From: an uncultured Eubacteriales bacterium
GTDB taxonomy: Bacteria > Acidobacteriota > Aminicenantia > Aminicenantales > Saccharicenantaceae
DNA: 64,000 nucleotides
Direction of reading: 5' to 3'
Assembly: GCA_964652895.1 (NCBI GenBank)
Contig: CAZZCH010000003.1
Span: 6,526-70,525 of the forward strand
The position numbers and the translations under genes were made by a program. Of this stretch, positions 1 to 64,000 are shown one piece after another (the first letter of the stretch is position 1; every line of letters begins with the position of its first letter). The notes under the pieces are model-generated. The model ran no database searches, was not told the DNA's origin, and saw only the letters and a program-made list of their open reading frames with translations.

Positions 1-182
1 TCCGAGTAGACGACGGCCATGGGGGTTTTCTTGTTCATCTGCTTGAGGTAGTAATAGCTCTCGGCGAAGGTGTCGGTCGGCGGGTGCATTCTCTTGTGGA
101 CCGCTTCCTTTTCCCGTTCCTTGTCCTGGCTCATGCGTTCCTTGATCTCGGTGAGATTGGGCCGGATCAGCTTTCTGTTCAT
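1..182 (-). CDS. hypothetical protein, N-terminal part only (runs off the window start)
   Basis: ATG at 182 on the minus strand is preceded by GGAGAA. It translates MNRKLIRPNLTEIKERMSQDKEREKEAVHKRMHPPTDTFAESYYYLKQMNKKTPMAVVYS and stays open to the window edge. It is not in the ORF track because it is truncated. A possible Sm/Hfq-like fold start cannot be confirmed from 60 aa. Confidence 0.35.
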   Translation of the reverse strand, partial: MNRKLIRPNLTEIKERMSQDKEREKEAVHKRMHPPTDTFAESYYYLKQMNKKTPMAVVYS

Positions 183-353
183 AGAAGCTTCTCCAATCGA
201 TAGGTTGGGTCGGAAAGGACACTCGTTGCTAAAGAGGATAGCACAATCATCCTACGATTGCAAGTTAAATTGTTGACAACCAAGGGGGAAAGGGGAGGAT
301 CCGAAGGCCGGCGGGGGGCCTCCAACGGCCCTCCGCCGGCAGGGGAATTCCGC

Positions 354-1928
354 TCAATCCAGGCCGGGGACGATCTCCGAGAGCTTGATATCCTTCGACT
401 TCAGGTTGGTGCCCATCGATCTTTCGAGCGAAGCCAGCGAGACATTGTAGGAAACGATGGCATTGAGCTCGGAGATGCGGGCGTTGGCCAGGTCCCGCTG
501 GAATTGAAGGACAAAGTAGTTGGTGCTCAGCCCGACCCGGCGCTTCTCTTCCTCGGCCGCGAGCTTCTGTTCGGCCAGCTCGCGGGCCGTCGTGTAGGCC
601 AGGATCCTCTTGTAGTTGGCCTCGACGGACCGGACGGCGTTCTTGATCTCGAGATAGATCTGCTCCTTCTGGTTCTCGAGCTCGAGCATGGCCTGCCGCA
701 TGTTGAGCCGGGCCTGGGCCAGGTTCGCCTTGGAGAAGATGTTGGCCAGGGGGATGCTGAGCGTCAAACCCAGGTTCCAGTTCGGGTACTTGAAGTTGTA
801 GGTCTGATTTAGGGCGCCGCCAATCCCGCCGGGGATGGTGCTGATGACGTTGCCCCCGAGCGGGCCGAGCTCGTCATAGAAGAGCTGTGTCCCGTCGATG
901 CCGGGGGCATATAACGCCGCCGTGAGGTTGAGGTCGGGCATGTTCTGGTTCTTGGCGTAGCTGAGGTTGAGTTTTTCCGTTTCGAGTCCGATCCGGGAGA
1001 TCTCGAGGTCGTTCCTGTTCTGGATGGCCGTGGCCAGGGCTTCATCGAGGTCGACCGTTTTCTGGACGTACGTGGGCTTGTCCTTGGGCACGACGGCCGT
1101 GATCCTCTTGTCCTCGTCGCCGGTGATGTTGAGGAGGAGCCGGAGCTGGTCCTCGTTGCTCTGGATCTGGGTTTCCGCCTGGATGAGGTCGGCCTCGCGG
1201 GTGGCCACCTCGGCCCGGGCGCTCAGGACTTCCATGGGGGCCAGAGTGCCGACCTCGACCGACCGCTGGTTCTTCTCGAGGAGGTCCTTGGCGAGCTCGA
1301 GGGACTGGCGGCGCACATCGAGGTTCTCGATGCTGTAGACGAGATTCCAGTAGGCGCTCTCGACGTTGTAGACGGTGTCCGACAGCGTCTTCTTGAGACT
1401 CTCCTCCGAGACCCCGAGGTTGTTCATGGCCACCAGGATCTCCCGGCGGGCCATTTTGAAGCCGAAGTTCCGAAGGAGGGGTTGGCTGAAATTGAATCGG
1501 ACCGTCGTCCCGTAACGGGGGTTGATAGTCTGGCCGATACGGTTGGTCGCCGTTTTGTAGCCCGTGAAGTCGAGGCTGAACGTGCCTCCGGTCGGCAGGG
1601 TTTGGCTAGCATTGAGGAACGTGAAATTCTGGGTCTTGTCGACGAGGCTATCGGCCGCGTCGAGGTAGGAATAGGAGGCGTTCTCCGTGCTTCGGCTGCT
1701 AGCGCTCATGCTCAACGTCGGGATGTATTTTTCCTGGGCTCGGGTGACACCTTCTCTCGAGATATCAGGGCCGAGGACCTGGATGGCGACACCCAGGTTG
1801 TCCTTGAGAGCCTTGATGATGCATTCATCGAGGGACAACGACAGAGTGCCGTTGGCGTCCTGGCCGAAGCCGGGGGCCGCCAGGACGAGGGCGAGAACCA
1901 TCAGGGGGAATAGGGCTTTTTTTCTCAT
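354..1928 (-). CDS. TolC-family outer membrane efflux protein
   Basis: This is ORF 354..1949. It has a signal peptide (MRKKALFPLMVLALVLAAPGFGQ) and two TolC-like repeat halves with coiled-coil segments. Start was chosen at 1928 because GGAGA lies 6 nt upstream. It is the last gene of the exporter block. Confidence 0.85.
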   Translation of the reverse strand: MRKKALFPLMVLALVLAAPGFGQDANGTLSLSLDECIIKALKDNLGVAIQVLGPDISREGVTRAQEKYIPTLSMSASSRSTENASYSYLDAADSLVDKTQNFTFLNASQTLPTGGTFSLDFTGYKTATNRIGQTINPRYGTTVRFNFSQPLLRNFGFKMARREILVAMNNLGVSEESLKKTLSDTVYNVESAYWNLVYSIENLDVRRQSLELAKDLLEKNQRSVEVGTLAPMEVLSARAEVATREADLIQAETQIQSNEDQLRLLLNITGDEDKRITAVVPKDKPTYVQKTVDLDEALATAIQNRNDLEISRIGLETEKLNLSYAKNQNMPDLNLTAALYAPGIDGTQLFYDELGPLGGNVISTIPGGIGGALNQTYNFKYPNWNLGLTLSIPLANIFSKANLAQARLNMRQAMLELENQKEQIYLEIKNAVRSVEANYKRILAYTTARELAEQKLAAEEEKRRVGLSTNYFVLQFQRDLANARISELNAIVSYNVSLASLERSMGTNLKSKDIKLSEIVPGLD

Positions 1929-1979
1929 GTTCATTCTCCTTGTCTTCAACCGGCGGCTCTCCGAGGAGAGGGCCGGAGT

Positions 1980-3224
1980 TTATTCGTACCTCAGGGCTTC
2001 GATCGGGTCGAGCCGGGAGGCCTTCCGGGCCGGGTAGAACCCGAAGAAAATGCCGATCGTCGCGGCGAAGAAGAAGGCCATCAGGACCGACTGGAGGGAG
2101 ACGACGGTATTGAACGAGGCGAACATCGGGATCTTCTTGATGAGCTTGGACGCACCGACGCCGAAGGCGATGCCGATGAGCCCGCCCATCATGCTGAGGA
2201 CGATCGCCTCGGTCAGGAACTGGAGGAGGATGTCCCGCTCGCGGGCGCCGACGGCCATGCGCAGGCCGATCTCCCGGATCCTCTCCGTCACGGAGACCAG
2301 CATGATGTTCATGATCCCGATCCCGCCCACGAGGAGCGAGATGGAGGCGATGCTCCCGAGAAGGACGGTCATCATCTGGGTCGCCTGGGCGGCCGACTCC
2401 GCGATCTCGGACATGTTGCGGACGGTGAAATCGTCCTCCGCGCCGGGGGCAATCCTGTGCCGGACCCGGAGGAGCTCCTCGATCTGGGCCTGGGCCTGCG
2501 GCATTTGGTCCGACGAAACCGCCCGGACATCGATCGACTGGATATAGTCGATCCCCTGCAGCCGCCGCATGGCCGTCGTGTAGGGGATGGCGATCATGTC
2601 GTCCCGGCTGCCGAACCCGCCCGACTCGCCACGTTTTTTCAGGACGCCAAGGACCTTGAACGGGATCTTCTTGAGCCGGATGACCTTGCCGACCGGGTCG
2701 TCGTCCTCGAACAGGTTCGTCTTGACGTCGGCTCCGAGGACACAGACCTTGGCCGCGGACCTGACCTGGTTCTCATCGAAATAGCTGCCAAACTCGACGT
2801 CCCAGTTGCGGACTTCCGGATAGCGCTCCCCCGTGCCCGATATCGAGGTGTTCCAGTTCTTGTTGCCGTAGACCGTCTGGGCCCGGGCGCTGACGGAGGG
2901 CGAGACGTACATGACGGACGGGCACTGCTGCTCGATAGCCTGAGCATCTTCTGCCTTGAGCGTCGTTCGGCTGCCCCACCCGCCTTGGACACCCCTCGAG
3001 CTCGCGCTGCCCGGCGAAACGAAGAGAAGATTCGTGCCCATGGAGGCGAACCGGTCTTCGATGCCGCGCTTGGCCCCTTCGCCGATGCTGACCATGGCGA
3101 TCACGGCGCCGACGCCGATGATGATCCCCAGGGCCGTGAGGAACGACCTCATCTTGTTGCGGGCCAGGGCCCGGAAGGCCACCCGGCACGTTCTGATACC
3201 GTGCATGAGGGCTCGTTTGATCAT
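1980..3224 (-). CDS. MacB/FtsX-type ABC transporter permease
   Basis: The 414-aa product has an N-terminal TM helix (FLTALGIIIGVGAVIAMVSIG), a large periplasmic domain, and a C-terminal FtsX-type 3-TM bundle (RIREIGLRMAVGARERDILLQFLTEA). Confidence 0.9.
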   Translation of the reverse strand: MIKRALMHGIRTCRVAFRALARNKMRSFLTALGIIIGVGAVIAMVSIGEGAKRGIEDRFASMGTNLLFVSPGSASSRGVQGGWGSRTTLKAEDAQAIEQQCPSVMYVSPSVSARAQTVYGNKNWNTSISGTGERYPEVRNWDVEFGSYFDENQVRSAAKVCVLGADVKTNLFEDDDPVGKVIRLKKIPFKVLGVLKKRGESGGFGSRDDMIAIPYTTAMRRLQGIDYIQSIDVRAVSSDQMPQAQAQIEELLRVRHRIAPGAEDDFTVRNMSEIAESAAQATQMMTVLLGSIASISLLVGGIGIMNIMLVSVTERIREIGLRMAVGARERDILLQFLTEAIVLSMMGGLIGIAFGVGASKLIKKIPMFASFNTVVSLQSVLMAFFFAATIGIFFGFYPARKASRLDPIEALRYE

Positions 3225-3258
3225 GATGAATTCTCCTTCGCGGACCTTCCCTCCCGGG

Positions 3259-3948
3259 TCAAGACCGCTCTTCCCGCGTGATGAGGCCGTCCAAGAGGTA
3301 GATCCGTTTCCGGGCGAAGGCAGCGATGTCGGGTTCGTGGGTGACCATGACCATCGTCATGCCTTTCTCTTCGTTGAGCGACTTGAAGATGTTCATGATG
3401 TCCGAACTCGTCTTGCTGTCGAGATTGCCCGTCGGCTCGTCGGCCAGGATCAGGGTCGGGTTGTTGAGGAGCGCCCGGGCGATGGCCACCCGCTGCTGCT
3501 CGCCGCCGGAAAGCTGGTTCGTCTTGTGATGGGCCCTGTCCTTGAGACCGACGGCGGCGAGCGAGGCCATGGCCCGCTCCGCCATGTCTTTGCCGTTCGT
3601 CGCCGAGTAGAGAAGAGGCAACTCGGTGTTTTCCAGGGCCGTCGTCCGGGAGAGGAGGTTGAAGCTCTGGAAGACGAAACCGATCTTCTGGTTCCGGATG
3701 CGGGCCAGCTTGTTCTTATCGAACTTGGAGACCTCTTCTCCATCGAGGATGTATTCGCCCGAGGTCGGTTTGTCCAAGCAGCCGAGGATGTTCATCAGGG
3801 TCGACTTGCCGGACCCCGAAGATCCCATGACGGCCAGGAAGTCCCCTTTCTCGATCGTGTAGGACACGCCCCGCAGGGCGTCGACGTGGGTCTCGCCAAT
3901 ATAGTAGGTTTTGGCCAAATTCCGAAGCTCGATAATATTTCCAGCCAT
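3259..3948 (-). CDS. ABC transporter ATP-binding protein (MacB/LolD type)
   Basis: Walker A is GSSGSGKST, the ABC signature is LSGGEQQRVAIARAL, and Walker B is LILADEPTGNLD. Confidence 0.95.
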   Translation of the reverse strand: MAGNIIELRNLAKTYYIGETHVDALRGVSYTIEKGDFLAVMGSSGSGKSTLMNILGCLDKPTSGEYILDGEEVSKFDKNKLARIRNQKIGFVFQSFNLLSRTTALENTELPLLYSATNGKDMAERAMASLAAVGLKDRAHHKTNQLSGGEQQRVAIARALLNNPTLILADEPTGNLDSKTSSDIMNIFKSLNEEKGMTMVMVTHEPDIAAFARKRIYLLDGLITREERS

Positions 3949-3973
3949 TATCGTTATCCTTTAGGCGCGGCGC

Positions 3974-5353
3974 TTACCGGCGGCCGCCGCCCATGAACAT
4001 CATCTGGTTCATCTGGGGCTGGTTCCCACCGGCCTTCGCGTTCGGCAATTCCGTCCCGATGACGACTACATCGCCTTCCTTGAGATCGCTGCGGAGGATT
4101 TCCGAGTAGCTCGTGTCGGAAACGCCCGTCCGGAGGAATGCCATACTCAGCTTGCCGTCCTTCCCCAGAAGCCAAACGCGCGGTGCCTGCTGGCGCGTCC
4201 GGCCGGTCTGGCCGTCGCCGCCGCCCGGCGCTCCCTGGCCTGCTCCTGCGGGCCTGGCCTGACCGCCGTTCCTGGACGGAGCGGCGCCCGCGCCCGGTGC
4301 TTCGGCCGCGCCCGGCTGTCCGCCCGGTGCCGAGCGCTGGGCCGTCATCCGGTCCCTCAGCTCCTGGGCCATCTTGGCGAGCTCTTCGGGGCTCAGGTTG
4401 GGGGTGAAGCGCAGGGCCGCGTTCGAAACCCGAAGGACGTCCTTGGCCTCGCCGACAATGATGGACACGGTCGCCGTCATGCCGGGAAGGAGCTTTTTCC
4501 CCGGATTCTCGACGTTGACGATGGTCGTGTAGGTGACGACGTTCTGGACGGTCTCGGGCGAGAATCGGACCTGCTGGACGACGCCGTTGAACGTCTCGTT
4601 CGGATAGGCCTCGACCGTGAACCGGGCCTTCTGCCCTTCTTTGACCTTGCCGATGTCGGACTCGTCGACGCTGCATTCGACCTTCATCTTGGTCAGGTCG
4701 GTCGCCACCTGGAACAGGAGGGGGGCCGTCATGCTCGACTGGAGGGTCTGGCCGACATTGACTTTCCGGACGATGACGATACCGTCGACCGGGGCCCGGA
4801 TGACCGCGTAGGACAGATCGACCTTGCTCAGGTCGAGCGTGCTCTTGGCCTGGGATAGGGTGGCCTCGGCCGAAATAAGGTCGCTTTTAGAGCCTAAATA
4901 CGAGGCCTCGGCCGCCTCCATCTCCTCGATAGAGACGAGCTCCTTGGCGAACAGGGACTTGGCCCGCTCGTAGCCTTTTTCGGCCTGGGATAGGGTCACC
5001 TTGGCCCGATCGAGGGAGGCCACGCGGCTCCTGTAGTTGGCCTCGTTCTGGTCGATCTTCATCTTCAGGGGTTCCTGGTCGAGTTCGGCTACGATTTGCC
5101 CCTTGGTGACGGGCGTATTGAAGTCAGCGTAGAGCTTTTCGATCTTGCCCGAGACCTGGGCGCCGACGTCGACGATCTCGATCGGGTTCAAGGTCCCCGA
5201 GGTGACGACGAGGGCCTCGACGTCGCCGCGGGCGAGCGTCTCGGTTCTGTACCTAATCTCGCCGTTCTTACCGCTACTGAACACCGTCAGGCCGAGAATG
5301 GCCCCGGCTACGACGACCAGGACTACGATGATCCAAATGGTTTTTTTCTTCAT
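3974..5353 (-). CDS. HlyD/MacA-family periplasmic adaptor subunit
   Basis: The product has an N-terminal TM anchor, a lipoyl/coiled-coil hairpin (KMKIDQNEANYRSRVASLDRAKVTLSQAEKGYERAK) and a beta-barrel domain. A G/A/P/Q-rich low-complexity insert spans aa 341-392. Confidence 0.9.
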   Translation of the reverse strand: MKKKTIWIIVVLVVVAGAILGLTVFSSGKNGEIRYRTETLARGDVEALVVTSGTLNPIEIVDVGAQVSGKIEKLYADFNTPVTKGQIVAELDQEPLKMKIDQNEANYRSRVASLDRAKVTLSQAEKGYERAKSLFAKELVSIEEMEAAEASYLGSKSDLISAEATLSQAKSTLDLSKVDLSYAVIRAPVDGIVIVRKVNVGQTLQSSMTAPLLFQVATDLTKMKVECSVDESDIGKVKEGQKARFTVEAYPNETFNGVVQQVRFSPETVQNVVTYTTIVNVENPGKKLLPGMTATVSIIVGEAKDVLRVSNAALRFTPNLSPEELAKMAQELRDRMTAQRSAPGGQPGAAEAPGAGAAPSRNGGQARPAGAGQGAPGGGDGQTGRTRQQAPRVWLLGKDGKLSMAFLRTGVSDTSYSEILRSDLKEGDVVVIGTELPNAKAGGNQPQMNQMMFMGGGRR

Positions 5354-5365
5354 GGCTTATCTCCT

Positions 5366-5821
5366 TTAGCACTCGCGGTCCGGCGGCTGCTTATCCGGCT
5401 CCCGCCGTTCGCGCGAATCGTTTCGGTTGGGACTCTTTCGATTGGGATCGTTCTTCCGCCGCTCATCCTGCTGGCGGATGATCTCTTCGTTTTTCTTCTT
5501 CTGTTCGGGAGTGAAGACCGCGTCCATCTCGGCCCTGAGCATCTTGCGGATCTCGCCGAGTTTGGCCAGCCCATCGGTCCGGTACTGTTTCATCCGCACT
5601 TCGTTCTTCTTGAAGATCTCGCGGATCTTCTCCTGCTGGTCCGGCGTCAGTTGGAGCTCCCGGGCCCAGCTCTCGAAAGTCGGATGGGACGACCGGTCCG
5701 GCTGGGGGCGGCGGGACGTCTTGTGGACGAAGTATCTCTCCCCCAGCACGCCGGCGGTGACACCAAGGCCGAAGACGACGAGGAGCGTCAGGGCGATAAG
5801 GATCTTGTATTTCGTCTTCAT
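5366..5821 (-). CDS. periplasmic LTXXQ-motif (Spy/CpxP-like) protein
   Basis: It has a signal/anchor helix and two LTXXQ-type motifs (LTPDQQEKIREIF and FTPEQKKKNEEII), followed by a highly charged tail. Confidence 0.6.
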   Translation of the reverse strand: MKTKYKILIALTLLVVFGLGVTAGVLGERYFVHKTSRRPQPDRSSHPTFESWARELQLTPDQQEKIREIFKKNEVRMKQYRTDGLAKLGEIRKMLRAEMDAVFTPEQKKKNEEIIRQQDERRKNDPNRKSPNRNDSRERREPDKQPPDREC

Positions 5822-6306
5822 GGTGTCGGCCTCCGGACCGGTGCCTTGTCATCGAGCGCGGCGAAAAGGAGCATCATGTTCCTTTCGTCCGGCTTTTCGA
5901 CATTGAAAATCTGTTCGGCCACGGTGATGGGGTTGGTGTTATTGATGAGCAGGGCCTCCGACGCGGTCAGCTCGCTGGCCGGCGGGGTGAAAAAGAGGGC
6001 CGCGCCGGCCACGAACACGATAGCCAGAAATGCCGGGATGGCCCGCAGGTTCCATCTTTCCCAGAAAAGAAAGGGCGCAATCTCTCGCTCCTCCCGAAGC
6101 CGGGGCTGGAGGCGCTCCCAAAAACGGGGCAGCGGGGCGGAGTCCTTTCCGTCCCGCAGAAGGGCGAGCATGGACCGGTATTCCGCCTCCGCCTTCCGGC
6201 AGGACGGACAGGCCTCGAGGTGTTTCCCGAGGAGGCCCGCCGAGCGCTCATCGAGCCGCTCGTCGAGGGACCGCAGGATCCGTTTTTCCGCCGTTTTACA
6301 GTCCAT
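5818..6306 (-). CDS. anti-sigma factor, zf-HC2 type
   Basis: The N-terminus has an H-x3-C-x2-C motif (GKHLEACPSCR), there is one TM helix (AIPAFLAIVFVAGAALFF), and the gene overlaps the upstream ECF sigma gene by 11 nt. Confidence 0.65.
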   Translation of the reverse strand: MDCKTAEKRILRSLDERLDERSAGLLGKHLEACPSCRKAEAEYRSMLALLRDGKDSAPLPRFWERLQPRLREEREIAPFLFWERWNLRAIPAFLAIVFVAGAALFFTPPASELTASEALLINNTNPITVAEQIFNVEKPDERNMMLLFAALDDKAPVRRPTP

Positions 6307-6871
6307 TTGCCCCTCCCTCTCTCAACAGATAAGGAGCCAGCTTTTTGCGGAGCATCCTCCGCGCCCGGTGGAGTCTGGAGTCCACGGTCCCCGGCGAAAG
6401 TTTGAGGGTCTGGGAGATCTGTTCGTAGGCCAGACCCTGGATGTCCCGGAGCGTCACGATGACCCGGTATTTTTCCGGCAGCCCCTGGACGAATCTCTGG
6501 ACGAGCGTCCGCCGGGCTTCTGTCTCCTGTTCCTGCTCGGCCCGTTCCATCTGCTCCCTGTTGGAGGCCGAAACTTCGGCGACATCCTCCAGCGAGACTT
6601 CCTTGACCCGGCTCTTTTTCCGGAGATAGTCCTTGATATGGTTGATGGAGATCCGGTAGAGCCATGTCCCGAACTCCGATTTTCCATGGAACCGGGGCAG
6701 GGCCAGGTAGGCTTTCAGGAAAATTTCCTGGGCCAGGTCGTCGGCCGCCTCACGGTTCCGGGTGAAACTCAAAGCCATGCTGAACACCTTGGACTGGTAT
6801 TTCGCGACCAGCTCCTCGAAGGCCGCCGGGCTTCCTTCTTGGGCCAGCTGGACAAGTTGTCGTTCTTCCAT
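6296..6871 (-). CDS. ECF-type RNA polymerase sigma-70 family factor
   Basis: Region 2 (DLAQEIFLKAYLALPRFHGKSEFGTWLYRISINHIKDYLRKK) and region 4 HTH (LAYEQISQTLKLSPGTVDSRLHRARRML) are both present. Confidence 0.9.
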   Translation of the reverse strand: MEERQLVQLAQEGSPAAFEELVAKYQSKVFSMALSFTRNREAADDLAQEIFLKAYLALPRFHGKSEFGTWLYRISINHIKDYLRKKSRVKEVSLEDVAEVSASNREQMERAEQEQETEARRTLVQRFVQGLPEKYRVIVTLRDIQGLAYEQISQTLKLSPGTVDSRLHRARRMLRKKLAPYLLREGGANGL

Positions 6872-7265
6872 TCAGATATGCTCACTTGTCCTCCGCACCC
6901 TATTAGACGGGGGGAGGGGCCAATTCTTCCCGGAGCCGGATCCTTTTCTTCAACGCCCGCCCTTCGGTTCCGGTTTCAACAGGGATAAAAGGGGGCTGAC
7001 CTCATCGCAGGGGGCCCGAAACGGGGGTGCCGCATCCCGGCCGGCCCTGGCCGACGGTTCCTATTATACAGGAAATCGACGGTCCCGAAAAATGCTCCTT
7101 CAGACCATGTCTTCCCAGCCCCCCCCCTAAGACCCCCGGCGACCGGGCCGGTCAAAGAGCCGCCGCAGGCTGGGATCCGGCAATAATGTCGGTTAGTCCA
7201 ACAAAATTGTCTGTTTTCCCCGAGGTGTATTTATATATCTTGTTTATTTTCTTATAGATAAGACT

Positions 7266-7281
7266 TGGCACGTAGCTCGCA
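7266..7281 (+). promoter_or_regulatory. sigma-54 (-24/-12) promoter candidate
   Basis: The sequence is TGGCAC-gtagc-TCGCA, with GG and GC separated by 10 nt. It lies 36 nt upstream of the ATG at 7318 and is preceded by an AT-rich tract at about 7225-7262. A sigma-54 activator is encoded at 10765..12156. Confidence 0.6.
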
Positions 7282-7317
7282 TTAGAGTTTGGCCTAAATG
7301 ACTTAGGAGGTCATAAG

Positions 7318-7812
7318 ATGAAAAAAGCATTCGCACTCGCAGTCGGGATTCTTCTCGTCGGCTTCGCCTTCGCGGCGGCCCAGGAGAAGACCCAGGAACA
7401 GACCCAGGCCCAAGCCCAGGTCAAGGCTCAGGTCAAGGCTCAGGTCAAGGCCCAGAACAAAGTCCTGACGAAGCCCGCTTATCAGCACAGATTCGGGACC
7501 CTTTTCATCGACGAGAACGGGGACGGCATCAACGACGCCGCCCGTGACGCCGATGGCGACGGCATCCCCAACGGCCAGGACGCCGATTGGACCCGGCCGC
7601 TCGACGGATCCGGCTACAAGGACCAGAATCGCGTCGGCCGCCCGGACGATACGGAAATGACCCAGGGCCAGAAGGCCGGACAGCTCACCAAGGCCAACTT
7701 CGGCAAGGGCTCCTTCCGGCAGGGCACGATGGCCGCCGGACGGACGGCCGGGATCGGAGTGTGCGATGGCACCGGCCCCAAGGGCGCTGTACAGAGAAAG
7801 GGCCGCCGCTAA
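7318..7812 (+). CDS. small secreted protein with (QVKA)n repeat and two EF-hand/TSP3-like Ca-binding loops
   Basis: AGGAGG lies 7 nt upstream. The signal peptide is MKKAFALAVGILLVGFAFAAAQ. Ca-loop motifs are DENGDGINDAARDADGDGIPNGQDAD, and the C-terminus is basic (CDGTGPKGAVQRKGRR). Confidence 0.7.
   Translation: MKKAFALAVGILLVGFAFAAAQEKTQEQTQAQAQVKAQVKAQVKAQNKVLTKPAYQHRFGTLFIDENGDGINDAARDADGDGIPNGQDADWTRPLDGSGYKDQNRVGRPDDTEMTQGQKAGQLTKANFGKGSFRQGTMAAGRTAGIGVCDGTGPKGAVQRKGRR
7417..7452 (+). repeat. 3 x 12-nt in-frame tandem repeat
   Basis: The three copies are caggtcaaggct, caggtcaaggct and caggtcaaggcc, and they encode (QVKA)3. Confidence 0.9.
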
Positions 7813-7822
7813 GATTGCGAAG

Positions 7823-7860
7823 AGCCTCCTCTCCGCCCTCGCGAAGAGGAGGCTTTTTTT
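7823..7860 (+). terminator. intrinsic terminator after the secreted-protein gene
   Basis: A 10-bp perfect stem pairs AGCCTCCTCT (7823-7832) with AGAGGAGGCT (7845-7854) across a 12-nt loop, followed by a run of 7 T. Confidence 0.75.
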
Positions 7861-7885
7861 CTTGAAAGATCGGGGGTTTTACATC

Positions 7886-9094
7886 ATGATAATACGGAAG
7901 ATGCGCTTCATCGTTCCCGTTCTCCTGCTCCTGGCCATCTCGGCCGAGGGAGGCGTCGTTTACCTCTCTTTCAACCAGCACTCCACCCAGAACCTGTTCC
8001 AAACGAGAAACGCCGTAGCGGACCAGATCTCGGCGTTTTCGCTCTCCATCAACCAGGACTTTTCGGCGGTCTCGTTGCTCGCCGGCCTGCAGTACTCCGC
8101 CTTTCGCGAAATGTCCGGATTGAGCTCCTTCGGAGCGGACATCGGCCTGGATTATCTCAAACCCACCGGGGCGAAGAGTGCTTTTTACTTCGCCGCGGGC
8201 GGTTCCGGATTGTTCTATCGGCAGACCTATGAAGCCTTCAGCGCCCTGGGAGCCAACCTTCTGGCAGCCTTCAAGACCTACCTGGCGCCCTCTTCCATCT
8301 TGAAGCTCCAGGGACAGGGCGCTTACGCGGCCTACAAGGACTCCCTGTTCGATTTCGTGAGCACGACGGCCTCCCTTTCAATCGATAAATATTTCGCAAC
8401 CAGAACCACTTTTAAGGCGGACGCGGAATGGGGATACAAATATTTCCTCCATCCCTTCCTGCCGGAGCCGGTCGCGATAATCGCCGCGCCAGCCGGCATG
8501 GGAGCGGGAACGGGGAGCGGTTCCGGCCAGGGCTGGGGAGGCGCTGATTACCAGGGCGGCAACGGCTTCATTCCGCGCACTAACAGCGAGGGCGGCGGCG
8601 CAGGAATCGGCCATGTCTCCCTCTCCGTTCTCGCAGCCCAAGGCCTCGGAGACGTGGCCGGGCTGAGCGTGTCCGCCTTGAGGCAATGGATCGTGACGGG
8701 CGAAAACCCGTTCCTTTCGATCGAGGAATTCTACCTTGTGCAGAACCCCAGTTCGGACGCCTTCTCCTGGGACGGGAGCCAGTTCAACGGCCGGCTCACC
8801 TTGAACCTCCCCTGGAGCGTCGAGATCAAGGCCGGCTACACCTACGCCGACAAGACGTTCCCCGGAGTCGAAAGCCTGAGCCTTGAAGGAGAGCCGCTGG
8901 GGATCGTCCGGAACGACCTCCGGCATCTCGTCGAGGCCCGCGTCGAGAAGAACTTCCGCCGGGTCACGGTTTTCCTGGCCTTCTCGCGGGTCGACAATCG
9001 CTCGAGCGACCCGCTATTCGATTGGAAGGGCCATTACATCATGGGCGGGTTCGAGTGGAACCTGCCGACCGGCCGGAAGGGAGGCATCTCATGA
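7886..9094 (+). CDS. predicted outer-membrane beta-barrel protein, function unknown
   Basis: This is the internal ATG of ORF 7766..9094, placed after the terminator. The signal peptide is MIIRKMRFIVPVLLLLAISAEG. The sequence shows amphipathic alternating strands rich in Y/F/G/A and a G/S-rich loop. The C-terminal strand GGFEWNL is aromatic. Confidence 0.5.
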   Translation: MIIRKMRFIVPVLLLLAISAEGGVVYLSFNQHSTQNLFQTRNAVADQISAFSLSINQDFSAVSLLAGLQYSAFREMSGLSSFGADIGLDYLKPTGAKSAFYFAAGGSGLFYRQTYEAFSALGANLLAAFKTYLAPSSILKLQGQGAYAAYKDSLFDFVSTTASLSIDKYFATRTTFKADAEWGYKYFLHPFLPEPVAIIAAPAGMGAGTGSGSGQGWGGADYQGGNGFIPRTNSEGGGAGIGHVSLSVLAAQGLGDVAGLSVSALRQWIVTGENPFLSIEEFYLVQNPSSDAFSWDGSQFNGRLTLNLPWSVEIKAGYTYADKTFPGVESLSLEGEPLGIVRNDLRHLVEARVEKNFRRVTVFLAFSRVDNRSSDPLFDWKGHYIMGGFEWNLPTGRKGGIS

Positions 9095-9525
9095 ATAACA
9101 GAATCGCCCTCATTCCCATTCTCGCGGTGCTCTTCGCCGGCCCAGCGGCCGGGCAGACGGCCGAGCATTTCTACAACGTCGACAAAGAGATCCGGCTCGA
9201 AGGGACGGTCCGGGAGATCGCCCTCGAGCCCCGCTACAAGGGGACAGCCCCCTTTCTCGTCCTCCGTGTCGAGGCTTCCGCGGAGAAGAAAATGTACAAA
9301 GTCGAAGTCAGCCCATCCTGGTTCTTCGGCCAGGACATCCACGGCGGCGAGAAAGTGAAGATCGTAGGGTCCCTCTCCGAAGCCCGGGAAGACCTCCCGA
9401 CGGTCATGGCCCGGGAGCTCCAGCTCCGGGGCGAAACGTTCACGCTCCGGGACAAGCGGGGATTCCCCAGCTGGCAAGGCGGCCCCCGACATAAGCGCGG
9501 GATACGGAGGTTCTGCGGCAATTGA
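9091..9525 (+). CDS. small periplasmic protein, function unknown (OB-like, resembles MamS/MamX-type domain pattern)
   Basis: The start forms an ATGA overlap with the upstream stop. The signal peptide is MNNRIALIPILAVLFAGPAAGQ. The core is LEGTVREIALEPRYKGTAPFLVLRVEA...VEVSPSWFFGQDIHGGEKVKIVGS. Confidence 0.5.
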   Translation: MNNRIALIPILAVLFAGPAAGQTAEHFYNVDKEIRLEGTVREIALEPRYKGTAPFLVLRVEASAEKKMYKVEVSPSWFFGQDIHGGEKVKIVGSLSEAREDLPTVMARELQLRGETFTLRDKRGFPSWQGGPRHKRGIRRFCGN

Positions 9526-10763
9526 AGCGTCGGAACGTATTTCTTTTCTTCCTCCTTCCCTTCCTTGGAGTGTTCTTCTTTTTCTCCCTGGCCTCCTTCC
9601 TCGGCCAGGCCGATTTGAAGAGGCGGACGGAGGTCCTGGTCCGCGGCCAGCTCCGGGCCACGGCGGACATTCTCAGGGTGACGGTCTCCCATCTTCTCGA
9701 CGAGGGCGTGTCCCCCGGCGGGATCCTCGACATCGTCCTCACGGAAGAAGACATCTATTTCATCGCCCTCCTCGACGGGGAAAACAACGTCCTGGCCTGG
9801 AATTCCCGCTATGAAGGCTACTTGCCCATCTCTCTCCGGGAGGCCCGGGCCGAACGATCCGAGATCATCGACTCCCCGGCCGGGAAGATCTTCAACACGT
9901 TCACGGCCGTCCCGCGCCGGGACGGAAGCCGTTATTACATCTACCTGGGATACGCCCTGGCCGGGATGGAAGAGATGATCGCCTTGTCCCGGCGGACCTC
10001 CTTCTTTCTCTCCGGACTCATCCTGCTCGCCGGCGCGCTCTTTTTCCGGGGCCTGTTCCAGCTCCAATCCGGCTACATGGCCAAGGCCCGGGAGGCCGAG
10101 GCCGAACGATTGGAGAAGGAGAGGTTCCGGGAAATCTCGGCCTTCACCTCGGGCATAGCCCACGAGATCAAGAACCCGCTGAACAGCCTGTCCCTGCTCT
10201 TCGAACTGCTTCTCCATAAAACCCCCCCGGAAGAGAAGGAAAGCCTGGAACTCGGGAAGAACCAGGTCCAGGCGATCGCCCGCATCGTCGACCGATTCTC
10301 GAGCGCGGTCAGGCCTGTCCGGCCTGTTTCCTCGATGCTCGTCTTGGACGACGTCCTGCGCCGCGCCGCGGCAAGCCTCGCCGCGGAGGACCCGGAAATT
10401 ACGACCCGTCTTCACATCGAAGCGGAGCCCGGCGTTCGACTGGCGGGCGACGCCGAGCTGCTGTCACTGGCCTTGCTCAACATCCTAAAAAACGCCGTGG
10501 AAGCGTCGTCGTCCACTCCCGTCCGGGTGGAAGGCCGCCGGACGAAAAAAAAGATCGAGATCCTGGTCCGGGACGAAGGACCGGGCATCCCGCCGGAGGC
10601 CGTCGCCCGGGTCTTCGAACCCTTCTTCACGACAAAAGAGAAGGGCACGGGGATCGGTCTCTTTCTGGCCAAAAAAATCGTCGAAGCTCATGGCGGAACG
10701 ATCGAGGTCCGGAGCCGGGCAGGCAAGGGGAGCGAATTCCGGATCGAGCTTCCAGGAGCGTGA
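9522..10763 (+). CDS. sensor histidine kinase (NtrB/AtoS/ZraS-like)
   Basis: The TTG start forms a TTGA overlap, with GGAGG 11 nt upstream. There are two TM helices around a periplasmic domain. The H-box is FTSGIAHEIKNPLNSL, and the N and G boxes are NILKNAVEA, DEGPGIP and GTGIGL. Confidence 0.9.
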   Translation: MKRRNVFLFFLLPFLGVFFFFSLASFLGQADLKRRTEVLVRGQLRATADILRVTVSHLLDEGVSPGGILDIVLTEEDIYFIALLDGENNVLAWNSRYEGYLPISLREARAERSEIIDSPAGKIFNTFTAVPRRDGSRYYIYLGYALAGMEEMIALSRRTSFFLSGLILLAGALFFRGLFQLQSGYMAKAREAEAERLEKERFREISAFTSGIAHEIKNPLNSLSLLFELLLHKTPPEEKESLELGKNQVQAIARIVDRFSSAVRPVRPVSSMLVLDDVLRRAAASLAAEDPEITTRLHIEAEPGVRLAGDAELLSLALLNILKNAVEASSSTPVRVEGRRTKKKIEILVRDEGPGIPPEAVARVFEPFFTTKEKGTGIGLFLAKKIVEAHGGTIEVRSRAGKGSEFRIELPGA

Positions 10764-10764
10764 G

Positions 10765-12156
10765 ATGAACGAACCTCTTATCCTGGTCGTCGAAGACGAC
10801 CCGGTCCAGCGCAAGCTCATCCGGGAAAATCTGGAGGCGCGCGGTTTCCCGGTCATCGAGGCGTCGTCCCGGAAGGAGGCCCTGGAGGCCGTCGTCCGGA
10901 ATCCGGTCGCCGTGGCCGTCGTCGATTACCGGCTGGGCGAAGAAACGGGTGTCGACGCCATCAAGGACATGCTGGCCGGGAACCCCCTCGTGACCCCGGT
11001 CATGGTCACGGCTTACGGGAACATCGAGCGGGCCGTGGAGGCCGTCCGGGCCGGCGCCTACGATTATATCGTCAAGCCGCTGGATTTCGAGAAGTTCCTC
11101 ATCATCCTCGAGCGCGCCCTGGAGCGGCAGAAGCTCAAAAAAGAGATCTCTCTTCTCCAGGAACGGCTCGACGAGCGCTTCAGCGCCAGGAACTTCGTCT
11201 TCGCCTCTCCTCCGATGGAGGAGGTCGCCCACCTCATTGTCAACGCGGCCCGGAGCGAAGCCACGGTCCTTGTCTCCGGCGAGACGGGCACGGGCAAGGA
11301 CCTCGTCGCCAGGACGATCCACCAATCTTCGCCGCGGAAAAAGGGTCCCTTTGTTCCCTTGAACGTCCCTTCGTTCCCCGAAACCCTGATCGAATCGGAG
11401 CTCTTCGGCGCCGAAAAGGGGGCCTTTACGGGCGCCCACGAGCGGAAGATCGGGAAGTTCGAGGCGGCCTCCGGAGGCACACTTTTTCTCGACGAAATAG
11501 GAGACCTTGCCCCCCAGGCGCAGGTCAAGCTCCTCCGTTTCCTCCAGGACCGGGAGTTCTACCGGCTGGGCTCGAACCAGGCCCTCAGGGCCGACGTCCG
11601 GATCATCGCCGCGACCAACCACGACCTCGGTACCCTGATGAAAGAAGGCAGGTTCCGGGCCGACCTCTTCTACCGGCTCAATGTCATCGCCATCACCGTC
11701 CCGCCGCTCCGTCAAAGGAAGGAGGACATTCCCCTCCTAGCGGACTTCTTCGTGAAGAAGTACGGCGAACGGGAGGGGAAAAAAATCCAAGGAATCACCC
11801 GGGAAGCCTTGAATGTCCTCGTGAATTACTCCTTTCCCGGCAACGTCCGGGAGCTCGAGAACGTCATCGAACGGGCCGTCGTCTTCGCCGAAAGGGACGT
11901 CCTCGGGGCGGCCGACTTGCCCCTCGTCCTCAAGGAGACGGCCGAGGACGATCCGGGAGACGCCGATGCTTCGCTCCTCGACAAGGTCCACCGGCTCGAG
12001 ACCCGGGAGATCAGGCGCGCCCTGCGAGAAAGCGGTGGAGTCAAGAGCCGAGCCGCCAAGTTCCTGGGCATCACCGAGCGGATGCTCAGCTACAAGATGA
12101 AGACGTACGACATCGACGCCGGGGCCGGCAGCCGCGGCGGGCCCGGGAAAAGCTAG
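10765..12156 (+). CDS. sigma-54-dependent response regulator (NtrC family enhancer-binding protein)
   Basis: The product has a receiver domain (ILVVEDDP...VAVAVVDYRL), an AAA+ domain with Walker A GETGTGKD and the GAFTGA loop (EKGAFTGA), and a C-terminal Fis-type HTH (SRAAKFLGITERMLSYKMK). The start is 1 nt after the kinase stop. Confidence 0.95.
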   Translation: MNEPLILVVEDDPVQRKLIRENLEARGFPVIEASSRKEALEAVVRNPVAVAVVDYRLGEETGVDAIKDMLAGNPLVTPVMVTAYGNIERAVEAVRAGAYDYIVKPLDFEKFLIILERALERQKLKKEISLLQERLDERFSARNFVFASPPMEEVAHLIVNAARSEATVLVSGETGTGKDLVARTIHQSSPRKKGPFVPLNVPSFPETLIESELFGAEKGAFTGAHERKIGKFEAASGGTLFLDEIGDLAPQAQVKLLRFLQDREFYRLGSNQALRADVRIIAATNHDLGTLMKEGRFRADLFYRLNVIAITVPPLRQRKEDIPLLADFFVKKYGEREGKKIQGITREALNVLVNYSFPGNVRELENVIERAVVFAERDVLGAADLPLVLKETAEDDPGDADASLLDKVHRLETREIRRALRESGGVKSRAAKFLGITERMLSYKMKTYDIDAGAGSRGGPGKS

Positions 12157-14069
12157 CCGATCTTGACCTTCGTCCGGGCGACGCCGCCGCGCGTCGAGAG
12201 GATGGCGACGTCAACCTCGCCGACCGTTCCCGGCTTGATCTTGACCTTCCAGCGGACCTCTTTCTTCTCGTTCTGCTTGAGGAAGCCGATGTCCTGGCGC
12301 CCCCTCACGCCGACGAGCTCGGCACCCGCGGGGAGGCGGACCTCCGCGGTGTCGGGCCGGACGATCTTGACCCGGTCGGCCATCTTGAGGGCCGTGGGCA
12401 GGAATCCTTCGTTGGTGAAAACAGCGACGACCTCGAACGTGTCGGCTTCCTTTTTGACCGGCTTGATATCGGCGGAGACGATCTTCACCTGGGGCAGGGA
12501 CTTGGCCATGAAGAGGTTGAATAGGGCCTCTTTCCTGATCCACTCCTCGAGGATCTCGACGGGCGGATTCTGGCGCCAGTACTTTGGATTGAAGCCGCCG
12601 ATCTCGACCTCGCCGAGCGTCGGGTGGATGAACTTCGTCCAGGGCTTAAAATAGCGGCCGCCGAGCTCCTCATCGATATAACGGAGGTTCTCGAGATCGG
12701 TGACGCGGCCGTCGCCATCGTAGTCCTTGACCCGGCCGCCGTTCCACAGCTCGTCGCCGTACCAGACGGCGCCGTAATAGAGATAGCCGAAGTCCGGCGA
12801 ATGGCCGAAGAGCGGGGAACCTTGGGGTTCGCGCGGTATCTCGAAGCCCATCTGGGCGGCCCGGGTCCGCATGTCGCGGTCGCCCCGGCCCAGATTGGCG
12901 TAGTCCCAGTACGTGTCGCCGGCGTTCGGGTAGCCGGTGATCTTTTTCCCCTGCTCGTCGAAGTACTGGTAGATCTTCATGTCCTCGGGGAACATGGATT
13001 CGCTCATGCGGCTCGTCGACGGACCGTGGAGCAGCATGGGCACGCTCGTGTCCATGGTCTGGACGATGCTGATGTTGGGGTGCTCGAGGAGGAACAGGAA
13101 GACCGCCCGCGTCTCGGTCTCCGAGAGCGGGTACTCGCCCGACCCGCCCTGCGTCCAGCCGCGACCGGTCAGGTCCAGGCCGGGCATGGGACGCCAGTTC
13201 TCCGGGTAGTTGCGGTGAAGATCCAGGCCGCCGATGCCGTCCTCGTTGGTCCGTCCATCGCCGTCATTGTCAAGGCCCTCGGTCGAAACGACGTAGTCGC
13301 CCTTGCCGTCGGTGGCCCGTTTCATCAGCCGGCCCGACGGATCGTCGGGGTCGAGGATCATCGTGCCCTTGCCGGGCTCGACCTTCTTGCGGACCTGAAG
13401 GATGAAGCCGTCGCCGTCGAGGTCCTCGGCCGGGTCTTCGTCGAGGAGGCCGTCCCTGTCGTCGTCGTACGGGCGGACCGTGCTGCGGTTCGACTGGGCC
13501 GTGTTGAGGTAGAGCTCGGAACCGTCGGGGTCGTTCTCGACCCTGACGTAGATGGCCTTGGTATCGACAAGCCGGGTGATCTCGGGGTCCTGCCCGTACG
13601 AGGAGAGGATATGCCAAGCGAACCAGAGGGCCGACTCGGCCGCCGTCACTTCGCCGGAATGCCGGTTCCCTTCGATGAACATGGCCGGCTTGTCGGTATC
13701 CTTGCCGGTGGACTTGTTGGTGATCGTGATCTGCCAGATGTCCCGCCCCTCGAACGACTTGCCCACGGAATAAAGGTCGACCATGTTCGCGTATTCGGAC
13801 GCCCATTTCCTGAGGAAGGAATTGACTTCGTCGTAGGTGTGATAGTGGACGAAGTCCAGCACGCCGGCGACCTTGGGCCGGGTAAAGGGCGTGTCGACCC
13901 TCGGGAAAAAGCTGATCCCATGCCGGGTACCGCCGACCGTATACATCTTCGTCGGCTTCGACTCCTGAGAACCCCGTCCCCGAGGCCCCGGTTCCTGGGC
14001 CATGGCGACGATGATGACGGTCGCGGCGACGGCCGCGGCCAGGCCAAGTTTCAAGACGGGTTTATTCAT
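12153..14069 (-). CDS. M14-family zinc carboxypeptidase, secreted
   Basis: The internal ATG at 14069 has GAGGAGG upstream. The signal peptide is MNKPVLKLGLAAAVAATVIIVAMAQE. The M14 core is HYHTYDEVNSFL...GRDIWQITI...FIEGNRHSGEVTAAE, and there are DxDxDG inserts. Confidence 0.85.
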   Translation of the reverse strand: MNKPVLKLGLAAAVAATVIIVAMAQEPGPRGRGSQESKPTKMYTVGGTRHGISFFPRVDTPFTRPKVAGVLDFVHYHTYDEVNSFLRKWASEYANMVDLYSVGKSFEGRDIWQITITNKSTGKDTDKPAMFIEGNRHSGEVTAAESALWFAWHILSSYGQDPEITRLVDTKAIYVRVENDPDGSELYLNTAQSNRSTVRPYDDDRDGLLDEDPAEDLDGDGFILQVRKKVEPGKGTMILDPDDPSGRLMKRATDGKGDYVVSTEGLDNDGDGRTNEDGIGGLDLHRNYPENWRPMPGLDLTGRGWTQGGSGEYPLSETETRAVFLFLLEHPNISIVQTMDTSVPMLLHGPSTSRMSESMFPEDMKIYQYFDEQGKKITGYPNAGDTYWDYANLGRGDRDMRTRAAQMGFEIPREPQGSPLFGHSPDFGYLYYGAVWYGDELWNGGRVKDYDGDGRVTDLENLRYIDEELGGRYFKPWTKFIHPTLGEVEIGGFNPKYWRQNPPVEILEEWIRKEALFNLFMAKSLPQVKIVSADIKPVKKEADTFEVVAVFTNEGFLPTALKMADRVKIVRPDTAEVRLPAGAELVGVRGRQDIGFLKQNEKKEVRWKVKIKPGTVGEVDVAILSTRGGVARTKVKIG

Positions 14070-14097
14070 GTGACCTCCTCGCGAGCGTGTTAAGTGG

Positions 14098-14126
14098 AGG
14101 ATATTCGGAATGCGCAGCCAAGTCAA
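14098..14126 (-). promoter_or_regulatory. sigma-70-type promoter candidate for the M14 peptidase gene
   Basis: The minus strand reads TTGACT, a 17-nt spacer, then TATCCT, about 30 nt upstream of the start codon. Confidence 0.35.
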
Positions 14127-14159
14127 CCCGTGGCGATGCCTGCGGGTCCTCTGGGGCGT

Positions 14160-14639
14160 TCAGCCAGAAAAGCGGAGGAGGGCGACGGCGTAGCAGGCGA
14201 TGGCCCGCTTCTCGCCGACCGGCCCCAGGCCTTCGTTGGTCTTGGCTTTGATGCCCAAGCCGGCCGCGGGGATCCCGAGGACGGGACAAAGGACCGCCTT
14301 CATCGCCGGGATGTGCGGGCCCATTTTCGGCTCTTCGGAAACGATGACCGAATCCACGTTGACGATCTCGGCGCCGCGCTGCCGCAGGAGCCCAACGACG
14401 TCCCCAAGGAGGCCCACGCTCCGCGCCCCTTTGAAAAGGGGGTCGGTGTCCGGAAAGCGGCCGCCGATGTCGCCCTCTCCGAGGGCCCCAAGGAGGGCGT
14501 CGATGACGGAGTGGACGAGGGCGTCGCCGTCGGAGTGGCCGGCGAGCCCCGCGCGGAAGGGAATGTCGACGCCGCCGAGGACGAGCTTGCGCCCGGCTTC
14601 CAGCCGATGGATGTCGTAGCCGAAACCTATCTTATGCAT
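14160..14639 (-). CDS. ispF: 2-C-methyl-D-erythritol 2,4-cyclodiphosphate synthase
   Basis: The sequence is IGFGYDIHRLEAGRKLVLGGVDIPF..GHSDGDALVHSVIDALLGA, over the typical length of 159 aa. Confidence 0.95.
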   Translation of the reverse strand: MHKIGFGYDIHRLEAGRKLVLGGVDIPFRAGLAGHSDGDALVHSVIDALLGALGEGDIGGRFPDTDPLFKGARSVGLLGDVVGLLRQRGAEIVNVDSVIVSEEPKMGPHIPAMKAVLCPVLGIPAAGLGIKAKTNEGLGPVGEKRAIACYAVALLRFSG

Positions 14640-15297
14640 CGAGCAGCCCCTCCGCGATTTTCAGGTCGACCGGGGTGGTGATCTTGATATTGCGCGGGTC
14701 CCCCTCGACCGCCGTCACCGGGATGCCCGCCCGCTCGGCGAGCATCGCCTCGTCCGTGCCGTAGAACCGGTCCCGGCGGGCCTGGACCAGGGCTTTCTTC
14801 AGCACGGCGTAAAGGAATCCTTGGGGAGTCTGGGACCGGGCAAGGAAGGTCCTGTCAACCGTGCCGACGATACGGCCGTCACGGACCTCTTTGACGGTCT
14901 CTTCGAGCGGCAGGACGGGCACGGCCGCTCCGGCGGCGCGGGCCGCGGCGATGACCCGGCTGACGAGACCGGCGCTCACGAGCGGTCGGGCCCCGTCGTG
15001 GATCAGAACGACATCCGCCGTCGCGGCATCGAGAAGGCGGAACCCCTGCCAGACCGAGTCCTGGCGCCTCTCGCCGCCGCGGACGATATCGACGATCTTG
15101 GGGTAGCGCATCCGGTAGTGCTTCAGGTCCTTCTCATCGGGGAGGACGAGGGCGACGGCGTCCACCTCGCCGTGGGCCTGGAACGCTTCGAGCGTCCATT
15201 CGAGGACGGGTTTGCCCCGCAGGTAGGCGAACTGCTTCTTCTCGCCGAAGCGCTTGCCGGCCCCGGCCGCGACGACGATGGCCGACGCCCGGCTCAC
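14632..15297 (-). CDS. ispD: 2-C-methyl-D-erythritol 4-phosphate cytidylyltransferase
   Basis: This is the C-terminal 221 aa of ORF 14632..15948. The GTG start at 15297 forms a GTGA overlap with the upstream stop. The motif [13 protein letters not shown] is present. The upstream part of the ORF is R/P/G-rich junk. Confidence 0.9.
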
Positions 15298-16283
15298 TTC
15301 GACTCTCCGTTGAAGCGGCCGAAGATCATCTTCCCGACCGTCGTCTGGAGGACGGAGGTGACGGTGATGTCGACCGTCTGGCCGATCATCCGCCGCGAGT
15401 TGTCGACCACGACCATGGTGCCGTCGTCGAGGTAAGCGACGCCCTGTTCCTTTTCCTTGCCCTCTTTGAGGATGAACACGCTCATGGCTTCGCCCGGCAG
15501 GACCACCGGCCGGAGGGAATTGACGACCTCGTTGATGTTGAGGACCTTGATGCCCTGGATGCGGGCGACCTTGTTCAGATTGTAGTCGTTGGTGACGATC
15601 TTGGCGCCCATGGACCTGGCGCATTCGATGAGCTTGGAGTCGACGTCGGGGGTCTCGGGGAAATCCAGGTCGGAGATGATCACCTCCACCTGGGAGGATT
15701 TCTGGAGACGGTCGATGACGTCGAGGCCGCGCCGGCCACGCTGCCTCTTCAGCCCGTCCGCGGAGTCGGCCACGAACTGGAGCTCCTTGAGGACGAACTG
15801 GGGGACGACGAGCGCGCCCTCGATGAACCCGGTGTCGCAGAGGTCGGCGATGCGCCCGTCGATGATGACGCTCGTGTCGAGGATCTTGAAGCTGCGGCCG
15901 ATCCGTTTCTCCTTGAACAGCCCGATGAGGTGGGCCGGGTCGAGCCACTCCGGCTTCCGCGTCCCGACGAGGAGCCCGATATAGGGCATGATGGCCAGGA
16001 AGAAGATGCGGATGAAGGTGGCCATCTCCCGCGTATGGACGATGGACTGGTAGATCGCACCGAGCATCCAGCCGAGGAGGATGCCGGCGAGCAGGCCCAT
16101 GCCGGCGCTCCAGATAACCCGGAACTGGGCTTTCCGTATCCGGGTCTCCAGGAACATCATCAGGGCGCCCAATACGAAGGCCGCGGCGGCCCCGTAGGCG
16201 CCGTTGAGCTTGAAGGGCGGATAGAAATAGCCGCCGATCGTGATCAATCCGATGATGAAGAAGCGGAAAATGAAAAGGCCCAT
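15294..16283 (-). CDS. yacL: PIN/TRAM domain membrane protein (YacL-like)
   Basis: The product has four N-terminal TM helices, a PIN domain ([15 protein letters not shown]) and a C-terminal TRAM domain ([18 protein letters not shown]). The radA-yacL-ispD-ispF synteny is present. Confidence 0.8.
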
Positions 16284-16319
16284 CGGTTCTTTCCTTATCT
16301 ATTTAAGATATCAAAGAGA

Positions 16320-17678
16320 TCAGAAAACATGGTCGAGGGCCTGGCGGACGGTCTTCACCCCCACGCACTGGATCGCCGGCAGGTCTTGTTTGTCCAGCGC
16401 GGCCAGGTTGCCGGCCGGGAGGAGGACGGTCCCGAAACCCAGGGAATGGGCCTCCTTGATCCGGACCAACGGCTGGTTGACGGAGCGGATCTCGCCGCTG
16501 AGGCCGACCTCCCCGAAGAAGACCATATCCTGGGGCAAGGGCGCGTTCTTGAGCGAGGAGACGACCGCCATGACGACTCCCAGGTCGACGGCGGGCTCGT
16601 CGATCGACATCCCTCCGGCCACGTTGAGGTAGATGTCCTCCCCGACGAAGCTGTATCCGGCCTTCTTCTCGACCAGGGCCAGGAGCATGGCCGCCCGGTA
16701 ATGATCGAGGCCGATGGTCATGCGTCGGGGGTTCCCCGTGAAGATCGTCGAGGAGACGAGGGCCTGGATCTCCGCGAGGAGGGGACGGGTCCCCTTGACC
16801 GTGCAGACGACGGCGCTGCCGGCCTCCTCGCGCGGCCGTTCGCGGAGAAAGAAGGCCGACGGATTGAGGATGGGCTGGAGCCCCGCGGCCGTCATCTCGA
16901 AAACCGCCAGTTCCGACACGGGCCCGAACCTGTTCTTCATGGCCCGGAGGACGCGGTGGCTATGGTCCCGCTCGCCCTCGAAAAGGAGAACGACGTCGAC
17001 GATGTGCTCAAGGGACTTCGGACCGGCCAGCGTCCCGTCCTTGGTGATGTGGCCGACCAGGAAGGTCGGGACCTGCCTGTTCTTGGCGTATCGGAAGATC
17101 TGGTTGGCGGCCTCCCGGATCTGGCTGATCGTCCCCGGCCCCGAGGTCATCTTGGCCGAGAAAACAGTCTGGATGGAATCCACGATGAGGATATTGGGAG
17201 CGAGGCGCTCGGCCTGGGCCAGGATGCGCTCGAGGTTGGTCTCCGCCAGGAGGAAGAGACGTCCGTCCCGGACGCCCAGCCGGTCCCCCCTGAGCTTGAT
17301 CTGCTCCAGGGATTCCTCGCCGGAAACGTAGAGGATCGTGGCCTCCCCGGCGGCCATGTCCCGGGCCACCTGGAGGAGGAGCGTCGATTTGCCGACGCCG
17401 GGCTCGCCGCCGACAAGGACGAGAGAGCCGGAGACGAGGCCCCCGCCGAGGACCTTGTTGAAGTCCTCGATGCCGACGGTGAGCCTCTGGCGGGGGATGT
17501 CCTGGACGTCCTTATAGAGAACGGGCTCGGTCGGGGCGTAGCTGATGACGCCGGAAGGGGCTTCGTCCTCGATCTCTTCGACGAGGGTATTCCACTCGCC
17601 GCAGGCGTGACAGCGGCCCATCCACTTCGGCGAGCGGGCGCCGCAGCTCTGGCAGATGAAAACAGTCTTGTCCTTCAT
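16320..17678 (-). CDS. radA: DNA repair protein RadA/Sms
   Basis: An internal ATG was chosen. The zinc finger is FICQSCGARSPKWMGRCHACGEWNT, Walker A is GGEPGVGKST, the KNRFG motif is present, and there is a Lon-like C-terminal domain. Confidence 0.95.
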   Translation of the reverse strand: MKDKTVFICQSCGARSPKWMGRCHACGEWNTLVEEIEDEAPSGVISYAPTEPVLYKDVQDIPRQRLTVGIEDFNKVLGGGLVSGSLVLVGGEPGVGKSTLLLQVARDMAAGEATILYVSGEESLEQIKLRGDRLGVRDGRLFLLAETNLERILAQAERLAPNILIVDSIQTVFSAKMTSGPGTISQIREAANQIFRYAKNRQVPTFLVGHITKDGTLAGPKSLEHIVDVVLLFEGERDHSHRVLRAMKNRFGPVSELAVFEMTAAGLQPILNPSAFFLRERPREEAGSAVVCTVKGTRPLLAEIQALVSSTIFTGNPRRMTIGLDHYRAAMLLALVEKKAGYSFVGEDIYLNVAGGMSIDEPAVDLGVVMAVVSSLKNAPLPQDMVFFGEVGLSGEIRSVNQPLVRIKEAHSLGFGTVLLPAGNLAALDKQDLPAIQCVGVKTVRQALDHVF

Positions 17679-17692
17679 CGCCGCCCCATCGT

Positions 17693-19054
17693 TCAGTACT
17701 CCGGGGCGAACTGCTCCATATCGGCGAAACGGGCGTATTCGCGGATGAACGCCATCTGGAGGTTGCCGATCGGCCCGTTCCTCTGCTTGGCGATGCTGAC
17801 CTCGGCGATGCCCTTGAGCGACTCGTCGTCGGGGTGGTAGAACTCGGGCCGGTAGATGAAGATGACGACATCGGCGTCTTGTTCGAGGGCGCCCGACTCG
17901 CGGAGGTCCGAGAGCATGGGCTTGGGTTCGCGCCGCCCCTTTTCGGGGGCCCGGCTGAGCTGGGAGATCCCGACGACCGGGATGCGCAGCTCCTTGGCCA
18001 GCTCCTTGAGGGACCGGGAGATGAAAGACATCTCCTGGTTGCGGTTCTCGAACCGCCCGCCCGTCCGCATGAGCTGGATGTAATCGACGAAAACGATGTC
18101 GAGGCGCTGCTCCATCTTCAGCCGCCGGCACTTGGCCTTCATCTCTATGACCGTCAGGGCCGGCGATTCGTCGATGAAGATCCGGGCCCGGGAGAGGGCC
18201 TCCCCGGCGAGCTTGAGCTTTTCGAACTCGCGGTCGCTGATGAACCCGGTCCGGGTCTTCTTGATGTCGATCTGGGACTCGGCGCAGAGGAGCCGGATGG
18301 CGATCTGCTCCTGGGCCATCTCCATGGAGAAGAAACCGACGGCCTTGTCCGTCTTGATCCCGACGTGGTGGGAGATGTTCAGGGCCATGGCGGTCTTGCC
18401 CATGGACGGCCGGGCCGCCAGGATGATGAGCTCCGAGGGGTGGAACCCCGCGGTCAGGCCGTCGAGGTAGCGGAAACCGGAGGGGACCCCGGTGACGGCC
18501 TCCTTGCGCTCGGCCAGCACGCGGATCATCTCCAGCGTCGGCCCGGCCAAGGCGCTCATGGGCTGAAAGCCGGGTTTGATGCGCTGCTCGGCGACTTCGA
18601 TGATGGCCGCCTGGGCGGAATTGAGCAGTTCGTCGGCGTCCTCCTTCTGCTCGTAGCTTTCCTGGATGATCCGGGTGGAAGAGAGGATCAGCCGGCGAAG
18701 GAGCGCCTTCTCCTTGATGATCTGGGCGTAGTATTCGATGTTGATGTTGCGGGGGACGCCGTCGAGCAGGGACGAGAGATAGGAGGCGCCGCCGATCTCT
18801 TCCAGGATGCCCGCCCGCTGGGCGTCCTCGGTCAGGCTGAGGAGGTCCACGGGGAGCCCCCTATCGACCAGCCCGACGATCCTCTCCAGGATCTTCCGGT
18901 GGGCGTCCTTATAGAGGTCGTCGGGAGAGATTGTGGACAGGACGACGTTCAAGCTCTCGTTTTGGACGAGGATGCCGCCGAGGACCGTCCGTTCGGCCTC
19001 GAGGCTCTGCGGCGGCGTCTTTTTCAGGAACATCGTGTCGAGTTCCATGGCCAC
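17693..19054 (-). CDS. dnaB: replicative DNA helicase DnaB
   Basis: The N-terminal domain is PQSLEAERTVLGGIL, Walker A is ARPSMGKTA, and a RecA-like core (LSQLSR...DADVVIFIYR) is present. Confidence 0.95.
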   Translation of the reverse strand: MAMELDTMFLKKTPPQSLEAERTVLGGILVQNESLNVVLSTISPDDLYKDAHRKILERIVGLVDRGLPVDLLSLTEDAQRAGILEEIGGASYLSSLLDGVPRNINIEYYAQIIKEKALLRRLILSSTRIIQESYEQKEDADELLNSAQAAIIEVAEQRIKPGFQPMSALAGPTLEMIRVLAERKEAVTGVPSGFRYLDGLTAGFHPSELIILAARPSMGKTAMALNISHHVGIKTDKAVGFFSMEMAQEQIAIRLLCAESQIDIKKTRTGFISDREFEKLKLAGEALSRARIFIDESPALTVIEMKAKCRRLKMEQRLDIVFVDYIQLMRTGGRFENRNQEMSFISRSLKELAKELRIPVVGISQLSRAPEKGRREPKPMLSDLRESGALEQDADVVIFIYRPEFYHPDDESLKGIAEVSIAKQRNGPIGNLQMAFIREYARFADMEQFAPEY

Positions 19055-19086
19055 CTCGCTCCGGCCAGGACCGGTCCGGAGAACGC

Positions 19087-19596
19087 TCAGGTCTTTCCGG
19101 TCGTCTGGTCTTCCGTCTTTCCGTCGGCTGCGCCGCCGTCCGTTCCCTCGGCCTCTTCGCGGGCCACGACGACCTTGATCTCCGCCCGGTCATCGTGGCT
19201 GATCTTGATGGGGACCGCGAAATTGCCGAGCCGCTTGATCGGCTCGTCGAGCAGGATCTTCTTTTTGTCGATGTCATACCCCAGCTTGTCGAGGGCTTCC
19301 TTGACGTCGCCGGATGACACCGAGCCGAAGATGACGTCCTTGTCGCCGGCCCGGCGGGTGAACGTCAGCGAGACCAGGTTGAGCTTCTGGGCGAGCGATT
19401 GGAAGGCCTTCCGCTCAATCTCGACTTTTTTCTTCAGGGCCTGGCGCTCGATCTCGATCATCTTGATGTTCGTCGGAGTGACGGCGAGAGCCATCTTACG
19501 GGGAATGAGATAGTTCCGCCCGAACCCGGGGGCGACGTTGACCACATCGCCGCGCCGGCCCAGTTTTTCCACGTCCTGTTTCAGAATGACCTTCAT
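19087..19596 (-). CDS. rplI: 50S ribosomal protein L9
   Basis: An internal ATG was chosen. The sequence begins MKVILKQDVEKLGRRGDVVNVAPGFGRNYLIPRKMA. Confidence 0.9.
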   Translation of the reverse strand: MKVILKQDVEKLGRRGDVVNVAPGFGRNYLIPRKMALAVTPTNIKMIEIERQALKKKVEIERKAFQSLAQKLNLVSLTFTRRAGDKDVIFGSVSSGDVKEALDKLGYDIDKKKILLDEPIKRLGNFAVPIKISHDDRAEIKVVVAREEAEGTDGGAADGKTEDQTTGKT

Positions 19597-19597
19597 G

Positions 19598-19864
19598 TCA
19601 ATCCTCGACGTAAGGAAGAAGGGCCATGAGCCGGGCCCGCTTGATGGCCAGGGCAAGCTTCCTCTGATGGAACGAGCACGTCCCGGTGATCCGGCGGGGC
19701 GTGATACGGCCCCTGTCGGGGATGTACTTCTTCAGGATCTCGACGGCTTTATAATCGATTCCCCGGACGTCCCGCTGGCAGAACCGGCAGAATTTCCTCT
19801 TGGGCGTGAAATACTTCCGGTAGCCGCCCCGCTCGCTCCGTTCGGGCCTTTCGTCTCTCGGCAT
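19598..19864 (-). CDS. rpsR: 30S ribosomal protein S18
   Basis: The sequence [57 protein letters not shown] is characteristic of S18. Confidence 0.95.
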
Positions 19865-19865
19865 C

Positions 19866-20267
19866 TCACTTCTCCTCTTTCACTTCGGCAGGCGCGGCGA
19901 CCGTCTGTTCGACGGCGGGTTCGGCGGCGACCTGCACGGCTTCCCCGGCGCGCTTTTTCCTCTTCCGCCCGAGGAGGTCCCGCGGGTCCCGGAGGACGGT
20001 CATGAACCGGATGACGGAGTCGGTCTGCTTGAACCGGCGCTCCAGCTCCGTGGAGATATCGCCCGCGCCTTCATAGGTGAAAAAAACGTATACGCCTTCC
20101 TGGAACCTTTTGATCGGGAAGGCCAGCCTGCGCTTACCCCAGATGTCCTGCTTGACCATGCGGCCCTTTTTCTGGCCGATGACCTCAGCCATCTGCTGTA
20201 CCAACTGCGCTGTCTCTTCTTCCGAGAGCGTGGGGGAGAGAACGAACCCCGTTTCGTATTGTCTCAC
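19866..20267 (-). CDS. rpsF: 30S ribosomal protein S6
   Basis: The GTG start has AGGAGG 5 nt upstream. The sequence is [12 protein letters not shown]...[21 protein letters not shown]. No ssb lies between rpsF and rpsR. Confidence 0.9.
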
Positions 20268-20329
20268 TGAGACCTCCTTATGGATTTAACAGCTCCTCCC
20301 CTCGGGAAGGAACAAGGAGTGCACCGACT

Positions 20330-20357
20330 ATTCTAGCCGATTCTCCGGAAAATTCAA
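20330..20357 (-). promoter_or_regulatory. sigma-70-type promoter candidate for rpsF-rpsR-rplI
   Basis: The minus strand reads TTGAAT, a 16-nt spacer, then TAGAAT, which leaves a leader of about 55 nt. Confidence 0.4.
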
Positions 20358-20385
20358 CCTTCCGCCACGCGATGGCAGGGGGTTC

Positions 20386-20976
20386 CTATTTTCCGGAATC
20401 CCCAGTCGTCGCCCGGCGACGGTTGAAACGGGTCATGGCCCGGTCGATCGCCCCATCGAGGATCATCTCCAGGGCCTCGCCGGCCGCTTCGAGACTTTTC
20501 TCGAGAGACAGACGCTCGTCGCGCCGGAAGGGCTCGAGGACGTAATCGGCCGCGTCCCGGCCGCCGGGGAGTGGGCCGATGCCGATCCGGATGCGCGGGA
20601 ACTCGTCGGTCCGGATTTCGCCCACGACCGAGATCATGCCCTTGTGCGTGCCGGGCCGGCCCTTTTTTCGCACCCGGATCTCGCCGAGCGGGATGTCGAG
20701 GTCGTCGTAAACCACGACAAGCCGCTCGGGCGGGATGTCCTTACCGGCCATGGCCGCCCGCGCCGCGAGGCCGCTCCGGTTCATGTACGTCTTGGGGAGG
20801 ACCAGCAGGACGTCCTCCTCGCCGCGGCGGGCGATACCGGTCCTGGCCCGGAACAGCCGGCCCCGCAGAGGGACGCCCCAAGCGCGGGCCACCCGCTCGA
20901 CCAATAGGAAACCGGCGTTGTGGCGCGTGGCCGCGTACTCGTCACCGGGGTTGCCCAGCCCTACAACCAGCCACAA
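20386..20976 (-). CDS. pth: peptidyl-tRNA hydrolase
   Basis: The sequence begins MWLVVGLGNPGDEYAATRHNAGF. Confidence 0.95.
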   Translation of the reverse strand: MWLVVGLGNPGDEYAATRHNAGFLLVERVARAWGVPLRGRLFRARTGIARRGEEDVLLVLPKTYMNRSGLAARAAMAGKDIPPERLVVVYDDLDIPLGEIRVRKKGRPGTHKGMISVVGEIRTDEFPRIRIGIGPLPGGRDAADYVLEPFRRDERLSLEKSLEAAGEALEMILDGAIDRAMTRFNRRRATTGDSGK

Positions 20977-20979
20977 GGA

Positions 20980-21645
20980 CTATTTCTCCGGCTCTTCCTT
21001 CTCGGCCCGTTCCTTCTTGATGATCTCGGGTTCCATGGCCTCCTCGGCCACGGCTTCTTCCGGCTTCTCGCCGGGGAATTCCTCTTCTTCCTTGTGGGGA
21101 AGGGACACGAGGACGAGGACGGTCGCGGGTTCCGTGATGAGCCGGACGCCGGCCGGGATGGCCATGCCCTCGGCTTTGAACGCCTGGTGGATGTGGAGCT
21201 CGGAGATGTCGATCGACAGGCTCTCCGGGATGTCTCGCGGCAGGCACTCGACCTCGACTTCGCGGGTGATGAAGTCGACGAAGCCGCCCTCGGTCTTGAC
21301 GCCCAACGGCTCGCCTTGATGGACGACGGGGACCGTGACCCGCACCGGCTTGTCCATGGAGATCCGGATGAGGTCGGCGTGGAGGAGCTCGTCGGTGACC
21401 GGATCGATCTGCAGGTCCTTGATCATGGCGTCGTACATGTCGGTGTCGACGGCGACCTTGAAGATCGTGTTCTCCCCGGACTCGAGCCTCATGATCTGGA
21501 CGATATCCTTCTTGCTCACGACGAGGGACCGGCTCTCCATCGATTCCCCGTACAGGATGGCCGGGATGAAGCCTTGCTTCCGCAGCCGGCGCGCGGCGTT
21601 GGATCCCAGTCCTTGGCGTTTCTCGCTCTTGACGACGATGTTCAT
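20980..21645 (-). CDS. rplY: 50S ribosomal protein L25/general stress protein Ctc
   Basis: The sequence contains RRLRKQGFIPAILYG followed by an acidic C-terminal extension. The prs-ctc-pth synteny is present. Confidence 0.9.
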   Translation of the reverse strand: MNIVVKSEKRQGLGSNAARRLRKQGFIPAILYGESMESRSLVVSKKDIVQIMRLESGENTIFKVAVDTDMYDAMIKDLQIDPVTDELLHADLIRISMDKPVRVTVPVVHQGEPLGVKTEGGFVDFITREVEVECLPRDIPESLSIDISELHIHQAFKAEGMAIPAGVRLITEPATVLVLVSLPHKEEEEFPGEKPEEAVAEEAMEPEIIKKERAEKEEPEK

Positions 21646-21655
21646 CTTGTTCTCC

Positions 21656-22585
21656 TTAAGCGAAGAGAGAGCTCACCGAGCTCCCCTCGTTGATCCTCCG
21701 GATCGCCTCTCCGAAAAGTTCGGCGACGGAAAGGACGGCGAATTTTCTGGAGGCGGCGGCCCGTTCCGTCAACGGTATCGTATTGGTCACGAAGACGCGT
21801 TCCAGTTTCGATTTCTCGATCCTGTCGAGAGCCGGCCCCGACAGGACGGGGTGCGTACAGGCGCTGAAGATCCTTTTGGCGTTCTCTTTGGCCAGGGCTT
21901 CCACGCTGAGGGTCAGAGTCCCGGCCGTATCGACGATGTCGTCGAAGATGACGACGTTTTGGTCGGCAACCTCGCCGATGACGTGGAGGACCTTGGCCAC
22001 GTTGGGCGCGGGCCGCCTTTTATCAATGATGGCCAGTTTGGCGTTCAGCCGCTGGGCGAACACCCGGGCCCGGCCGACGCCCCCGGCGTCGGGGGAAACG
22101 ATGGTCAGGTCCTCGAGCTTCAGCGTCTTGATGTGGTTGGCCAGGACGGGCGCGGACATGAGGTTGTCCACGGGGACCGAGAAGAAACCCTGGATCTGCG
22201 GCGAATGGAGGTCCATGGTCAGAATGCGGTTGGCCCCCGCTTTTTCGATCAGGTCCGAGACGAGGCGGGCCGAGATCGGGACGCGGGGACGGTCTTTCCA
22301 GTCCTGCCGGGCGTAGGGGAAGTAGGGGATGACGGCGGTGATCCGGCCCGCGGACGACCTCTTGAAGGCGTCGATCATGATGAACAGCTCCATGAGGTGG
22401 CTGTTCGCGTCGGACGACCCCGATTGGATGATGAACACGTCCTCACCGCGGACGTTCTCGTCGATGTAGAAGTGGATCTCGCCGTCGCTGAAACGGTCGA
22501 GGACGCACCGCCCGAGATCGATCTTCAAATAATCGACGATCTCCCGGGCCAGGGCCGTGTTCGATGATCCCGTGAATACCTTCAT
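21656..22585 (-). CDS. prs: ribose-phosphate pyrophosphokinase
   Basis: The sequence contains MKVFTGSSNTALAREI...YARQD...DLHSPQIQGFF...IVSPDAGGVGRAR...DDIVDTAGT. Confidence 0.95.
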   Translation of the reverse strand: MKVFTGSSNTALAREIVDYLKIDLGRCVLDRFSDGEIHFYIDENVRGEDVFIIQSGSSDANSHLMELFIMIDAFKRSSAGRITAVIPYFPYARQDWKDRPRVPISARLVSDLIEKAGANRILTMDLHSPQIQGFFSVPVDNLMSAPVLANHIKTLKLEDLTIVSPDAGGVGRARVFAQRLNAKLAIIDKRRPAPNVAKVLHVIGEVADQNVVIFDDIVDTAGTLTLSVEALAKENAKRIFSACTHPVLSGPALDRIEKSKLERVFVTNTIPLTERAAASRKFAVLSVAELFGEAIRRINEGSSVSSLFA

Positions 22586-22614
22586 CGTCTTTTCCTCGCC
22601 TTATATCGTCCGAA

Positions 22615-22686
22615 CTGGGGCGGGAGGATTCGAACCTCCGAATGACGGAGCCAAAGTCCGTTGCCTTACCGCTTGGCTACGCCCCA
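22615..22686 (-). tRNA. tRNA-Gln (anticodon UUG)
   Basis: The minus strand reads UGGGGCGUAGCCAAGCGGUAAGGCAACGGACUUUGGCUCCGUCAUUCGGAGGUUCGAAUCCUCCCGCCCCAG. The acceptor stem is UGGGGCG/CGCCCCA with U1-A72. The anticodon stem is ACGGA/UCCGU with loop CUUUGGC. The T arm is GGAGG-UUCGAAU-CCUCC. No CCA is encoded. Confidence 0.9.
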
Positions 22687-23543
22687 GCACCGAGCTGTGC
22701 CCAATAGCCCTCCCGCGGCAAGGTCGCCGCGAGCCGGGTGGCAGGCGTTCCGGGGAGCCTCTTCTGCGCCTCAAGGGCGCTCTCCGCGTCGGCGAAAATC
22801 CCATAAACCGCCGAGCCCGACCCGCTGACCTGGGACAAGATGGCCCCCCGCTCCCCGAAAAACTTTTTCCATCTCTCGAGCTCGGGATAGGCCCGGAGAA
22901 TGACGTGCTCCAGGTCGTTTTCTAAAAGGCCGAAGTCTCCGGTCTCTAGAAAACGCATAATTTTACTGACTTTGCCGTCGGAAGTCAAGGACGGCCCGAT
23001 GCCGGCATAGATGGACGCCGTCGGGATGGGGAATGGCGGGAAGACGAGCAGACAGGGGATGGGGGCAAGGTCGGGGAGGCGGGTCAAGCGGTCTCCGATG
23101 TCCTCCCCCAAACAAAGTCCCCCATGCAGGAAAAAGGGGACATCGGCGCCCAAGCGCCGGGCCAGTCCGGCCAATCCGGGCCTGTCGAGACCGAGGTCCC
23201 ACATCCGGTTGAGGCCCAAAAGCGCTGCCGCCGCGTTGGAACTGCCTCCGCCGAGCCCCCGGCCGGCGGGGATGCTCTTGTTAACCAGTATCCGGGCGCC
23301 ATGGTCAGTCCCCGATATTTCCTTGAGGAGACGGGCCGCTTGATGGACGAGGTTCGTCTCGTCCCAAACCACGGATGGGTCGTCCCCGGTGAGATGGATG
23401 GCGCCGGCCGGGGCGGGCTCGAGATGAAGCTCGTCCGCGAGGGAGATCGTCTGGAAAAGAGTTCGGATATCGTGGTAGCCGTCCGCTCTCTTGCCGACGA
23501 TCTCCAGGCCGAGGTTGATCTTGGCGAAGGATTTGACGGTCAT
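22677..23543 (-). CDS. ispE: 4-diphosphocytidyl-2-C-methyl-D-erythritol kinase
   Basis: This is the C-terminal 288 aa of ORF 22677..24149, and the ATG forms an ATGA overlap with the upstream stop. The sequence contains MTVKSFAKINLGLEIVGKRADGYHDI...NKSIPAGRGLGGGSSNAAA. The last 10 nt overlap tRNA-Gln. Confidence 0.9.
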   Translation of the reverse strand: MTVKSFAKINLGLEIVGKRADGYHDIRTLFQTISLADELHLEPAPAGAIHLTGDDPSVVWDETNLVHQAARLLKEISGTDHGARILVNKSIPAGRGLGGGSSNAAAALLGLNRMWDLGLDRPGLAGLARRLGADVPFFLHGGLCLGEDIGDRLTRLPDLAPIPCLLVFPPFPIPTASIYAGIGPSLTSDGKVSKIMRFLETGDFGLLENDLEHVILRAYPELERWKKFFGERGAILSQVSGSGSAVYGIFADAESALEAQKRLPGTPATRLAATLPREGYWAQLGAGA

Positions 23544-24223
23544 CTGTCCGTGCGCTCCAGGAGCTCCTCCCACGTTTTTAGGACATAGCCGCGGAGGAAG
23601 GACACGTCGAAGGCCGCTTCCCGCAACGAAGGGTTGAAGCCGAGCTTGAGGACCCTCATCTGCCCAGCCGTCCCCGGCCCCGAAAGCCCGATGTCCCTCG
23701 GCACTCCGGCCCCCGGGAAAAACGCCAGGACCGTGAACACGAAGCCGTCCCGCCCGCCGCGGGCGACCCGTCCCCGTTCGTCCTTTTCCACATTCCAACC
23801 GCCCTCGCCGCCGGCGGCCGCCCAGGTCCCGCTGAGGAGAAGGAGGACCTCGTCGGGCGGAAGGGCTATCCCCAGGAACCGTTTCATCATGGCCTCCGGC
23901 GTTTCTTCGGCGTAGGCCTTTTTCCCCGGCACGACGAAGTAGGCCCGGGCTTCGCGGAAGATTATGAGGAAGGCCGTCCTGCCGATCGGATCGATGGCCT
24001 CGACCCGGCCGAAGCCCGGCCGGCGGAAGAGGAAGGTGAATTTTCCCTTGACCGCCACGTCCTCTCCTCGCATGGCGGCCGAGCCGAACCCCTCGACGGC
24101 CTCGACGCCGCCGGGCGGGGGGACGAGGATGGGAGCGCGCCCCGCGCACGCGGTGAACACGCTGAGAAGACCCACGAGCCAGGCCAGACGGAGACGCCGG
24201 GGCGAAGGACTAATGAAATCCAT
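23540..24223 (-). CDS. lipoprotein, possibly LolB-like
   Basis: A lipobox is present (LLSVFTAC). Its position directly upstream of ispE-(tRNA)-prs mirrors the lolB-ispE-prs arrangement known in proteobacteria. The functional assignment rests on synteny only. Confidence 0.45.
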   Translation of the reverse strand: MDFISPSPRRLRLAWLVGLLSVFTACAGRAPILVPPPGGVEAVEGFGSAAMRGEDVAVKGKFTFLFRRPGFGRVEAIDPIGRTAFLIIFREARAYFVVPGKKAYAEETPEAMMKRFLGIALPPDEVLLLLSGTWAAAGGEGGWNVEKDERGRVARGGRDGFVFTVLAFFPGAGVPRDIGLSGPGTAGQMRVLKLGFNPSLREAAFDVSFLRGYVLKTWEELLERTDR

Positions 24224-24419
24224 AATCTTCGGTTTTCGGCGCCGCCTTCTCCCCGGCGCCCGTCGCCGCGCCGGCCTTTTCTTTAAGCCGCTTTTTCCTG
24301 ATGAGCGGATAGAACGGAGAAGTGATGCGTTTCCCGAAACAGGACATGTTGGGGTTGAGGATGAGGAGCAGGACGAACGCCGCGAAGATGATCAGGATGG
24401 CGGTGGTGCTCCAGTTCAT
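24210..24419 (-). CDS. small membrane protein, unknown function
   Basis: The 69-aa product has one TM helix (TTAILIIFAAFVLLLIL) and a basic tail, and the gene overlaps the downstream lipoprotein gene by 14 nt. Confidence 0.4.
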   Translation of the reverse strand: MNWSTTAILIIFAAFVLLLILNPNMSCFGKRITSPFYPLIRKKRLKEKAGAATGAGEKAAPKTEDYGFH

Positions 24420-24492
24420 CGTTCGACTCCCACCTTCTTCCCCGGGCGGGGAAAAAGGGATGGCGTTCTATGCCGGACGGACCGCGGGCCGC

Positions 24493-24627
24493 TCAGCCGT
24501 GGCTTTCGGGCTCTTCCTGGAATATCGGGATCTTGGATTTTTCCTTCTCTTTCCCGAGGTGAAGACCGAGGAAAAACACCGAACCCAAGGTCAGCATGGC
24601 CAGCAGAAACTTGAAGAAGCCTTTCAT
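24493..24627 (-). CDS. possible 44-aa membrane peptide
   Basis: It translates MKGFFKFLLAMLTLGSVFFLGLHLGKEKEKSKIPIFQEEPESHG, and GGGGAAGG lies upstream. It is below the ORF-track cutoff. Confidence 0.3.
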   Translation of the reverse strand: MKGFFKFLLAMLTLGSVFFLGLHLGKEKEKSKIPIFQEEPESHG

Positions 24628-24841
24628 CGTAACCTTCCCCTATTATTCTATTAAAATCCCGGAAAAAGTCAATGGCCAAAATTGCCGTTCGTCCACCGTT
24701 TCGTTTGATAGGTCGGTTTAAAGTGTTCTGGGGAATTCCGGGTCACGTCCGTGTGGCAATTTCGGGCTCATTTGCTTTTTCGTTCCACCGCCGATATATT
24801 GAAAGATAGGGAGCGCGCGGAGCGCGCCGGGGAGAAGGCCC

Positions 24842-25669
24842 ATGAGAATAAGCCTCTGGTTTTTGGCCGGGATGGTGGTCTTTGCCCTGGCCCAGGCGGC
24901 AGGCCAGGGTGTCCGGCCGGCCGCTTTCGCCGGCCAGTTCTACACGGCCGACCCGGCCCGTCTGGCGGCCGAGATCGAAAGCTATCTCGCGGCCGCCGTT
25001 CCGGCCGCCCCGCCCGCCGGCAAGATCTTAGCGCTCATCGTTCCGCATGCCGGGTATGTGTATTCTGGCCGGACGGCCGCTGCGGCCTATGCCCTTGTCC
25101 GGGACCGGGAGATCGACACGGTCGTCATCATCGGCCCGTCCCACCGGGCTGCGTTCGAGGGCTGTTCCATCTGGCCCGACGGCGGCTTCGAGACGCCGCT
25201 CGGGGTCGCCCGGGTCGATTCCGCCCTGGCCAAAGAGATCGCCAAGGCCTCGGGTTTCCGATTCCGGCCCGAAGCTTTCGCCGAAGAACACTCGGTCGAG
25301 GTCCAGGTCCCCTTCGTCCAGAAAGCCCTGCCCAAGGCCGCCATCGTTCCCATCGTCATGGGCCACCAAACCCCCTCGACCATCCGGACCTTGGCCGCCG
25401 CGCTGGGAAAAACCTGCCTCTCGAAAAAAGTCCTCGTCGTGGCCTCGACGGATCTGTCCCATTTCCTGCCGAAAGCGGAAGCGCAAGCGACCGACGCTTC
25501 GACGGCCGCGCTCATCCGGGCCATGGATACGGAAGGCCTCATCCGTAAAATCGAGGCCGGGGAGAACATCATGTGCGGCGGCGGTCCCTTCTGGCCGGGA
25601 AGGCGGGCCAAGCCCGGGTCGAGATCCTGGCTCGGACCGATTCGTCCGGCTTCGGAGGCCCGGTCGTAG
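24842..25669 (+). CDS. Memo-like protein (AmmeMemoRadiSam system protein B family) with signal-peptide-like N-terminus; frame becomes non-homologous after about 25585
   Basis: The N-terminus is MRISLWFLAGMVVFALAQAAGQ, followed by the Memo pattern AGQFY...VPHAGYVYSG...SVEVQVPF...STDLSHF...NIMCGGG. The last roughly 27 aa (FWPGRRAKPGSRSW...) look out of frame. Confidence 0.75.
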   Translation: MRISLWFLAGMVVFALAQAAGQGVRPAAFAGQFYTADPARLAAEIESYLAAAVPAAPPAGKILALIVPHAGYVYSGRTAAAAYALVRDREIDTVVIIGPSHRAAFEGCSIWPDGGFETPLGVARVDSALAKEIAKASGFRFRPEAFAEEHSVEVQVPFVQKALPKAAIVPIVMGHQTPSTIRTLAAALGKTCLSKKVLVVASTDLSHFLPKAEAQATDASTAALIRAMDTEGLIRKIEAGENIMCGGGPFWPGRRAKPGSRSWLGPIRPASEARS

Positions 25670-26277
25670 GCTATCTCGCCGCCGCCGTCCTTTCCGGGAC
25701 TGGGAAGCCCGGCCCCGGAGAGGGTGACCGCGGCGAGTACTCGCTCACGCCGGAAGAAAAAGCCGAGCTCCTCCGCCTGGCCCGGGCCTCCGTAACCGAA
25801 TTCATCGGGAGCCGGGTCGTAATCGAGGACGCCTCGGGTCAGGCGAAGTTCCTGGAGCCGCGGGGCGTGTTCGTGACCCTTACGAAAGGCGGGGACCTGC
25901 GCGGCTGCATCGGATTCATCGAACCTGTCGCCCCGCTGGGCCAAGCCGTCATCCGGGCGGCGATCTACGCGGCGACCGAGGACCCGCGTTTCCCTCCCGT
26001 TCGGCCCGCCGAACTCCGGGACCTCAAGTTCGAGATCTCCGTTTTGACGCCGGTCCGGGAAATATCCGACCCCCGGGAGGTCACCGTGGGCCGTCACGGT
26101 CTGATCATCGCGCGGGACGGTCTGAAGGGCGTCCTCTTGCCCCAAGTCCCGGTGGAGAACAAGTGGGACCGGGAGACCTTCCTCGAGCAGGCCTCGCTCA
26201 AGGCCGGCCTGCCGCGGGACGCCTGGCGGCAGGGCGCCAAGCTCTACGTCTTCGAGGCCATCGTCTTCCACGAATAG
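25573..26277 (+). CDS. AMMECR1 domain protein (AmmeMemoRadiSam system protein A family), preceded in-frame by the missing C-terminal end of the Memo domain
   Basis: The N-terminal LLAGKAGQARVEILARTDSSGFGGPVVGYLAAAV looks like a Memo C-terminus. It is followed by a linker and the AMMECR1 core RGVFVTLTKGGDLRGCIGF...DPRFPPV...HGLII...GVLLPQV. Confidence 0.8.
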   Translation: MRRRSLLAGKAGQARVEILARTDSSGFGGPVVGYLAAAVLSGTGKPGPGEGDRGEYSLTPEEKAELLRLARASVTEFIGSRVVIEDASGQAKFLEPRGVFVTLTKGGDLRGCIGFIEPVAPLGQAVIRAAIYAATEDPRFPPVRPAELRDLKFEISVLTPVREISDPREVTVGRHGLIIARDGLKGVLLPQVPVENKWDRETFLEQASLKAGLPRDAWRQGAKLYVFEAIVFHE

Positions 26278-26302
26278 GCCTCGGCCCCGGAAAGCGAATA
26301 AA

Positions 26303-26580
26303 GGGGACACGTACCGGAAGTACATGTCCCCGGGCCCCCTGTCCTTGGCCGAGCTCAAACACGTTTTGGCGGTTTCCCCTGAAACTGCCCTCGTCCGTCA
26401 CGCCGGCCGACTAAATCACCGCTTATGCTCACTCAGATACTGCCCTGAAGCTGCCTGAGCCGGAAGAGGGTCCCGGGAGATATTTCTCCCGGGCCGCAGA
26501 ACGCCGCAGCGTTCGAGGAGGGGAGGCAGGGAGCGAAGCGACCGTTGGAAGGGGGAAGGCGGAGCGGATTCCCCCTCCAA
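26303..26580. other. cluster of strong GC-rich hairpins in a non-coding gap
   Basis: Four hairpins were found by hand. The first is 26303-26331 (12-bp stem, one mismatch). The second is 26368-26389 (9 bp including one G-U). The third is 26472-26493 (9 bp, perfect, CCCGGGAGA/TCTCCCGGG). The fourth is 26545-26580 (12 bp with one bulge). There is no convincing ORF. Confidence 0.5.
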
Positions 26581-26690
26581 GTCGTCGATCCCCTCGGCCC
26601 CGGGTTTAGCGGTCGCCGCATCCGCGGCACTCAAGACCCTTAGCAAGCCGGGCCCAGGATCGTTGTCGCTAACTCAGGCGGGCGGAATTC

Positions 26691-26699
26691 TGATATAAT
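26691..26699 (+). promoter_or_regulatory. extended -10 promoter element candidate
   Basis: TGaTATAAT lies 41 nt upstream of the ATG at 26740. No good -35 element is present. Confidence 0.35.
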
Positions 26700-26739
26700 G
26701 TAGTTTCTTTAGTGCGAGTTGGACCGGGAGTTAGCCGCG

Positions 26740-27039
26740 ATGCCGATTTACGAATATCAGTGCTCTAAGTGCCACGAGGTCTGCGAGGTACTCCAGAAAG
26801 CCAAGGACAAGCCGCCCGAGAAGTGCCCCAAATGCGGCGGTCCCGTCAAAAAGATCACCTCATCGCCGGCCATCCAGTTCAAGGGGAGCGGTTGGTATAT
26901 CAACGACTACGCCAAGAAAAGCTCGGTGCCCGCCGAGACCAGGGCCGAGGGGAAGGCCCCGGCCGCCGAGGCCAAGGCCGAGACCAAGCCCGCCCCCGCC
27001 GCGACCGCCAAGCCCAAGACCGACAAATCTCCATCCTAG
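26740..27039 (+). CDS. FmdB-family zinc-ribbon protein
   Basis: The sequence is MPIYEYQCSKCHEVCEVLQKAKDKPPEKCPKCGG (CxxC...CxxC) followed by SPAIQFKGSGWY. An internal ATG of ORF 26719..27039 was chosen. Confidence 0.8.
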   Translation: MPIYEYQCSKCHEVCEVLQKAKDKPPEKCPKCGGPVKKITSSPAIQFKGSGWYINDYAKKSSVPAETRAEGKAPAAEAKAETKPAPAATAKPKTDKSPS

Positions 27040-27180
27040 CCGTCATATCGGAGGTCTTCGCCACCGGCGAACGCTTGTCATGCCGACATGCTGGGCCGTT
27101 TTCCTCGGCCGCAATACGTTTGGCCGTCCGGGACCGCGAAGCCGCCACCTCGATCTTCAGACCCTGGAGGCCGTCCGGCC

Positions 27181-29334
27181 ATGATCCGGTTTGACGACAT
27201 CCTCGACAAGGCCTCCTCCTACATCAACGAAAAAGAGGCCCTCGTCCTCCAGAAGGCCTACGTGTTCGCAGGCAAGGCCCACAAGGGGCAGGTCCGCCGT
27301 TCCGGGGAACCCTATCTCAGCCATCCGCTCGAAGTGGCCGACTACCTCGCCGACATGAAGCTCGACAAGACGACGCTTGTCGCCGCCCTCCTTCACGACG
27401 TTCTCGAGGACACGGACGCAACGGCCGCGGACATCCGCGAGAATTTCGGCAAGGAGGTCGCCGACCTGGTCGAGGGGGTAACCAAGATCAGCCGGGTCCA
27501 GGAGGTGTCGCCCGAGGTCCGCCGGGCCGAGGCCATCCGGAAGATCATCCTGGCGATGACCGACGACATCCGGGTCATCTTCATCAAGCTGGCCGACCGG
27601 ATCCACAATCTCAAGACCCTCAAGTACCTCGACGAGGAAAGGCGGCGGCAGATCGCCCGCGAGACGCTCGACATCTACGCCCCGATCGCCAACCGGCTCG
27701 GCATGGGGCGCATACGGGCCGAGCTCGAGGACCTGTCGTTCCGCTACGTCGCCCCCGAGGAGTTCGCCAAGATCGCAGCATCCGAAGGGCCCGGGAGAAG
27801 CGCGGCCGAGGGGGACCTCAAGGCCATGAAGAAGGCGATCGAGGATCTCGTCCGGGAAAACGGCATCCCGGCCGAGGTGTTCTCCCGGATCAAGCGCCCC
27901 TACAGCGTCTGGAGCAAGATGAAGCGGCGGGACATCGCGTTCGACCAGGTCTTCGACTTCCTGGCCTTGCGGATCATCACCGATTCCGTCAAGAACTGCT
28001 ACGCCCTCCTCGGCATCATCCATCAGCGCTGGCCCCACCTGCCCCAGCGGTTCCACGATTTCATCGCCATGCCCAAGCCCAACCTCTACCAGGCTCTGCA
28101 CACGACGGTCATCACCGAGGGGCGAAAGATGTTCGAGATCCAGATCCGGACCCGGGAGATGCACGACCTCGCCGAGAACGGCATCGCCGCCCACTGGCGA
28201 TACAAGGAAGACTCGCCGGCAGGCCCGATGATAGAGGACCGCCGCCTCCACTGGCTCCGCGAAATGGCCGCCCTCTTCGAAGAGCAGAAGAATCCGCGGG
28301 AGTTCCTGCGAAGCCTCAAGACCAACCTCATCCCGGAGGAGGTCTACGTCTTCACGCCCAAGGGCAAGGCCGTCAACCTGCCGCCCGGCGCCACGGCCCT
28401 CGACTTCGCCTTCAAGATCCACACGGAGATCGGGCTTCACGCGTCCGGGGCCAAGGTCAACGGCTCCGCATCCCCGCTCAAGACCGTTCTCAGGACGGGG
28501 GACATCGTTGAGATCCTGACGTCGGAGGAGAGGACGCCGACGCGGGACATGCTCGCTTCGGCCGCAACCGCCGGCGCGCGCCAGCAGCTCAAGCGCTGGT
28601 TCAACCTCAAGAGCCGGACGACGAGCGTCGCCCTGGGACGAAGGCTCTGGGAACGGGAGATCCGCAAATACATCCTCCCCGCCGAATTCCGGAACGAACA
28701 GGACCTCGCCCGGCAACTGGCCGCGGCCCTCGGCCCGAGGGCCGGGTCCATGGAGGAGTTTTACCAGCTTGTGGGGCTCGGCCAGATCGTCGTCAACGCC
28801 GGGCTCATCGAAGTCGTCTTCCCCGGCGGCCATGTCTCGCCGCGCCGGCCGGGCCTGCTCGGGAAAGCGGCGGCCAAGTTCGCTCCAGGCCCGGGGCCGG
28901 GGATCAGGATCAAGGACATCGACGGACAGATGATCAAATTGGCCAAGTGCTGCTCTCCGGTCAAGGGCGAGCCCGTCGTCGGGTACATCACGGCGGGAAA
29001 AGGGCTGAGCATCCATTCCCTCCGCTGCCCGCTCGTAACCAAGGAGATCCTGGACGGTCAGCGGCTTGTCGAGGTGTCCTGGGACCCGTCCTTCGCCGGG
29101 ACTTTCAAGGCCCGCCTCCTGGTCAAGTCCAAGGACTCGCCCGGGGTCCTGGCCAAGGTCGCTACGGCGATCGCGGGGCTAGAGGGGAACATCTCCAAGG
29201 CCGAGGCGGCGATGCTCGCCGAGGGCCGGGCCAAGATCAAGCTGGACATCAGGATCCGGGACATTCGCCACCTCGAGGACATCACGCGGCGCATCTCCGC
29301 GCTGAAAGATGTTTTGTCTGTCGAGAGAGTGTAG
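27181..29334 (+). CDS. relA: bifunctional (p)ppGpp synthetase/hydrolase RelA/SpoT family
   Basis: An HD hydrolase domain (HPLEVA...LLHDVLEDT), a synthetase domain (YSVWSKMKRR...DFLALRIIT...YQALHTTV), and TGS and ACT domains are all present. An internal ATG with GGAGG upstream was chosen. Confidence 0.95.
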   Translation: MIRFDDILDKASSYINEKEALVLQKAYVFAGKAHKGQVRRSGEPYLSHPLEVADYLADMKLDKTTLVAALLHDVLEDTDATAADIRENFGKEVADLVEGVTKISRVQEVSPEVRRAEAIRKIILAMTDDIRVIFIKLADRIHNLKTLKYLDEERRRQIARETLDIYAPIANRLGMGRIRAELEDLSFRYVAPEEFAKIAASEGPGRSAAEGDLKAMKKAIEDLVRENGIPAEVFSRIKRPYSVWSKMKRRDIAFDQVFDFLALRIITDSVKNCYALLGIIHQRWPHLPQRFHDFIAMPKPNLYQALHTTVITEGRKMFEIQIRTREMHDLAENGIAAHWRYKEDSPAGPMIEDRRLHWLREMAALFEEQKNPREFLRSLKTNLIPEEVYVFTPKGKAVNLPPGATALDFAFKIHTEIGLHASGAKVNGSASPLKTVLRTGDIVEILTSEERTPTRDMLASAATAGARQQLKRWFNLKSRTTSVALGRRLWEREIRKYILPAEFRNEQDLARQLAAALGPRAGSMEEFYQLVGLGQIVVNAGLIEVVFPGGHVSPRRPGLLGKAAAKFAPGPGPGIRIKDIDGQMIKLAKCCSPVKGEPVVGYITAGKGLSIHSLRCPLVTKEILDGQRLVEVSWDPSFAGTFKARLLVKSKDSPGVLAKVATAIAGLEGNISKAEAAMLAEGRAKIKLDIRIRDIRHLEDITRRISALKDVLSVERV

Positions 29335-29340
29335 GCGGGG

Positions 29341-29535
29341 CTAGGCCGCTTTGACCACTTTCCCCGAACGCAGGCATCTCGTGCAGACCCAGATCTGGCG
29401 AACGCCCCCCCGTGGGGTCTGGGCCTTGACGTGCTGAAGGTTGGGCTTCCATTTTTTCGGGGACGACTTGTGGGAATGGCTGACGTTATGCCCGAAAATC
29501 GGGCCTTTTTGGCAGATCTGGCAGGTTTTCGGCAT
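29341..29535 (-). CDS. rpmB: 50S ribosomal protein L28
   Basis: This is the C-terminal 64 aa of ORF 29341..29817, reading MPKTCQICQKGPIFGHNVSHSHKSSPKKWKPNLQ. Confidence 0.9.
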   Translation of the reverse strand: MPKTCQICQKGPIFGHNVSHSHKSSPKKWKPNLQHVKAQTPRGGVRQIWVCTRCLRSGKVVKAA

Positions 29536-29568
29536 GGTCGTATCTCTTTCGTTTCTAGATGAGACGAA

Positions 29569-29597
29569 TTTATACCATAAAAATCGGCCGGAGGCAA
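29569..29597 (-). promoter_or_regulatory. sigma-70-type promoter candidate for rpmB
   Basis: The minus strand reads TTGCCT, a 17-nt spacer, then TATAAA. Confidence 0.4.
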
Positions 29598-29662
29598 GTT
29601 GGCCAAATTTGTTTCCGCTTGACCGGCCGGCTTGAAAGGCGTAGCTTTCCTTCGAGGCCGGC

Positions 29663-30340
29663 ATGAGACCCAATGTTTTTCTGGCTCTCGTTTCTCTCTC
29701 TTTGCCCCTGGCTGCGGCCTGCCGGCCTCCCCTCGCCTCAAAAACCCTTGTGATCGGCGTCCAGGAGGAGAAGCCCGGCGTTGCGGTGCTTCCGCCCGGC
29801 CTTTTCAGCGAGATCATCGTGACGGATTTCCGCGACGACGCTCCATCCCCGGATTTCGCGCTGGGCCAGGAACTCCAGGGCTATCTCGCTACGGAACTCG
29901 GCCGGTCCTTCGAGGGCACGGTCTCCCGCATGGATCTTTCCCGGGACGGCGAGGCAGTCGCGGACGAGCCGGCCTTCTGGCAACGGGCAGCCGCCGGCCG
30001 TGAACAGGCGGTCTTCCTCACGGGCTCGGCTAGGCTCGTCGGCCAGACCCGAAAGGCCTTGGAGAAAAAAAAGCTTCCCGTGGACGGTCCTTTCAACGTT
30101 GACCGCCGCGGCCTCATCGAGCAACGCCGCTGGACCCTCTCAGTCGACATTTTGGTCGTTTCCGCCGCGACCGGAGGAATCCTTTATCAAAAAACTTTTC
30201 GCGAGGACCGCGATTACACCGACCTCGACAAACCGGCCGAATTCGCTTTTGACGAACTCGCCGCCCGTCTCCGGGCCCGCCTCTTCCCGGTCCTTTTCGG
30301 CACTCCGACGATCGAGGAGCGAACCCTCCTCCGGCGCTGA
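29663..30340 (+). CDS. lipoprotein, unknown function
   Basis: A lipobox is present (LSLPLAAAC). I recognised no family. Confidence 0.5.
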   Translation: MRPNVFLALVSLSLPLAAACRPPLASKTLVIGVQEEKPGVAVLPPGLFSEIIVTDFRDDAPSPDFALGQELQGYLATELGRSFEGTVSRMDLSRDGEAVADEPAFWQRAAAGREQAVFLTGSARLVGQTRKALEKKKLPVDGPFNVDRRGLIEQRRWTLSVDILVVSAATGGILYQKTFREDRDYTDLDKPAEFAFDELAARLRARLFPVLFGTPTIEERTLLRR

Positions 30341-30390
30341 ACCGGTCGGCCCGCTAAGAGCATAGAAAAGAACGGTTTTCCCCGTCCAGG

Positions 30391-30414
30391 GAGGCCTCGG
30401 CCGAGGCCTCTTTT
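30391..30414 (+). terminator. intrinsic terminator
   Basis: A perfect 20-nt palindrome GAGGCCTCGGCCGAGGCCTC is followed by TTTT. Confidence 0.6.
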
Positions 30415-30522
30415 CGGCTTCTTTTTAGGCCCGCCAAGGACCTGAGGAAGCCCCTTTTTGGCGCCGTAGACCAGGGACCTTCCGCTGGAGCTGCAAAATG
30501 CCATTTTCCCCTAAAAAATAGC

Positions 30523-30551
30523 TTGAATTGCCCTTCCCGTGGTGCTATGAT
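30523..30551 (+). promoter_or_regulatory. sigma-70-type promoter candidate for dnaA
   Basis: TTGAAT (30523-30528) is followed by a 17-nt spacer and TATGAT (30546-30551). Confidence 0.5.
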
Positions 30552-30591
30552 TCGCAGGCCTCACCCGGTCGGATCTTTTGCCAGGAGAGGA

Positions 30592-30623
30592 TTTTCCACA
30601 GATGTGGAAATATCTGTGGATAA
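30592..30623. promoter_or_regulatory. three DnaA boxes
   Basis: The boxes are TTTTCCACA (30592-30600), TGTGGAAAT (30603-30611, inverted) and TGTGGATAA (30615-30623). The last is a perfect reverse complement of TTATCCACA. All three lie between the promoter and the dnaA ATG. Confidence 0.75.
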
Positions 30624-30636
30624 ATTAGCAGTACCC

Positions 30637-31968
30637 ATGGAACCTAAAGAAAATCAAAACCTTTGGATTCAAATCCTCCGGGCCGTCGAAACCAAGGTTG
30701 ACCCCAACTCGTTCGAGACCTGGTTCGACCCGACGAGCTTCATCGGCCAGGAACAGGATTGCCTGTACATCAAGGTCCCGAATTCCTATTTCCGCGACTG
30801 GCTGTCCTTCCATTATTCGGCCATCATCAACGAATGTTCTCGGGACATCTTCGGCAAAACCTTTGACATCCGCTACATCCACGACGATACGCCGTCGTCG
30901 TTCATGAGGCGCTCACCGGACGACAGGAAGACCAAGCAGGGTCAGACCATCAATCCGAACCTCAATCCCAACTACACCTTCGAGAACTTCGTCGTCGGCA
31001 GTTGCAATCAGTTCGCCCACGCGGCGGCCGTGGCCGTGGCCAAGAACCCGGCCAAATCCTACAACCCTCTCTACATCTACGGCGGGGCGGGTCTCGGCAA
31101 GACGCATCTAATGAACGCCATCGGTCACTTCAGCATCCAGCAGAACGAGCGAAATAAGATCCTCTACGTCACCACCGAAAAATTCATGAACGACCTGATC
31201 AACCACCTCCAATACGGCAAGGTCCTCGAGTTCCGCGAGAAATACCGGAGCGTCGACGTTTTGTTGATCGACGACATCCACTACCTTGCCGGCCGAGAGC
31301 GGACGAAAGAGGAATTTTTCCACACCTTCAACCATTTATACGACAGCCAGAAACAGATCGTCATCTCGAGCGACTGCCCGCCCAAGGAGATCCCCCATCT
31401 CGAGGAACGTTTCCGATCCCGATTCGAATGGGGCCTCATCGCCGACCTCAAACCACCTGACATCGAGACCCGTATTGCTATTCTCAAGAAAAAAGCCGAG
31501 GCCGAAGCGGTCTCTCTTCCCGAGAGCGTCGGACTCTACATCGCCGACAAGGTCCAATCCAATATTAGGGAGCTTGAGGGTTATTTGAGACGCGTCATCG
31601 CTTTCGCCTCGCTCAAAGGCGAGAAAATCGATCTCGACCTGACCAAAGAAGCGCTCAAGGGTCTTCTTGACTCGTCGACGATGATCGTCACTGTGGAAAA
31701 GATCCAAAAACTCATCTGCCATAAGTTCAAAATCAAGCCTTCACAGCTCAAATCGAAGAATAATTCCCCCAAGATCGCCTTTCCCCGTCAGATCGCCATG
31801 TATCTAGCCAAGGAATTGACCCATTCGTCCCTTCCCGAAATCGGCAAGAAATTCGGTGGAAAACACCACACGACTGTCATCTACAGCATCCGCAAGATCG
31901 ACAAGCTCCGGACGGACGATCCCGAATTCAACAAAGAAATTAACAGTCTCTTGGCGTTCATCCAATGA
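30637..31968 (+). CDS. dnaA: chromosomal replication initiator DnaA
   Basis: The internal ATG gives MEPKENQNLWIQILRAVE. Walker A is GGAGLGKTHL, the sequence LLIDDIHYLAGRERTKEEFFHTFN is present, and domain IV reads KFGGKHHTTVIYSIRKI. Confidence 0.95.
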   Translation: MEPKENQNLWIQILRAVETKVDPNSFETWFDPTSFIGQEQDCLYIKVPNSYFRDWLSFHYSAIINECSRDIFGKTFDIRYIHDDTPSSFMRRSPDDRKTKQGQTINPNLNPNYTFENFVVGSCNQFAHAAAVAVAKNPAKSYNPLYIYGGAGLGKTHLMNAIGHFSIQQNERNKILYVTTEKFMNDLINHLQYGKVLEFREKYRSVDVLLIDDIHYLAGRERTKEEFFHTFNHLYDSQKQIVISSDCPPKEIPHLEERFRSRFEWGLIADLKPPDIETRIAILKKKAEAEAVSLPESVGLYIADKVQSNIRELEGYLRRVIAFASLKGEKIDLDLTKEALKGLLDSSTMIVTVEKIQKLICHKFKIKPSQLKSKNNSPKIAFPRQIAMYLAKELTHSSLPEIGKKFGGKHHTTVIYSIRKIDKLRTDDPEFNKEINSLLAFIQ

Positions 31969-32104
31969 GGATTATCAATATGTTCGACAGAATATGCACA
32001 TTTCCAGAGGACTTTATTATTTCTCTTCTTAATTTTATTTATCTTTATAAACTAAATAATAAGAATATAAAGAATATCAAGAATCCGGTTCAAAAGGTGA
32101 CAAA
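31969..32104. other. AT-rich dnaA-dnaN spacer, candidate DNA-unwinding element of oriC
   Basis: A hand count of 32011-32080 gives 9 G/C in 70 nt, in an otherwise GC-rich window. Two degenerate DnaA-box-like 9-mers (each 7 of 9) are TTATCAATA (31972-31980) and atatgcaca (31992-32000). Confidence 0.5.
32061..32086. repeat. 9-nt-period AT-rich tandem repeat
   Basis: The sequence is AAGAATAT-a-AAGAATAT-c-AAGAATcc. Confidence 0.7.
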
Positions 32105-33202
32105 ATGAAATTTTCAATCTCCAAAGAATCTTTTCTGGAAGAACTTCAACTCCTCCAGGGGATCGTAGAAAAACGGAACACCATGCCCATCCTGGCCAAC
32201 ATTCTAATGGACGTTTCGGCGTCGGACATCGAATTGACGGGGACGGACCTCGAGGTGGGATTGAGGACGCATATCGCGGCGGCTATCGATAAGGCCGGAG
32301 CGATCACGGTCAACGGCAAGAAGATCTTCGAGATCGTCAAATCCTTACCTGAGGGGCAGACCGTCCAGATTGAAAAAATCGACGATAATATCGAGATCAA
32401 GTCCGGCGACAGCGAGTTTAAGATCCTATGCCTGCCGAAAGAGGATTATCCCCAGGTCCCCGAGCCAAAGTTCGAGAAAGGCATTAAATTGGGGCTCAAG
32501 GACCTCAAGGATATGATCGACCGGGTTTATTACGCGATCACCCAGGAGCAGAGGTATTATCTCAACGGGGCTCAGCTTTCGCTAAAGAACCGGCAGATCG
32601 AACTTGTGAGCACGGACGGGCACCGCCTGTCGTACACGAAAAAGGCCGAGGACGGCCTGAAACTCGACCAGGACATCAGCGTAATAGTGGCCAAGAAGAC
32701 GCTCAACGAGATCAGGAAATTCGAGGATGAAACGGTCGAGTTCGACCTCGACGAGAACAATCTATTCTTCAAGGTTGGCCAGAGGATCCTCATATCCCGG
32801 ATCATCGACAGTAAGTTCCCCAATTTTCAGGCGGTCATCCCCAAGGACAACCCCGGCCGGCTGGCCGTTTCGCGCGAAGAGTTGGCCAATGCCATCCGCC
32901 GCGTGTCGCTCCTCTCGGCCGAGCGGTCGAAGGGGATCAAGTTCACGATCGAGAAGAACCGGATGCGGCTCTTTTCCTCCAATCCCGAGATCGGCGAGGC
33001 GCGCGACAGGCTGGCCGTCGAGTACAAGGGCCAGGACCTGGAGATCGGGTTCAACGCCCAGTATCTGCTCGACTTCCTCCTGGCGGTCGCGTCCGAGCGG
33101 GTCGTCTTCGAGATCAAGGACGAGAACAGCGCCGTCCTTATCAAGCCGGAGGCCGAGGAAGGCATCACCAATATCTACGTCCTGATGCCGATGAAGATCT
33201 GA
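32105..33202 (+). CDS. dnaN: DNA polymerase III beta sliding clamp
   Basis: The sequence is MKFSISKESFLEELQLLQGIVEKRNTMPILANILM...LTGTDLEVG, with three-domain length, ending YVLMPMKI. Confidence 0.95.
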   Translation: MKFSISKESFLEELQLLQGIVEKRNTMPILANILMDVSASDIELTGTDLEVGLRTHIAAAIDKAGAITVNGKKIFEIVKSLPEGQTVQIEKIDDNIEIKSGDSEFKILCLPKEDYPQVPEPKFEKGIKLGLKDLKDMIDRVYYAITQEQRYYLNGAQLSLKNRQIELVSTDGHRLSYTKKAEDGLKLDQDISVIVAKKTLNEIRKFEDETVEFDLDENNLFFKVGQRILISRIIDSKFPNFQAVIPKDNPGRLAVSREELANAIRRVSLLSAERSKGIKFTIEKNRMRLFSSNPEIGEARDRLAVEYKGQDLEIGFNAQYLLDFLLAVASERVVFEIKDENSAVLIKPEAEEGITNIYVLMPMKI

Positions 33203-33222
33203 CCCGGCCGTGGAGCCGGGGC

Positions 33223-33717
33223 CTACTCCTCTTCGAGGGCGCTCCGGAGGACGGAGACGACCTGCCGGACGGCCCGGCCGACAGCCGGAGAAACCGGCGC
33301 CCCTTCCTTGAACGAGGAGGGTTCTATCCCCAGGATCGAAACCCGGCAGCCCATCGTTTCCCGAATATAGCGGGCGAGACGCGTCAGGGGCACGCGGTGG
33401 GTGGAAACGTCCTCGTCTGCGACCTCGGCAGGGTCGATGAGAAAGACCTCGCCGGGCGGCCGCCCGGCCGCGGCGGAATCGACGATGACCGAGAGGTCGG
33501 GGGCAAAAGCCCGGACGACCCCGGTGAAATTCTCGGGGACATCCCCGGCGTCGACGACCAACGCTCTCTGCGGAAGGCGGGGGCGCCCTCTCAGGAGGTC
33601 ACGGGCGACGTGCGCGCCTGCGGCGTCGTCACCCCGGGCCACGTTCCCCACGCCAATAACGGCCACGCGGGCGGACAGGCGAATCTCCTTCCGGAGAACT
33701 TGCTCCCAGGATTCCAT
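33223..33717 (-). CDS. hydrogenase maturation endopeptidase (HycI/HyaD family)
   Basis: The motif VIGVGNVARGDDAAG is present in a 164-aa product. It is the last gene of the hydrogenase operon. Confidence 0.8.
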   Translation of the reverse strand: MESWEQVLRKEIRLSARVAVIGVGNVARGDDAAGAHVARDLLRGRPRLPQRALVVDAGDVPENFTGVVRAFAPDLSVIVDSAAAGRPPGEVFLIDPAEVADEDVSTHRVPLTRLARYIRETMGCRVSILGIEPSSFKEGAPVSPAVGRAVRQVVSVLRSALEEE

Positions 33718-33790
33718 GGCTTGATCCTATGAATTCCCGGACCCGGCCGCAGCGAGCGGGGGGATGTCCGCAGGCGGCCGGCCCGAGAGC

Positions 33791-34216
33791 TCAAACTTTC
33801 GGTTCGGCGGCCTGGGGCGCCGGCGCCGCCGCTTTGGGTTTGAGCACGGCCCGGACGTAGACCCAGTCCTTTTTCAGCTTGTGGCGGTCGTCGGTCGCGA
33901 TCTCATAGAGGCTGTCGATCTGCATGGCCTTGGGGGTCGTCGGACAGGAGTCGACGCACTGAGCGCAGTGGATACAGCGGTCGTTGTGGATGACCATGCG
34001 GAAGCGTTTTTCGGCTTCGTTGACCGAGGTGATCTCGATGGCCTCGGCCGGGCAGTCCCGCTCGCAGGCCCGGCAGACGATACACATGTCGGGGTTGAGA
34101 TAAGGCGTTCCCCTGAAATTCTTTGGGACCTGGAGCTTCTTGAACGGGTAGTCGACCGTGTTCGGTTTCTTGAAGAGATGGCGTATAAGCTCGGGGAGGA
34201 AAACCGCTATTTTCAT
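33791..34216 (-). CDS. hydrogenase 2x[4Fe-4S] ferredoxin subunit (NuoI/HycF/MbhN-like)
   Basis: The two cluster motifs are CIVCRACERDCP and CIHCAQCVDSCP. Confidence 0.85.
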   Translation of the reverse strand: MKIAVFLPELIRHLFKKPNTVDYPFKKLQVPKNFRGTPYLNPDMCIVCRACERDCPAEAIEITSVNEAEKRFRMVIHNDRCIHCAQCVDSCPTTPKAMQIDSLYEIATDDRHKLKKDWVYVRAVLKPKAAAPAPQAAEPKV

Positions 34217-35184
34217 GACAGCAATCCCTTCAGGAGGATGGTGACGAGGAGCTGGATGACGGCCAGCGGAGCCAGATACTTCCAGGCGAAGGACACGACC
34301 TGATCGACGCGTATCCGCGAGGTCACGGCCCGGAGAAGGGACAGGAGGAAGATGACGAAGAGTGTCTTGACGACGAAATGGAGGAACCCGATGACGGCCC
34401 CGCCGGGGAAGCCGCCCAGGAAGACGGTCGCGAGCAGGCCGCTCGAGACGACCATCTCGATGTCAAACGTCAGCCGGAAAAGGGCCAGCTTCTTGCCGGA
34501 GTATTCGGTGAAAGTGCCGCCCACGATTTCCGTCTCGGCGTGGGGAATGTCAAAGGGCGTCCGCTCGAGCTTGGCCTGGACGGCGATGACGGCGACGAGG
34601 AAGCCCAGCAGGTTGGTCAAGAGGAGAAGGGGCTTCTGCTGGTAGAAGGCCGCGATCTCGGCCAGGCGCCAGGAGCCGGCCATGATGGCCGGGCCGAGGA
34701 CGGCCAGGAAAAGCGGGACCTCGTAGCCGAAGAGCATGGTCAGGACGCGGGCGCCGCCGATCGTGGAGAAGGGGTTTGTCGAGGCCCAGGCGGCCAGGAA
34801 GAGAATGAGCGTCGGCAGGCTGAGAAGGTAGAGGATGACGATGATGTCCCCCGAGAACGACGTAAAGCTCGGGGCGGCCAGGTCGAAATTCCAGACGGGA
34901 AGCAGCAGCCCCGCCGTCGCGACGACCGCCAGGCCGATGCCCGGCAGGACGTTGAAGAGGCGCTTGTCCGCGGCGTCGGGGACGATGTCCTCCTTGGCCA
35001 GGAGCTTGACGAAGTCGGCGATGGGCTGGAGGAGCCCGAACCGGCCCGTATGGGTCGGCCCCATCCGGTTCTGGAGCCGGGCGTAGACCTTGCGGTCGAA
35101 CCACTCGCAGAAGGTCGAATAGAGGAACAGGAAAAGAAGACCGGGGTAGACGACGAGATAGAGAAGCGTTCTCAGAACGGCCAT
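34213..35184 (-). CDS. hydrogenase membrane subunit (NuoH/HycD/MbhM-like)
   Basis: The product is a 323-aa polytopic protein. It begins with the NuoH-like RKVYARLQNRMGPTHTGRFGLLQPIADFVKLLAKED. Confidence 0.85.
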   Translation of the reverse strand: MAVLRTLLYLVVYPGLLFLFLYSTFCEWFDRKVYARLQNRMGPTHTGRFGLLQPIADFVKLLAKEDIVPDAADKRLFNVLPGIGLAVVATAGLLLPVWNFDLAAPSFTSFSGDIIVILYLLSLPTLILFLAAWASTNPFSTIGGARVLTMLFGYEVPLFLAVLGPAIMAGSWRLAEIAAFYQQKPLLLLTNLLGFLVAVIAVQAKLERTPFDIPHAETEIVGGTFTEYSGKKLALFRLTFDIEMVVSSGLLATVFLGGFPGGAVIGFLHFVVKTLFVIFLLSLLRAVTSRIRVDQVVSFAWKYLAPLAVIQLLVTILLKGLLS

Positions 35185-36374
35185 ACCGCATTCCTTTTCA
35201 CGGGAGCATTTTGATGCCGGGCGATCGCCCGCCGGCGCAGATCGCTCATCCGGACGACCGACTCCTCACCGCTTGCGGCGCTGATCAGCGTCACGGTCCG
35301 TTCGGCGCAGCAGATGCAGGGGTCGATGGCGGCGAAGATGAGCGGGATGTCGGCGATGAAGCCCTTCCGCAGCATCTCCACCGTGGCCGGGTAGTTGCCC
35401 AGGGTCGGGGCGCGGACCTTGAGGCGCTCCGGCTTGTCCGTTCCGTTGGACTTGATATAGTGGATGTTCTCGCCGCGGGGCGCTTCGTAGCGGCTGACGA
35501 CCTCGCCGGGCTTGGCCTTGCGCGGGGCTTTGATGGCGATGTCCCCCGCCGGCAGGTTCTTCAGGATTTGCTCGCAGATCTTGTAGGATTCGAGGAGCTC
35601 CTTGATCCGGACGACGACGCGGCCGAGGACGTCGCAGGTGTCGGCCGTCGCGACTTCGAAATCGAGCTCGTCGTAGACGGCGTACGGATCCTCCTTGCGG
35701 ACGTCCCGGGCCCAGCCGGAGGCCCGTGCCGTCGGGCCGCAGGCGCAGAGGGCGATCGCTTTTTCCAAGGAGAGGAAGCCGACACCGGCGATCCGGGCGA
35801 CGAAACTCGGCTCGGTCGCGCCGATACGCAAATAATACTCGCTCCGTTTTCTCAGCGTGACGAGGCCTTCGAGGATCTTGGCCACTTGGCCGGCGTCGAG
35901 GTCGCGGCGGACGCCGCCGATCGTGTTGATGGCGTAGTGGACGCGGTTTCCGGAGATCATCTCCAAGAGGTCCATGACGATCTCTCGGTCGCGCCAGACG
36001 TACATGAAGAACGAATCGAAACCGGCCTCGTGGCCAGCGACGCCGAGCCAAAGCAGGTGACTGTGGACACGCTCGAGCTCGGCGACAAGGTAACGGATGG
36101 ACATGCCCCGCTTGGGCGGGGTGAGCTCCATGAGCTTCTCGACGCCCTGGGCGTAGCAGGTCGAGTGGGAATGGGAACAGATGCCGCAGATCCGCTCGGT
36201 GAGGTAGAGGTTCTGGATATAATTCTTCTCCTCCGCCACCTTTTCGACGCCGCGGTGGTTGTAGCCGAGGCGGATGTCGGCATCGGTGATGACCTCGCCG
36301 TCGACGGTCATGCGCAGGCTGATCGGTTCCTTGAGGGCGGGGTGTTGCGGACCGATGGGGATCTGAACGTTCAT
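35172..36374 (-). CDS. group 4 [NiFe]-hydrogenase large subunit (NuoD-like)
   Basis: The N-terminal Ni-binding pair is RICGICSHSH (C63, C66) and the C-terminal pair is DPCICCAER (C353, C356). A 41-aa extension follows. NuoD-like core blocks are GPQHPA and GYNHRGVEK. Confidence 0.9.
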   Translation of the reverse strand: MNVQIPIGPQHPALKEPISLRMTVDGEVITDADIRLGYNHRGVEKVAEEKNYIQNLYLTERICGICSHSHSTCYAQGVEKLMELTPPKRGMSIRYLVAELERVHSHLLWLGVAGHEAGFDSFFMYVWRDREIVMDLLEMISGNRVHYAINTIGGVRRDLDAGQVAKILEGLVTLRKRSEYYLRIGATEPSFVARIAGVGFLSLEKAIALCACGPTARASGWARDVRKEDPYAVYDELDFEVATADTCDVLGRVVVRIKELLESYKICEQILKNLPAGDIAIKAPRKAKPGEVVSRYEAPRGENIHYIKSNGTDKPERLKVRAPTLGNYPATVEMLRKGFIADIPLIFAAIDPCICCAERTVTLISAASGEESVVRMSDLRRRAIARHQNAPVKRNAVWPF

Positions 36375-36844
36375 GATTGGCCCCCGGGGATGACTTCCGT
36401 CGGTCTGACGTGTTTCCAGTCTTTGCGGAGCGGGTACTGGCCCTCGGGCCAGTCGTCCGAGAGCAGCAGCCGCCGCTTATCGGGGATATCGTCGACAATC
36501 AAGCCGAACATCTCCTGGATCTCCCGCTCATAGAGGATGGCGCCGGGGATGACGGAAGTGATGCTCGGGAGGTGCGGCTTGTCTTTCGGGATCTCGGTCC
36601 TGAGGTTGAGGTCGGCTTCGGGGATCGAAAAATGATAGAGGATCTCGAATGTCTCGCCCTTGTCCACCCCGCTGATCGTGGAGAGGTGGGTCATGCCCAG
36701 GTTATCCCGCAGAAGGGCCGTCGCTTGGACCAGGTCAGGAGGCAGGATCTTCAGGTAGAACCGGCGGGGCGCCGGGTTGGCGATCTCGGCGACCTTTCCG
36801 CGGAGCTCGCGTTGGATCTGTTCGATGATGTTGGCGTCGCTCAT
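36371..36844 (-). CDS. hydrogenase subunit, NuoC/MbhK-like
   Basis: This is the C-terminal 157 aa of ORF 36371..37054, containing GMTHLSTISGVD...FEILYHF...PGAILYEREIQEMFGL. Confidence 0.8.
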   Translation of the reverse strand: MSDANIIEQIQRELRGKVAEIANPAPRRFYLKILPPDLVQATALLRDNLGMTHLSTISGVDKGETFEILYHFSIPEADLNLRTEIPKDKPHLPSITSVIPGAILYEREIQEMFGLIVDDIPDKRRLLLSDDWPEGQYPLRKDWKHVRPTEVIPGGQS

Positions 36845-36860
36845 GGCGTTTCCTCGAAGC

Positions 36861-37280
36861 CTAGAGTTTTCCCAGGAGTTTGACGACGCCGTCGATGATG
36901 GCGTCGGGCCGGGCCGGGCAGCCCGGGACGTACATGTTGACCGGAATGACCTGGTCGATGCCTCCCAAAATGTTGTATGAGCCGCGGTAGACGCAACCGG
37001 ACATGGCGCAGGCGCCCACGGCGATGACGAACTTGGGGTCGGGGGTCTGTTCATAGATGCGGATGAGCCTGTCCTTCATCTGGCGGGTGACCGGGCCGCT
37101 GGCGACGATGACGTCGGCATGGCGTGGAGTCGCCTTAAGCAGAATACCGAAGCGCTCGATGTCGAACCGCGGTGTAAGGGCGGCGACGATCTCGATGTCG
37201 CAGGCGTTGCAGGCGCCGGAATTGAGGTGGAGGATCCAGGGCGACTTGATCCTGGACCAGCGCGTGAGCTTGTCGAGCAT
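36861..37280 (-). CDS. hydrogenase small subunit (NuoB-like)
   Basis: The ligands for a single [4Fe-4S] cluster are SGACNACDIE, GACAMSGC and PGCPARP. Confidence 0.9.
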   Translation of the reverse strand: MLDKLTRWSRIKSPWILHLNSGACNACDIEIVAALTPRFDIERFGILLKATPRHADVIVASGPVTRQMKDRLIRIYEQTPDPKFVIAVGACAMSGCVYRGSYNILGGIDQVIPVNMYVPGCPARPDAIIDGVVKLLGKL

Positions 37281-37281
37281 G

Positions 37282-37614
37282 TTAACTCCTTGTGACCAGG
37301 GCCATGATGGACAGGAAGATCATAAGTAGGTAGAAGACGGCGAAAAAGACGATCTTGCCCGAGGGCACGGTGGCGATGACCAGGACGGCCACATGCATCA
37401 TCGTGAAGAACAGGGCGATGAAGAAGAACAGTCGGTAGCCGAACTGGATCTTCACGCCCGGAATGTCCTCGCCGCAGGCGTAGGTCGTGAGCTTGCCGCC
37501 GACCTTAGTCAGCTTGGGCGCCATTTTCGATCCCAGGCCGTAGAGGGCGAAGGCCGTCCCCAGAAAAAAGAGGAAGGCGATGGGCGGAGAGAGGAGAAAA
37601 CCGATACCGTTCAT
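37282..37614 (-). CDS. small 3-TM membrane subunit, NuoA-like
   Basis: There are three TM helices. The loop after TM1 carries TYACGEDIPG, comparable to the NuoA YECG motif, followed by FFFIALFF. Confidence 0.55.
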   Translation of the reverse strand: MNGIGFLLSPPIAFLFFLGTAFALYGLGSKMAPKLTKVGGKLTTYACGEDIPGVKIQFGYRLFFFIALFFTMMHVAVLVIATVPSGKIVFFAVFYLLMIFLSIMALVTRS

Positions 37615-37617
37615 GGC

Positions 37618-37926
37618 TTACCCTTTCAGCTTGGCCAAGTTGCGGATGTCCAGGCTCTTCGTCTGCCGGTAGATGTTGATGATCAGGGCCAGGGCCGTGG
37701 CCACGAGGCTGACCTCGACGACGATGAACGTGATGACGAGGGTCTGGGCGACGAGGATGTTGTCCTTGGCGAATCCCGTCCCCAGCAGGAGAAGGCTGAT
37801 GCCCTTGGCGATGACTTCGATGGCGATGAAGAGCTTGATGAGGTTCCGCCGGAGAAGGAGGCCGAGGATCCCGGCGAAGACGAGGGCGGCCGCGAAAAAC
37901 AGGTAGAAGAACCAATTGTTAGTCAT
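37618..37926 (-). CDS. membrane subunit NuoK/MnhC/MbhG-like
   Basis: The 102-aa product has 3 TM helices, with RRNLIKLFIAIEVIAKGISLLLL and an embedded Glu (VVEVS). Confidence 0.75.
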   Translation of the reverse strand: MTNNWFFYLFFAAALVFAGILGLLLRRNLIKLFIAIEVIAKGISLLLLGTGFAKDNILVAQTLVITFIVVEVSLVATALALIINIYRQTKSLDIRNLAKLKG

Positions 37927-38401
37927 GTTTGTCCCCCTTGCGGAACAGGGCCAGGACGGCGAACACGCCGGCCAGGATGACGGCGATCTGTCCGACGAGG
38001 TCGAACGTCCTCCCCTTCCAGAGAACGTCGCCGAAGGTGCCGGTCTCCGGTCCCGAGGCGAGGGCCGGGATCTTCTGGAGGAGGCCCTTCATGACCAGGG
38101 CGTCGATGATGATGAAGGCGATGAAGAAGAGGGGGAAGACCCAGTTCACGGCCCGGGATTCCCGGACCTCGTCGCCGGCCTTGGTCAGGGCGATGGTCAG
38201 GATGAAGAGGACCGTGATCAACCCGGCGACGACGGAGATCTCGAAGACGCCGGCGTACGAGGCGTTCATCCGGAAGAAGATGATGCCCAGGAACAGGCTG
38301 GCGACGGCGAGCGAGATGGCCGACTTGAGCAGGTCGCGGAGCAGGATGGCCAGGACCGAGAATAGGACCAAACCGATGAGAAGAGCTGTTTGCACGATCA
38401 T
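37919..38401 (-). CDS. membrane subunit, NuoJ-like N-terminal half fused to MnhB-like C-terminal half (MbhD/E type)
   Basis: The N-terminal half is LRDLLKSAISLAVASLFLGIIFF...YAGVFEISVVAGLITVLFI (NuoJ/DUF4040 pattern). The C-terminal half is GRTFDLVGQIAVILAGVFAV (MnhB pattern). Confidence 0.6.
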   Translation of the reverse strand: MIVQTALLIGLVLFSVLAILLRDLLKSAISLAVASLFLGIIFFRMNASYAGVFEISVVAGLITVLFILTIALTKAGDEVRESRAVNWVFPLFFIAFIIIDALVMKGLLQKIPALASGPETGTFGDVLWKGRTFDLVGQIAVILAGVFAVLALFRKGDKHD

Positions 38402-38404
38402 CGT

Positions 38405-39886
38405 CTAAAATCCCCACGATCCGATCGCGGCGTGGATCCCGTCCGCGAGCACGTCGGCGGCGGGCTGGATCCAGGTCGTGATGGTCGACGAGAAGAAGAT
38501 GCCGATCCCCACGCAGAGGAGAGCCAGGAAGACGGTCGCGGCCGTCATCCAGAAGGGCGCTTCCTTGACGGCGGCCCACTTCTCGTTGAGCTTGCCGAAG
38601 AAGGCCTTCCGCTGCATGAGGAGGTAGTACCAGAGGGTCAGGACCGAGGCCAGAACGGCGATCACGGCGAAGACGGGGTGCCCGGCCTGGACGAGCGCAA
38701 TAATGATGATCAGCTTCGACCAGAAGCCGTTGAGCGGCGGGACGCCGGAGATTGACAAGGCCCCGATGAGGTTCGTCGCGGCCGTGACCGGCATGCGCTT
38801 GGCCAGGCCGCCCATCTCGTCGAGGTTCCGGGTGCCCGTGGCCTGCTGGACGGAGCCGCTGGTCAAGAACAGAAGCCCCTTGGCCAGGGCGTGGTTGAAG
38901 AGATGGAAGAGCCCGCCGGCGATGCCGAGGGGCGTCCCGATGCCGATGCCCAGGACGACGTAGCCGACCTGGCTGATCGAGGAATAGGCCAGCATCCTCT
39001 TGATGTCCTTCTGGCCCAGGGCCAGGAAGGCGGCGACGACCAGGGACAATGTGCCCATGGACATCAGGACCGTGGATAGGGCCGGCGTCAGGCCGAAGAC
39101 GTTGAGGAAGATCCGGGTCATGGCGTAGACGCCGGAGACCTTGATCAGGAGGCCGGACAGGACGGCCGAGATGGGCGCCGGGGCCGAAGGGTGGGCGTCC
39201 GGAAGCCAGGCGTGGAACGGGATGAGGGCCGCCTTCAGACCGAAGCCCATGAGGAAGAAGGCGGAGGCGACGCCGACCACGGCGCCGGCGTTGAGCTCCT
39301 GGAGGGCCTTGGCCACCGCCGCGAAGCCCAGGCTCCCGGTCATCCCGAAGATGACGGCGATGCTGGCCAGGATGAAGGCCGTGGCCATGACGGAGAGCAT
39401 GAGGTATTTGAAGGCGGCTTCGAGCTCGTCCGGCCCCAGCCCGAAGGCGACGAGGGCGTAGGACGCGATGGCCGCTACCTCCATGAAGAGGTAGACGCTG
39501 AAAAGGTCAGTGGCCAGGACGAGCCCGTTCATCCCGGCGACCATGACCAGGAACAGGGCGTAGTAATTGGCCTTGGCCCCGTAGTGCTCCATGTAGTCGA
39601 TGGAGAACAGGCAGGCCGCCAACCCGACGAGGGCGATGGCCAGGAGCATTAACAGGCTGAATCCGTCCAGGGCCAGCCGGATGGCGACCGGCTCTCCGAA
39701 CCAGGAAAGATGTTGGAGGACGGGACCGGCGGCGATGAAGTGGCGTCCGGCGACCGCGGCGTAGACGAGCAGGAAGAGAAGGGTCGCGTTGGCCATCAGG
39801 TCCGGCACGACCCGCCGGGAGACCTTGCCGACGAGAGGGAGAATACCCGCTATGACGAGCGGCAGCGCAACGAAAAGTATGATCAA
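38405..39886 (-). CDS. antiporter-like subunit (NuoM/N, MrpD family)
   Basis: The product is a 493-aa polytopic protein with the proton-conducting membrane transporter core (KAALIPFHAWLPDAHPSAPAPISAVLSG...MLAYSSISQVGYV). Confidence 0.85.
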   Translation of the reverse strand: MIILFVALPLVIAGILPLVGKVSRRVVPDLMANATLLFLLVYAAVAGRHFIAAGPVLQHLSWFGEPVAIRLALDGFSLLMLLAIALVGLAACLFSIDYMEHYGAKANYYALFLVMVAGMNGLVLATDLFSVYLFMEVAAIASYALVAFGLGPDELEAAFKYLMLSVMATAFILASIAVIFGMTGSLGFAAVAKALQELNAGAVVGVASAFFLMGFGLKAALIPFHAWLPDAHPSAPAPISAVLSGLLIKVSGVYAMTRIFLNVFGLTPALSTVLMSMGTLSLVVAAFLALGQKDIKRMLAYSSISQVGYVVLGIGIGTPLGIAGGLFHLFNHALAKGLLFLTSGSVQQATGTRNLDEMGGLAKRMPVTAATNLIGALSISGVPPLNGFWSKLIIIIALVQAGHPVFAVIAVLASVLTLWYYLLMQRKAFFGKLNEKWAAVKEAPFWMTAATVFLALLCVGIGIFFSSTITTWIQPAADVLADGIHAAIGSWGF

Positions 39887-39896
39887 CGCTCCTCCT

Positions 39897-41777
39897 CTAT
39901 TTCATCAGCAGGCTGATCGCGCCCGCCACGATGATCAGGCCGGCCAGGCACCATGCGAGGTAGTTCGCGTAATGCCCGTTGTGGGCCTTTTTCAGAATGG
40001 CCGTGAATTTCTCCCCGGCCACGGTGACGACCTTTTCATAGACGAAATCGATGGGCCGGTCGATGGCCTTGAACAGGAAGAGCGACAGCCCGTGGAGGAC
40101 CTTGACGCCCTGCTCGTAGGGGTCGAACACCCGGGCCTCGGCCAGATCGTAGAGCTTGTGGACGACGGGCAGATTGTGGATGGGCTCGGAGGCCAGGTAG
40201 GGCTTGCGGCCGGTCTTCAGGAAGCCGTGACGGTGGAGGAGAAAGGCCAGGACAAGACAGCCGATCGAGATGAGAGCCACCGGATTGAAGATGTCCAGGG
40301 CGTGGCTCGTGAAGTTGATATGGGCGCCCGCTTCCACGTGACCTTCGAGGATCGGCTGGATGAAGAGGGTCAGGGGGAGCTTGTTGTAGACGCCGAAGAG
40401 GATGCAGAGGGCCGCCAGGACGAGGATGGGGACGACGATGGCCGGTTGGCTTTCCTTGACCGCCGGGACCTCGCGCGTCCGTTCGCCGAAGAACACGGAA
40501 TGCCCGGCCTTGAGGAAGGAGGCGAAGGTGAAGATCGCCCCGACCCAGGCGGCGATGGCGAAGATCGTGTAGCCCGATTCGAGGGCCCCGTGGAAGACCA
40601 TCTCTTTGGAAACGAACCCGTTGAGCGGCCAGACCCCGGAAATGGCCAGGGCGCAGACGGTGAAGCCGAAGGCCGTCAGCGGCATCTCTTTCCGCAGGCC
40701 GCCGAGCTTCTTGAGCTCGGTCGTGCCGGTCCGGTGTTCGACCGACCCGGCGCTCAGGAAGAGGCCGCTCTTATACATGGCGTGGTTGATCATGTGGAAG
40801 AGCCCGCCGGCGATGCCGATCGGGATGGCCGTCCCGATACCGAGGATCATGTAGCCGACCTGGCTGACCGCGTGATAGGACAGGAGCCGCTTGAAGTCCT
40901 TCTGGACGAGGGCCATGAGGACGGCCAGGACAATGGTCACCGCCCCGACGATCATGAGCAGGACGGAGAGGCCGCTCCCCGGCCGGATCTTGAAGAAATC
41001 TAGGGAGATCCGGGCCAGGAGATAGATGCCCAGCAGTTTCTCGAAGGCGGCCGGCAGGAAGGCCATGAAGGTCACCGGCGCGTCGACGGCGGCGTCGGGG
41101 ATCCAGGTGTGGAAAGGCATGGCCCCGGCCTTGCCGGCGGCTCCGATCATCATCATGATGAAGGCGACCGCGGCCAGCCCCGTCGGTTCGACGGAGATCT
41201 GGGACATGGTCAGCGTGCCGCTCACGGTCCACAGGAGCCCGATCCCCAGGATCATCGAGAAGTCGCAGAAAGCGCCGATCATGAGGGCCTTGACCGCGGT
41301 CCGGCCCGACGTCGGCCGGCCGCCGATCGTGATGAGGCCGTAGAGGGTGACGAGCAGGCCCTCCCAGAAGAAGACGAGGGGGACTAAGTTGTTGGCCAGC
41401 ACCGCCCCGTTGGCGAAGGCCGCGGTCAGGAAGACGTAGGCGAAGAATTCCCGGGCCCTCGGCGCGTCCTTGATCTTGACCGTCGAATAAAGCGTGATCA
41501 GGATGAGGAACCCGGCCAGGGCGAGCAGGATGAAGCTCGAGAAATGGTAGAGACGGAGGTCGAAGTCGATGCCCATGCCGAGCCAAGGGACGTTGAACCG
41601 AAGGTCCTTCAGGGCGAAGAAGACGAAGCCGTAGTAGAGAAGGACGGCCGCGCCGGCCAGGGCCAGGGCGTCCCGGACGAGGCGGAGCGTCCGCGGGATG
41701 ACGAGGAGGACGACGGCCAGGACGGCGGGCAGGAGGATGGGGAGAAGAAGCATTTTGGGGGTCATCGGAGCCACCAA
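39897..41777 (-). CDS. antiporter-like subunit, NuoL/MrpA type with C-terminal lateral-helix-like extension
   Basis: The 626-aa product has the core KAGAMPFHTWIPDAAVDAPVTFMAFL...LLSYHAVSQVGYM. A C-terminal amphipathic stretch (DPYEQGVKVLHGLSLFLFKAIDRPIDFVYEKVVTVAGEKFTAILKK) is followed by a final TM helix. Confidence 0.8.
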   Translation of the reverse strand: MVAPMTPKMLLLPILLPAVLAVVLLVIPRTLRLVRDALALAGAAVLLYYGFVFFALKDLRFNVPWLGMGIDFDLRLYHFSSFILLALAGFLILITLYSTVKIKDAPRAREFFAYVFLTAAFANGAVLANNLVPLVFFWEGLLVTLYGLITIGGRPTSGRTAVKALMIGAFCDFSMILGIGLLWTVSGTLTMSQISVEPTGLAAVAFIMMMIGAAGKAGAMPFHTWIPDAAVDAPVTFMAFLPAAFEKLLGIYLLARISLDFFKIRPGSGLSVLLMIVGAVTIVLAVLMALVQKDFKRLLSYHAVSQVGYMILGIGTAIPIGIAGGLFHMINHAMYKSGLFLSAGSVEHRTGTTELKKLGGLRKEMPLTAFGFTVCALAISGVWPLNGFVSKEMVFHGALESGYTIFAIAAWVGAIFTFASFLKAGHSVFFGERTREVPAVKESQPAIVVPILVLAALCILFGVYNKLPLTLFIQPILEGHVEAGAHINFTSHALDIFNPVALISIGCLVLAFLLHRHGFLKTGRKPYLASEPIHNLPVVHKLYDLAEARVFDPYEQGVKVLHGLSLFLFKAIDRPIDFVYEKVVTVAGEKFTAILKKAHNGHYANYLAWCLAGLIIVAGAISLLMK

Positions 41778-43192
41778 CTCATCTCGGTCGTCGCGATGTT
41801 GACGAGCTTCATCGGGTAGGCGACGAGCAGGCCGGCCGCCAGGCCGAGGACGGCCAGGAGGGCGACGACGAAGACCATGGATTTCGTTTTCTCGGGGGCT
41901 GGATGCTTGAGCTCACCCAGGAAAACCAGGCTGAATACTCTGAACAGGTAGTACATCGTCAGGACGGCCGTAAAGAGGGCCAAGGCGGCGAGCCAGGTCT
42001 GGCCGGCCTGCACGGTCCCTATGATGACCAGGAATTTCGAGAAGAAGCCGCCGAAGGGCGGGATGCCGATGACCGAAAAAGCGCAGGCGAGGAAGGCGAC
42101 GGCCGTGACCGGCATGGTCTTGATCAGCCCGCCCATTTCCCGGATGTCCTTGGTGTGGACGGCGTGGATGACGATCCCGGCGCAGAGGAAGAGCCCCGCC
42201 TTGGCCAGCCCGTGCATCAGGATGAAGAGAAGCGACCCGGAGATGCCCGCGGCGTTCATCATGCTGAAGCCGAGGAAGATGTAGCCGATTTGGCTGATCG
42301 TCGAGTAGGCCAGGATTCTTTTAATGTCGTTCTCCACGGCGGCCGCGCCCGCCGCGACGAGGCTGGAGACCATGACGATGATGGGGATGGCCTGCTGCCA
42401 ACCCTCGGGCAGCCGGAAGGTATAGAGGAAGAGGCGGGCGAACGCGTAGACGCCGATCTTGACCAGGACGGCCGCGTGGAGCAGGGCCGTGACGGTCGTC
42501 GGCGCGATGCCGGCGTCCGGCAGCCAGGTGTGGAGCGGGATCGTGGCCGATTTCGAGAACATGCCAAAGAGGATGAACAGAACCGCCGTCCCCGGGACGA
42601 GCGTGCCGCGCATGACCGTGATGTCGAAGGTGTTGGTGAGGCCGTAGATCTGGATGAAGCCGAGGAGCATGACCACGGCGCCGAAGAACGTCACCAGGAA
42701 GGCCTTGTCGGCCTTGCGGACGTGGGCCGGCTCCCGGTAGAAACCGATGAGGCGCCAGCAGCTGATGCCGATGATCTCCCAGAAGAGGTAGAGGAAAATG
42801 AGGTTCCCGGAGAAGACCAGGCCCATCATCGCCCCGATGAAGAGCAAGACCATCAGGTAGTACTCGTTCTGATTCTCTTCCTTATGGATGTAGCCGACGG
42901 AGTAGACAACGATGAGAAAGCCGACGAACGACGACACCCCGGCCATGAAGATCGACAGCGGGTCGATGATCAGGACGAAGTCGAGGCCCAGTGCCAGGCT
43001 CTTGCGCACGACGAGCTCCCCCCCTTGGAGAGCGAGGGGGATCAGGGTCAGCGGCAGGACTGCCGTTACGGCGCTCACCAGGATGGACCAGATCGACCGG
43101 GCACGCCTGGACAACAGACCGGCCAGGGGGGCCGCGAACGAGCCGATGATGGGGACGAGGATCGTTAGGAGGACGATTGTTTCGGCATTCAT
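41762..43192 (-). CDS. antiporter-like subunit (NuoM/N, MrpD family)
   Basis: The 476-aa product has the core KSATIPLHTWLPDAGIAPTTVTALLHA...ILAYSTISQIGYI. It is the first gene of the operon. Confidence 0.85.
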   Translation of the reverse strand: MNAETIVLLTILVPIIGSFAAPLAGLLSRRARSIWSILVSAVTAVLPLTLIPLALQGGELVVRKSLALGLDFVLIIDPLSIFMAGVSSFVGFLIVVYSVGYIHKEENQNEYYLMVLLFIGAMMGLVFSGNLIFLYLFWEIIGISCWRLIGFYREPAHVRKADKAFLVTFFGAVVMLLGFIQIYGLTNTFDITVMRGTLVPGTAVLFILFGMFSKSATIPLHTWLPDAGIAPTTVTALLHAAVLVKIGVYAFARLFLYTFRLPEGWQQAIPIIVMVSSLVAAGAAAVENDIKRILAYSTISQIGYIFLGFSMMNAAGISGSLLFILMHGLAKAGLFLCAGIVIHAVHTKDIREMGGLIKTMPVTAVAFLACAFSVIGIPPFGGFFSKFLVIIGTVQAGQTWLAALALFTAVLTMYYLFRVFSLVFLGELKHPAPEKTKSMVFVVALLAVLGLAAGLLVAYPMKLVNIATTEMSWWLR

Positions 43193-43225
43193 TTGGACAG
43201 GTTGCCTTCCTTATTTAGAGGGCCA

Positions 43226-43254
43226 AGTATAATTATCGATTTTGGGGTTGTCAA
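43226..43254 (-). promoter_or_regulatory. sigma-70-type promoter candidate for the hydrogenase operon
   Basis: The minus strand reads TTGACA (43254-43249), a 17-nt spacer, then TATACT (43231-43226), about 34 nt upstream of the ATG at 43192. Confidence 0.55.
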
Positions 43255-43385
43255 GAATTTCCACATTCCATCCTCACTTTTATTAACAGATTTTCCAGGG
43301 GGCTTCAAACCGGGGCTTGGAATGGGTTGATTTTTCCCCTGGAATGTAGGATAAAAGGACGAATCCGCCGAGGAGAGTGAACAAC

Positions 43386-44510
43386 ATGCCCATCGAGATC
43401 CGCGAGGTCCTTTCCCGCAAGGACTTGAAGACATTCATCTACCTGCCCGAGAAGATCCACGCCGGGCACGAGAACTGGGTCCACCCCATCTACATGGACG
43501 ACTGGAAGTACTTCGACAAGAAGAAGAACAAAGCCTTCGGCTACTGCGACACGATCCTCCTCCTGGCCTGGAAGGACGGACGGCCCGTGGGCCGGGCCAT
43601 GGGCATCATCAACCACCGCTTCAACGAACACCGGAACGAAAAGACGGCCCGCTTCGGGTACCTGGACACCTACGAAGACAAGGAGGCGCTCCACGCCATC
43701 CTCGGTTTCATCGAGGACTGGGCCCGGGCCAAGGGCATGACCAAGATCGTCGGTCCCTACGGCTTCTCCGACCAGGACCCCGAAGGCTTCCTCATCGAGG
43801 GTTTCGAACACCGGGCGACCATCGCCACATACTACAATTTCGAATGGATGCCGCGGTTGCTCGAGGAGGGAGGCTACGCCAAGGATAACGACTGGTTCGT
43901 CTACAAGCTCGAAGTTCCCAAGGAGCTGCCGGAATTCTATAAAAAGATCTACGAGCGGGCCATGAAGCGCGGCACTTACGAGATCGTCGAGTTCCGCAAG
44001 AGGAAGGAGCTCAAGCCCTGGATCCGTCCCATCCTGTCGCTCATGAACGAGTGCTATATGGCGGGCAACATCTACGGCTTCGCCCCCCTCGGCGAGGAGG
44101 AGATGGACGACCTGGCCAAGCGCTACCTTCCCGTCGTCGACCCACGTTTTGTCAAGGCTATCAAGAAGGACGGGGACGTCGTGGCCTTCATCATCGCCAT
44201 GCCCGACATGACCGAGGGCATCGTCAAGGCCAAGGGCCGCCTTCTTCCCTTCGGGTTCATCCCTGTCCTTCGGGCGGCCAAGAAGACCAAGCAGCTCGAC
44301 CTCCTGCTCGGGGCCGTCAAAGAGCAGTACCGGGGCCAGGGCCTCGACGTCCTCATGGGCGTCAAGACCCTCATGTCCGCCCACGAGGCCGGCTACGAAA
44401 TGATGGACACCCACCACGAAATGGAAGCCAACGTCAAGGTCCGGGCCGAGATGGAGCGCATGGGCGGGACCATCTACAAGAAATACCGGGCCTTTTATAA
44501 GATGATCTAG
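43386..44510 (+). CDS. GNAT-like acyltransferase family protein (function uncertain)
   Basis: ATG at 43386 has GAGGAG 10 nt upstream, whereas the GTG at 43377 is only 2 nt after the GAGGAG, too close for an RBS. The C-terminal half has a GNAT-like pattern (VAFIIAMPD...QYRGQGLDVLM). The long ORF on the opposite strand is considered an artefact. Confidence 0.5.
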   Translation: MPIEIREVLSRKDLKTFIYLPEKIHAGHENWVHPIYMDDWKYFDKKKNKAFGYCDTILLLAWKDGRPVGRAMGIINHRFNEHRNEKTARFGYLDTYEDKEALHAILGFIEDWARAKGMTKIVGPYGFSDQDPEGFLIEGFEHRATIATYYNFEWMPRLLEEGGYAKDNDWFVYKLEVPKELPEFYKKIYERAMKRGTYEIVEFRKRKELKPWIRPILSLMNECYMAGNIYGFAPLGEEEMDDLAKRYLPVVDPRFVKAIKKDGDVVAFIIAMPDMTEGIVKAKGRLLPFGFIPVLRAAKKTKQLDLLLGAVKEQYRGQGLDVLMGVKTLMSAHEAGYEMMDTHHEMEANVKVRAEMERMGGTIYKKYRAFYKMI

Positions 44511-44524
44511 CCGGAACTGTCCAG

Positions 44525-44558
44525 GAGGGACTGTCCCCTTCAAGGGGGACAGTCCCTC
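44525..44558. terminator. bidirectional hairpin terminator between convergent genes
   Basis: A perfect 14-bp stem pairs GAGGGACTGTCCCC with GGGGACAGTCCCTC around a loop of about 6 nt (ttcaag). TTTG follows on the plus strand. Confidence 0.7.
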
Positions 44559-44578
44559 TTTGTCCGAGAGGGGGGCGC

Positions 44579-45820
44579 TCAACCGACGAACGACAGGGCG
44601 TAGGCCCCCGTCAGGAGGACGAGGACGGCGACGGTACCCCAGGAGAGGATGTTATAAACCCGGCCGTTCTTGTGCGTGCCCATGAGCTTCGGGCTGTTGA
44701 CCAGGATCAGCATAAAGACGAGGACGACCGGCAGGACGATGCCGTTGACCACCTGAGAGATGAGCATGACCCGGAAGAGGGGGATCCGGGGCAGGAGGAT
44801 GACGGCCGCCCCGAGGAAGACGAGGAGGGAATACAGGCCGTAGAATTGGGGCGCCTCCGAGAATTTCTTATTGACGCCGTTCTCCCAGCCCATGCCCTCG
44901 CAGACGAGGAAGGCCGTCGACAAGGGCAGGATCGAGGCGGCGAAGAGGGACGCGTTGAGGAGGCCGAAGGCGAAGAGGGCCGAGCAGTACTTCCCGGCCA
45001 GCGGTTTGAGCGCCAGGGCCGCGTCGGCCGCCGTCTCGACGCGGACGCCGGCCTTGAAGAGCGTGGCCGCGCACGTCAGGATGATGAACCCGGCCACGAT
45101 GGTCACGATGAAGCTGCCGATGATGACGTCCAGACGGGAATGCTTATAGTCCTTGACGGCGATGTTCTTCTCGACGACGGAAGACTGGAGGTAGAACTGC
45201 ATCCACGGGGCGATCGTCGTGCCGACCAGTCCGATGACCATTCCCAGCTGGCTCGGCGAGAAGGACAGGCTCGGCCGGACGAGGCTCGTTCCGATCGCCG
45301 CCCAGTCCGGCTTGGCCAGGATCCCCGAGATGATGTAGGTCACGTAGAAAAGACACGCGAACAGGAAGACCTTTTCGACGGACCGGTAATTGCCCTTGAC
45401 CACGAGCAGCCAGACGATGACGGCGCTCAGGGGGACGGAGATGAACTTGGAGACGTGGAAGATCTCCAGGCTTGAGGCGACGCCGGCGAACTCGGCGATG
45501 ACGTTGCCGAGGTTGGTCACGAATATGCCGAAGAGCAGGTAGACCGTGATCCTGACCCCGAAACGCTCGCGGATGAGGTCGGACAGACCCTTGCCGGTGA
45601 CGACGCCCATCCGGGCCGACATCTCCTGGATGATGATCAGGGCGGCCATGACCGGGATGAGGGTCCAGAGCAGGTTATTGCCGAAATGGGCTCCGGCCAT
45701 GGAATAGGTCGCGATGCCGCCCGCGTCGTTGTCGACGTTGGAGGTGATGATGCCGGGGCCCATGACGGCCAGGAAGAGCAGGAGGCCCCTCCAGCGGCGC
45801 TTGATCCCGTCCTTGATCAC
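44579..45820 (-). CDS. Nramp/SLC11-family transporter with non-canonical (NRMT-like, putative Mg2+) metal-site motifs
   Basis: The start codon is GTG. TM1 reads GPGIITSNVDNDAGGIAT, so DAGG replaces DPGN. TM6 reads GTTIAPWMQFYLQS, so T-x-x-A-P-W replaces A-x-x-M-P-H. The product has about 11 TM helices. Confidence 0.85.
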   Translation of the reverse strand: MIKDGIKRRWRGLLLFLAVMGPGIITSNVDNDAGGIATYSMAGAHFGNNLLWTLIPVMAALIIIQEMSARMGVVTGKGLSDLIRERFGVRITVYLLFGIFVTNLGNVIAEFAGVASSLEIFHVSKFISVPLSAVIVWLLVVKGNYRSVEKVFLFACLFYVTYIISGILAKPDWAAIGTSLVRPSLSFSPSQLGMVIGLVGTTIAPWMQFYLQSSVVEKNIAVKDYKHSRLDVIIGSFIVTIVAGFIILTCAATLFKAGVRVETAADAALALKPLAGKYCSALFAFGLLNASLFAASILPLSTAFLVCEGMGWENGVNKKFSEAPQFYGLYSLLVFLGAAVILLPRIPLFRVMLISQVVNGIVLPVVLVFMLILVNSPKLMGTHKNGRVYNILSWGTVAVLVLLTGAYALSFVG

Positions 45821-45866
45821 GGCCCACCCCCGGTTCCCGCGGCCTTCCGGCGGAGGCGGCGTTCGC

Positions 45867-47129
45867 TCATAGCTCTTCCGCCGTCGCCTGGACGATGTCC
45901 TGGAGGGTGATGATCCCCCGGATGACGAGGTCCCTGTCCACGACCGGGACGGCCAGGAATTTGTACTTGTTGAAGACGTCGGCGACCGTGGCGATGTCGT
46001 CGTCCGCCTCGACCATCAAGACATGGGGGTTCATGAGCGCCCCCAGCCTTTCCTCCCGGTTGCAGAGGAGGAGATGGCGGAGGGTGATGACCCCGGCCAG
46101 CCGCCGGTCCTCCCCGATCACATAGATGTAGGCGACCGTCTCCAGGGGGTGGACCGCATGGCGGAACGCTTCGACGGCGTCGGCGATCGTCCGGTCCCCG
46201 CCCAGGGCGAGGAAATCGGTGGTCATGATGCTCCCGGCCGTTCCCTCCTCGTGCTTCAGGAGACCCTCGACCTGCTCGCGGAAGGGCTTTTCCATCGTCC
46301 CGATGAAACGCTCCTTTTTCTCCTCCGGCAGGTCGGCGAGAAAGTCCCTGGCCTCGTCCGGCTCCATGCTCTCGAGGATGTCGGACGCCTGTTCGGGAGG
46401 GGCCGTCTCGATCAGGGACAGCTGCAGCCGGGGATCGACCTCTTGAAGAGTCTCCGCGGCGGTCTCCGTGTCCAGGGACCGGAAGACGGACGACCGGTTG
46501 GCCCGGTCGAGATCCTCGATGATGTCCGCGATATCCGAGGGGTGCAGATCGCGGAGCTTGCGCACGGTGACGTTCAGCTTGAGGTTCCTTTTCGGGTCGC
46601 TGGCCAGGGGTTGGACGAATTTCCAGGACGCCAGCTTCTCCGGGAGGCGGTAGGAGAAAAGCCAGTCCGAGGCGGCGTCGATCGCCCTCATCCAGCCGAG
46701 GCGGCGCAGGATACCGCGCATGCCGAAATCGACATGGGCGATGCGGAGCTCGCCATGGACGGCCAAAAGATGGATGTCGTTGACCCGCTCGATCTTGGCC
46801 CCGGAGGTGTCGACGACCTGTTTGTCGAGGAGGTCTTCCCGGAGCAGGATCTCCCGGCTCCCGACCTCGAGGGCGGTCAGTCGGCCGTCCGCGCCGGGTT
46901 TGAGGACGGCGGAGCGGCCGCGGATCGTTTCGACCCAGCTCCAGTCGAGGGCTCGGGCCGATTTCTCGTGCCGGCTGCGGATGACGAGGGAGTTGACCTT
47001 CGGGAAGAGCTCGCCCAGCTGGACCTTAAGGTCGGTCAGCCGGCCGCGGACTTTCCCCTCCGGGTCGGAAACGGGAAGGTCCAACAAATCGGAAAAATAG
47101 AGGAACATCTTCGAACCTTCGTCGTTCAT
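45867..47129 (-). CDS. soluble PRC-barrel / MgtE-N / CBS-pair protein (MgtE cytosolic sensor module without a membrane domain)
   Basis: The internal ATG at 47129 has GGAGAG 6 nt upstream. An MgtE-N-like acidic helical region is present (ETAAETLQEVDPRLQLSLIETAPPEQASDILESMEPDEARDFLADLPEEKK). It is followed by two CBS motifs, and the protein ends directly after them. Confidence 0.8.
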   Translation of the reverse strand: MNDEGSKMFLYFSDLLDLPVSDPEGKVRGRLTDLKVQLGELFPKVNSLVIRSRHEKSARALDWSWVETIRGRSAVLKPGADGRLTALEVGSREILLREDLLDKQVVDTSGAKIERVNDIHLLAVHGELRIAHVDFGMRGILRRLGWMRAIDAASDWLFSYRLPEKLASWKFVQPLASDPKRNLKLNVTVRKLRDLHPSDIADIIEDLDRANRSSVFRSLDTETAAETLQEVDPRLQLSLIETAPPEQASDILESMEPDEARDFLADLPEEKKERFIGTMEKPFREQVEGLLKHEEGTAGSIMTTDFLALGGDRTIADAVEAFRHAVHPLETVAYIYVIGEDRRLAGVITLRHLLLCNREERLGALMNPHVLMVEADDDIATVADVFNKYKFLAVPVVDRDLVIRGIITLQDIVQATAEEL

Positions 47130-47172
47130 CCGACGCTCTCCGAACCGCGATCCCGTACCGGACTTATGGGCC

Positions 47173-47201
47173 GTTATAGCACACGTTCGGGGAGGAGTAA
47201 A
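47173..47201 (-). promoter_or_regulatory. sigma-70-type promoter candidate for the CBS-protein/Nramp pair
   Basis: The minus strand reads TTTACT, a 17-nt spacer, then TATAAC, leaving a leader of only about 40 nt. Confidence 0.3.
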
Positions 47202-47214
47202 GGCGCCGGCGGGG

Positions 47215-49884
47215 CTATTTCGCGTCGGCCCAGTTCGGGCCGCAGCCCAGGCGGACCTTGAGAGGAACGAGCAGCTCGGCCGCCCCCTCCATGGCCGTAC
47301 GGACCAAGGGCTCGACCTCCGATCTTTCCCTTTCGGGAACCTCAAAAACGAGTTCGTCGTGGACCTGAAGGATCATCCGCGTCCGGAGACCCCGGGCCTC
47401 GATCTCCCGGGCGGCGCGAAGCATGGCCTCCTTGATGAGGTCGGCCGCCGAGCCCTGGATGGGGTTGTTGAGGGCGATCCGCCGGCCGGCCTGCTGGAGG
47501 TTCCGGTCCGGCATGCGCAGCTCCGGGACCTGCCGTTTCCGGCCGAAGATCGTCTCGGAATAGCCCCGCTCACGGGCCTCCTCGACGACCTTGTCGAGGT
47601 AGGCCTTGACGCCCGGGAGTTCGCCGAAGTAACGGTCGATGAACTTTTGGGCTTCGGCCACCGACGTCCCCAGCTCTTTGGCCAGGGAAAAGGCGGAGGT
47701 CCCGTAGACGATGCTGAAATTGATGATCTTGGCCCGCCGCCGCGTCTCCTCCCCGGCATTCTCCCCAAAGACGAGCCGTGCGGTCTCCTCATGGACGTCC
47801 CGGTCCTCGAGGAACGTGGCGATGAGCTTGGGGTCCTTCGAGAGATGGGCCAAGACGCGCAGCTCGATTTGGGAATAGTCGGCGGCCAGCAGGAGATGTC
47901 CTTTGTCCGGGATGAAGGCTCGGCGGAAACGCGCCCCCCACGGGCCCCGGGCGGGGATGTTCTGGAGGTTCGGCTCGCTCGACGACAGGCGGCCGGTTGA
48001 AGCCACGGTCTGGTTGTAAGAGGTGTGGATGCGGCCCGTGGCCGGGTTGATGAGCTGGGGGAGGGCATCGGCATAAGTCGACTTGAGTTTGGCCATCTGC
48101 CGGTAATCGAGGACGTGCCGGGCCAGGGGGTGGACCGCGGCCAGCTCCTCGAGGATGTCGAGAGAAGTGGAGTAACCCTTGGTGATCTTCGTCCGCCGGG
48201 AGGACGGCAGTCCCAGCTTGTGGAAGAGGATGTCGCCCAACTGGCGGGGCGAGTTGATGTTGAAGGCCCCCCCGGCGAGCGCGTGGATCTCCTTTTCCAA
48301 GCGCCCCAGCTCCCCTCCCAGCTCCTTGGACATGGACTTCAGGACCTCGGTATCGACGCGCACGCCCCATATCTCCATCCGGGCCAGGAGCCCGATGAGG
48401 GGCCGTTCGATATCTTCGTAAAGTCGGTCGAGGCTCTTGGCCTCGATCTTCTCCCAGAGGACGGAACCGAGCTCCAGGGCCAGGGCGGCGTCCTGGCAGG
48501 CGTATGGAGCGGCCCGCTCGATCTCGACCTTGTCCATCGTCAGCTCGTTTTTCCCCCGGCCGACGATGTCCTCGTAAGGTGCCTTGGTCTCCTGGAGGTA
48601 ATGGAGGGCCAGCTTCTCGAGGCCGTGCCGGCCCCAGTTTGGCTCGAGGAGGTAGGACAGAACCATCGTGTCCTTGGAGACCCCGGCCAGGCGAACGCCC
48701 TCGCGTTCGAGGACGATAAGGTCGTACTTGATGTTTTGGCCGATTTTACGGACGGCCGGGTCCTCCAGGACGGAGCGGAGGATGTCCAGGGCGCGCTCCT
48801 TGGGGATCTGGGGCGGAACGCCCAGGTAGTCGTGGCCGACGGGGACGTAGAAAGCCTCTCCCGGGAGAAGGGAAAAGGACAGCCCGACGAGGCGGGCCCG
48901 GGTCGGGGAAGCGCTGTCGGTTTCCGTGTCCAAAGCCACTTCTCCGGCTGCGGCGATCCGGGCGGCGAGCGCTCGGAGCTTGTCCTCCTCGAAGATCGTG
49001 TGAAATTCTTTTGCGGCTCGGAGCCGCGGCTTCTTCAGAAAATCGGCCAGGAGGGAGGAGAACTCGAGCTCCTGAAAAAGCCGGATGGTCTCCTTCTCGT
49101 CGGGCTCCTGGACGGCGTAACGTGCCAGGTCCAGCTCGAGGTCGAGGTCGCGGGTCACCGTGACGAGCCGCTGGCTGAGCTCGAGGAGCTCCCGGTTCTG
49201 GATGATCCTCTCCCGGACGCGGGGGTTCTTGACCCGGTCGATGTTCCGGAGGAGGTTGTCGAGGGAACCGAACTCCTGGATGAGGGATTTGGCCGTCTTC
49301 TCCCCGATCCCGGGCACGCCGGGGACGTTGTCCGTCGGGTCGCCCCATAGGGAGAGGACGTCGACGACCTCCCCGGCCCCAACCCCGAAGACGTCCTTGA
49401 CGCCCGCCGCGTCGATGGTCGTTTCCTTCGACGGATTCCAGATGGACGTCGTGGCGTCGACGACCTGGAGGAGGTCCTTGTCCGTGGTCACGATGACGGT
49501 CAGGATCCCCTTCGCCGCCGCCCGCGCGGCCAGCGAGGCCAGGGCATCGTCGGCCTCGTACTTTGGGTATTCGGCCGTGGCTATGCGCAGGGCCCCGAGG
49601 ACGTCCTTGAGAACCGGGAGCTGGGCGACGAGGTCCTCGGGCATCGGCTTGCGGTGGGCTTTGTAGGCGCCGAACTCCTCATGGCGGACCGTCGGTCCCT
49701 CGACGTCGAAAACGACGCCGAGATAGTCGGGTTTTTCCTTGTCGACGATCTTCCGCAGGGCGTTGAGGAAGCCGTAGATGGCGCCCGTCGGGAAGCCGCC
49801 GGAGTTGGAGAGACCCGGGATGGCGTAGTAGGAACGGTAGAGGAGGGAATGCCCGTCGATGAGGAAGAGACGTTTCGGACTCAG
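47215..49884 (-). CDS. polA: DNA polymerase I
   Basis: A 5' nuclease domain (RLFLIDGHSLLYRSYYA), an exonuclease-like middle domain, and polymerase motifs (DYSQIELRVLAH, RRRAKIINFSIVYG, QVHDELVFE) are all present. The start is uncertain. 49884 is a CTG overlapping the upstream stop, and no in-frame ATG/GTG/TTG lies nearby. Confidence 0.85.
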   Translation of the reverse strand: MSPKRLFLIDGHSLLYRSYYAIPGLSNSGGFPTGAIYGFLNALRKIVDKEKPDYLGVVFDVEGPTVRHEEFGAYKAHRKPMPEDLVAQLPVLKDVLGALRIATAEYPKYEADDALASLAARAAAKGILTVIVTTDKDLLQVVDATTSIWNPSKETTIDAAGVKDVFGVGAGEVVDVLSLWGDPTDNVPGVPGIGEKTAKSLIQEFGSLDNLLRNIDRVKNPRVRERIIQNRELLELSQRLVTVTRDLDLELDLARYAVQEPDEKETIRLFQELEFSSLLADFLKKPRLRAAKEFHTIFEEDKLRALAARIAAAGEVALDTETDSASPTRARLVGLSFSLLPGEAFYVPVGHDYLGVPPQIPKERALDILRSVLEDPAVRKIGQNIKYDLIVLEREGVRLAGVSKDTMVLSYLLEPNWGRHGLEKLALHYLQETKAPYEDIVGRGKNELTMDKVEIERAAPYACQDAALALELGSVLWEKIEAKSLDRLYEDIERPLIGLLARMEIWGVRVDTEVLKSMSKELGGELGRLEKEIHALAGGAFNINSPRQLGDILFHKLGLPSSRRTKITKGYSTSLDILEELAAVHPLARHVLDYRQMAKLKSTYADALPQLINPATGRIHTSYNQTVASTGRLSSSEPNLQNIPARGPWGARFRRAFIPDKGHLLLAADYSQIELRVLAHLSKDPKLIATFLEDRDVHEETARLVFGENAGEETRRRAKIINFSIVYGTSAFSLAKELGTSVAEAQKFIDRYFGELPGVKAYLDKVVEEARERGYSETIFGRKRQVPELRMPDRNLQQAGRRIALNNPIQGSAADLIKEAMLRAAREIEARGLRTRMILQVHDELVFEVPERERSEVEPLVRTAMEGAAELLVPLKVRLGCGPNWADAK

Positions 49885-50126
49885 TCGTACCTGCCTTCGA
49901 CGATCTGTCCCAGGATCGTCTTGTGCTGGTCCTCCATCATCCGTCCGATCCGCTCCGCGAAGTCGGGCAAGTTCATGTAGGCGGTGTAAGAAGCCCTCTT
50001 GGAGGCGAGCAGCCGGCCCGACTTGTAGATCAGAGATTCGACGTATTGGACGGCGAGCCCCTTGTCCTGGGTCTGAACGTTGTAGGCGTCCCCCCGGTAT
50101 TCCACACGGGTGTTGTAGCCGCTCAT
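49881..50126 (-). CDS. hypothetical 81-aa protein
   Basis: It translates MSGYNTRVEYRGDAYNVQTQDKGLAVQYVESLIYKSGRLLASKRASYTAYMNLPDFAERIGRMMEDQHKTILGQIVEGRYD. Its balanced composition is unlike the R/G/P-rich artefact ORFs. I recognised no family. Confidence 0.5.
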   Translation of the reverse strand: MSGYNTRVEYRGDAYNVQTQDKGLAVQYVESLIYKSGRLLASKRASYTAYMNLPDFAERIGRMMEDQHKTILGQIVEGRYD

Positions 50127-50197
50127 GACGATCGTTCCCCCTCATTATACCTGTCCGGGCCGCCGGTTCAAGCCCGATTTCTTCAGCCAGGGGCGAA

Positions 50198-50226
50198 TTT
50201 GACAACCCGGTCCCACTTGGTATAAT
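50198..50226 (+). promoter_or_regulatory. consensus sigma-70 promoter for yceD-rpmF-plsX
   Basis: TTGACA (50198-50203) is followed by a 17-nt spacer and TATAAT (50221-50226). Confidence 0.6.
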
Positions 50227-50255
50227 AAGGTGAAATTTTTTCCGAGGATGATCAT

Positions 50256-50786
50256 TTGGACACAACGATGCTGATCGATATCGACCGCCTGCCGAAGGAA
50301 GGGCTCCACCTGTCCAGGGATTTCGAGTTCCTGAGCCTTGACCTGATCGAGGAGAATGTCGTCTTCCTCGAGCCGGCCCACGCCGAGGTCGCCATCCGCC
50401 TCATCGGCGAGGAGATCCTCGTCCGGGGCGAGATCACGGCCCGGCTGAGCTTCGTCTGCTCGCGCTGCCTGACCCCCTTCGAATTCCCCGTGGCCAGCCG
50501 GTTCGACCTCGTCTACCTCCCCGAGGAGATCGACGCCCTGTCCGATGAGCTGTCCGACGAAAAGATCGATCAGATGTTCTACAGCGGCCGCCAGCTCGAC
50601 CTGCGGGTCGTCGTCCTCGAGCAGCTGAACCTGACATTCCCGGCGAAACCCCTTTGCGCGGCCGACTGCGAAGGCCTCTGCGCCGTCTGCGGCGAGCTTA
50701 TCCGTGACGCCAAGTGCTCGTGCCTCGTCAAGGAGTTCGATTCCCGTTGGAATAAAATCAAATTCGACGTGAGAGACAAGAGTTAA
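50256..50786 (+). CDS. yceD: YceD/DUF177 family protein
   Basis: The TTG start has GAGGA 7 nt upstream. The CxxC motifs are FVCSRCL and CEGLCAVCG. It lies immediately upstream of rpmF, as is typical. Confidence 0.8.
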   Translation: MDTTMLIDIDRLPKEGLHLSRDFEFLSLDLIEENVVFLEPAHAEVAIRLIGEEILVRGEITARLSFVCSRCLTPFEFPVASRFDLVYLPEEIDALSDELSDEKIDQMFYSGRQLDLRVVVLEQLNLTFPAKPLCAADCEGLCAVCGELIRDAKCSCLVKEFDSRWNKIKFDVRDKS

Positions 50787-50969
50787 ATGCCTAATCCAAA
50801 GAGACGCCATTCGCCGACGAGAAAAGGGAAACGCCGGGCCCACGACGGGCTCACCATCCCCACCTTCTCCGTCTGCCCCAAGTGCGGCAATCCCAAGCTG
50901 CCGCACCGGGCCTGCCCCGAGTGCGGGTACTACAAGGGACGGCAGGTGACGGAAGGGACCGAAGACTGA
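50787..50969 (+). CDS. rpmF: 50S ribosomal protein L32
   Basis: The sequence is MPNPKRRHSPTRKGKRRAHD...CPKCGNPKLPHRACPECGYY. Confidence 0.95.
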   Translation: MPNPKRRHSPTRKGKRRAHDGLTIPTFSVCPKCGNPKLPHRACPECGYYKGRQVTEGTED

Positions 50970-50983
50970 CACGGGTCTCGCGC

Positions 50984-51997
50984 ATGAGAATCGCCGTCGA
51001 CGCGATGGGGGGGGATTTCGGCCCTAAGGCCACCGTGCCCGGCGCCCTGCAGGCGGCCGGGGATTTCGGTGTCGACATCCTCCTCGTCGGCCTTGAAAGC
51101 GTCATCCGCCGGGAGATCGACCGGAGCGGGCTCAAGCCATCCCGAACGACCGTCATCGACGCGCCGGAGGCGATCGGCATGGGCGAGAGCGTCCTCGCCT
51201 TTCGGAAAAAGAAGGCCTCCTCCATTCGGGTCGGGGCCCAGCTCGTCAAGGACGGCCGGGCCGACGCCTTCGTCAGCATGGGCAATACCGGGGCGGTCGT
51301 ATATATCTCCCGCGACGTCCTGGGCGCCCTCAAGGGCGTGGACCGGCCGGCCCTTGCCCTCCTCGTCCCCGGGGTCGAGGGGCAGACCCTGCTCATCGAC
51401 GTGGGGGCCAACGCCAACTGCCAGCCCCACAACCTCGTCCAGTTCGCGATCATGGGCAAGATCTTCATGGAGGCGGTCGTCGGAGTGAAGGACCCCCGGG
51501 TGGGGTTGATGAGTATCGGCGAGGAAAAAGGCAAGGGCAACGACCTCGTGCGCGAGACGTTCGACAGGCTCCAGACGGTGCCCATGCGCTTCATCGGCAA
51601 CGTCGAAGGGAAGGACCTGTTCTCCGGCGTCGCCGACGTCATCGTCAGCGACGGTTTCACCGGGAACGTGGCCCTCAAGGTCTCGGAAGGGGTCGTCCAG
51701 AGCGTCCTGTCGATGGCCCGCCACGAGATCACCAAGAACATCTTCGCCAAGCTCGGCTACCTCCTCATGAAGCGACACCTGAAAAAGATCTACAAGAAGG
51801 TGGATTACTCCGAATACGGCGGCGCCCAGCTCCTCGGCGTCGACGGCGTCTGCATCATCGGCCACGGCCGGTCCAACCCGGCCGCCGTCCGCAGCGCCGT
51901 CCTTCGGGCCCGGGAGTTCGTCGCGAACCGGGTCCAGGAGAAGATCCAGGCGGAGATCCTGCGCTACGAGCATGCGCTCAAAGGAGTCAACGCATGA
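50984..51997 (+). CDS. plsX: phosphate acyltransferase PlsX
   Basis: The internal ATG gives [14 protein letters not shown], and the sequence continues ...GNTGA...GFTGNVALK. Confidence 0.95.
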
Positions 51998-52737
51998 GTC
52001 GCTTCGAAGGACGGGTATCGATCGTCACCGGCGCTTCCCAGGGGATCGGAGAGGCCATCGCCCGCGAGCTCGCCGCCGAGGGGGCGGCCGTCGTCCTCCT
52101 CGACGTCCAGCCGGACAAGCTCGAGGCCGTGGTCCGGTCGATCGCCGACGCCGGCGGCAAGGCCGAAGCGCACCAGGCCGACGTCGCCGACGCGGCCGCC
52201 GTCGAACGTGTCGTCGGCGCCGTCGCCGCCGCGCACGGCCGGATCGACCACCTGGTCAACAACGCCGGCATCACCCGCGACGGTCTGCTCATGCGCATGC
52301 GGGAGGAGGATTGGGACTCCGTCATCCGGGTCAATTTGAAAGGGACCTTCAACCTCTCCAAGGCCGTCATCCGGACGATGATCGCGGCGAAATACGGGCG
52401 GATCGTCAACATCGCCTCCGTCGCCGGACTCATGGGCAACGCCGGCCAGGCCAACTACGCGGCCTCCAAGGCCGGCGTCATCGCCTTGGCCCGGTCCCTG
52501 GCCCGCGAAGTCGGCGCCCGGGGCATCACCGTCAACGCGGTCGCGCCGGGGTTCATAGCGACGGCCATGACGGACGTCTTGCCCGAGGACGTCAAGAAGG
52601 CCTACCTCGAGATCATTCCCTTAAAAAAATTCGGGCTTCCCAAAGACGTGGCATCTGCTGTAAAATTCCTACTCTCCGACGAGGCCGCATATATCACGGG
52701 CCAGGTGGTCAGCGTGAACGGCGGCATGTATATGTAG
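51994..52737 (+). CDS. fabG: 3-oxoacyl-ACP reductase
   Basis: The start forms an ATGA overlap with plsX. The motifs [12 protein letters not shown] and YAASKAG are present. Confidence 0.95.
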
Positions 52738-52781
52738 GCGGTCCGCTATCATCCGTATCAATTATTTTTGAGGAGGACAGT

Positions 52782-53024
52782 ATGGAAAGAGCCGAACTGC
52801 TCAAGAAAGTCAGGGCGATCGTTTCGGACAAGCTGAGCATCAGCGAGGAACAGGTCACCGAAGACGCGTCCTTCATCGATGATCTCGGTGCCGACTCTTT
52901 GGATACGGTCGAGCTGGTGATGGCCCTGGAGGACGAGTTCGGGCTGGATATCCCCGACGATCAGGCCGAAAAGATGACCACGGTGGGCAAGGCTCTCGAC
53001 TACATCGCCGGCCACGCCAAGTAG
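52782..53024 (+). CDS. acpP: acyl carrier protein
   Basis: AGGAGG lies upstream, and the phosphopantetheine attachment site is [17 protein letters not shown]. The gene is embedded in a longer spurious ORF in the track. Confidence 0.95.
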
Positions 53025-53060
53025 ATCCGCCAGCGGCTTTTTTTTCTGATCGACCGTCAA

Positions 53061-54323
53061 ATGGACAGGGAACGTGCTCCCGACCGGCGGGTCGTTGTCA
53101 CGGGCATCGGCCTCGTGTCCCCTCTCGGCACGGGAACGGACAAGAACTGGCAGGCCCTCCTCCGCGGCGAAAGCGGCATCGCGCTCCTGACCCGGTTCGA
53201 CGTCTCCCGCCACGCGACGCACTTCGGCGGCGAGGTCAAGGACTTCGACCCCCTCCTGTTTATCGACCGCAAGGAAGTTCGCAAGATGGACCGCTTCACT
53301 CAGTTCGCCTTGGCCGCGGCCCATCTGGCCGTGGAGGATGCCGGGATCCCGCTCGGCGACCTCCAGTCGGACCGGGCCGGAACCTATGTCGGCTCCGGCA
53401 TCGGCGGGCTCGGCTCCATCGAGGAGTGGCACACCGTCCTCCTCGAGAAGGGCCCGGAGCGGATCTCGCCGTTCTTCCTCGTCCAGACGATCATCAACGA
53501 GGCCTCGGGTCAGATCTCCATCCGCTACGGGGCCAAGGGCCCCAACTGCGCCAACGCGACGGCCTGTAGCACCGGCACCCATGCCATCGGCGACTCGTTC
53601 CGGATGATCGTCCGGGGCGAGGTCGACATCATGATCGCGGGAGGGGCCGAGGCCCCTCTGACGCCGCTCAGCCTGGCCGGCTTCAACGCCATGAAAGCGA
53701 TCTCCGAGAGGAACGACGCCCCGGCCAAGGCCTCTCGGCCGTTCGACGCGCAGAGGGACGGGTTCGTCATGGGCGAGGGCTCGGGCGTCGTCATCCTCGA
53801 GGAATTGGGCCGGGCGCTCGGGCGGGGGGCCCGGGTCTACGCCGAGGTCGTCGGCTATGGGATGACGAGCGATGCCTATCATGTCGCCGCACCGGCCCCC
53901 GACGGGGACGGTGCGGTCCGGGTGATGCGGCGGGCTATCGAGGACGCCGGGGTCCGGCCGGAGGACGTCCAGTACATCAATGCCCACGGCACATCGACGC
54001 CGTCCAACGACAAGATCGAGACCATGGCCATCAAGAAGGTTTTCGGAGAGCACTCCTCGCGCGTGGCCGTCAATTCGACGAAATCCATGACCGGCCATCT
54101 CCTGGGCGCGGCCGGCGGCCTCGAGGCCGGCATCACCGCGCTCTGCCTGCACCATCAGGTCATGACGCCGACCATCAACTACGAGTTCCCCGACCCGGAG
54201 TGCGACCTGGACTACGTCCCGAACGTCGCCCGGAAGGCGGAGATCGTCCACGGCCTCAGCAACTCCTTCGGCTTCGGCGGGACCAACGCCGCTCTGCTGT
54301 TCAGGAGATTCGAGAAATCCTAG
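53061..54323 (+). CDS. fabF: 3-oxoacyl-ACP synthase II
   Basis: The active-site Cys context is NATACSTG, and the His contexts are INAHGTST and KSMTGHLLGAAG. Confidence 0.95.
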   Translation: MDRERAPDRRVVVTGIGLVSPLGTGTDKNWQALLRGESGIALLTRFDVSRHATHFGGEVKDFDPLLFIDRKEVRKMDRFTQFALAAAHLAVEDAGIPLGDLQSDRAGTYVGSGIGGLGSIEEWHTVLLEKGPERISPFFLVQTIINEASGQISIRYGAKGPNCANATACSTGTHAIGDSFRMIVRGEVDIMIAGGAEAPLTPLSLAGFNAMKAISERNDAPAKASRPFDAQRDGFVMGEGSGVVILEELGRALGRGARVYAEVVGYGMTSDAYHVAAPAPDGDGAVRVMRRAIEDAGVRPEDVQYINAHGTSTPSNDKIETMAIKKVFGEHSSRVAVNSTKSMTGHLLGAAGGLEAGITALCLHHQVMTPTINYEFPDPECDLDYVPNVARKAEIVHGLSNSFGFGGTNAALLFRRFEKS

Positions 54324-54362
54324 GGCCGGGACGGGGGGACTTTTCCGAAGAGGAGAGGACAC

Positions 54363-55145
54363 ATGAACATTCTCGTTTTCGTCAAGCGGGTTCCCGACAC
54401 GGAATCCCGGATCCGGATCCAGCACGAGACGAAATCGGTCGTCGAGGATGGGCTGAATTTCGTCGTCAGCCCCTATGACGAATACGCCGTGGAAGAGGCC
54501 CTGAAACTCAGGGAAGTCCAGGGAGGGACCGTCCGCGCCGTATCCGTGGGCAAGGACGAGGCCGCCGTCGTCCTCCGCAAGTGCCTGGCCATGGGGGCCG
54601 ACGAGGCCTTCCTGGTCAAGGACGATTCGCCCGAAACTTATGACGGGCTCCGGACGGCCCGCATCATCGCCCGAACCGTGGAGCGGAAGTTCGCCGGGAC
54701 GGATCTCTTCCTTTTCGGGAAGCAGGCGGTCGGCACCGACAACAGCCAGGTCCCGGCCATGGTCGCCGAGCTTCTCGGCCTGCCCCAGGCGACCGTCGTG
54801 ACCAAGCTCGAGGTCGAGGGCGCGTCCGCGACGGCCCTCCGCGAGATCGAGGGGGGGCTGGAAAAGATCGTCCTGTCGCTCCCCGCGGTCGTCACCGCCC
54901 AAAAGGGCCTGAACGAGCCCCGCTACGAAACGCTCAAGGGCATCATGGCCGCCAAGAAGAAGGACATCCCCGTGGTCAAGCTCGAAGAGCTGGGATTCGG
55001 GCCGGACGAGCTTGTCTCTCAGGTCGACGTCACCGGCCTGGACGTCCCGGCCCCGAGACAGTGCGGGAGGATCCTGACGGGCGAGCCGGCCGAGACGGCC
55101 CGCGAGCTCGTGGGCCTCCTCCGGACCGAGGCCAAGATCATATAA
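54363..55145 (+). CDS. etfB: electron transfer flavoprotein beta subunit
   Basis: The sequence contains MNILVFVKRVPDT...SPYDEYAVEEALKL...DLFLFGKQAVGTDNSQV. Confidence 0.9.
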   Translation: MNILVFVKRVPDTESRIRIQHETKSVVEDGLNFVVSPYDEYAVEEALKLREVQGGTVRAVSVGKDEAAVVLRKCLAMGADEAFLVKDDSPETYDGLRTARIIARTVERKFAGTDLFLFGKQAVGTDNSQVPAMVAELLGLPQATVVTKLEVEGASATALREIEGGLEKIVLSLPAVVTAQKGLNEPRYETLKGIMAAKKKDIPVVKLEELGFGPDELVSQVDVTGLDVPAPRQCGRILTGEPAETARELVGLLRTEAKII

Positions 55146-55158
55146 AAGGAGAGGGACG

Positions 55159-56136
55159 ATGATCGCCGTATTCATGGAAACACGGGACGGGAAGATCAAG
55201 AAGAGCTCCCTCGAAGCTCTTTCCGAGGCCCAGCGCCGGGCCGTTGAGATGGGGGTCGAGACGGTCGCCGTCCTGGTCGGCGACGCTGTCGCGGACCTTG
55301 CCCCGAGCGCCTTCGCGTTCGGCGCTGTCAAGGTCTATCTTATAGAGAACAAAACTCTTGCGGCTTACTCCTCGCAGGGATACGCGCTGGCTCTGGCCGC
55401 GTTCGTCGGAGAGGCGAAACCCGCCGCCCTCTTTTTTGCGGCGACAGCCATGGGCCGGGACCTCGCGCCGCGGGTCGCCGCCCGGCTCGGCGCGGGCCTC
55501 GCTTCGGATTGCGTGAAAATCGCGGTCAAGGCCGGAGCGCTCGAGTTCACCCGTCCGATCTACGCGGGCAAAGCGTTCCTGTCCCTGACCCTGAGATCCA
55601 GGCCCAACGTGGCCACCCTGCGGCCGAACGTCTTCCCGCTCGGCGAAGCCGTTCCCGTCGCCGGGCAGGTCGTCAAGATGGACGTCACGGTCCCCGACGG
55701 AACGGTCAAGGGCCGCGTCACCGAAGTCATCAAGGAAGAGAGCGCGGAAGTCGATGTCACCGAAGCCGATGTGGTCGTTTCGGGCGGCCGCGGTCTCAAG
55801 GGGCCGGAAAACTTCGCCCTGCTCCGGGACCTGGCGGCCGTCTTTCCCCGCGCCGCCGTGGGTGCCTCGCGCTCGGCCGTCGACTCGGGCTGGATCGGCC
55901 ATTCGCACCAGGTTGGGCAGACGGGGAAAACCGTCTCCCCCAACCTCTATATCGCCGTGGGGATCTCCGGGGCCATTCAGCACCTGGCCGGGATGTCGTC
56001 CTCGAAGGTTATCGTCGCCGTCAACAAGGACGCCGAAGCGCCGATCTTCAAGGTCGCCGACTACGGCATCGTCGGCGACCTCTTCGAGGTCGTGCCGCGG
56101 CTCAAGGACGAACTCAAGAAGGCCCTGGCGGAATAG
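55159..56136 (+). CDS. etfA: electron transfer flavoprotein alpha subunit
   Basis: The FAD-binding C-terminal domain reads VVSGGRGL...GASRSAVDSGW...QVGQTGKTVSPNLYIAVGISGAIQH. Confidence 0.9.
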   Translation: MIAVFMETRDGKIKKSSLEALSEAQRRAVEMGVETVAVLVGDAVADLAPSAFAFGAVKVYLIENKTLAAYSSQGYALALAAFVGEAKPAALFFAATAMGRDLAPRVAARLGAGLASDCVKIAVKAGALEFTRPIYAGKAFLSLTLRSRPNVATLRPNVFPLGEAVPVAGQVVKMDVTVPDGTVKGRVTEVIKEESAEVDVTEADVVVSGGRGLKGPENFALLRDLAAVFPRAAVGASRSAVDSGWIGHSHQVGQTGKTVSPNLYIAVGISGAIQHLAGMSSSKVIVAVNKDAEAPIFKVADYGIVGDLFEVVPRLKDELKKALAE

Positions 56137-56139
56137 CCC

Positions 56140-57753
56140 TCACTTGTAGGGGTCGGCGGGCGCTTCCTTCGAGATTTCCAGCAACAGCCGGTTCGTCTCC
56201 GACCGCGTTTCGCCCACGCTCGTGACGAAGATGGCCGGGTCGTCCATGATCGGGCACTTGTTCTCGCAGATGCCGCAGCCCGTGCAGAGCTCGATGTCGA
56301 TGACCGGGGCCTTTTGGACGGCGACCGCGCCGTCGGCGAGCTTGGTCTCGACCTCGACCAGCTTGATGGCCTTGGGCGAGACCGGGCAGTGCTCTTCACA
56401 GACGATGCACGGCTTGCCCAGGACGTAGGGGATGCAGCGGCTCTTGTTGACCCAGGCCGTGCCGATCTTGACCTTGTTCTTTTCTTCGATGGTCAGCTTC
56501 TTGATGGCCCCCGTCGGGCAGACCTGGGTGCAGAGCGAGCAGTAGTACTCGCAATAGCCGACCTTGGGGACGAGCATCGGGGTGTAGATCCCCTCGGGCC
56601 CGGCCTGGGTCAGGACCGGCTGGAGCCCGCCCGTCGGGCAGGCCCGCATGCACTGGGCGCACTTGACGCACTTCGCCAGGAACTTGTCCTCGGGGAGCGA
56701 ACCGGGCGGCCGGATGAGCTTGAGCGAGGCCCTCTTGTGGACGGGTGTCAGGCGGAAGAAGGGGACGGCCACGATGCCCAGGAAGGTCGTCAGGAGGAGC
56801 TTCCGCCGTGACAGATCGACGTTCGAGACGTTGGTCATTTTCTCGGGGCGGAAGGAAACCGGGAAACGGATGGCCCCGGTCGGGCAGATCGAGGCGCAAT
56901 TCTGGCAGTAGATGCACTCGCCGCTTTTCCACGTCTCGTTCGGATACGGCTGGGCCTGCGTCTCGCAATGCTGGGTGCAGAGGCCGCACTTGATGCATTT
57001 CTCTTCGTCGATCTTGAGCTTGAACAGGTTCCAGCGGCTGAGGAGGCCGAGGAGGGCGCCCGTCGGGCAGAGATAACGGCACCAGAACCTTTCCTTCCGG
57101 GCGTTGAGCGCGACCGCTCCGAGGAAGAGGAGGCCTATGGAAAAACCCTGGGCGAACGTGACGTTGATGGTCCAGTTTTCGAGGGCCTGGGAGATCGAGC
57201 GGGCCAGGCCGGTGATCCCGAGGCCATAGAGGACGCCGTTCAGGTTGGAAAGGGCGTAGGCCAGCGCGGGGAACACGGCCGTAGCGAAGGACCGGGTCAG
57301 GAACGAGAAGGGGTCGAGATAGCCGGCCAGGTCCAGGCCGAAAAGAGCGCCGGCCAGGACGATGATCAGGATGTAGTATTTCGGGGACAGGCTCGCTCTG
57401 TCCTCCCGGGGGGGCTTGAGGAACTTCGTCTTTTTGAAGACGAAAGAGGAGAACTGGTGGACGGCTCCGAGGGGGCAGACCCAGCCGCAGAAAACGCGGC
57501 CGAAAAGGATGGTGGCCAAGACCGTGATCAGCGCGAAAGCGAAGTAGGCGTAGACGAGACGCGCCGAAACGATAGTGACCAGAGCGAGAAGCGGGTCGAA
57601 ATGGAAGAAGCGCTGGACGGTCGAGCCGATGTAGTCCTGGCCCGTGTAGTGAGCGCCGAGCAGAAGATAGAGGAAGAGCCCGAAGAACGCCGTCTGGCTG
57701 ACTATCCGGAGGAGCTCGAGGACGCGGTGCTTCCTAGATTTTTCTCTTTTCAA
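56140..57753 (-). CDS. membrane-anchored polyferredoxin (NapH/MauN-like N-terminal TM domain plus multiple 4Fe-4S motifs)
   Basis: The TM region carries FCGWVCPLGA and WCRYLCPTGA. Five further CxxCxxC(xxxCP) motifs follow: CIKCGLCTQHC, CIYCQNCASICP, CVKCAQCMRACP, CSLCTQVCP and CTGCGICENKCP. Confidence 0.8.
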   Translation of the reverse strand: MKREKSRKHRVLELLRIVSQTAFFGLFLYLLLGAHYTGQDYIGSTVQRFFHFDPLLALVTIVSARLVYAYFAFALITVLATILFGRVFCGWVCPLGAVHQFSSFVFKKTKFLKPPREDRASLSPKYYILIIVLAGALFGLDLAGYLDPFSFLTRSFATAVFPALAYALSNLNGVLYGLGITGLARSISQALENWTINVTFAQGFSIGLLFLGAVALNARKERFWCRYLCPTGALLGLLSRWNLFKLKIDEEKCIKCGLCTQHCETQAQPYPNETWKSGECIYCQNCASICPTGAIRFPVSFRPEKMTNVSNVDLSRRKLLLTTFLGIVAVPFFRLTPVHKRASLKLIRPPGSLPEDKFLAKCVKCAQCMRACPTGGLQPVLTQAGPEGIYTPMLVPKVGYCEYYCSLCTQVCPTGAIKKLTIEEKNKVKIGTAWVNKSRCIPYVLGKPCIVCEEHCPVSPKAIKLVEVETKLADGAVAVQKAPVIDIELCTGCGICENKCPIMDDPAIFVTSVGETRSETNRLLLEISKEAPADPYK

Positions 57754-58633
57754 GGCGGACCTTCTCCAGTTCGAATTCTCCGAGACCCCGCTCCCGGGCG
57801 TAACCGAGGTAGGGAAGCTCGCGTGGCGCGACCCCGAAGAACGAGGCCCCCATGGCGTCCACGGCGACGGGGTCCGTCCCGGCGACGACGGTCTTGACGA
57901 GCTCGGTGTCCGATACCCGCCCGCCCTGCGGCCCGTTGCGGACGAGGATGCGGTAGGCGTCGAGGACGGTCAGCCGGGGCTTGAAAAAGGCGGCCAGGTC
58001 GACCACGGCCCGGTCGATGTCCTGGTGGAACTGGTTGCGGGCGCCTCCGGTCGCGCCGAGCCAATTCTTCATGCCCATGGTCAAGCGGCAGAGCGAATGG
58101 TGCTTGGCGATGGGGACGTTGATGATCTTGTCGGCCTCGATGACGTCGAGGACGATTTCCCATTCCTTGAGCCAGGCGCCTTTGAGGGCCATTTTCTTGA
58201 TCCGGTAGTCGTTGACGAAGAGCATGTCGCCGCCGGCCTGCTTCACGGCCTCCTGGATGCCGGAGCGGACGTAGCACCGCTTGGCCTGATTGGTCGTGTT
58301 GTCGATGACGATGGCCTTCTTCGCCCCGGCGTCGAGGACGAGCTCGACGAGGGTCTTGACCACCTCGGGATTGGTGCAGGCGGCCATCTCGGGGGTCCGG
58401 TCCCAGCCGATGTTCGGTTTGATGACGACCTTGTCGCCCTTGCCGACGAACGTCTTCATCCCGCCCAACATGGCGATGGCTTCCTTGGTGATGGCGGCGG
58501 GGGATTCCCCCTCGACCGCGGCGAGGACCGGGACCGCGGCCGGCGTCGCGGCCGCCCCGGCCAGCACGCCCGGCCCAAAACGGAGAGCCAGGCTCCCCGC
58601 GGCCAAGTCCCAGATGAAATCGCGTCTTTTCAT
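57734..58633 (-). CDS. DUF362 domain protein with twin-arginine (Tat) signal
   Basis: The Tat signal is MKRRDFIWDLAAGSLAL. The DUF362 pattern is KVVIKPNIGWDRTPEMAACTNPEVVKTLVELVLDAGA. The gene overlaps the polyferredoxin gene by 20 nt. Confidence 0.75.
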   Translation of the reverse strand: MKRRDFIWDLAAGSLALRFGPGVLAGAAATPAAVPVLAAVEGESPAAITKEAIAMLGGMKTFVGKGDKVVIKPNIGWDRTPEMAACTNPEVVKTLVELVLDAGAKKAIVIDNTTNQAKRCYVRSGIQEAVKQAGGDMLFVNDYRIKKMALKGAWLKEWEIVLDVIEADKIINVPIAKHHSLCRLTMGMKNWLGATGGARNQFHQDIDRAVVDLAAFFKPRLTVLDAYRILVRNGPQGGRVSDTELVKTVVAGTDPVAVDAMGASFFGVAPRELPYLGYARERGLGEFELEKVRLEKRKI

Positions 58634-58638
58634 CGTCT

Positions 58639-59868
58639 CTATCCTTTCCCGAGGGATCGTATATATTCCATGATCCCGTTGTAGATGCCCTGGGCGGCCA
58701 TCTCGCGATATTTCTTGGTCTTGAGCTTGGCTTCCTCTTTGGCGTTGCTGAGGTGGGAGACTTCCACCAGGACGGAGGGCATTTCGCCGCCGATGAGGAC
58801 CCAGAAGGGGCCGCCCTTGACGCCCAAGTCCTTGATCGTGGGCAGGTCTCCGGACAGGGATTTTACCAGATTCTTCTGGATCTTTTCGGCCAGGTCCCGC
58901 GACTCCAGGATCTTGCTGTTCTGGACGATCTTCTGGAGGACCGTCTTCATATCGCCGATTCTCTTGCTCGAAGTGGCGTTCTCGGACGCGGCCAGCGCGA
59001 TGACCGAGGGGTCGGGGCTGATGTTCAGGAAAAACGTCTCGACGCCGCCGCGCTTCCTGTCCCGGTGGGCGTTGGAGTGGATGGACACGAACAGGTCGGC
59101 CCGTTTCTGGTTGGCGATGACCGTCCGGTTCTCGAGGGGCACGTCGACGTCCGACTCCCGCGTCAGGATGGCGTCGAGGCCGGCCTTTTCCTTGAGCAAT
59201 TTCCGGAGGGCCAGGGCGATGTCGAGGTTGACGGTCTTCTCCTGGAGCCCGCTCTTGCTGATCGCGCCGGGGTCTACGCCGCCATGACCGGGGTCGATGA
59301 CGACGGTCCGCACGCCGAGACCGAGCTGGCGGGCCATGGAGGTCCCCACGAGGCTCGGATCTTGCGGTGTGACCTCGCGCTTAACGGGCGGTTGCGTCTT
59401 ATAGGCGGGGCGAAGAGCCTTTTCTGCCGGCGTCGGCGAGGACGGCTCTTTCGTCTCGTACGGATAGATGTCGATGACCAGCCGGAACGGGTCGAAAAGA
59501 TTATAGACCCGGTAAGATTGGATCCGGGGAAACTCGACGTCGACGACGACCCGGACCGTCGAGGACGTCTTCTGCGAGATCCGGACCTGGCTGATGTACT
59601 CCGCCTCGACCGGGTAGGATTGGCCCTGGAGGATGGGGTTGAGCTTGGCCTGGAAGACGTCGACGTAGATGCGGCCCGGGTCTTTGAGCTCCCCGGACGT
59701 GTACTCGCGGAGCTGGCCGATGTCGAGGACGATGCGGGTGAAGTTCGGATGGGTGAAGCGGCGGAGGTTAACGATCTCGACCCGCGGATCGTCCTGGGGC
59801 GCGGCCGCAAGGAGGACGGAGAGACATGCCAGGACCAGAAAGAGCGGCCGGTTCCTCTCGTGTCTCAA
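58639..59868 (-). CDS. N-acetylmuramoyl-L-alanine amidase (AmiC type, AMIN domain)
   Basis: An N-terminal AMIN-like domain is followed by the Amidase_3 core VVIDPGHGGVDPGA...FVSIHSNA...LVEVSHLSN. Confidence 0.9.
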   Translation of the reverse strand: MRHERNRPLFLVLACLSVLLAAAPQDDPRVEIVNLRRFTHPNFTRIVLDIGQLREYTSGELKDPGRIYVDVFQAKLNPILQGQSYPVEAEYISQVRISQKTSSTVRVVVDVEFPRIQSYRVYNLFDPFRLVIDIYPYETKEPSSPTPAEKALRPAYKTQPPVKREVTPQDPSLVGTSMARQLGLGVRTVVIDPGHGGVDPGAISKSGLQEKTVNLDIALALRKLLKEKAGLDAILTRESDVDVPLENRTVIANQKRADLFVSIHSNAHRDRKRGGVETFFLNISPDPSVIALAASENATSSKRIGDMKTVLQKIVQNSKILESRDLAEKIQKNLVKSLSGDLPTIKDLGVKGGPFWVLIGGEMPSVLVEVSHLSNAKEEAKLKTKKYREMAAQGIYNGIMEYIRSLGKG

Positions 59869-59920
59869 TTCATATTGATTTTATAGGACCCGGCAAGAGT
59901 TGTCTACCGGCAAGCCCGGC

Positions 59921-61123
59921 CTACGCGCCGTACTTTTTCAATTTCAGCGCGTGGGCCAGCATCAGGGGCATGGCCGAGACGGAGCGGAAGCGTCCGAGAA
60001 TGCCCTTGGCGCAGGCGCGCTCCGCGAACGCCTGGACATCGTCCGTCCTGGCGGTCGGCGAGACCAGGACGAAGGGGTTCGGATGCCAGGAGTGACCCTT
60101 GAGCAGGGCCGGCGTCGAGTGGTCCGAGGTCACGACGAGGACGTCCGGCTGGAGGGCGACCAGGCGCGGGATGAAGGGATCGAGGGCTTCGATGGCGGCG
60201 ACCTTGGCCGCGAAATTCCCGTCCTCGCCTGCCGAGTCCGTCTTTTTATAATGGATGTAGAAGAAATCGTGATCCGCCCAATTCTTCTCCAGGGCGTCGA
60301 AGAGATCCGCCGTTTCGCTCCCGACGTCCATGACCTCCATGCCGAGGAGCTTGGCCAGTCCCTTGTACATGGGGTAGTTGGCGATGGCCGCCGGGCGGAT
60401 CTTGAAGAGCTCCCGCATGGTCGGGATGGAGGGGAACTTGGAGAAACCGCGGAGAAGGGCCGCGTTGGCCTTGGCCTCGCCCGAGAGGACGGTGGCGACG
60501 TCGTCGAGGAAGCGGTTGACGATGGCCGCGGCCTTGGCCGCTTCGGGGACGAGAGGCGCCGTCGGGATCGGGGGCTGGCCCTCCTTTTGAGGGTCGGCGT
60601 CGGATAAAGCGTCGGCCAAGCCTTCGGCCGTGAACCGGGCGACGAAGCGGTGCTCTTTCCCCGGGAAAACCCGGACCTCGACCCCGTCGCGATGGGGAAG
60701 ACGGGCGTTCAGGTGGCCGCAGATGCGGACGTTTTCCTCGGTCGGGATGCGGCCGGCCCGGCGGTCGGCGACGAGGCCGCCCCGGACCGTGGCAAAATTG
60801 CCGCGGGCCACGAGGTCGTTCCGGCCGACCTCGACTTTCGAGCCCAAAGCTTCGAGGATGCCGCGGCCGAGCTGGTAGCGGAGCGGATCGTAGCCGAAGA
60901 GGGCGAGATGGGCCGGGCCGCTGCCGGGCGTGATGCCCATCATGACGGGATCGGAAACGCCGCAAACGCCGCGTTTCGCCAGCCCGTCGAGGTTGGGTTT
61001 GCGCGCCGTCTCGAGCTCGGTCTTGCCGTCGACGGGCAGGCCGCCGACGCCGTCCATGACGAGGAGGACGATCTTCGACTCGGTCGTTTGGCTCAACTCT
61101 CTGGCCAGGTCTTCCCATTCCAT
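59921..61123 (-). CDS. apgM: cofactor-independent phosphoglycerate mutase, archaeal type
   Basis: The sequence contains VLLVMDGVGG...ETARKPNLD...GSGPAHLALFGYDP...TSDHSTP. Confidence 0.85.
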   Translation of the reverse strand: MEWEDLARELSQTTESKIVLLVMDGVGGLPVDGKTELETARKPNLDGLAKRGVCGVSDPVMMGITPGSGPAHLALFGYDPLRYQLGRGILEALGSKVEVGRNDLVARGNFATVRGGLVADRRAGRIPTEENVRICGHLNARLPHRDGVEVRVFPGKEHRFVARFTAEGLADALSDADPQKEGQPPIPTAPLVPEAAKAAAIVNRFLDDVATVLSGEAKANAALLRGFSKFPSIPTMRELFKIRPAAIANYPMYKGLAKLLGMEVMDVGSETADLFDALEKNWADHDFFYIHYKKTDSAGEDGNFAAKVAAIEALDPFIPRLVALQPDVLVVTSDHSTPALLKGHSWHPNPFVLVSPTARTDDVQAFAERACAKGILGRFRSVSAMPLMLAHALKLKKYGA

Positions 61124-61237
61124 GGTCGCATTCTCCTTGGAAGAGCTGCCCTAGTTTAACAGATATCGCTTGCCGGTGGCAATTTTCGCCTTTCCCGGGT
61201 GGGGCCGTTTTGCGCTATAATGCCCAAGGGGACATCA

Positions 61238-62923
61238 ATGACCACGCTTTACATCTATCCTAAAGAGGGCGATCCGTGGAAGCTCGAAGTCGACAGGGGA
61301 GCCGTTTCCCTCGGGCGCGCCCAGGGCAACGACGTTGCCGTAGCCGACCCCAACTGCTCTTCGCGCCACGCGACCGTCGAGCGCGCGGACGGCGGTTTCA
61401 TCATCCGCGATGCCGGCAGCAAGAACGGCACGTTCGTCAACGGCCGCCGGATCGATGGCCCGGTGGCCCTCTCTCCGGGTGATGAGATCTCCATCGGCCT
61501 CACGACCATGACCTTCGATCGGCCGAGGATGCCACGCGTCTCGATGGTCGACTCCCCCGCGTCGGCGACGGACGCCAGCGCCGTGGTCCCCTTCCGGACG
61601 ATCCTCGAGAAGACCTCGGCCACGGACGTCCGGACGTCCCCGCTCGCCACGCCGGCCGACCTCAAGGAGGAGAACCGGATCCTCCAGGTCATGTTCCAGG
61701 TCAGCGAGGCCCTGGTCGCCCACAAGCCTCTCCAGGAGCTTCTCGAGGACATCATGGACCTCATCGCCGAGAACATCCCCATGGACCAATGCGTGATCAT
61801 GCTGCGCGGCGACGGCTCCTCAGCTCTCGAGACGCGCGCCGCCAGGATCCAGGGACAGTGGCGCGGAGGCGGGGAGATCCAGGTCAGCCGGACGATCGTG
61901 GCCATGGCCTACGAACAGCACCTCTCCGTCCTTCTCTCCGACCCCGCCGCCGACCCCATGGTCGGGGAGAGCATCTTCGATTTGGACATACGTTCGGCGC
62001 TCTGCGTCCCCATCGGGGACGCCGAAGAAGTCATCGGAGTTCTCTACGCCGACCGGCATGGCCGGCTCGAGCCGTTCAGAAACGCCGACCTCCGGCTCCT
62101 CACGCTTCTGGCCAACACGGCTGCCGTGAGGATCCAGCAGGCCCGCCGGGTCGCGGCGCTCATCGTGGCCGCTAAACTGCAGCAGGATCTCGAGACCGCC
62201 GCGGCCATCCAGCGCGATTTCCTGCCCCGGTCGCTCCCGTCCTCCGAGGGCTACGGGACGGCCGCCCGGGCCGTCCCCTGCCTGCAGGTGGGCGGCGATT
62301 ACTACGACCTCGTGACCCTCGACGCCAAGCGGATCGGCCTGGCCGTGGCCGATGTTTCGGGCAAGGGCGTCGGGGCCGCGCTCCTCATGGCTTCGCTCCG
62401 GGCCTGGCTACGGGCCGAGCTCCTGCACGGGACCGACCTCGACGCGCTGGCCGCGAAGCTGAACGATTTCACGCACGAAAGCTCCGACATCCACAGCTTC
62501 ATCACCTTCTTCTTCGCGGAACTCGACAAGGAAACGGGCGCTCTCCGTTTCATCAACGCGGGGCACAATCCAGCGCTCGTCTTCGGCCGGGACGGACTCG
62601 CCCGGGAACTCCCGGCGACGGGGCTCTGCCTGGGGATGTTCGCCGGCCGATCTTACGAGGTCGGCACGGGCGAGGTCGGCCCCGGCGAAGTCCTCGTCCT
62701 CTATACGGACGGGATCACGGAAAGCCGGAATACCGAGGAAAAGGAATTCGGCGTCGACGGCTTGGCCGCCGCGGTCCGCGATGAGCGCGAGAAAGATGCG
62801 CCGGCGATCCTGGACGCCGTCTTCCGCCGTCTCAGCGAGTTCACGGCCTGCGCGGAGCCGTTCGACGACCGGACGCTCGTCGTCGTCAAACGGAACGCAT
62901 TTGAATCCGCGCGCTCCGTCTGA
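61238..62923 (+). CDS. FHA - GAF - PP2C(SpoIIE-type) serine phosphatase
   Basis: The FHA domain is LGRAQGNDVAVADPNCSSRHATVE...DAGSKNGTFVNG. A GAF-like middle region is followed by the PP2C core VGGDYYD...VADVSGKGVGAALLMA...LYTDGITE. The ATG at 61238 has AAGGGGA upstream. Confidence 0.85.
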   Translation: MTTLYIYPKEGDPWKLEVDRGAVSLGRAQGNDVAVADPNCSSRHATVERADGGFIIRDAGSKNGTFVNGRRIDGPVALSPGDEISIGLTTMTFDRPRMPRVSMVDSPASATDASAVVPFRTILEKTSATDVRTSPLATPADLKEENRILQVMFQVSEALVAHKPLQELLEDIMDLIAENIPMDQCVIMLRGDGSSALETRAARIQGQWRGGGEIQVSRTIVAMAYEQHLSVLLSDPAADPMVGESIFDLDIRSALCVPIGDAEEVIGVLYADRHGRLEPFRNADLRLLTLLANTAAVRIQQARRVAALIVAAKLQQDLETAAAIQRDFLPRSLPSSEGYGTAARAVPCLQVGGDYYDLVTLDAKRIGLAVADVSGKGVGAALLMASLRAWLRAELLHGTDLDALAAKLNDFTHESSDIHSFITFFFAELDKETGALRFINAGHNPALVFGRDGLARELPATGLCLGMFAGRSYEVGTGEVGPGEVLVLYTDGITESRNTEEKEFGVDGLAAAVRDEREKDAPAILDAVFRRLSEFTACAEPFDDRTLVVVKRNAFESARSV

Positions 62924-62935
62924 TAATATCTCCTC

Positions 62936-64000
62936 ATGCAGAAAGTCCTCATCCTCGATTTCGGGTCGCAGTATACCCAGCTCATCGCCCGGAAGGTCCG
63001 CGAGCTCGGCGTCTACTCGGAGATCCTGCCGTTCTCGACCCCCCTGGCCGCGATCCGCGAAGCAAAACCGGCCGCCCTCGTCCTTTCCGGGGGTCCCCAG
63101 AGCGTCTACGACAAGGGCGCTCCGCATCCGGCCAAGGGCCTCTTCGAGCTCGGCGTCCCGGTCCTGGGCATCTGCTACGGCGTCCAGCTCATGGCCTACA
63201 TGCTCGGCGGCAAGGTCGTCCCTTCCAAGGAGCGTGAATACGGTTTCGCCTCCCTGCGGGTCGCCGTCCGTTCGGGGCTCCTGGCCGGGGTCAGGGACAA
63301 GGAGCAGGTCTGGATGAGCCACGGCGACCGGCTCGAATGCGCGCCGCCGGGCTTCGCCGTCACCGGCAGCACGGCCAACACCGCGGCCGCCGTCATCGAG
63401 GACCCGGCCCGGAAGTTCTTCGGCGTCCAGTTTCACCCCGAGGTCATCCACACCAAGGAAGGCCAGAAGGTCCTGGGGAATTTCCTCTTCCGGCTGGCCG
63501 GCCTGAGCGCCGACTGGACGATCTCCTCGTTCGTCGAGCGCAAGGTCAAGGAGATCCGGCGGACGGTCGGGACGGGCAAGGTCATCTGCGGCCTCTCGGG
63601 CGGCGTCGACTCGCTCGTCACATCGCTCATCATCCACAAGGCCATCCGGACGAACCTGACCTGCATCTTCATCGACAACGGCCTCCTGCGGAAGGGCCAG
63701 TACGAGGCCCTGATGGAGGCCTTCCGCCGCAAGTTCGCCCTGAAGGTCATCGGCATCGACGCCTCGGACCTGTTCCTCGACAAGCTCCGGCGTATCGTCG
63801 CGCCGGAGCACAAGCGCAAGACGATCGGCCGACTCTTCATCCACCTCTTTGAACGCGAATCGATGCGGATCGGCGGCGCCGCGTTCCTGGCCCAGGGCAC
63901 GATCTACCCCGACGTCATCGAGTCCAACCCGGTCAAGGGGCCGTCGTCGGTCATCAAGTCCCATCACAACGTGGGCGGCCTGCCGAAGGGCCTGAAATTC
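62936..64000 (+). CDS. guaA: GMP synthase (glutamine-hydrolysing), 5' part, runs off the window end
   Basis: My own translation gives MQKVLILDFGSQYTQLIARKVRELGVYSEILPF...GICYGVQLMA (GATase domain). It continues to the ATP-PPase P-loop CGLSGGVDS. It is not in the ORF track because it has no stop within the window. Confidence 0.95.
   Translation, partial: MQKVLILDFGSQYTQLIARKVRELGVYSEILPFSTPLAAIREAKPAALVLSGGPQSVYDKGAPHPAKGLFELGVPVLGICYGVQLMAYMLGGKVVPSKEREYGFASLRVAVRSGLLAGVRDKEQVWMSHGDRLECAPPGFAVTGSTANTAAAVIEDPARKFFGVQFHPEVIHTKEGQKVLGNFLFRLAGLSADWTISSFVERKVKEIRRTVGTGKVICGLSGGVDSLVTSLIIHKAIRTNLTCIFIDNGLLRKGQYEALMEAFRRKFALKVIGIDASDLFLDKLRRIVAPEHKRKTIGRLFIHLFERESMRIGGAAFLAQGTIYPDVIESNPVKGPSSVIKSHHNVGGLPKGLKF

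Follow-up and report, generated by a model that had tools for sequence, protein, structure and literature searches.

[quoted passage not shown] Most likely it evolves H2 with ferredoxin as the driving donor and couples this reaction to the pumping of ions. The operon is not an unusual one; it belongs to a known, widespread but uncharacterised type, and is a good example rather than a discovery, given its distribution and the fact that the idea of a 'bridging' enzyme has already been published.

All 12 open reading frames lie where the preliminary description placed them, and independent gene callers put the same genes on identical contigs (Table 1). The NuoC start has been corrected to the internal ATG at 36844, with which the gene callers concur, and that of the NuoL-type subunit is most likely the ATG at 41765 (622 aa, also the callers' choice) and not the TTG at 41777. 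Intergenic distances, from the first gene to the last, are −4, 10, 3, −8, 3, 1, 16, −4, −13, −4 and 73 nt, in agreement with the earlier account of overlaps or gaps of at most 16 nt and a single 73-nt gap before the protease gene. The candidate promoter precedes the first gene by ∼35 nt; two promoter-like sites occur in the region against 1.7 expected by chance, so that the argument for it is one of position and not of rarity. The upstream gene is divergent and the downstream dnaN gene convergent, which implies a transcript of exactly these 12 genes. GC3 is 0.80–0.92 across all of them, and this, together with conservation in relatives and the homologues in Aminicenantes, we count as a sign of selection.

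Table 1. Features of the hydrogenase operon, in order of transcription.
Feature	Position	Strand	Basis
Candidate sigma-70-type promoter, TTGACA-17 nt-TATACT	43226..43254	-	11/12 consensus matches
Antiporter-like subunit 1, 476 aa, NuoL/HyfD-like core	41762..43192	-	PF00361 9e-72; PF00662
Antiporter-like subunit 2, NuoL type, 622 aa	39897..41765	-	NCBIfam NuoL model, profile, hydropathy
Antiporter-like subunit 3, 493 aa, MrpD/NuoM/HyfB-F-like	38405..39886	-	PF00361 6e-70
NuoJ-like subunit, 160 aa, 5 predicted TM	37919..38401	-	Oxidored_q3 4e-10; MbhD
NuoK/MrpC/MbhG-like subunit, 102 aa	37618..37926	-	Oxidored_q2 1.5e-18
NuoA/ND3-like subunit, 110 aa, 3 TM	37282..37614	-	23-sequence family profile
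NuoB-like hydrogenase small subunit, 139 aa	36861..37280	-	Oxidored_q6 2e-31
NuoC-like subunit, 157 aa	36371..36844	-	Complex1_30kDa 2e-30
[NiFe] large subunit, NuoD position, 400 aa	35172..36374	-	Complex1_49kDa; NiFeSe_Hases
NuoH-like membrane anchor, 323 aa	34213..35184	-	NADHdh 3e-88
NuoI-like 2x[4Fe-4S] subunit, 141 aa	33791..34216	-	Pfam Fer4 families
HycI-type maturation endopeptidase, 164 aa	33223..33717	-	Pfam HycI 5e-14

Pfam assignments and the A-family profile bear out the inventory first proposed, of 11 homologues of the complex I core plus a protease, with the NiFe site intact. Neither the transcript nor the 64-kb window contains genes for MrpEFG, formate dehydrogenase or CODH, or any hyp gene, and the window also lacks NuoEFG and PFOR. 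Mrp E/F/G partners in the transcript had been named beforehand as evidence that would count against the preliminary reading, and there are none.

Catalytic competence is indicated by both Ni-binding cysteine pairs of the large subunit (L1, RICGICSHSH; L2, DPCICCAER), the conserved Glu16, a 41-residue C-terminal extension and the cognate HycI protease. All four cysteines that ligate Ni/Fe are conserved without exception in the large-subunit alignment, and the related loci examined have them too; among solved structures the subunit matches MbhL (273 bits), HycE (272) and Nqo4 (206). The protease scores 94.7 bits with TIGR00072 (cut-off 47.45), 6e-28 with TIGR00142 (hycI) and 57 bits against E. 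coli HycI. An electron path is suggested by the hydrogenase-type CxxC of the small subunit (C24, C27, along with C91/C96 and C121; one [4Fe-4S] cluster) and by the eight cysteines of the NuoI-like subunit, arranged in two CxxCxxCxxxCP motifs; the latter subunit matches the NCBIfam models for the FHL Fe-S subunit, HyfH and NuoI. The small subunit is closest to MbhJ (170 bits), followed by NdhK (132) and HycG (128). The NuoC-like subunit is separate from the large subunit, not fused to it, and scores 65 bits against the HycE N-terminus and 43 against NuoCD.

NCBIfam gives most subunits Nuo-like names, with NuoB above the NuoB family cut-offs, and the large subunit is frequently entered in public annotations as 'NADH-quinone oxidoreductase subunit D', as would suit a complex I of 11 subunits, or else an Ehr/Mbx-type complex, reducing quinone, sulfur or another acceptor. 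Such a non-hydrogenase is effectively refuted by the sequence, however, and retains scarcely any probability: the Ni/Fe cysteines are invariant, the operon has its dedicated HycI endopeptidase, the small-subunit motif is CxxC and not the CC of complex I, and neither the NuoD nor the FpoD model reaches its cut-off.

Three membrane subunits match Pfam Proton_antipo_M with E-values from 1e-58 to 1e-72, and all three, as read from the sequence of subunit 1 and its two companions, retain the TM5 Glu and the TM7, TM8 and TM12 Lys residues. Subunit 1 has the Proton_antipo_N domain and no C-terminal extension; its best E. coli matches are HyfD (211 bits) and NuoL (194), and those of subunit 3 are HyfB and HyfF (both 175) and NuoM (143). 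The NuoL-type subunit comprises a 14-TM core, TM15, an amphipathic lateral-helix region of ∼90 residues and TM16, a layout with which both hydropathy and helical moment agree. Counted from the TTG at 41777 as a 626-aa ORF, it covers the NCBIfam NuoL model end to end (residues 9–622 against model positions 4–610 of 615), and E. coli NuoL is the top match of its family profile (226 bits). Its AF2 model is of low confidence (pLDDT 56), with full-length NuoL, MrpA and NdhF as top Foldseek matches.

The NuoJ-like subunit matches MbhD (35 bits) and MbsD (33.5), the MbhD match covering the N-terminal 75 residues, and E. coli NuoJ (27 bits, residues 16–111). The NuoK-like subunit is closer to MbhG (53 bits) than to Nqo11 (37.5) and keeps both membrane glutamates, in AIEVI and VVEVS; these, with the Glu/Lys set of the three antiporter-like subunits, point to pumping. 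The NuoA-like subunit carries the loop motif YACGED. As a single sequence it matches Pfam weakly (E=0.006), and the 23-sequence profile confirms the assignment, matching NuoA/ND3/Nqo7 with E=1e-6 to 1e-3 in more than 20 structures, along all three TM helices, as against a weak match to MbhI over one helix (E=0.09). Leaving out loci cut by a contig end, its gene directly precedes the NuoB-like gene or heads an A-B-C-D run in all related loci where it was detected. Where NuoA has a conserved Asp/Glu in TM2, the bacterial family has His/Ala ('FDxE' becoming 'MHVA' here), so the E-channel may work differently. The NuoH-like anchor matches Nqo8 (173 bits), NdhA (155) and E. coli NuoH (152) above the hydrogenase anchors MbhM (94), MbsM (78) and HycD (70), and lies at a distance of 1.12 from Nqo8 against 2.0 from HyfC/HycD.

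From these comparisons the mosaic is real, with B, C, D and I hydrogenase-like (Mbh/Hyc) and H and A clearly complex-I-like. Mbh, too, has subunits structurally equivalent to NuoA (MbhI), NuoJ (MbhD) and NuoK (MbhG). We lean, on balance, towards membrane subunits arranged in a complex-I-like rather than an Mbh-like order. For B, D, K and the J N-terminus, nevertheless, the closest solved structures are those of Mbh, so an Mbh-like topology may apply, in which H and an MbhI-like A would dock onto an antiporter-like subunit while J and K lay on the far side, the enzyme being a bacterial Mbh without MbhA-C/F and with MbhH multiplied, and its complex-I-like inventory superficial. Consistent with this, MbhL and HycE tie for the large subunit, the genes run from membrane module through a small A-like gene to B-C-D-H-I as in Mbh and not nuo, MbhL groups with the 12-gene family in a large-subunit NJ tree (16% support), and such clusters are named 'Mbh-Mrp type' in the literature (10.1101/765248). 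We consider this arrangement possible but the less probable of the two, since H is nearer NuoH than MbhM, A fits NuoA over all three helices, J, like NuoJ, is fused and has five TM helices, the lateral helix between TM15 and TM16 is of NuoL length, the MrpE/F/G genes are missing, and archaeal relatives with large subunits 46–56% identical have the exact order nuoA-B-C/D-H-I-J-K-L-M-N.

In the mechanism that we propose, reduced ferredoxin from fermentation would dock on the NuoI-like subunit, the probable entry point, and electrons would travel by way of the two [4Fe-4S] clusters in I and the one in B, three in all, to the NiFe site of the large subunit, where protons would be reduced to H2. 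The free energy would be transmitted through the NuoH/NuoA loop region to a complex-I-style membrane arm, consisting of the E-channel of H, A, J and K and then the three antiporter-like pumps, clamped by the NuoL-type lateral helix, so as to expel H+ or possibly Na+. The HycI protease would cut the 41-residue large-subunit tail after Ni insertion. We infer ferredoxin as donor because the transcript has no extra electron-input subunit and the window no formate dehydrogenase, CODH or NuoEFG. Ferredoxin coupling is also predicted for Group 4g (PMC5037454), and the Aminicenantes are regarded as fermenters with H2-evolving group 4 hydrogenases (PMC10766756).

The direction of the reaction is probably towards H2. 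The transfer of electrons from ferredoxin to protons yields about 7–40 kJ per H2, enough for one or two ions, so that four putative channels (three pumps and the E-channel) look oversized for H2 evolution. The same enzyme running in reverse would use the ion gradient for H2-dependent ferredoxin reduction, as do Eha/Ehb, and Ech in methanogens and some acetogens; four channels would then supply several ions per electron pair for a reaction that is uphill at low H2, and on textbook redox values the three-pump arm would exceed ferredoxin-to-H2 energetics. The HydDB table (PMC5037454) gives group 4 enzymes as physiologically reversible, and some Aminicenantes MAGs are putative acetogens (PMC6472368). 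Most carriers of the identical operon, however, are fermenters with no obvious need for H2-driven ferredoxin reduction, among them Elusimicrobiota, Omnitrophota, Phycisphaerae and Bacillota (PMC8542988, PMC11257099), the 64-kb window has no Wood-Ljungdahl or CO2-fixation genes, and E. coli Hyf shares the three-pump layout in an H2-evolving context, which together make the reverse direction improbable. Less likely still is a hydrogen lyase of the group 4a/4b/4c kind that depends on formate or CO, with its dehydrogenase encoded elsewhere in the genome. That the antiporter-like subunits most resemble E. coli HyfD, HyfB and HyfF would fit such an enzyme, as would the several antiporter subunits in HydDB group 4b clusters (PMC13582414), but the operon lacks the HycB/HyfA/CooF-type connector that a dehydrogenase would require for its link to NuoI, FdhF and CooS are absent from the window, neither shows up as an unexplained large gene within the 49 syntenic loci themselves, and NuoC and NuoD are unfused, unlike those of Hyc/Hyf.

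The rarity implied by the preliminary description did not hold up, as the same 12-gene order recurs in 49 of 80 GTDB species relatives, which span more than ten phyla, many of them anaerobic. Hundreds of homologues with 81–93% identity occur in Aminicenantes MAGs. The order is shared with Omnitrophota loci L036, L040 and L065 and Endomicrobia locus L061, and published enzymes from these two lineages (other Omnitrophota MAGs and the genus Endomicrobium) are classed as Group 4g (PMC8542988, PMC11257099) or 'Mbh-Mrp type' (10.1101/765248); membership of HydDB Group 4g is here by association only. The Bathyarchaeia relatives have a complex-I gene order; Bathyarchaeota large subunits are 46–47% identical, and the Bathyarchaeota 4g enzyme of the HydDB paper is from the same phylum. 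In Korarchaeia a Group 4g hydrogenase is co-located with Nuo-like L and M subunits (PMC10667645). Group 4g is loosely drawn and polyphyletic (PMC5037454, PMC13582414) and also includes very different clusters, among them the Hun complex and Ech2 of T. kivui; published accounts, in which the present kind of enzyme is called 'Mbh-Mrp type', mention neither the NuoA homologue nor the complex-I-like NuoH.

The earlier view that the operon does not neatly fit the Ech, Mbh, Coo or Hyf layouts stands, on missing modules or partners and on subunit number: it has more than the six subunits of Ech, and lacks the CODH of Coo, the MrpEFG module of Mbh and the fused NuoCD and HyfA/FdhF partners of Hyc/Hyf. 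With P. furiosus Mbh (group 4d; PDB 6CFW) it shares ferredoxin-type input without a further input module, the order of membrane module, small MbhI/A gene and B-C-D-H-I, and the top solved matches of B, K and the J N-terminus (MbhJ, MbhG and MbhD). It differs in the absence of MbhA, B, C and F (the MrpE/F/G/B-like Na+ module), in having three antiporter-like subunits instead of one, one of them with a NuoL-length lateral helix, in its fused five-TM J, and in an H and an A nearer to NuoH and NuoA than to MbhM and MbhI. E. coli Hyf (group 4a) also has three antiporter-like subunits, which include the top matches of subunits 1 and 3, and Hyf/Hyc (FHL-1, PDB 7Z0S) share with it a HycI-type protease and the cleavage of a C-terminal tail, the large-subunit score of Hyc being similar to that of Mbh. 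Unlike the present enzyme, Hyc/Hyf have a NuoC-NuoD fusion as large subunit and a HycB/HyfA connector with a formate dehydrogenase partner; HyfC and HycD score ∼70 bits with H, and phmmer finds no NuoA or NuoJ homologue in E. coli Hyf.

The inventory is identical to that of 11-subunit complex I/NDH-1/Fpo (NuoA-D and H-N, no NuoEFG), comprising A, B, C, D, H, I, J and K and three antiporter-like subunits, the L type with its lateral helix, and H and A are complex-I-like by score. As in photosynthetic NDH-1, ferredoxin probably delivers the electrons at NuoI. Here, in contrast, the NuoD position keeps the NiFe cysteines, NuoB has CxxC and not CC, a maturation protease is in the operon, the gene order in the window is not nuoA-N, and the predicted product is H2, not quinol. 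The idea of a bridging enzyme has a precedent in the 'Complex I-like' group 4j-4q [NiFe]-hydrogenases of Asgard archaea, described in 2024 as bridging Mbh and complex I (10.1101/2024.07.04.601786); these embody the same concept, a NuoBCDI peripheral arm without NuoEFG and a competent NiFe NuoD, with a complex-I-like architecture predicted by AF2-Multimer (Appler et al.), whereas the present operon is bacterial. That it represents an evolutionary intermediate between energy-converting hydrogenases and complex I is unproven, because large-subunit trees give no resolution at depth, and the family may be basal or secondarily assembled. Moparthi and Hagerhall (2011) postulated an 11-subunit, NiFe-containing ancestor of complex I and membrane hydrogenases (PMC3144371), a compact complex I with a NiFe site on NuoD. 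Its composition matches the operon, although theirs is a hypothesis about an extinct enzyme. The same paper states that no hydrogenase had been found to contain NuoA or NuoJ, a statement contradicted by the present family with its NuoA- and NuoJ-like subunits.

Twelve open reading frames on the minus strand make up the operon, which runs from 43192 to 33223 in the order Ant1-Ant2L-Ant3-J-K-A-B-C-D-H-I-protease; Ant1, Ant2L and Ant3 are antiporter-like subunits, Ant2L being of NuoL type, and the single letters denote the corresponding Nuo-like subunits, with D the [NiFe] large subunit. Consecutive genes are spaced by -4, 10, 3, -8, 3, 1, 16, -4, -13, -4 and 73 nt, and reading frames, coordinates and spacing all confirm the 12-gene minus-strand operon of the preliminary description. 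On four public contigs with an identical large subunit, independent gene callers arrived at the same genes, and GC3 lies at 0.80-0.92 for each of the 12 genes. The start of the NuoC gene is corrected to an internal ATG at 36844, while that of the NuoL-type gene is probably the ATG at 41765, giving 622 aa as in 120 homologues.

A sigma-70 consensus match of 11/12 (TTGACA-17-TATACT) is located at 43254-43226, within the 184-bp gap before a divergent gene, and at the other end the final operon gene adjoins the convergent dnaN. With these two borders the transcript should comprise exactly the 12 genes, leaving no space for MrpE/F/G partners. No MrpE/F/G-like Na+ module (MbhA-C, MbhF) was found in the operon, all 12 genes being assigned otherwise.

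Features flanking the hydrogenase operon in the window
Feature	Position	Strand	Remark
dnaA	30523-31968	+	
dnaN	32105-33202	+	directly beside the operon
377-aa protein	43377-44510	+	divergent from the operon promoter region
Nramp-type divalent metal transporter and adjoining MgtE_N plus CBS protein	44579-47345	-	just upstream of the hydrogenase region
NapH/NapG-like polyferredoxin, 537 aa, membrane Fer4_5 repeats	within 56140-58633	-	

Window positions 29300-33202 contain a low-GC stretch (0.54) as well as the minimum of the cumulative GC skew, and their coincidence with dnaA-dnaN points to a probable replication origin. With an origin upstream of dnaA, the operon, whose transcription runs towards dnaN, would be read head-on to the replication fork; 10-11 Aminicenantes loci preserve the dnaN/dnaA adjacency. 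The 377-aa protein has no Pfam or NCBIfam match and occupies the same position in seven Aminicenantes loci. The MgtE_N plus CBS protein is without the MgtE membrane domain, and an Nramp homologue is seen in the flanks of one other locus only (L055, from our scan of GTDB species genomes). The polyferredoxin, which could be an electron-transfer partner, overlaps an upstream DUF362 protein by about 20 nt. A DUF362-Fer4 protein also lies upstream of hyp genes in L005, the closest non-Aminicenantes lineage (large subunit 53% identical), where hypA, hypB and a truncated hypF-like gene (3446-5356) directly precede a two-pump version of the operon.

Pfam and NCBIfam models identify three Proton_antipo_M proteins, a NuoJ/MbhD-like protein with five TM helices, NuoK, NuoB, NuoC, NuoH, a 2x[4Fe-4S] NuoI, a HycI protease and a large subunit of the Complex1_49kDa/NiFeSe_Hases type, and the subunit set NuoA, B, C, D, H, I, J, K, L, M and N is complete. 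The eleven structural subunits total 3,123 aa; C and D are separate genes, of 157 aa and 400 aa. The hallmark set of group 4 is likewise present, namely a one-[4Fe-4S] NuoB-like subunit, a 2x[4Fe-4S] NuoI-like subunit, a NuoH-like anchor and at least one antiporter-like subunit. Both Ni-binding motifs are found in the large subunit, L1 (RxCGxCxxxH) as RICGICSHSH and L2 (DPCxxCxxR/H) as DPCICCAER, and the four ligand cysteines show no variation in a 14-sequence alignment. A 41-residue C-terminal extension, the tail for the protease, begins after the Arg of L2, and the HycI protease itself matches Pfam at 5e-14 and exceeds the TIGR00072 cut-off. The NuoB-like subunit has a CxxC motif of hydrogenase type, the NuoI-like subunit eight Cys; in sequence, the TM5 Glu and the TM7, TM8 and TM12 Lys are kept in all three antiporter-like subunits, and the NuoK-like subunit keeps both Glu. 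The operon is thus predicted to encode a competent hydrogenase. A non-hydrogenase complex I or Ehr was considered and rejected, because the NiFe cysteines and HycI are kept.

The L2 motif carries one extra Cys (CxCC) in 14/14 Aminicenantes large subunits; elsewhere in the 12-gene family the motif reads DPCFSCTDR. The Hun complex of Atribacteria has been described as peculiar in having a similar motif, CYCC (10.1101/536078).

Scores against solved structures and E. coli paralogues divide the subunits into two parts. The large subunit scores 273 bits with MbhL (P. furiosus Mbh) and 272 with HycE, compared with 206 for Nqo4 of complex I; B scores 170 bits with MbhJ, compared with 132 for NdhK and 128 for HycG; and C and I score higher with Hyc/Hyf than with Nuo. 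H, on the other hand, reaches 173 bits with Nqo8, 155 with NdhA and 152 with E. coli NuoH, against 94 for MbhM, 78 for MbsM, 70 for HycD and 71 for HyfC. Neighbour-joining (NJ) distances place the window H at 1.12 from Nqo8, with 0.86-1.08 among the complex I NuoH proteins and HyfC/HycD 2.0 away, and the complex I NuoH group joins H of Bathyarchaeia-type relatives with 51% bootstrap. These sequence comparisons suggest a catalytic arm (D, B, C and I) that is hydrogenase-like and a 'heel' (H, A, J and K) that is complex-I-like.

Identification of the 110-aa protein upstream of NuoB depends on the query: from the single sequence the NuoA match is faint (Pfam E=0.006, PDB E about 0.1), and significance was reached only by searching with a profile of 23 family sequences from related loci. 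With this profile, >20 solved structures of complex I give matches to Nqo7, ND3 or NuoA that extend over each of the three TM helices (E=1e-6 to 1e-3), but P. furiosus MbhI is matched at E=0.09 only. The loop motif Y-x-C-G-E-D is conserved, whereas the TM2 'FDxE' of NuoA is replaced by 'MHVA' in the bacterial family, the Asp being retained in archaeal relatives. The H scores and the A profile are new evidence, and they justify the complex-I-like layout originally proposed for this operon.

The 622-aa NuoL-type subunit spans positions 4-610 of 615 in the NCBIfam NuoL model, the sole model to span the lateral helix and TM16, and is laid out as TM15, an amphipathic stretch of ~90 residues, and TM16. 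E. coli NuoL is the top score of the Ant2L family profile, although in hmmsearch the alignment of this profile to it leaves out the lateral helix and TM16. An AF2 model built on a shallow alignment of 56 sequences (81-95% identity) is of low confidence (pLDDT 56, pTM 0.60); its top Foldseek matches, full-length NuoL, MrpA and NdhF, are consistent with NuoL yet do not decide on the lateral helix. We conclude that the subunit is NuoL-like end to end.

J and K have phmmer matches to E. coli NuoJ and NuoK and none to E. coli HyfE, but MbhD and MbhG outscore NuoJ and NuoK somewhat. From the Mbh structure, MbhI, MbhD and MbhG are now known to correspond structurally to parts of NuoA, J and K, and the Mbh peripheral arm lies on the opposite side of the membrane module compared with complex I (PMC8165549). 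A membrane arm built as in complex I is, we infer, somewhat more likely than an Mbh-like one, given the likeness of H and A to NuoH and NuoA, a J that is fused and has five TM helices, a lateral helix as long as that of NuoL, and the archaeal complex I gene order. The enzyme itself is best read as a ferredoxin-oxidising, H2-evolving, ion-pumping group 4 hydrogenase, in which electrons would enter at NuoI; neither the operon nor the 64-kb window encodes a dedicated electron-input module, and a search of the window found no hyp, PFOR, FDH or CODH genes. Ferredoxin-to-H2 chemistry pays for one or two ions per H2 only, whereas four ion channels appear intact in the predicted arm; given this disparity, a reverse role (gradient-driven H2 uptake), or ion exchange within the arm, is a possible alternative to H2 evolution with pumping.

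A scan of one genome per GTDB species, with the ORFs searched using the 12 window proteins, yielded 80 loci in three layouts. The host itself is an Aminicenantes bacterium, and large-subunit homologues bearing this name number in the hundreds (81-93% identity). The nearest 50%-identity cluster representatives from beyond this class have large subunits 45-53% identical, and the NiFe cysteines are kept in all full-length members among the closest representatives. The identical gene order is found in 49 of the 80 loci, from Aminicenantes, UBP2, Phycisphaerae/Sedimentisphaerales, Bacillota, Elusimicrobiota/Endomicrobia, Omnitrophota, Spirochaetota, Polyangiaceae, Acidobacteriota/Holophaga, Coriobacteriia and others; beyond these, in a Margulisbacteria locus (L067) that shares the order, Ant1 and Ant2L are apparently fused, and contig ends interrupt most of the remainder. 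A two-pump variant, J-K-Ant-Ant-A-B-C-D-H-I-protease, is carried by Anaerolineae, among them the isolates Longilinea arvoryzae KOME-1 and Leptolinea tardivitalis YMTK-2 (L085, L089), and by Methanoregula. The third layout, in Bathyarchaeia relatives, has the exact complex I order A-B-C/D-H-I-J-K-L-M-N with the NiFe site intact.

Three loci of this third kind, L009 (7848-18896 of a Bathyarchaeota contig), L080 and L087, resemble an Fpo or complex I that has a hydrogenase active site; the cluster of L009, alone among the Bathyarchaeia cases, is followed by an FrhB/FpoF-like gene, and no HycI was found within 10 kb of it. In a Dehalococcoidales MAG (L027, 9048-12071), a large subunit 60% identical to that of the window lies in a B-C-D-I-HycI cluster; Fe-S proteins and another hydrogenase-like pair are its neighbours. 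Genes for NuoH-like or antiporter-like proteins were not found nearby, and the cluster may be a family derivative without membrane subunits.

The window operon is a typical member of a very widespread, already catalogued family. Such operons are routinely mislabelled NADH-quinone oxidoreductase, and in metabolic reconstructions of Aminicenantes and many other anaerobes they should be read as ferredoxin-linked hydrogenases. Large-subunit NJ trees with bootstrap were computed for 117 representatives with MbhL, HycE and Nqo4, and for the 80 loci with the same references plus HyfG; support at deep nodes is 0-30%, so that no subgroup placement can be claimed and evolutionary intermediacy is not established.

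The common ancestor has been proposed to be an 11-subunit enzyme with a NiFe site (Moparthi and Hagerhall 2011, PMC3144371). That the bacterial 12-gene family is its most complete living counterpart, genuinely arranged as in complex I (H, next A/J/K, and lastly three pumps that the NuoL lateral helix clamps), is a tentative proposal, to which we give a probability of roughly 0.3. If it is correct, the whole coupling machine, including NuoA and the three-pump arm, came together in an enzyme that was still a ferredoxin:H+ hydrogenase, complex I arose from such a hydrogenase mainly through loss of the NiFe site, and the question becomes how a reaction of at most ~40 kJ per H2 would use four ion channels. 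A complex-I-like arm would offer a tractable hydrogenase version of the coupling machine, in which it could be tested whether complex-I architecture predates NiFe-site loss, and how a low-energy reaction drives, or is driven by, several ion channels.

The operon may belong to HydDB group 4g by association: loci from Omnitrophota and Endomicrobia have the same 12-gene order, and enzymes from these lineages, compared at lineage level, are published as 4g (Omnitrophota and Endomicrobium; PMC8542988, PMC11257099). Elusimicrobia enzymes have been described as 'Mbh-Mrp type' (10.1101/765248), Korarchaeia 4g clusters sit beside Nuo-like L and M genes (PMC10667645), group 4g is polyphyletic according to a 2026 study (PMC13582414), and H2-evolving group 4 hydrogenases are reported from Aminicenantes MAGs (PMC10766756). 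The bridging concept is also already published, for archaea: the Asgard groups 4j-4q, named 'Complex I-like' [NiFe] hydrogenases, have a NuoBCDI arm, a NuoD whose NiFe site is active and a membrane arm of reduced length, and Appler et al. (bioRxiv 2024, 10.1101/2024.07.04.601786) present them as a bridge between Mbh and complex I; their likeness to the window operon, compared by description, is one of shared concept alone. NuoA and NuoJ have been stated to be absent from hydrogenases (Moparthi and Hagerhall 2011, PMC3144371), and a 2026 COG study found no NuoA relative outside complex I. What goes beyond the statements found in the literature is that a bacterial family holds the full three-pump, 11-subunit inventory, together with a NuoA homologue that sequence comparison can detect and a NuoH whose scores are those of complex I.

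The named systems each differ from the window operon in a definite way. Mbh (group 4d) has the MbhA-C and MbhF module that is missing here, and a single antiporter-like subunit, MbhH, in place of three. In Hyc/Hyf (group 4a) NuoC and NuoD are fused (E. coli HycE 569 aa, HyfG 555 aa), and neither a HycB/HyfA connector nor a formate dehydrogenase partner was found in the operon or the 64-kb window; the CooS CODH and CooF of Coo (group 4c) are also absent from the window. On this content of the operon and the 64-kb window, an FHL/Coo-type enzyme was rejected. Ech (group 4e) has six subunits, EchA-F, compared with eleven structural subunits here, and Ehr, Mbx and Mbs have lost the Ni-binding cysteines that the window large subunit retains. 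Compact complex I enzymes all lack the C-terminal Cys pair (Moparthi 2011, PMC3144371). The 11-subunit complex I/NDH-1 shares its entire subunit set with the operon, but there NuoD has a quinone site in place of NiFe ligands and no maturation protease is present, whereas the window enzyme has both the Cys ligands and HycI.

Follow-up and report, generated by a model that had tools for sequence, protein, structure and literature searches.

A soluble MgtE-like partner protein encoded beside an NRMT-type transporter in an uncultured Aminicenantes-like bacterium

In a window of 64,000 nucleotides (the whole stretch of DNA analysed here) from an uncultured Aminicenantes-like genome, we identified P0001, a protein that is, with near certainty, the soluble 'MgtE-like' partner known to accompany NRMT (NrmT) genes, and that is encoded in a two-gene unit behind what looks like a small promoter of its own. 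The best overall explanation of its function, to which we assign a probability of about 0.55, is that it serves the NRMT carrier as a sensor acting in trans from the cytoplasm, by a mechanism that we can outline only in conditional terms. Among the bacterial Mg2+ importers, the NRMT carriers are the fourth class to be known, and a soluble partner is nearly universal among them.

Neither the pairing nor the idea that the sensor regulates the transporter is new, as both were published in 2014. Shin et al. 2014 (PLoS Genet 10:e1004429, PMC4072509) reported a conserved "MgtE-like fragment" adjoining nrmT genes and proposed feedback regulation, with a chaperone role as the alternative. In the only published experiment on the partner, the A. 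capsulatum pair was co-expressed in a B. subtilis Mg2+-transport mutant, and the rescue was not improved (PMC4072509). The description of Shin et al. mentions neither PRC barrels nor a CBS pair, whereas P0001 has both. Only two details had not been described before: the tandem PRC barrel that is conserved in the N-terminal half, and a small promoter-like element that is conserved as well. The features of the locus are collected in Table 1.

Table 1. Features of the partner-transporter locus, in window coordinates
Feature	Coordinates	Strand	Evidence and remarks
Partner gene P0001, soluble PRC-PRC-MgtE_N-CBS-CBS protein	45867..47129	(-)	420 aa, 'MgtE-like partner' of NRMT
First PRC-barrel-like domain, aa 8-95	46845..47108	(-)	beta-barrel model with pLDDT >90; PRC matches of orthologues; likeness to 8QZO
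Second PRC barrel (predicted) and helical hairpin, aa 96-170	46620..46844	(-)	Pfam PRC at aa 97-137; alignments A1, A2
MgtE_N helical domain, aa 191-295	46245..46559	(-)	Pfam; alignment to T. thermophilus MgtE
CBS pair, aa 296-415	45885..46244	(-)	Pfam; alignment to T. thermophilus MgtE
NRMT-type Nramp transporter gene P0002, 413 aa	44579..45820	(-)	PF01566; EleNRMT match; GTG start at 45820
Promoter-like element: TTTACT (47201-47196), 17-nt spacer, extended -10 TGCTATAAC (47181-47173)	47173..47201	(-)	sequence; conservation
Shine-Dalgarno GGAGAG, 6 nt ahead of the ATG at 47129	47136..47141	(-)	sequence
46-nt intergenic spacer with G-rich ribosome-binding stretch GGGGGTGGG before the P0002 GTG	45821..45866	(-)	sequence

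Domain composition of the partner protein

The first-pass annotation had described P0001 as a soluble protein of 420 residues built from PRC, MgtE_N and CBS segments, and this anatomy was confirmed by Pfam searches, by the homologues, by an AlphaFold model and by hydropathy analysis. Pfam located MgtE_N (PF03448, E 1.4e-26) at residues 195-295 and two CBS domains (PF00571, E 2.6e-19), and found no match to the five-helix MgtE pore domain PF01769. The mgtE profile TIGR00400 was covered from position 25 to position 251 of its 450 positions and no further, with a score of 171.2 bits, which does not reach the level of a full-length equivalog (at least 232.75 bits). No 19-residue window of the protein attained a Kyte-Doolittle value of 1.6, i.e. 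no membrane segment was found. It had also been claimed that the protein stops before the transmembrane helices of MgtE, and indeed its C-terminus is equivalent to Ala256 of T. thermophilus MgtE, ahead of the plug helix. P0001 is acidic (73 D+E versus 55 K+R), and no DNA- or RNA-binding domain was detected in it by the Pfam and TIGR profile searches. Homologues of about 420 residues with the same set of domains number in the hundreds.

Family-level and structural evidence suggests that the N-terminal part of P0001, of approximately 175 residues, forms a conserved tandem PRC barrel. In P0001 itself the PRC family (PF05239) matched residues 97-137 with 19.9 bits, under the gathering cut-off of 21.2, and the first barrel was not detected by PF05239 from the P0001 sequence alone. 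PRC was matched by 42 of 46 homologues (best E 1.2e-11), and the first ~95 residues of orthologues exceeded the PRC cut-off on their own, with 34.7, 23.7 and 22.1 bits. The AlphaFold model of residues 1-175 (pLDDT 91, pTM 0.85) found its best structural match in the tandem-PRC proteins CdpB1/CdpB2 (8QZO, E 7e-6 over 141 columns), and it also matched reaction-centre H subunits and RimM. As in P0001, the CdpB1/CdpB2 proteins of archaeal cell division (PDB 8QZO, 8ONW) carry two consecutive PRC barrels, and these barrels mediate protein-protein contacts; however, they share only 17-20% sequence identity with P0001, act in an unrelated cellular process and, unlike P0001, have no MgtE_N or CBS domains. 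Within residues 96-170, the positions D102, Q104, D107, G110, R115, V116, N117, D118, D134, G136, G139, R142, R143 and W169 were invariant or nearly so (alignments A1 and A2).

Ligand residues of the MgtE-like region

P0001 shares the fold of N-domain and CBS pair with the cytosolic domain of T. thermophilus MgtE (PDB 2YVY, 2YVX, 5X9G): its sequence matched 2YVY with E 4e-32, and its model superimposed on the Mg2+-bound form at 2.6 A over 229 columns. P0001 differs from MgtE in having neither a plug helix nor a five-helix pore, and from the MgtE cytosolic domain in having about 190 additional N-terminal residues, predicted to form the PRC barrels. Regulation by P0001, if any, must be exerted in trans on a LeuT-fold carrier, unlike in MgtE.

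The roles of the metal sites have been defined for the T. thermophilus protein, in which inter-domain sites of the Mg4, Mg6 and Mg7 type drive the conformational switch (PMC5882242). P0001 retains the ligands of these three sites and most of the ATP-contact side chains. Thus E226 corresponds to MgtE E59 (Mg7), D258 to D91 and D411 to D247 (both Mg4), and D262 to D95 (Mg6). Among the 46 homologues D258 was kept in 42 and D411 in 43, position 262 was D or E in 45/46, and position 226 was E or D in 42/46. The Mg5 site, in contrast, is replaced: its ligands D226 and D250 have become K390 and Q414 in P0001, and the family as a whole has mostly N/K and E/Q there. The ligands of Mg2 and Mg3 (E258, D259, plug helix) are absent altogether. 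As for the nucleotide site of MgtE (as defined in PMC5529423), four of the five contacts are kept, Y170, R187, N203 and F227 being equivalent to Y334, R351, N367 and F391 of P0001, while D188 is replaced by H352. Across the family the stacking Phe is replaced by Leu in 33/46 homologues and the ribose-binding Asp is variable, which makes it unlikely that ATP binding is a general trait.

The neighbouring transporter and conservation of the pair

The gene P0002 begins 46 nt downstream of P0001, with a GTG at 45820, precisely the spacing that the first-pass annotation had given to an NRMT-like gene. Its product belongs to the Nramp family (PF01566, E 1.4e-99) and matched EleNRMT (7QIA) with E 2e-119 over residues 8-408, with identical site motifs. 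Aligned to the 7QIA residues, the site reads N-D-A-G-G in TM1 and G-T-T-I-A-P-W-M in TM6, with the TM10 Gln lying within SQVVNG. P0002 thus carries the signature of the NRMT clade of SLC11/Nramp (PMC8806188), with the TM1 Asp kept and Asn replaced by Gly, with Ala to Thr, Met to Ala and His to Trp in TM6, and with Gln in TM10. EleNRMT of Eggerthella lenta (PDB 7QIA; Ramanadane et al. 2022) transports Mg2+ and Mn2+ (PMC8806188), and its similarity to P0002 suggests that the latter may transport Mg2+ as well, uncoupled from protons. EleNRMT was characterised alone, as a transporter without a partner, whereas P0002 has an adjoining partner gene. A convergent gene ends 68 nt past P0002, so that a third operon member, such as a small membrane protein, has no space there, and no ORF for one is present. 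The genome also encodes two CorA homologues, so the pair is not the sole route for Mg2+.

P0001 and P0002 form a real two-gene unit. The enrichment of the pairing between TM-less MgtE_N/CBS proteins and NRMT genes, on which the earlier proposal depended, proved to be strong: in 63/76 homologous loci with room to show it, the next gene downstream, on the same strand, is an NRMT gene, and these loci belong to Firmicutes, Acidobacteriota, Bacteroidota, Chloroflexota, Planctomycetota and methanogenic archaea. Across 251 genomes of the same phylum, an NRMT-type gene was present in all 64 that have the partner and in 3 of the 187 that do not (Fisher p 1e-56). The two genes also remain neighbours in a second subclade, where their order is reversed (14 cases), and in one case where they converge. 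The pairwise distances of partners and transporters were correlated (Mantel r 0.86, with none of 2000 permutations as high).

The same arrangement, a separate gene for an MgtE cytoplasmic domain beside a transporter with the NRMT site, is found in the nrmT operons of C. acetobutylicum (Ca_c0685) and A. capsulatum (ACP_2976/ACP_2977), the latter having the same gene order as here and, as here, no M-box. P0001, unlike the published operons, comes from an uncultured Aminicenantes-like genome and directly follows polA.

The upstream region

The gap of 85 nt past the polA stop (TAG, 47217-47215) contains nothing but the promoter-like element and the Shine-Dalgarno sequence listed in Table 1, and thus neither a leader peptide nor a terminator. 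Both hexamers and the TG are kept in three Aminicenantes loci (L001, L002, L004), in which the partner gene likewise comes directly after polA and the surrounding intergenic bases differ. A consensus promoter scan of the gap reported nothing, because the -10 of the element ends in C. This pattern of conservation points to a promoter function. From the element, the predicted leader is about 37 nt long, in line with the roughly 40 nt that had been estimated, and the M-box riboswitch, for which the first-pass annotation had judged the leader too short, was absent: no Rfam family, M-box included, matched within positions 43000-51000 at E <= 1, and RF00380 had no match anywhere in the genome. Many members of the nrmT operon group have an M-box leader, but not all, and the present operon is one without; among seven Firmicutes loci tested, five had an M-box directly upstream of the partner gene.

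Proposed function and alternative explanations

From the linkage, the Mg2+-ligand residues and the M-boxes of orthologous operons, we infer that a sensor of the MgtE type may control a transporter with an unrelated fold. P0001 would be a trans-acting cytoplasmic sensor, in which cytosolic Mg2+ would fill Mg4 (D258/D411), Mg6 (D262) and Mg7 (E226) and bring the MgtE_N and CBS domains close together; Mn2+ may act like Mg2+, and in the clade of P0001 the response may be tuned by ATP at the CBS pair. By way of a docking surface, the conformational change would reach the NRMT carrier and lower uptake in the replete cell, a negative feedback comparable to the control of the MgtE pore by this module in cis. 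The plug helix and the membrane domain, which couple sensor to pore in MgtE, are absent. Since few parts of the family are as conserved as the second half of the tandem PRC barrel, this barrel would be the likeliest module for docking.

A more specific version, which we consider possible but hold only tentatively, is that P0001 is a detachable gate, i.e. an Mg2+ (in this clade perhaps also ATP) sensor of channel origin that would dock by its conserved tandem PRC barrel and close the LeuT-fold carrier under replete conditions. The PRC barrel would then substitute for the lost plug helix, with the D107/N117/D118/R142 cluster and the GxRGxLRRLG hairpin as the candidate docking surface. Such an inhibitory gate would explain the negative test of 2014, as an inhibitor goes unnoticed when rescue is assayed at low Mg2+. 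Should the carrier indeed be gated by its partner, a regulatory module would clearly have moved from a channel to an unrelated carrier fold, where it acts as a separate subunit, and, if the detachable gate is real, one sensor lineage would control two unrelated transporter architectures. The P0001/P0002 locus itself adds another clean two-gene example without a riboswitch and no new principle. The details useful for guiding experiments are the tandem PRC barrel, as the conserved part outside the MgtE-like region, and the retention of Mg4, Mg6 and Mg7.

Several observations count against a sensor. K390 and Q414 stand in place of the Mg5 ligands, and Mg2/Mg3 are absent; co-expression of the A. 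capsulatum partner left the rescue of the Mg2+-transport mutant unchanged (PMC4072509); the NrmT of C. acetobutylicum (Shin et al. 2014, PMC4072509) and purified EleNRMT (PMC8806188) both transport without a partner; in the phylum sample about one partner gene in five is not linked to the transporter, and some Terriglobales copies adjoin an unrelated UbiD-like gene; fusions of the two proteins, which would speak for direct contact, are very rare; and the two CorA homologues offer Mg2+ another route.

The A. capsulatum transporter rescued a Mn2+ defect better than a Mg2+ defect (PMC4072509), so that even the sensed ion is uncertain, and P0001 could alternatively tune the carrier to a different signal, for instance Mn2+ or the adenylate charge read by the CBS pair. 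That the A. capsulatum NrmT is mainly a Mn2+ importer in an operon without M-box (PMC4072509), that the P0001/P0002 operon has no M-box either, and that 4/5 of the ATP-contact side chains of MgtE are present in P0001 all agree with this. We nevertheless regard it as unlikely, considering that the ATP site is variable across the family (Phe to Leu in 33/46), that the ligands of Mg4, Mg6 and Mg7 are family-wide, and that the orthologous Firmicutes operons answer to Mg2+ through M-boxes. A cytoplasmic metal chaperone or buffer, which would take Mg2+/Mn2+ from the inward-facing carrier or store it on the acidic surface without any gating, is the alternative named by Shin et al. 2014 (PMC4072509). 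It would suit the excess of acidic residues (73 D+E against 55 K+R) and the several low-affinity acidic metal sites that are kept, and the conserved linkage to NRMT suits it as well as it suits a sensor. Yet a Mg2+ chaperone would have little to do where the free ion is already millimolar and the MgtE sites bind in that same range, the retained sites are those that drive the inter-domain switch of MgtE (PMC5882242), and the non-acidic PRC2/helical part is among the best-conserved regions, which suggests a protein-protein interface. On balance such a role appears improbable.

It is more improbable still that P0001 controls expression, through the binding of RNA, ribosome or protein by its PRC barrels, or that it serves a process unrelated to the carrier. 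RimM, a ribosome maturation factor, contains a PRC barrel. The tandem PRC barrels of CdpB1/B2 and the barrel of RimM bind protein or ribosome, and in some cases the partner gene lies apart from any Nramp gene; against this, an NRMT-type gene occurs in every partner-bearing genome (64/64), adjacency outlasts reversal of gene order and inversion of strand, and the domain searches detected nothing in P0001 that binds DNA or RNA. The last explanation, a decaying mgtE remnant now without its membrane domain, or one part of a split gene with the pore half elsewhere, draws on the clear homology of the C-terminal 230 residues to the MgtE cytosolic domain and is effectively refuted. PF01769 had no match in six frames of the genome, which is 95% complete and contains only one MgtE_N match; since no MgtE pore domain is present anywhere in it, P0001 is not a broken mgtE. 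A frameshifted transmembrane domain hidden downstream, which the first-pass annotation had named as a possible counter-finding, was looked for and rejected, given this genome-wide absence and a next gene only 46 nt away. Moreover, homologues in many phyla, whose identity ranges from 88% to 30%, keep the architecture of 420 residues, share invariant residues and contain no internal stops, and P0001 has its own Shine-Dalgarno sequence and conserved promoter-like element.

Fused and extended reading frames

Natural fusions of the two proteins were searched for with a query in which both were joined end to end, and three fused ORFs were found among 406 hits. None was accepted as a reliable natural fusion. 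P0128 is a chimera produced by deletion, in which the CBS pair and the metal-binding Asp of TM1 are missing; the start of P0122 falls in the middle of MgtE_N; and P0123, of 967 residues, is known from one scaffold, where it adjoins a transposase gene. In P0123 an MgtE-like plug and about three hydrophobic helices lie between the sensor and the carrier, and with this number of helices the carrier would be wrongly oriented. Fused ORFs are thus very rare and look like products of deletion or rearrangement, and they provide no reliable evidence for contact between the two proteins. Apparent C-terminal extensions of the partner, with open frames of up to 711 residues, were in reality overlaps with the neighbouring gene. 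The P0001 and P0002 genes lie in different frames, and at 12 homologous loci both genes are in one frame.

Domain organisation of the MgtE-like partner

We consider it near certain that P0001, a soluble MgtE-like protein, is the MgtE-like partner associated with nrmT. NrmT was discovered through M-boxes preceding Nramp-related genes by Shin et al. 2014 (PLoS Genet, PMC4072509), who speculated that the MgtE-like protein of nrmT operons acts in cytoplasmic feedback regulation or as a chaperone; the regulatory interpretation has thus been in print since 2014. The text of that paper makes no mention of PRC or CBS domains, the partner is not discussed in the later NRMT papers checked (including PMC8806188), and our literature search found no paper on the combination of MgtE, PRC barrel and CBS. 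Our additions are modest: the tandem PRC barrel, the retained pattern of Mg2+ sites and a small conserved promoter.

The first-pass annotation had described an MgtE_N region and a CBS pair without a membrane domain, and this was borne out. Pfam placed MgtE_N at aa 195-295 (E 1.4e-26) and detected two CBS domains (E 2.6e-19), and the hydrophobicity scan gave no support for a membrane helix, as no 19-residue window was hydrophobic enough. The NCBIfam mgtE equivalog covered only profile positions 25-251 of 450, with a score below the cut-off. In a search of solved structures, aa 191-415 aligned without large gaps to residues 24-251 of T. thermophilus MgtE (E 4e-32), and the structure-sequence alignment placed the C-terminus of P0001 at the equivalent of MgtE Ala256, ahead of the plug helix. 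The AlphaFold model of full P0001, obtained with an alignment of 46 homologues, had a mean pLDDT of 84, and its C-terminal half superposed on the Mg2+-bound MgtE cytosolic domain 2YVY with an rmsd of 2.6 A over 229 columns.

The two PRC-barrel-like segments suspected from the sequence proved to be real. The Pfam PRC-barrel match of P0001 itself (aa 97-137) lay slightly below the cut-off; 42 of the 46 homologues matched Pfam PRC (best E 1.2e-11), and in orthologues the N-terminal ~95 residues alone exceeded the cut-off. When aa 1-175 were modelled separately (pLDDT 91, pTM 0.85), the top structural matches were the tandem-PRC proteins CdpB1/CdpB2 (8QZO, E 7e-6, both barrels covered), and after them came reaction-centre H subunits, MTH1859 and RimM. 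Conservation in the partner family is highest in two parts, the second barrel with its helical hairpin and the MgtE_N domain, the former with the invariant or near-invariant residues D102, Q104, D107, G110, R115-D118, D134, G136, G139, R142, R143 and W169. Such conservation is the pattern expected of a docking surface and suggests that the barrel and hairpin may form one.

Metal and nucleotide sites

The Mg2+ sites were assigned from Maruyama et al. 2018 (PMC5882242) and the alignment of P0001 with T. thermophilus MgtE. The ligands E226 (MgtE E59, Mg7), D258 and D411 (D91 and D247, Mg4) and D262 (D95, Mg6) are retained, and these positions are kept in 42-45 of the 46 homologues. The Mg5 pair is replaced by K390 and Q414; having no plug helix, P0001 has neither Mg2 nor Mg3. 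Among the ATP contacts reported for T. thermophilus MgtE by Tomita et al. 2017 (PMC5529423), the equivalents Y334, R351, N367 and F391 are retained and D188 is changed to H352, so that ATP binding by P0001 is plausible from its residues. Across the family, the stacking Phe of this site is mostly Leu, indicating that ATP binding is not a family trait.

The two-gene unit and its conservation

The transporter gene P0002 lies directly behind the partner gene, as first proposed, and its 413-aa product is a close relative of EleNRMT, the structurally and functionally characterised Eggerthella lenta member (7QIA; E 2e-119 over aa 8-408). Both share TM1 NDAGG, TM6 GTTIAPWM and the TM10 Gln, and P0002 thereby conforms to the site signature of Nramp-related Mg2+ transporters (Ramanadane et al. 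2022, PMC8806188). A convergent 377-aa gene (43377-44510, +) ends 68 nt from the P0002 stop; the unit therefore consists of two genes, with no third small ORF.

Positions of the two-gene unit, its control elements and two fused reading frames
Feature	Position	Strand	Basis or description
Partner gene P0001, 420 aa	45867-47129	-	ORF translation
Shine-Dalgarno GGAGAG	6 nt ahead of P0001 ATG	-	sequence
Promoter-like element	47173-47201	-	TTTACT, 17-nt spacer, TGCTATAAC; in 85-nt gap after polA
Transporter gene P0002, 413 aa	GTG start at 45820, 46 nt 3' of P0001 gene	-	Nramp family, PF01566 E 1.4e-99
Fused ORF P0123, 967 aa	L082:1601-4504
Fused ORF P0122	L083:3001-4818

The pairing turned out to be strongly enriched. 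Of 80 fetched loci, 76 were long enough to show the neighbour, and in 63 of these an NRMT homologue followed directly downstream on the same strand (gap 17-634 nt); in two more it lay 2.6-4.8 kb away and in one directly upstream. Ten loci, mostly from Terriglobales/Sulfotelmatobacter and beside a UbiD-like gene, lacked any Nramp gene within 6 kb. Across 251 evenly sampled genomes of the phylum, all 64 with a full-length partner also had an Nramp gene of 33% or higher identity to P0002, as did only 3 of the 187 without one (Fisher p 1e-56). Partner preceded NRMT in 25 adjacent pairs; 14 adjacent pairs had the opposite order and belonged to a second subclade (33-38% identity, DAGG and TTIAPW also present), to which a genome from the genus of the window also belongs; 11 pairs were 0.8-7 kb apart, 13 were unlinked, and one was adjacent but convergent. 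For 58 adjacent pairs, the pairwise partner and transporter distances were correlated (Mantel r 0.86, above all 2000 permutations). This is consistent with the two genes being inherited together, although common descent by itself would produce a correlation too. The partner diverges faster (mean distance 0.62 versus 0.45).

Several loci depart from the common arrangement. The convergent pair (L086, G063:C57:31500-36500; 1265-2533 (+) and 2556-3824 (-), 22 nt apart), from the genome whose partner ranks closest among those of the phylum sample (58% identity), preserves adjacency although co-transcription is impossible. In the window's genus, locus L085 (G167:C25:27500-32500) carries a 463-aa NRMT-type gene followed by a 420-aa partner gene, 38% and 35% identical to the window's pair; the window's pair type is missing from that genome and is the only one in the window's genome, which suggests replacement or lateral acquisition of the pair within the genus. 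In L069 an 805-aa FtsX-type permease gene separates partner and NRMT, and in the orphan loci L028, L030, L039, L068 and L075 (Terriglobales/Sulfotelmatobacter) a ~540-aa UbiD-like decarboxylase gene comes next (~7370-9030).

A query that concatenated the two proteins gave 406 hits, of which three were single ORFs fusing partner and NRMT. P0123 comprises PRC, MgtE_N, CBS, an MgtE-like plug, about three hydrophobic helices and then the carrier, with a transposase gene adjoining; in P0128 the partner sequence ETAG is joined to the carrier sequence GITTYS, and the CBS pair and the metal-binding Asp are deleted. On inspection these two and P0122 look like products of deletion or rearrangement; they were rejected as functional fusions and give no support for direct contact between partner and carrier.

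Leader region

The leader had been judged, at about 40 nt, too short for a riboswitch, and the analysis agrees: the promoter-like element would leave ~37 nt, no Rfam family matched at E <= 1 in window positions 43000-51000, and no M-box was found anywhere in the window's genome. Both hexamers are conserved after the polA stop in three Aminicenantes loci with the polA-partner arrangement (L001, L002, L004), the shared pattern being TTTACT, a 17-nt spacer and TGCTATAA(C/G). In these three only ~8 nt separate the -10 element from the partner ATG, and a leaderless mRNA is therefore possible, whereas the window has ~33 extra bases that bear the Shine-Dalgarno sequence. Full-length M-boxes (131-154 bits) tie the unit to magnesium in some relatives: they lie ~120-430 nt ahead of the partner gene in five of seven Firmicutes loci tested (L009, L014, L021, L025 and L032; Clostridium, Desulfotomaculum), and none was found in the tested Mahella, Erysipelotrichaceae, Aminicenantes, Acidobacteriaceae, Bacteroidota and Methanotrichaceae loci.

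Possible role of the partner

Regulation of the NRMT carrier by an MgtE-type sensor is the most likely reading, reasonable but unproven. Cytosolic Mg2+ (or Mn2+) would occupy the retained inter-domain sites, the filled sites would clamp the N domain of the partner onto its CBS pair, and the change would be passed to the carrier via the PRC module, reducing uptake. When the A. capsulatum pair was co-expressed, rescue of a Mg2+-transport mutant was not improved (Shin et al. 2014, PMC4072509); a low-Mg2+ rescue assay is blind to such an inhibitor, and this negative result weighs little against regulation of the carrier. Alternatively, the partner may be a chaperone or a buffer, or may act at the level of expression through its PRC barrels. 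It may instead sense Mn2+ or adenylates; in the same study a Mn2+ defect was rescued more effectively by the A. capsulatum transporter than the Mg2+ defect.

That the partner gene is a product of gene decay, a broken or split mgtE, is effectively excluded by the lack of a pore domain in the assembly and by the wide occurrence of the full-length architecture. The MgtE membrane domain was not matched in any frame of the 3.47-Mb, 95%-complete assembly, in line with the first-pass remark that none was visible downstream; P0001 was the only MgtE_N match, and there are two CorA homologues. The domain set of P0001 recurs at 60-88% identity in more than 100 proteins of 413-459 aa in the database, the closest loci being those of Candidatus Aminicenantes genomes (69-75%). 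At 30-39% identity, full-length homologues are spread over Clostridia, Erysipelotrichaceae, Terriglobales, Bacteroidota, Anaerolineae, Planctomycetota, Kapaibacteria, Syntrophaceae and three families of methanogens.
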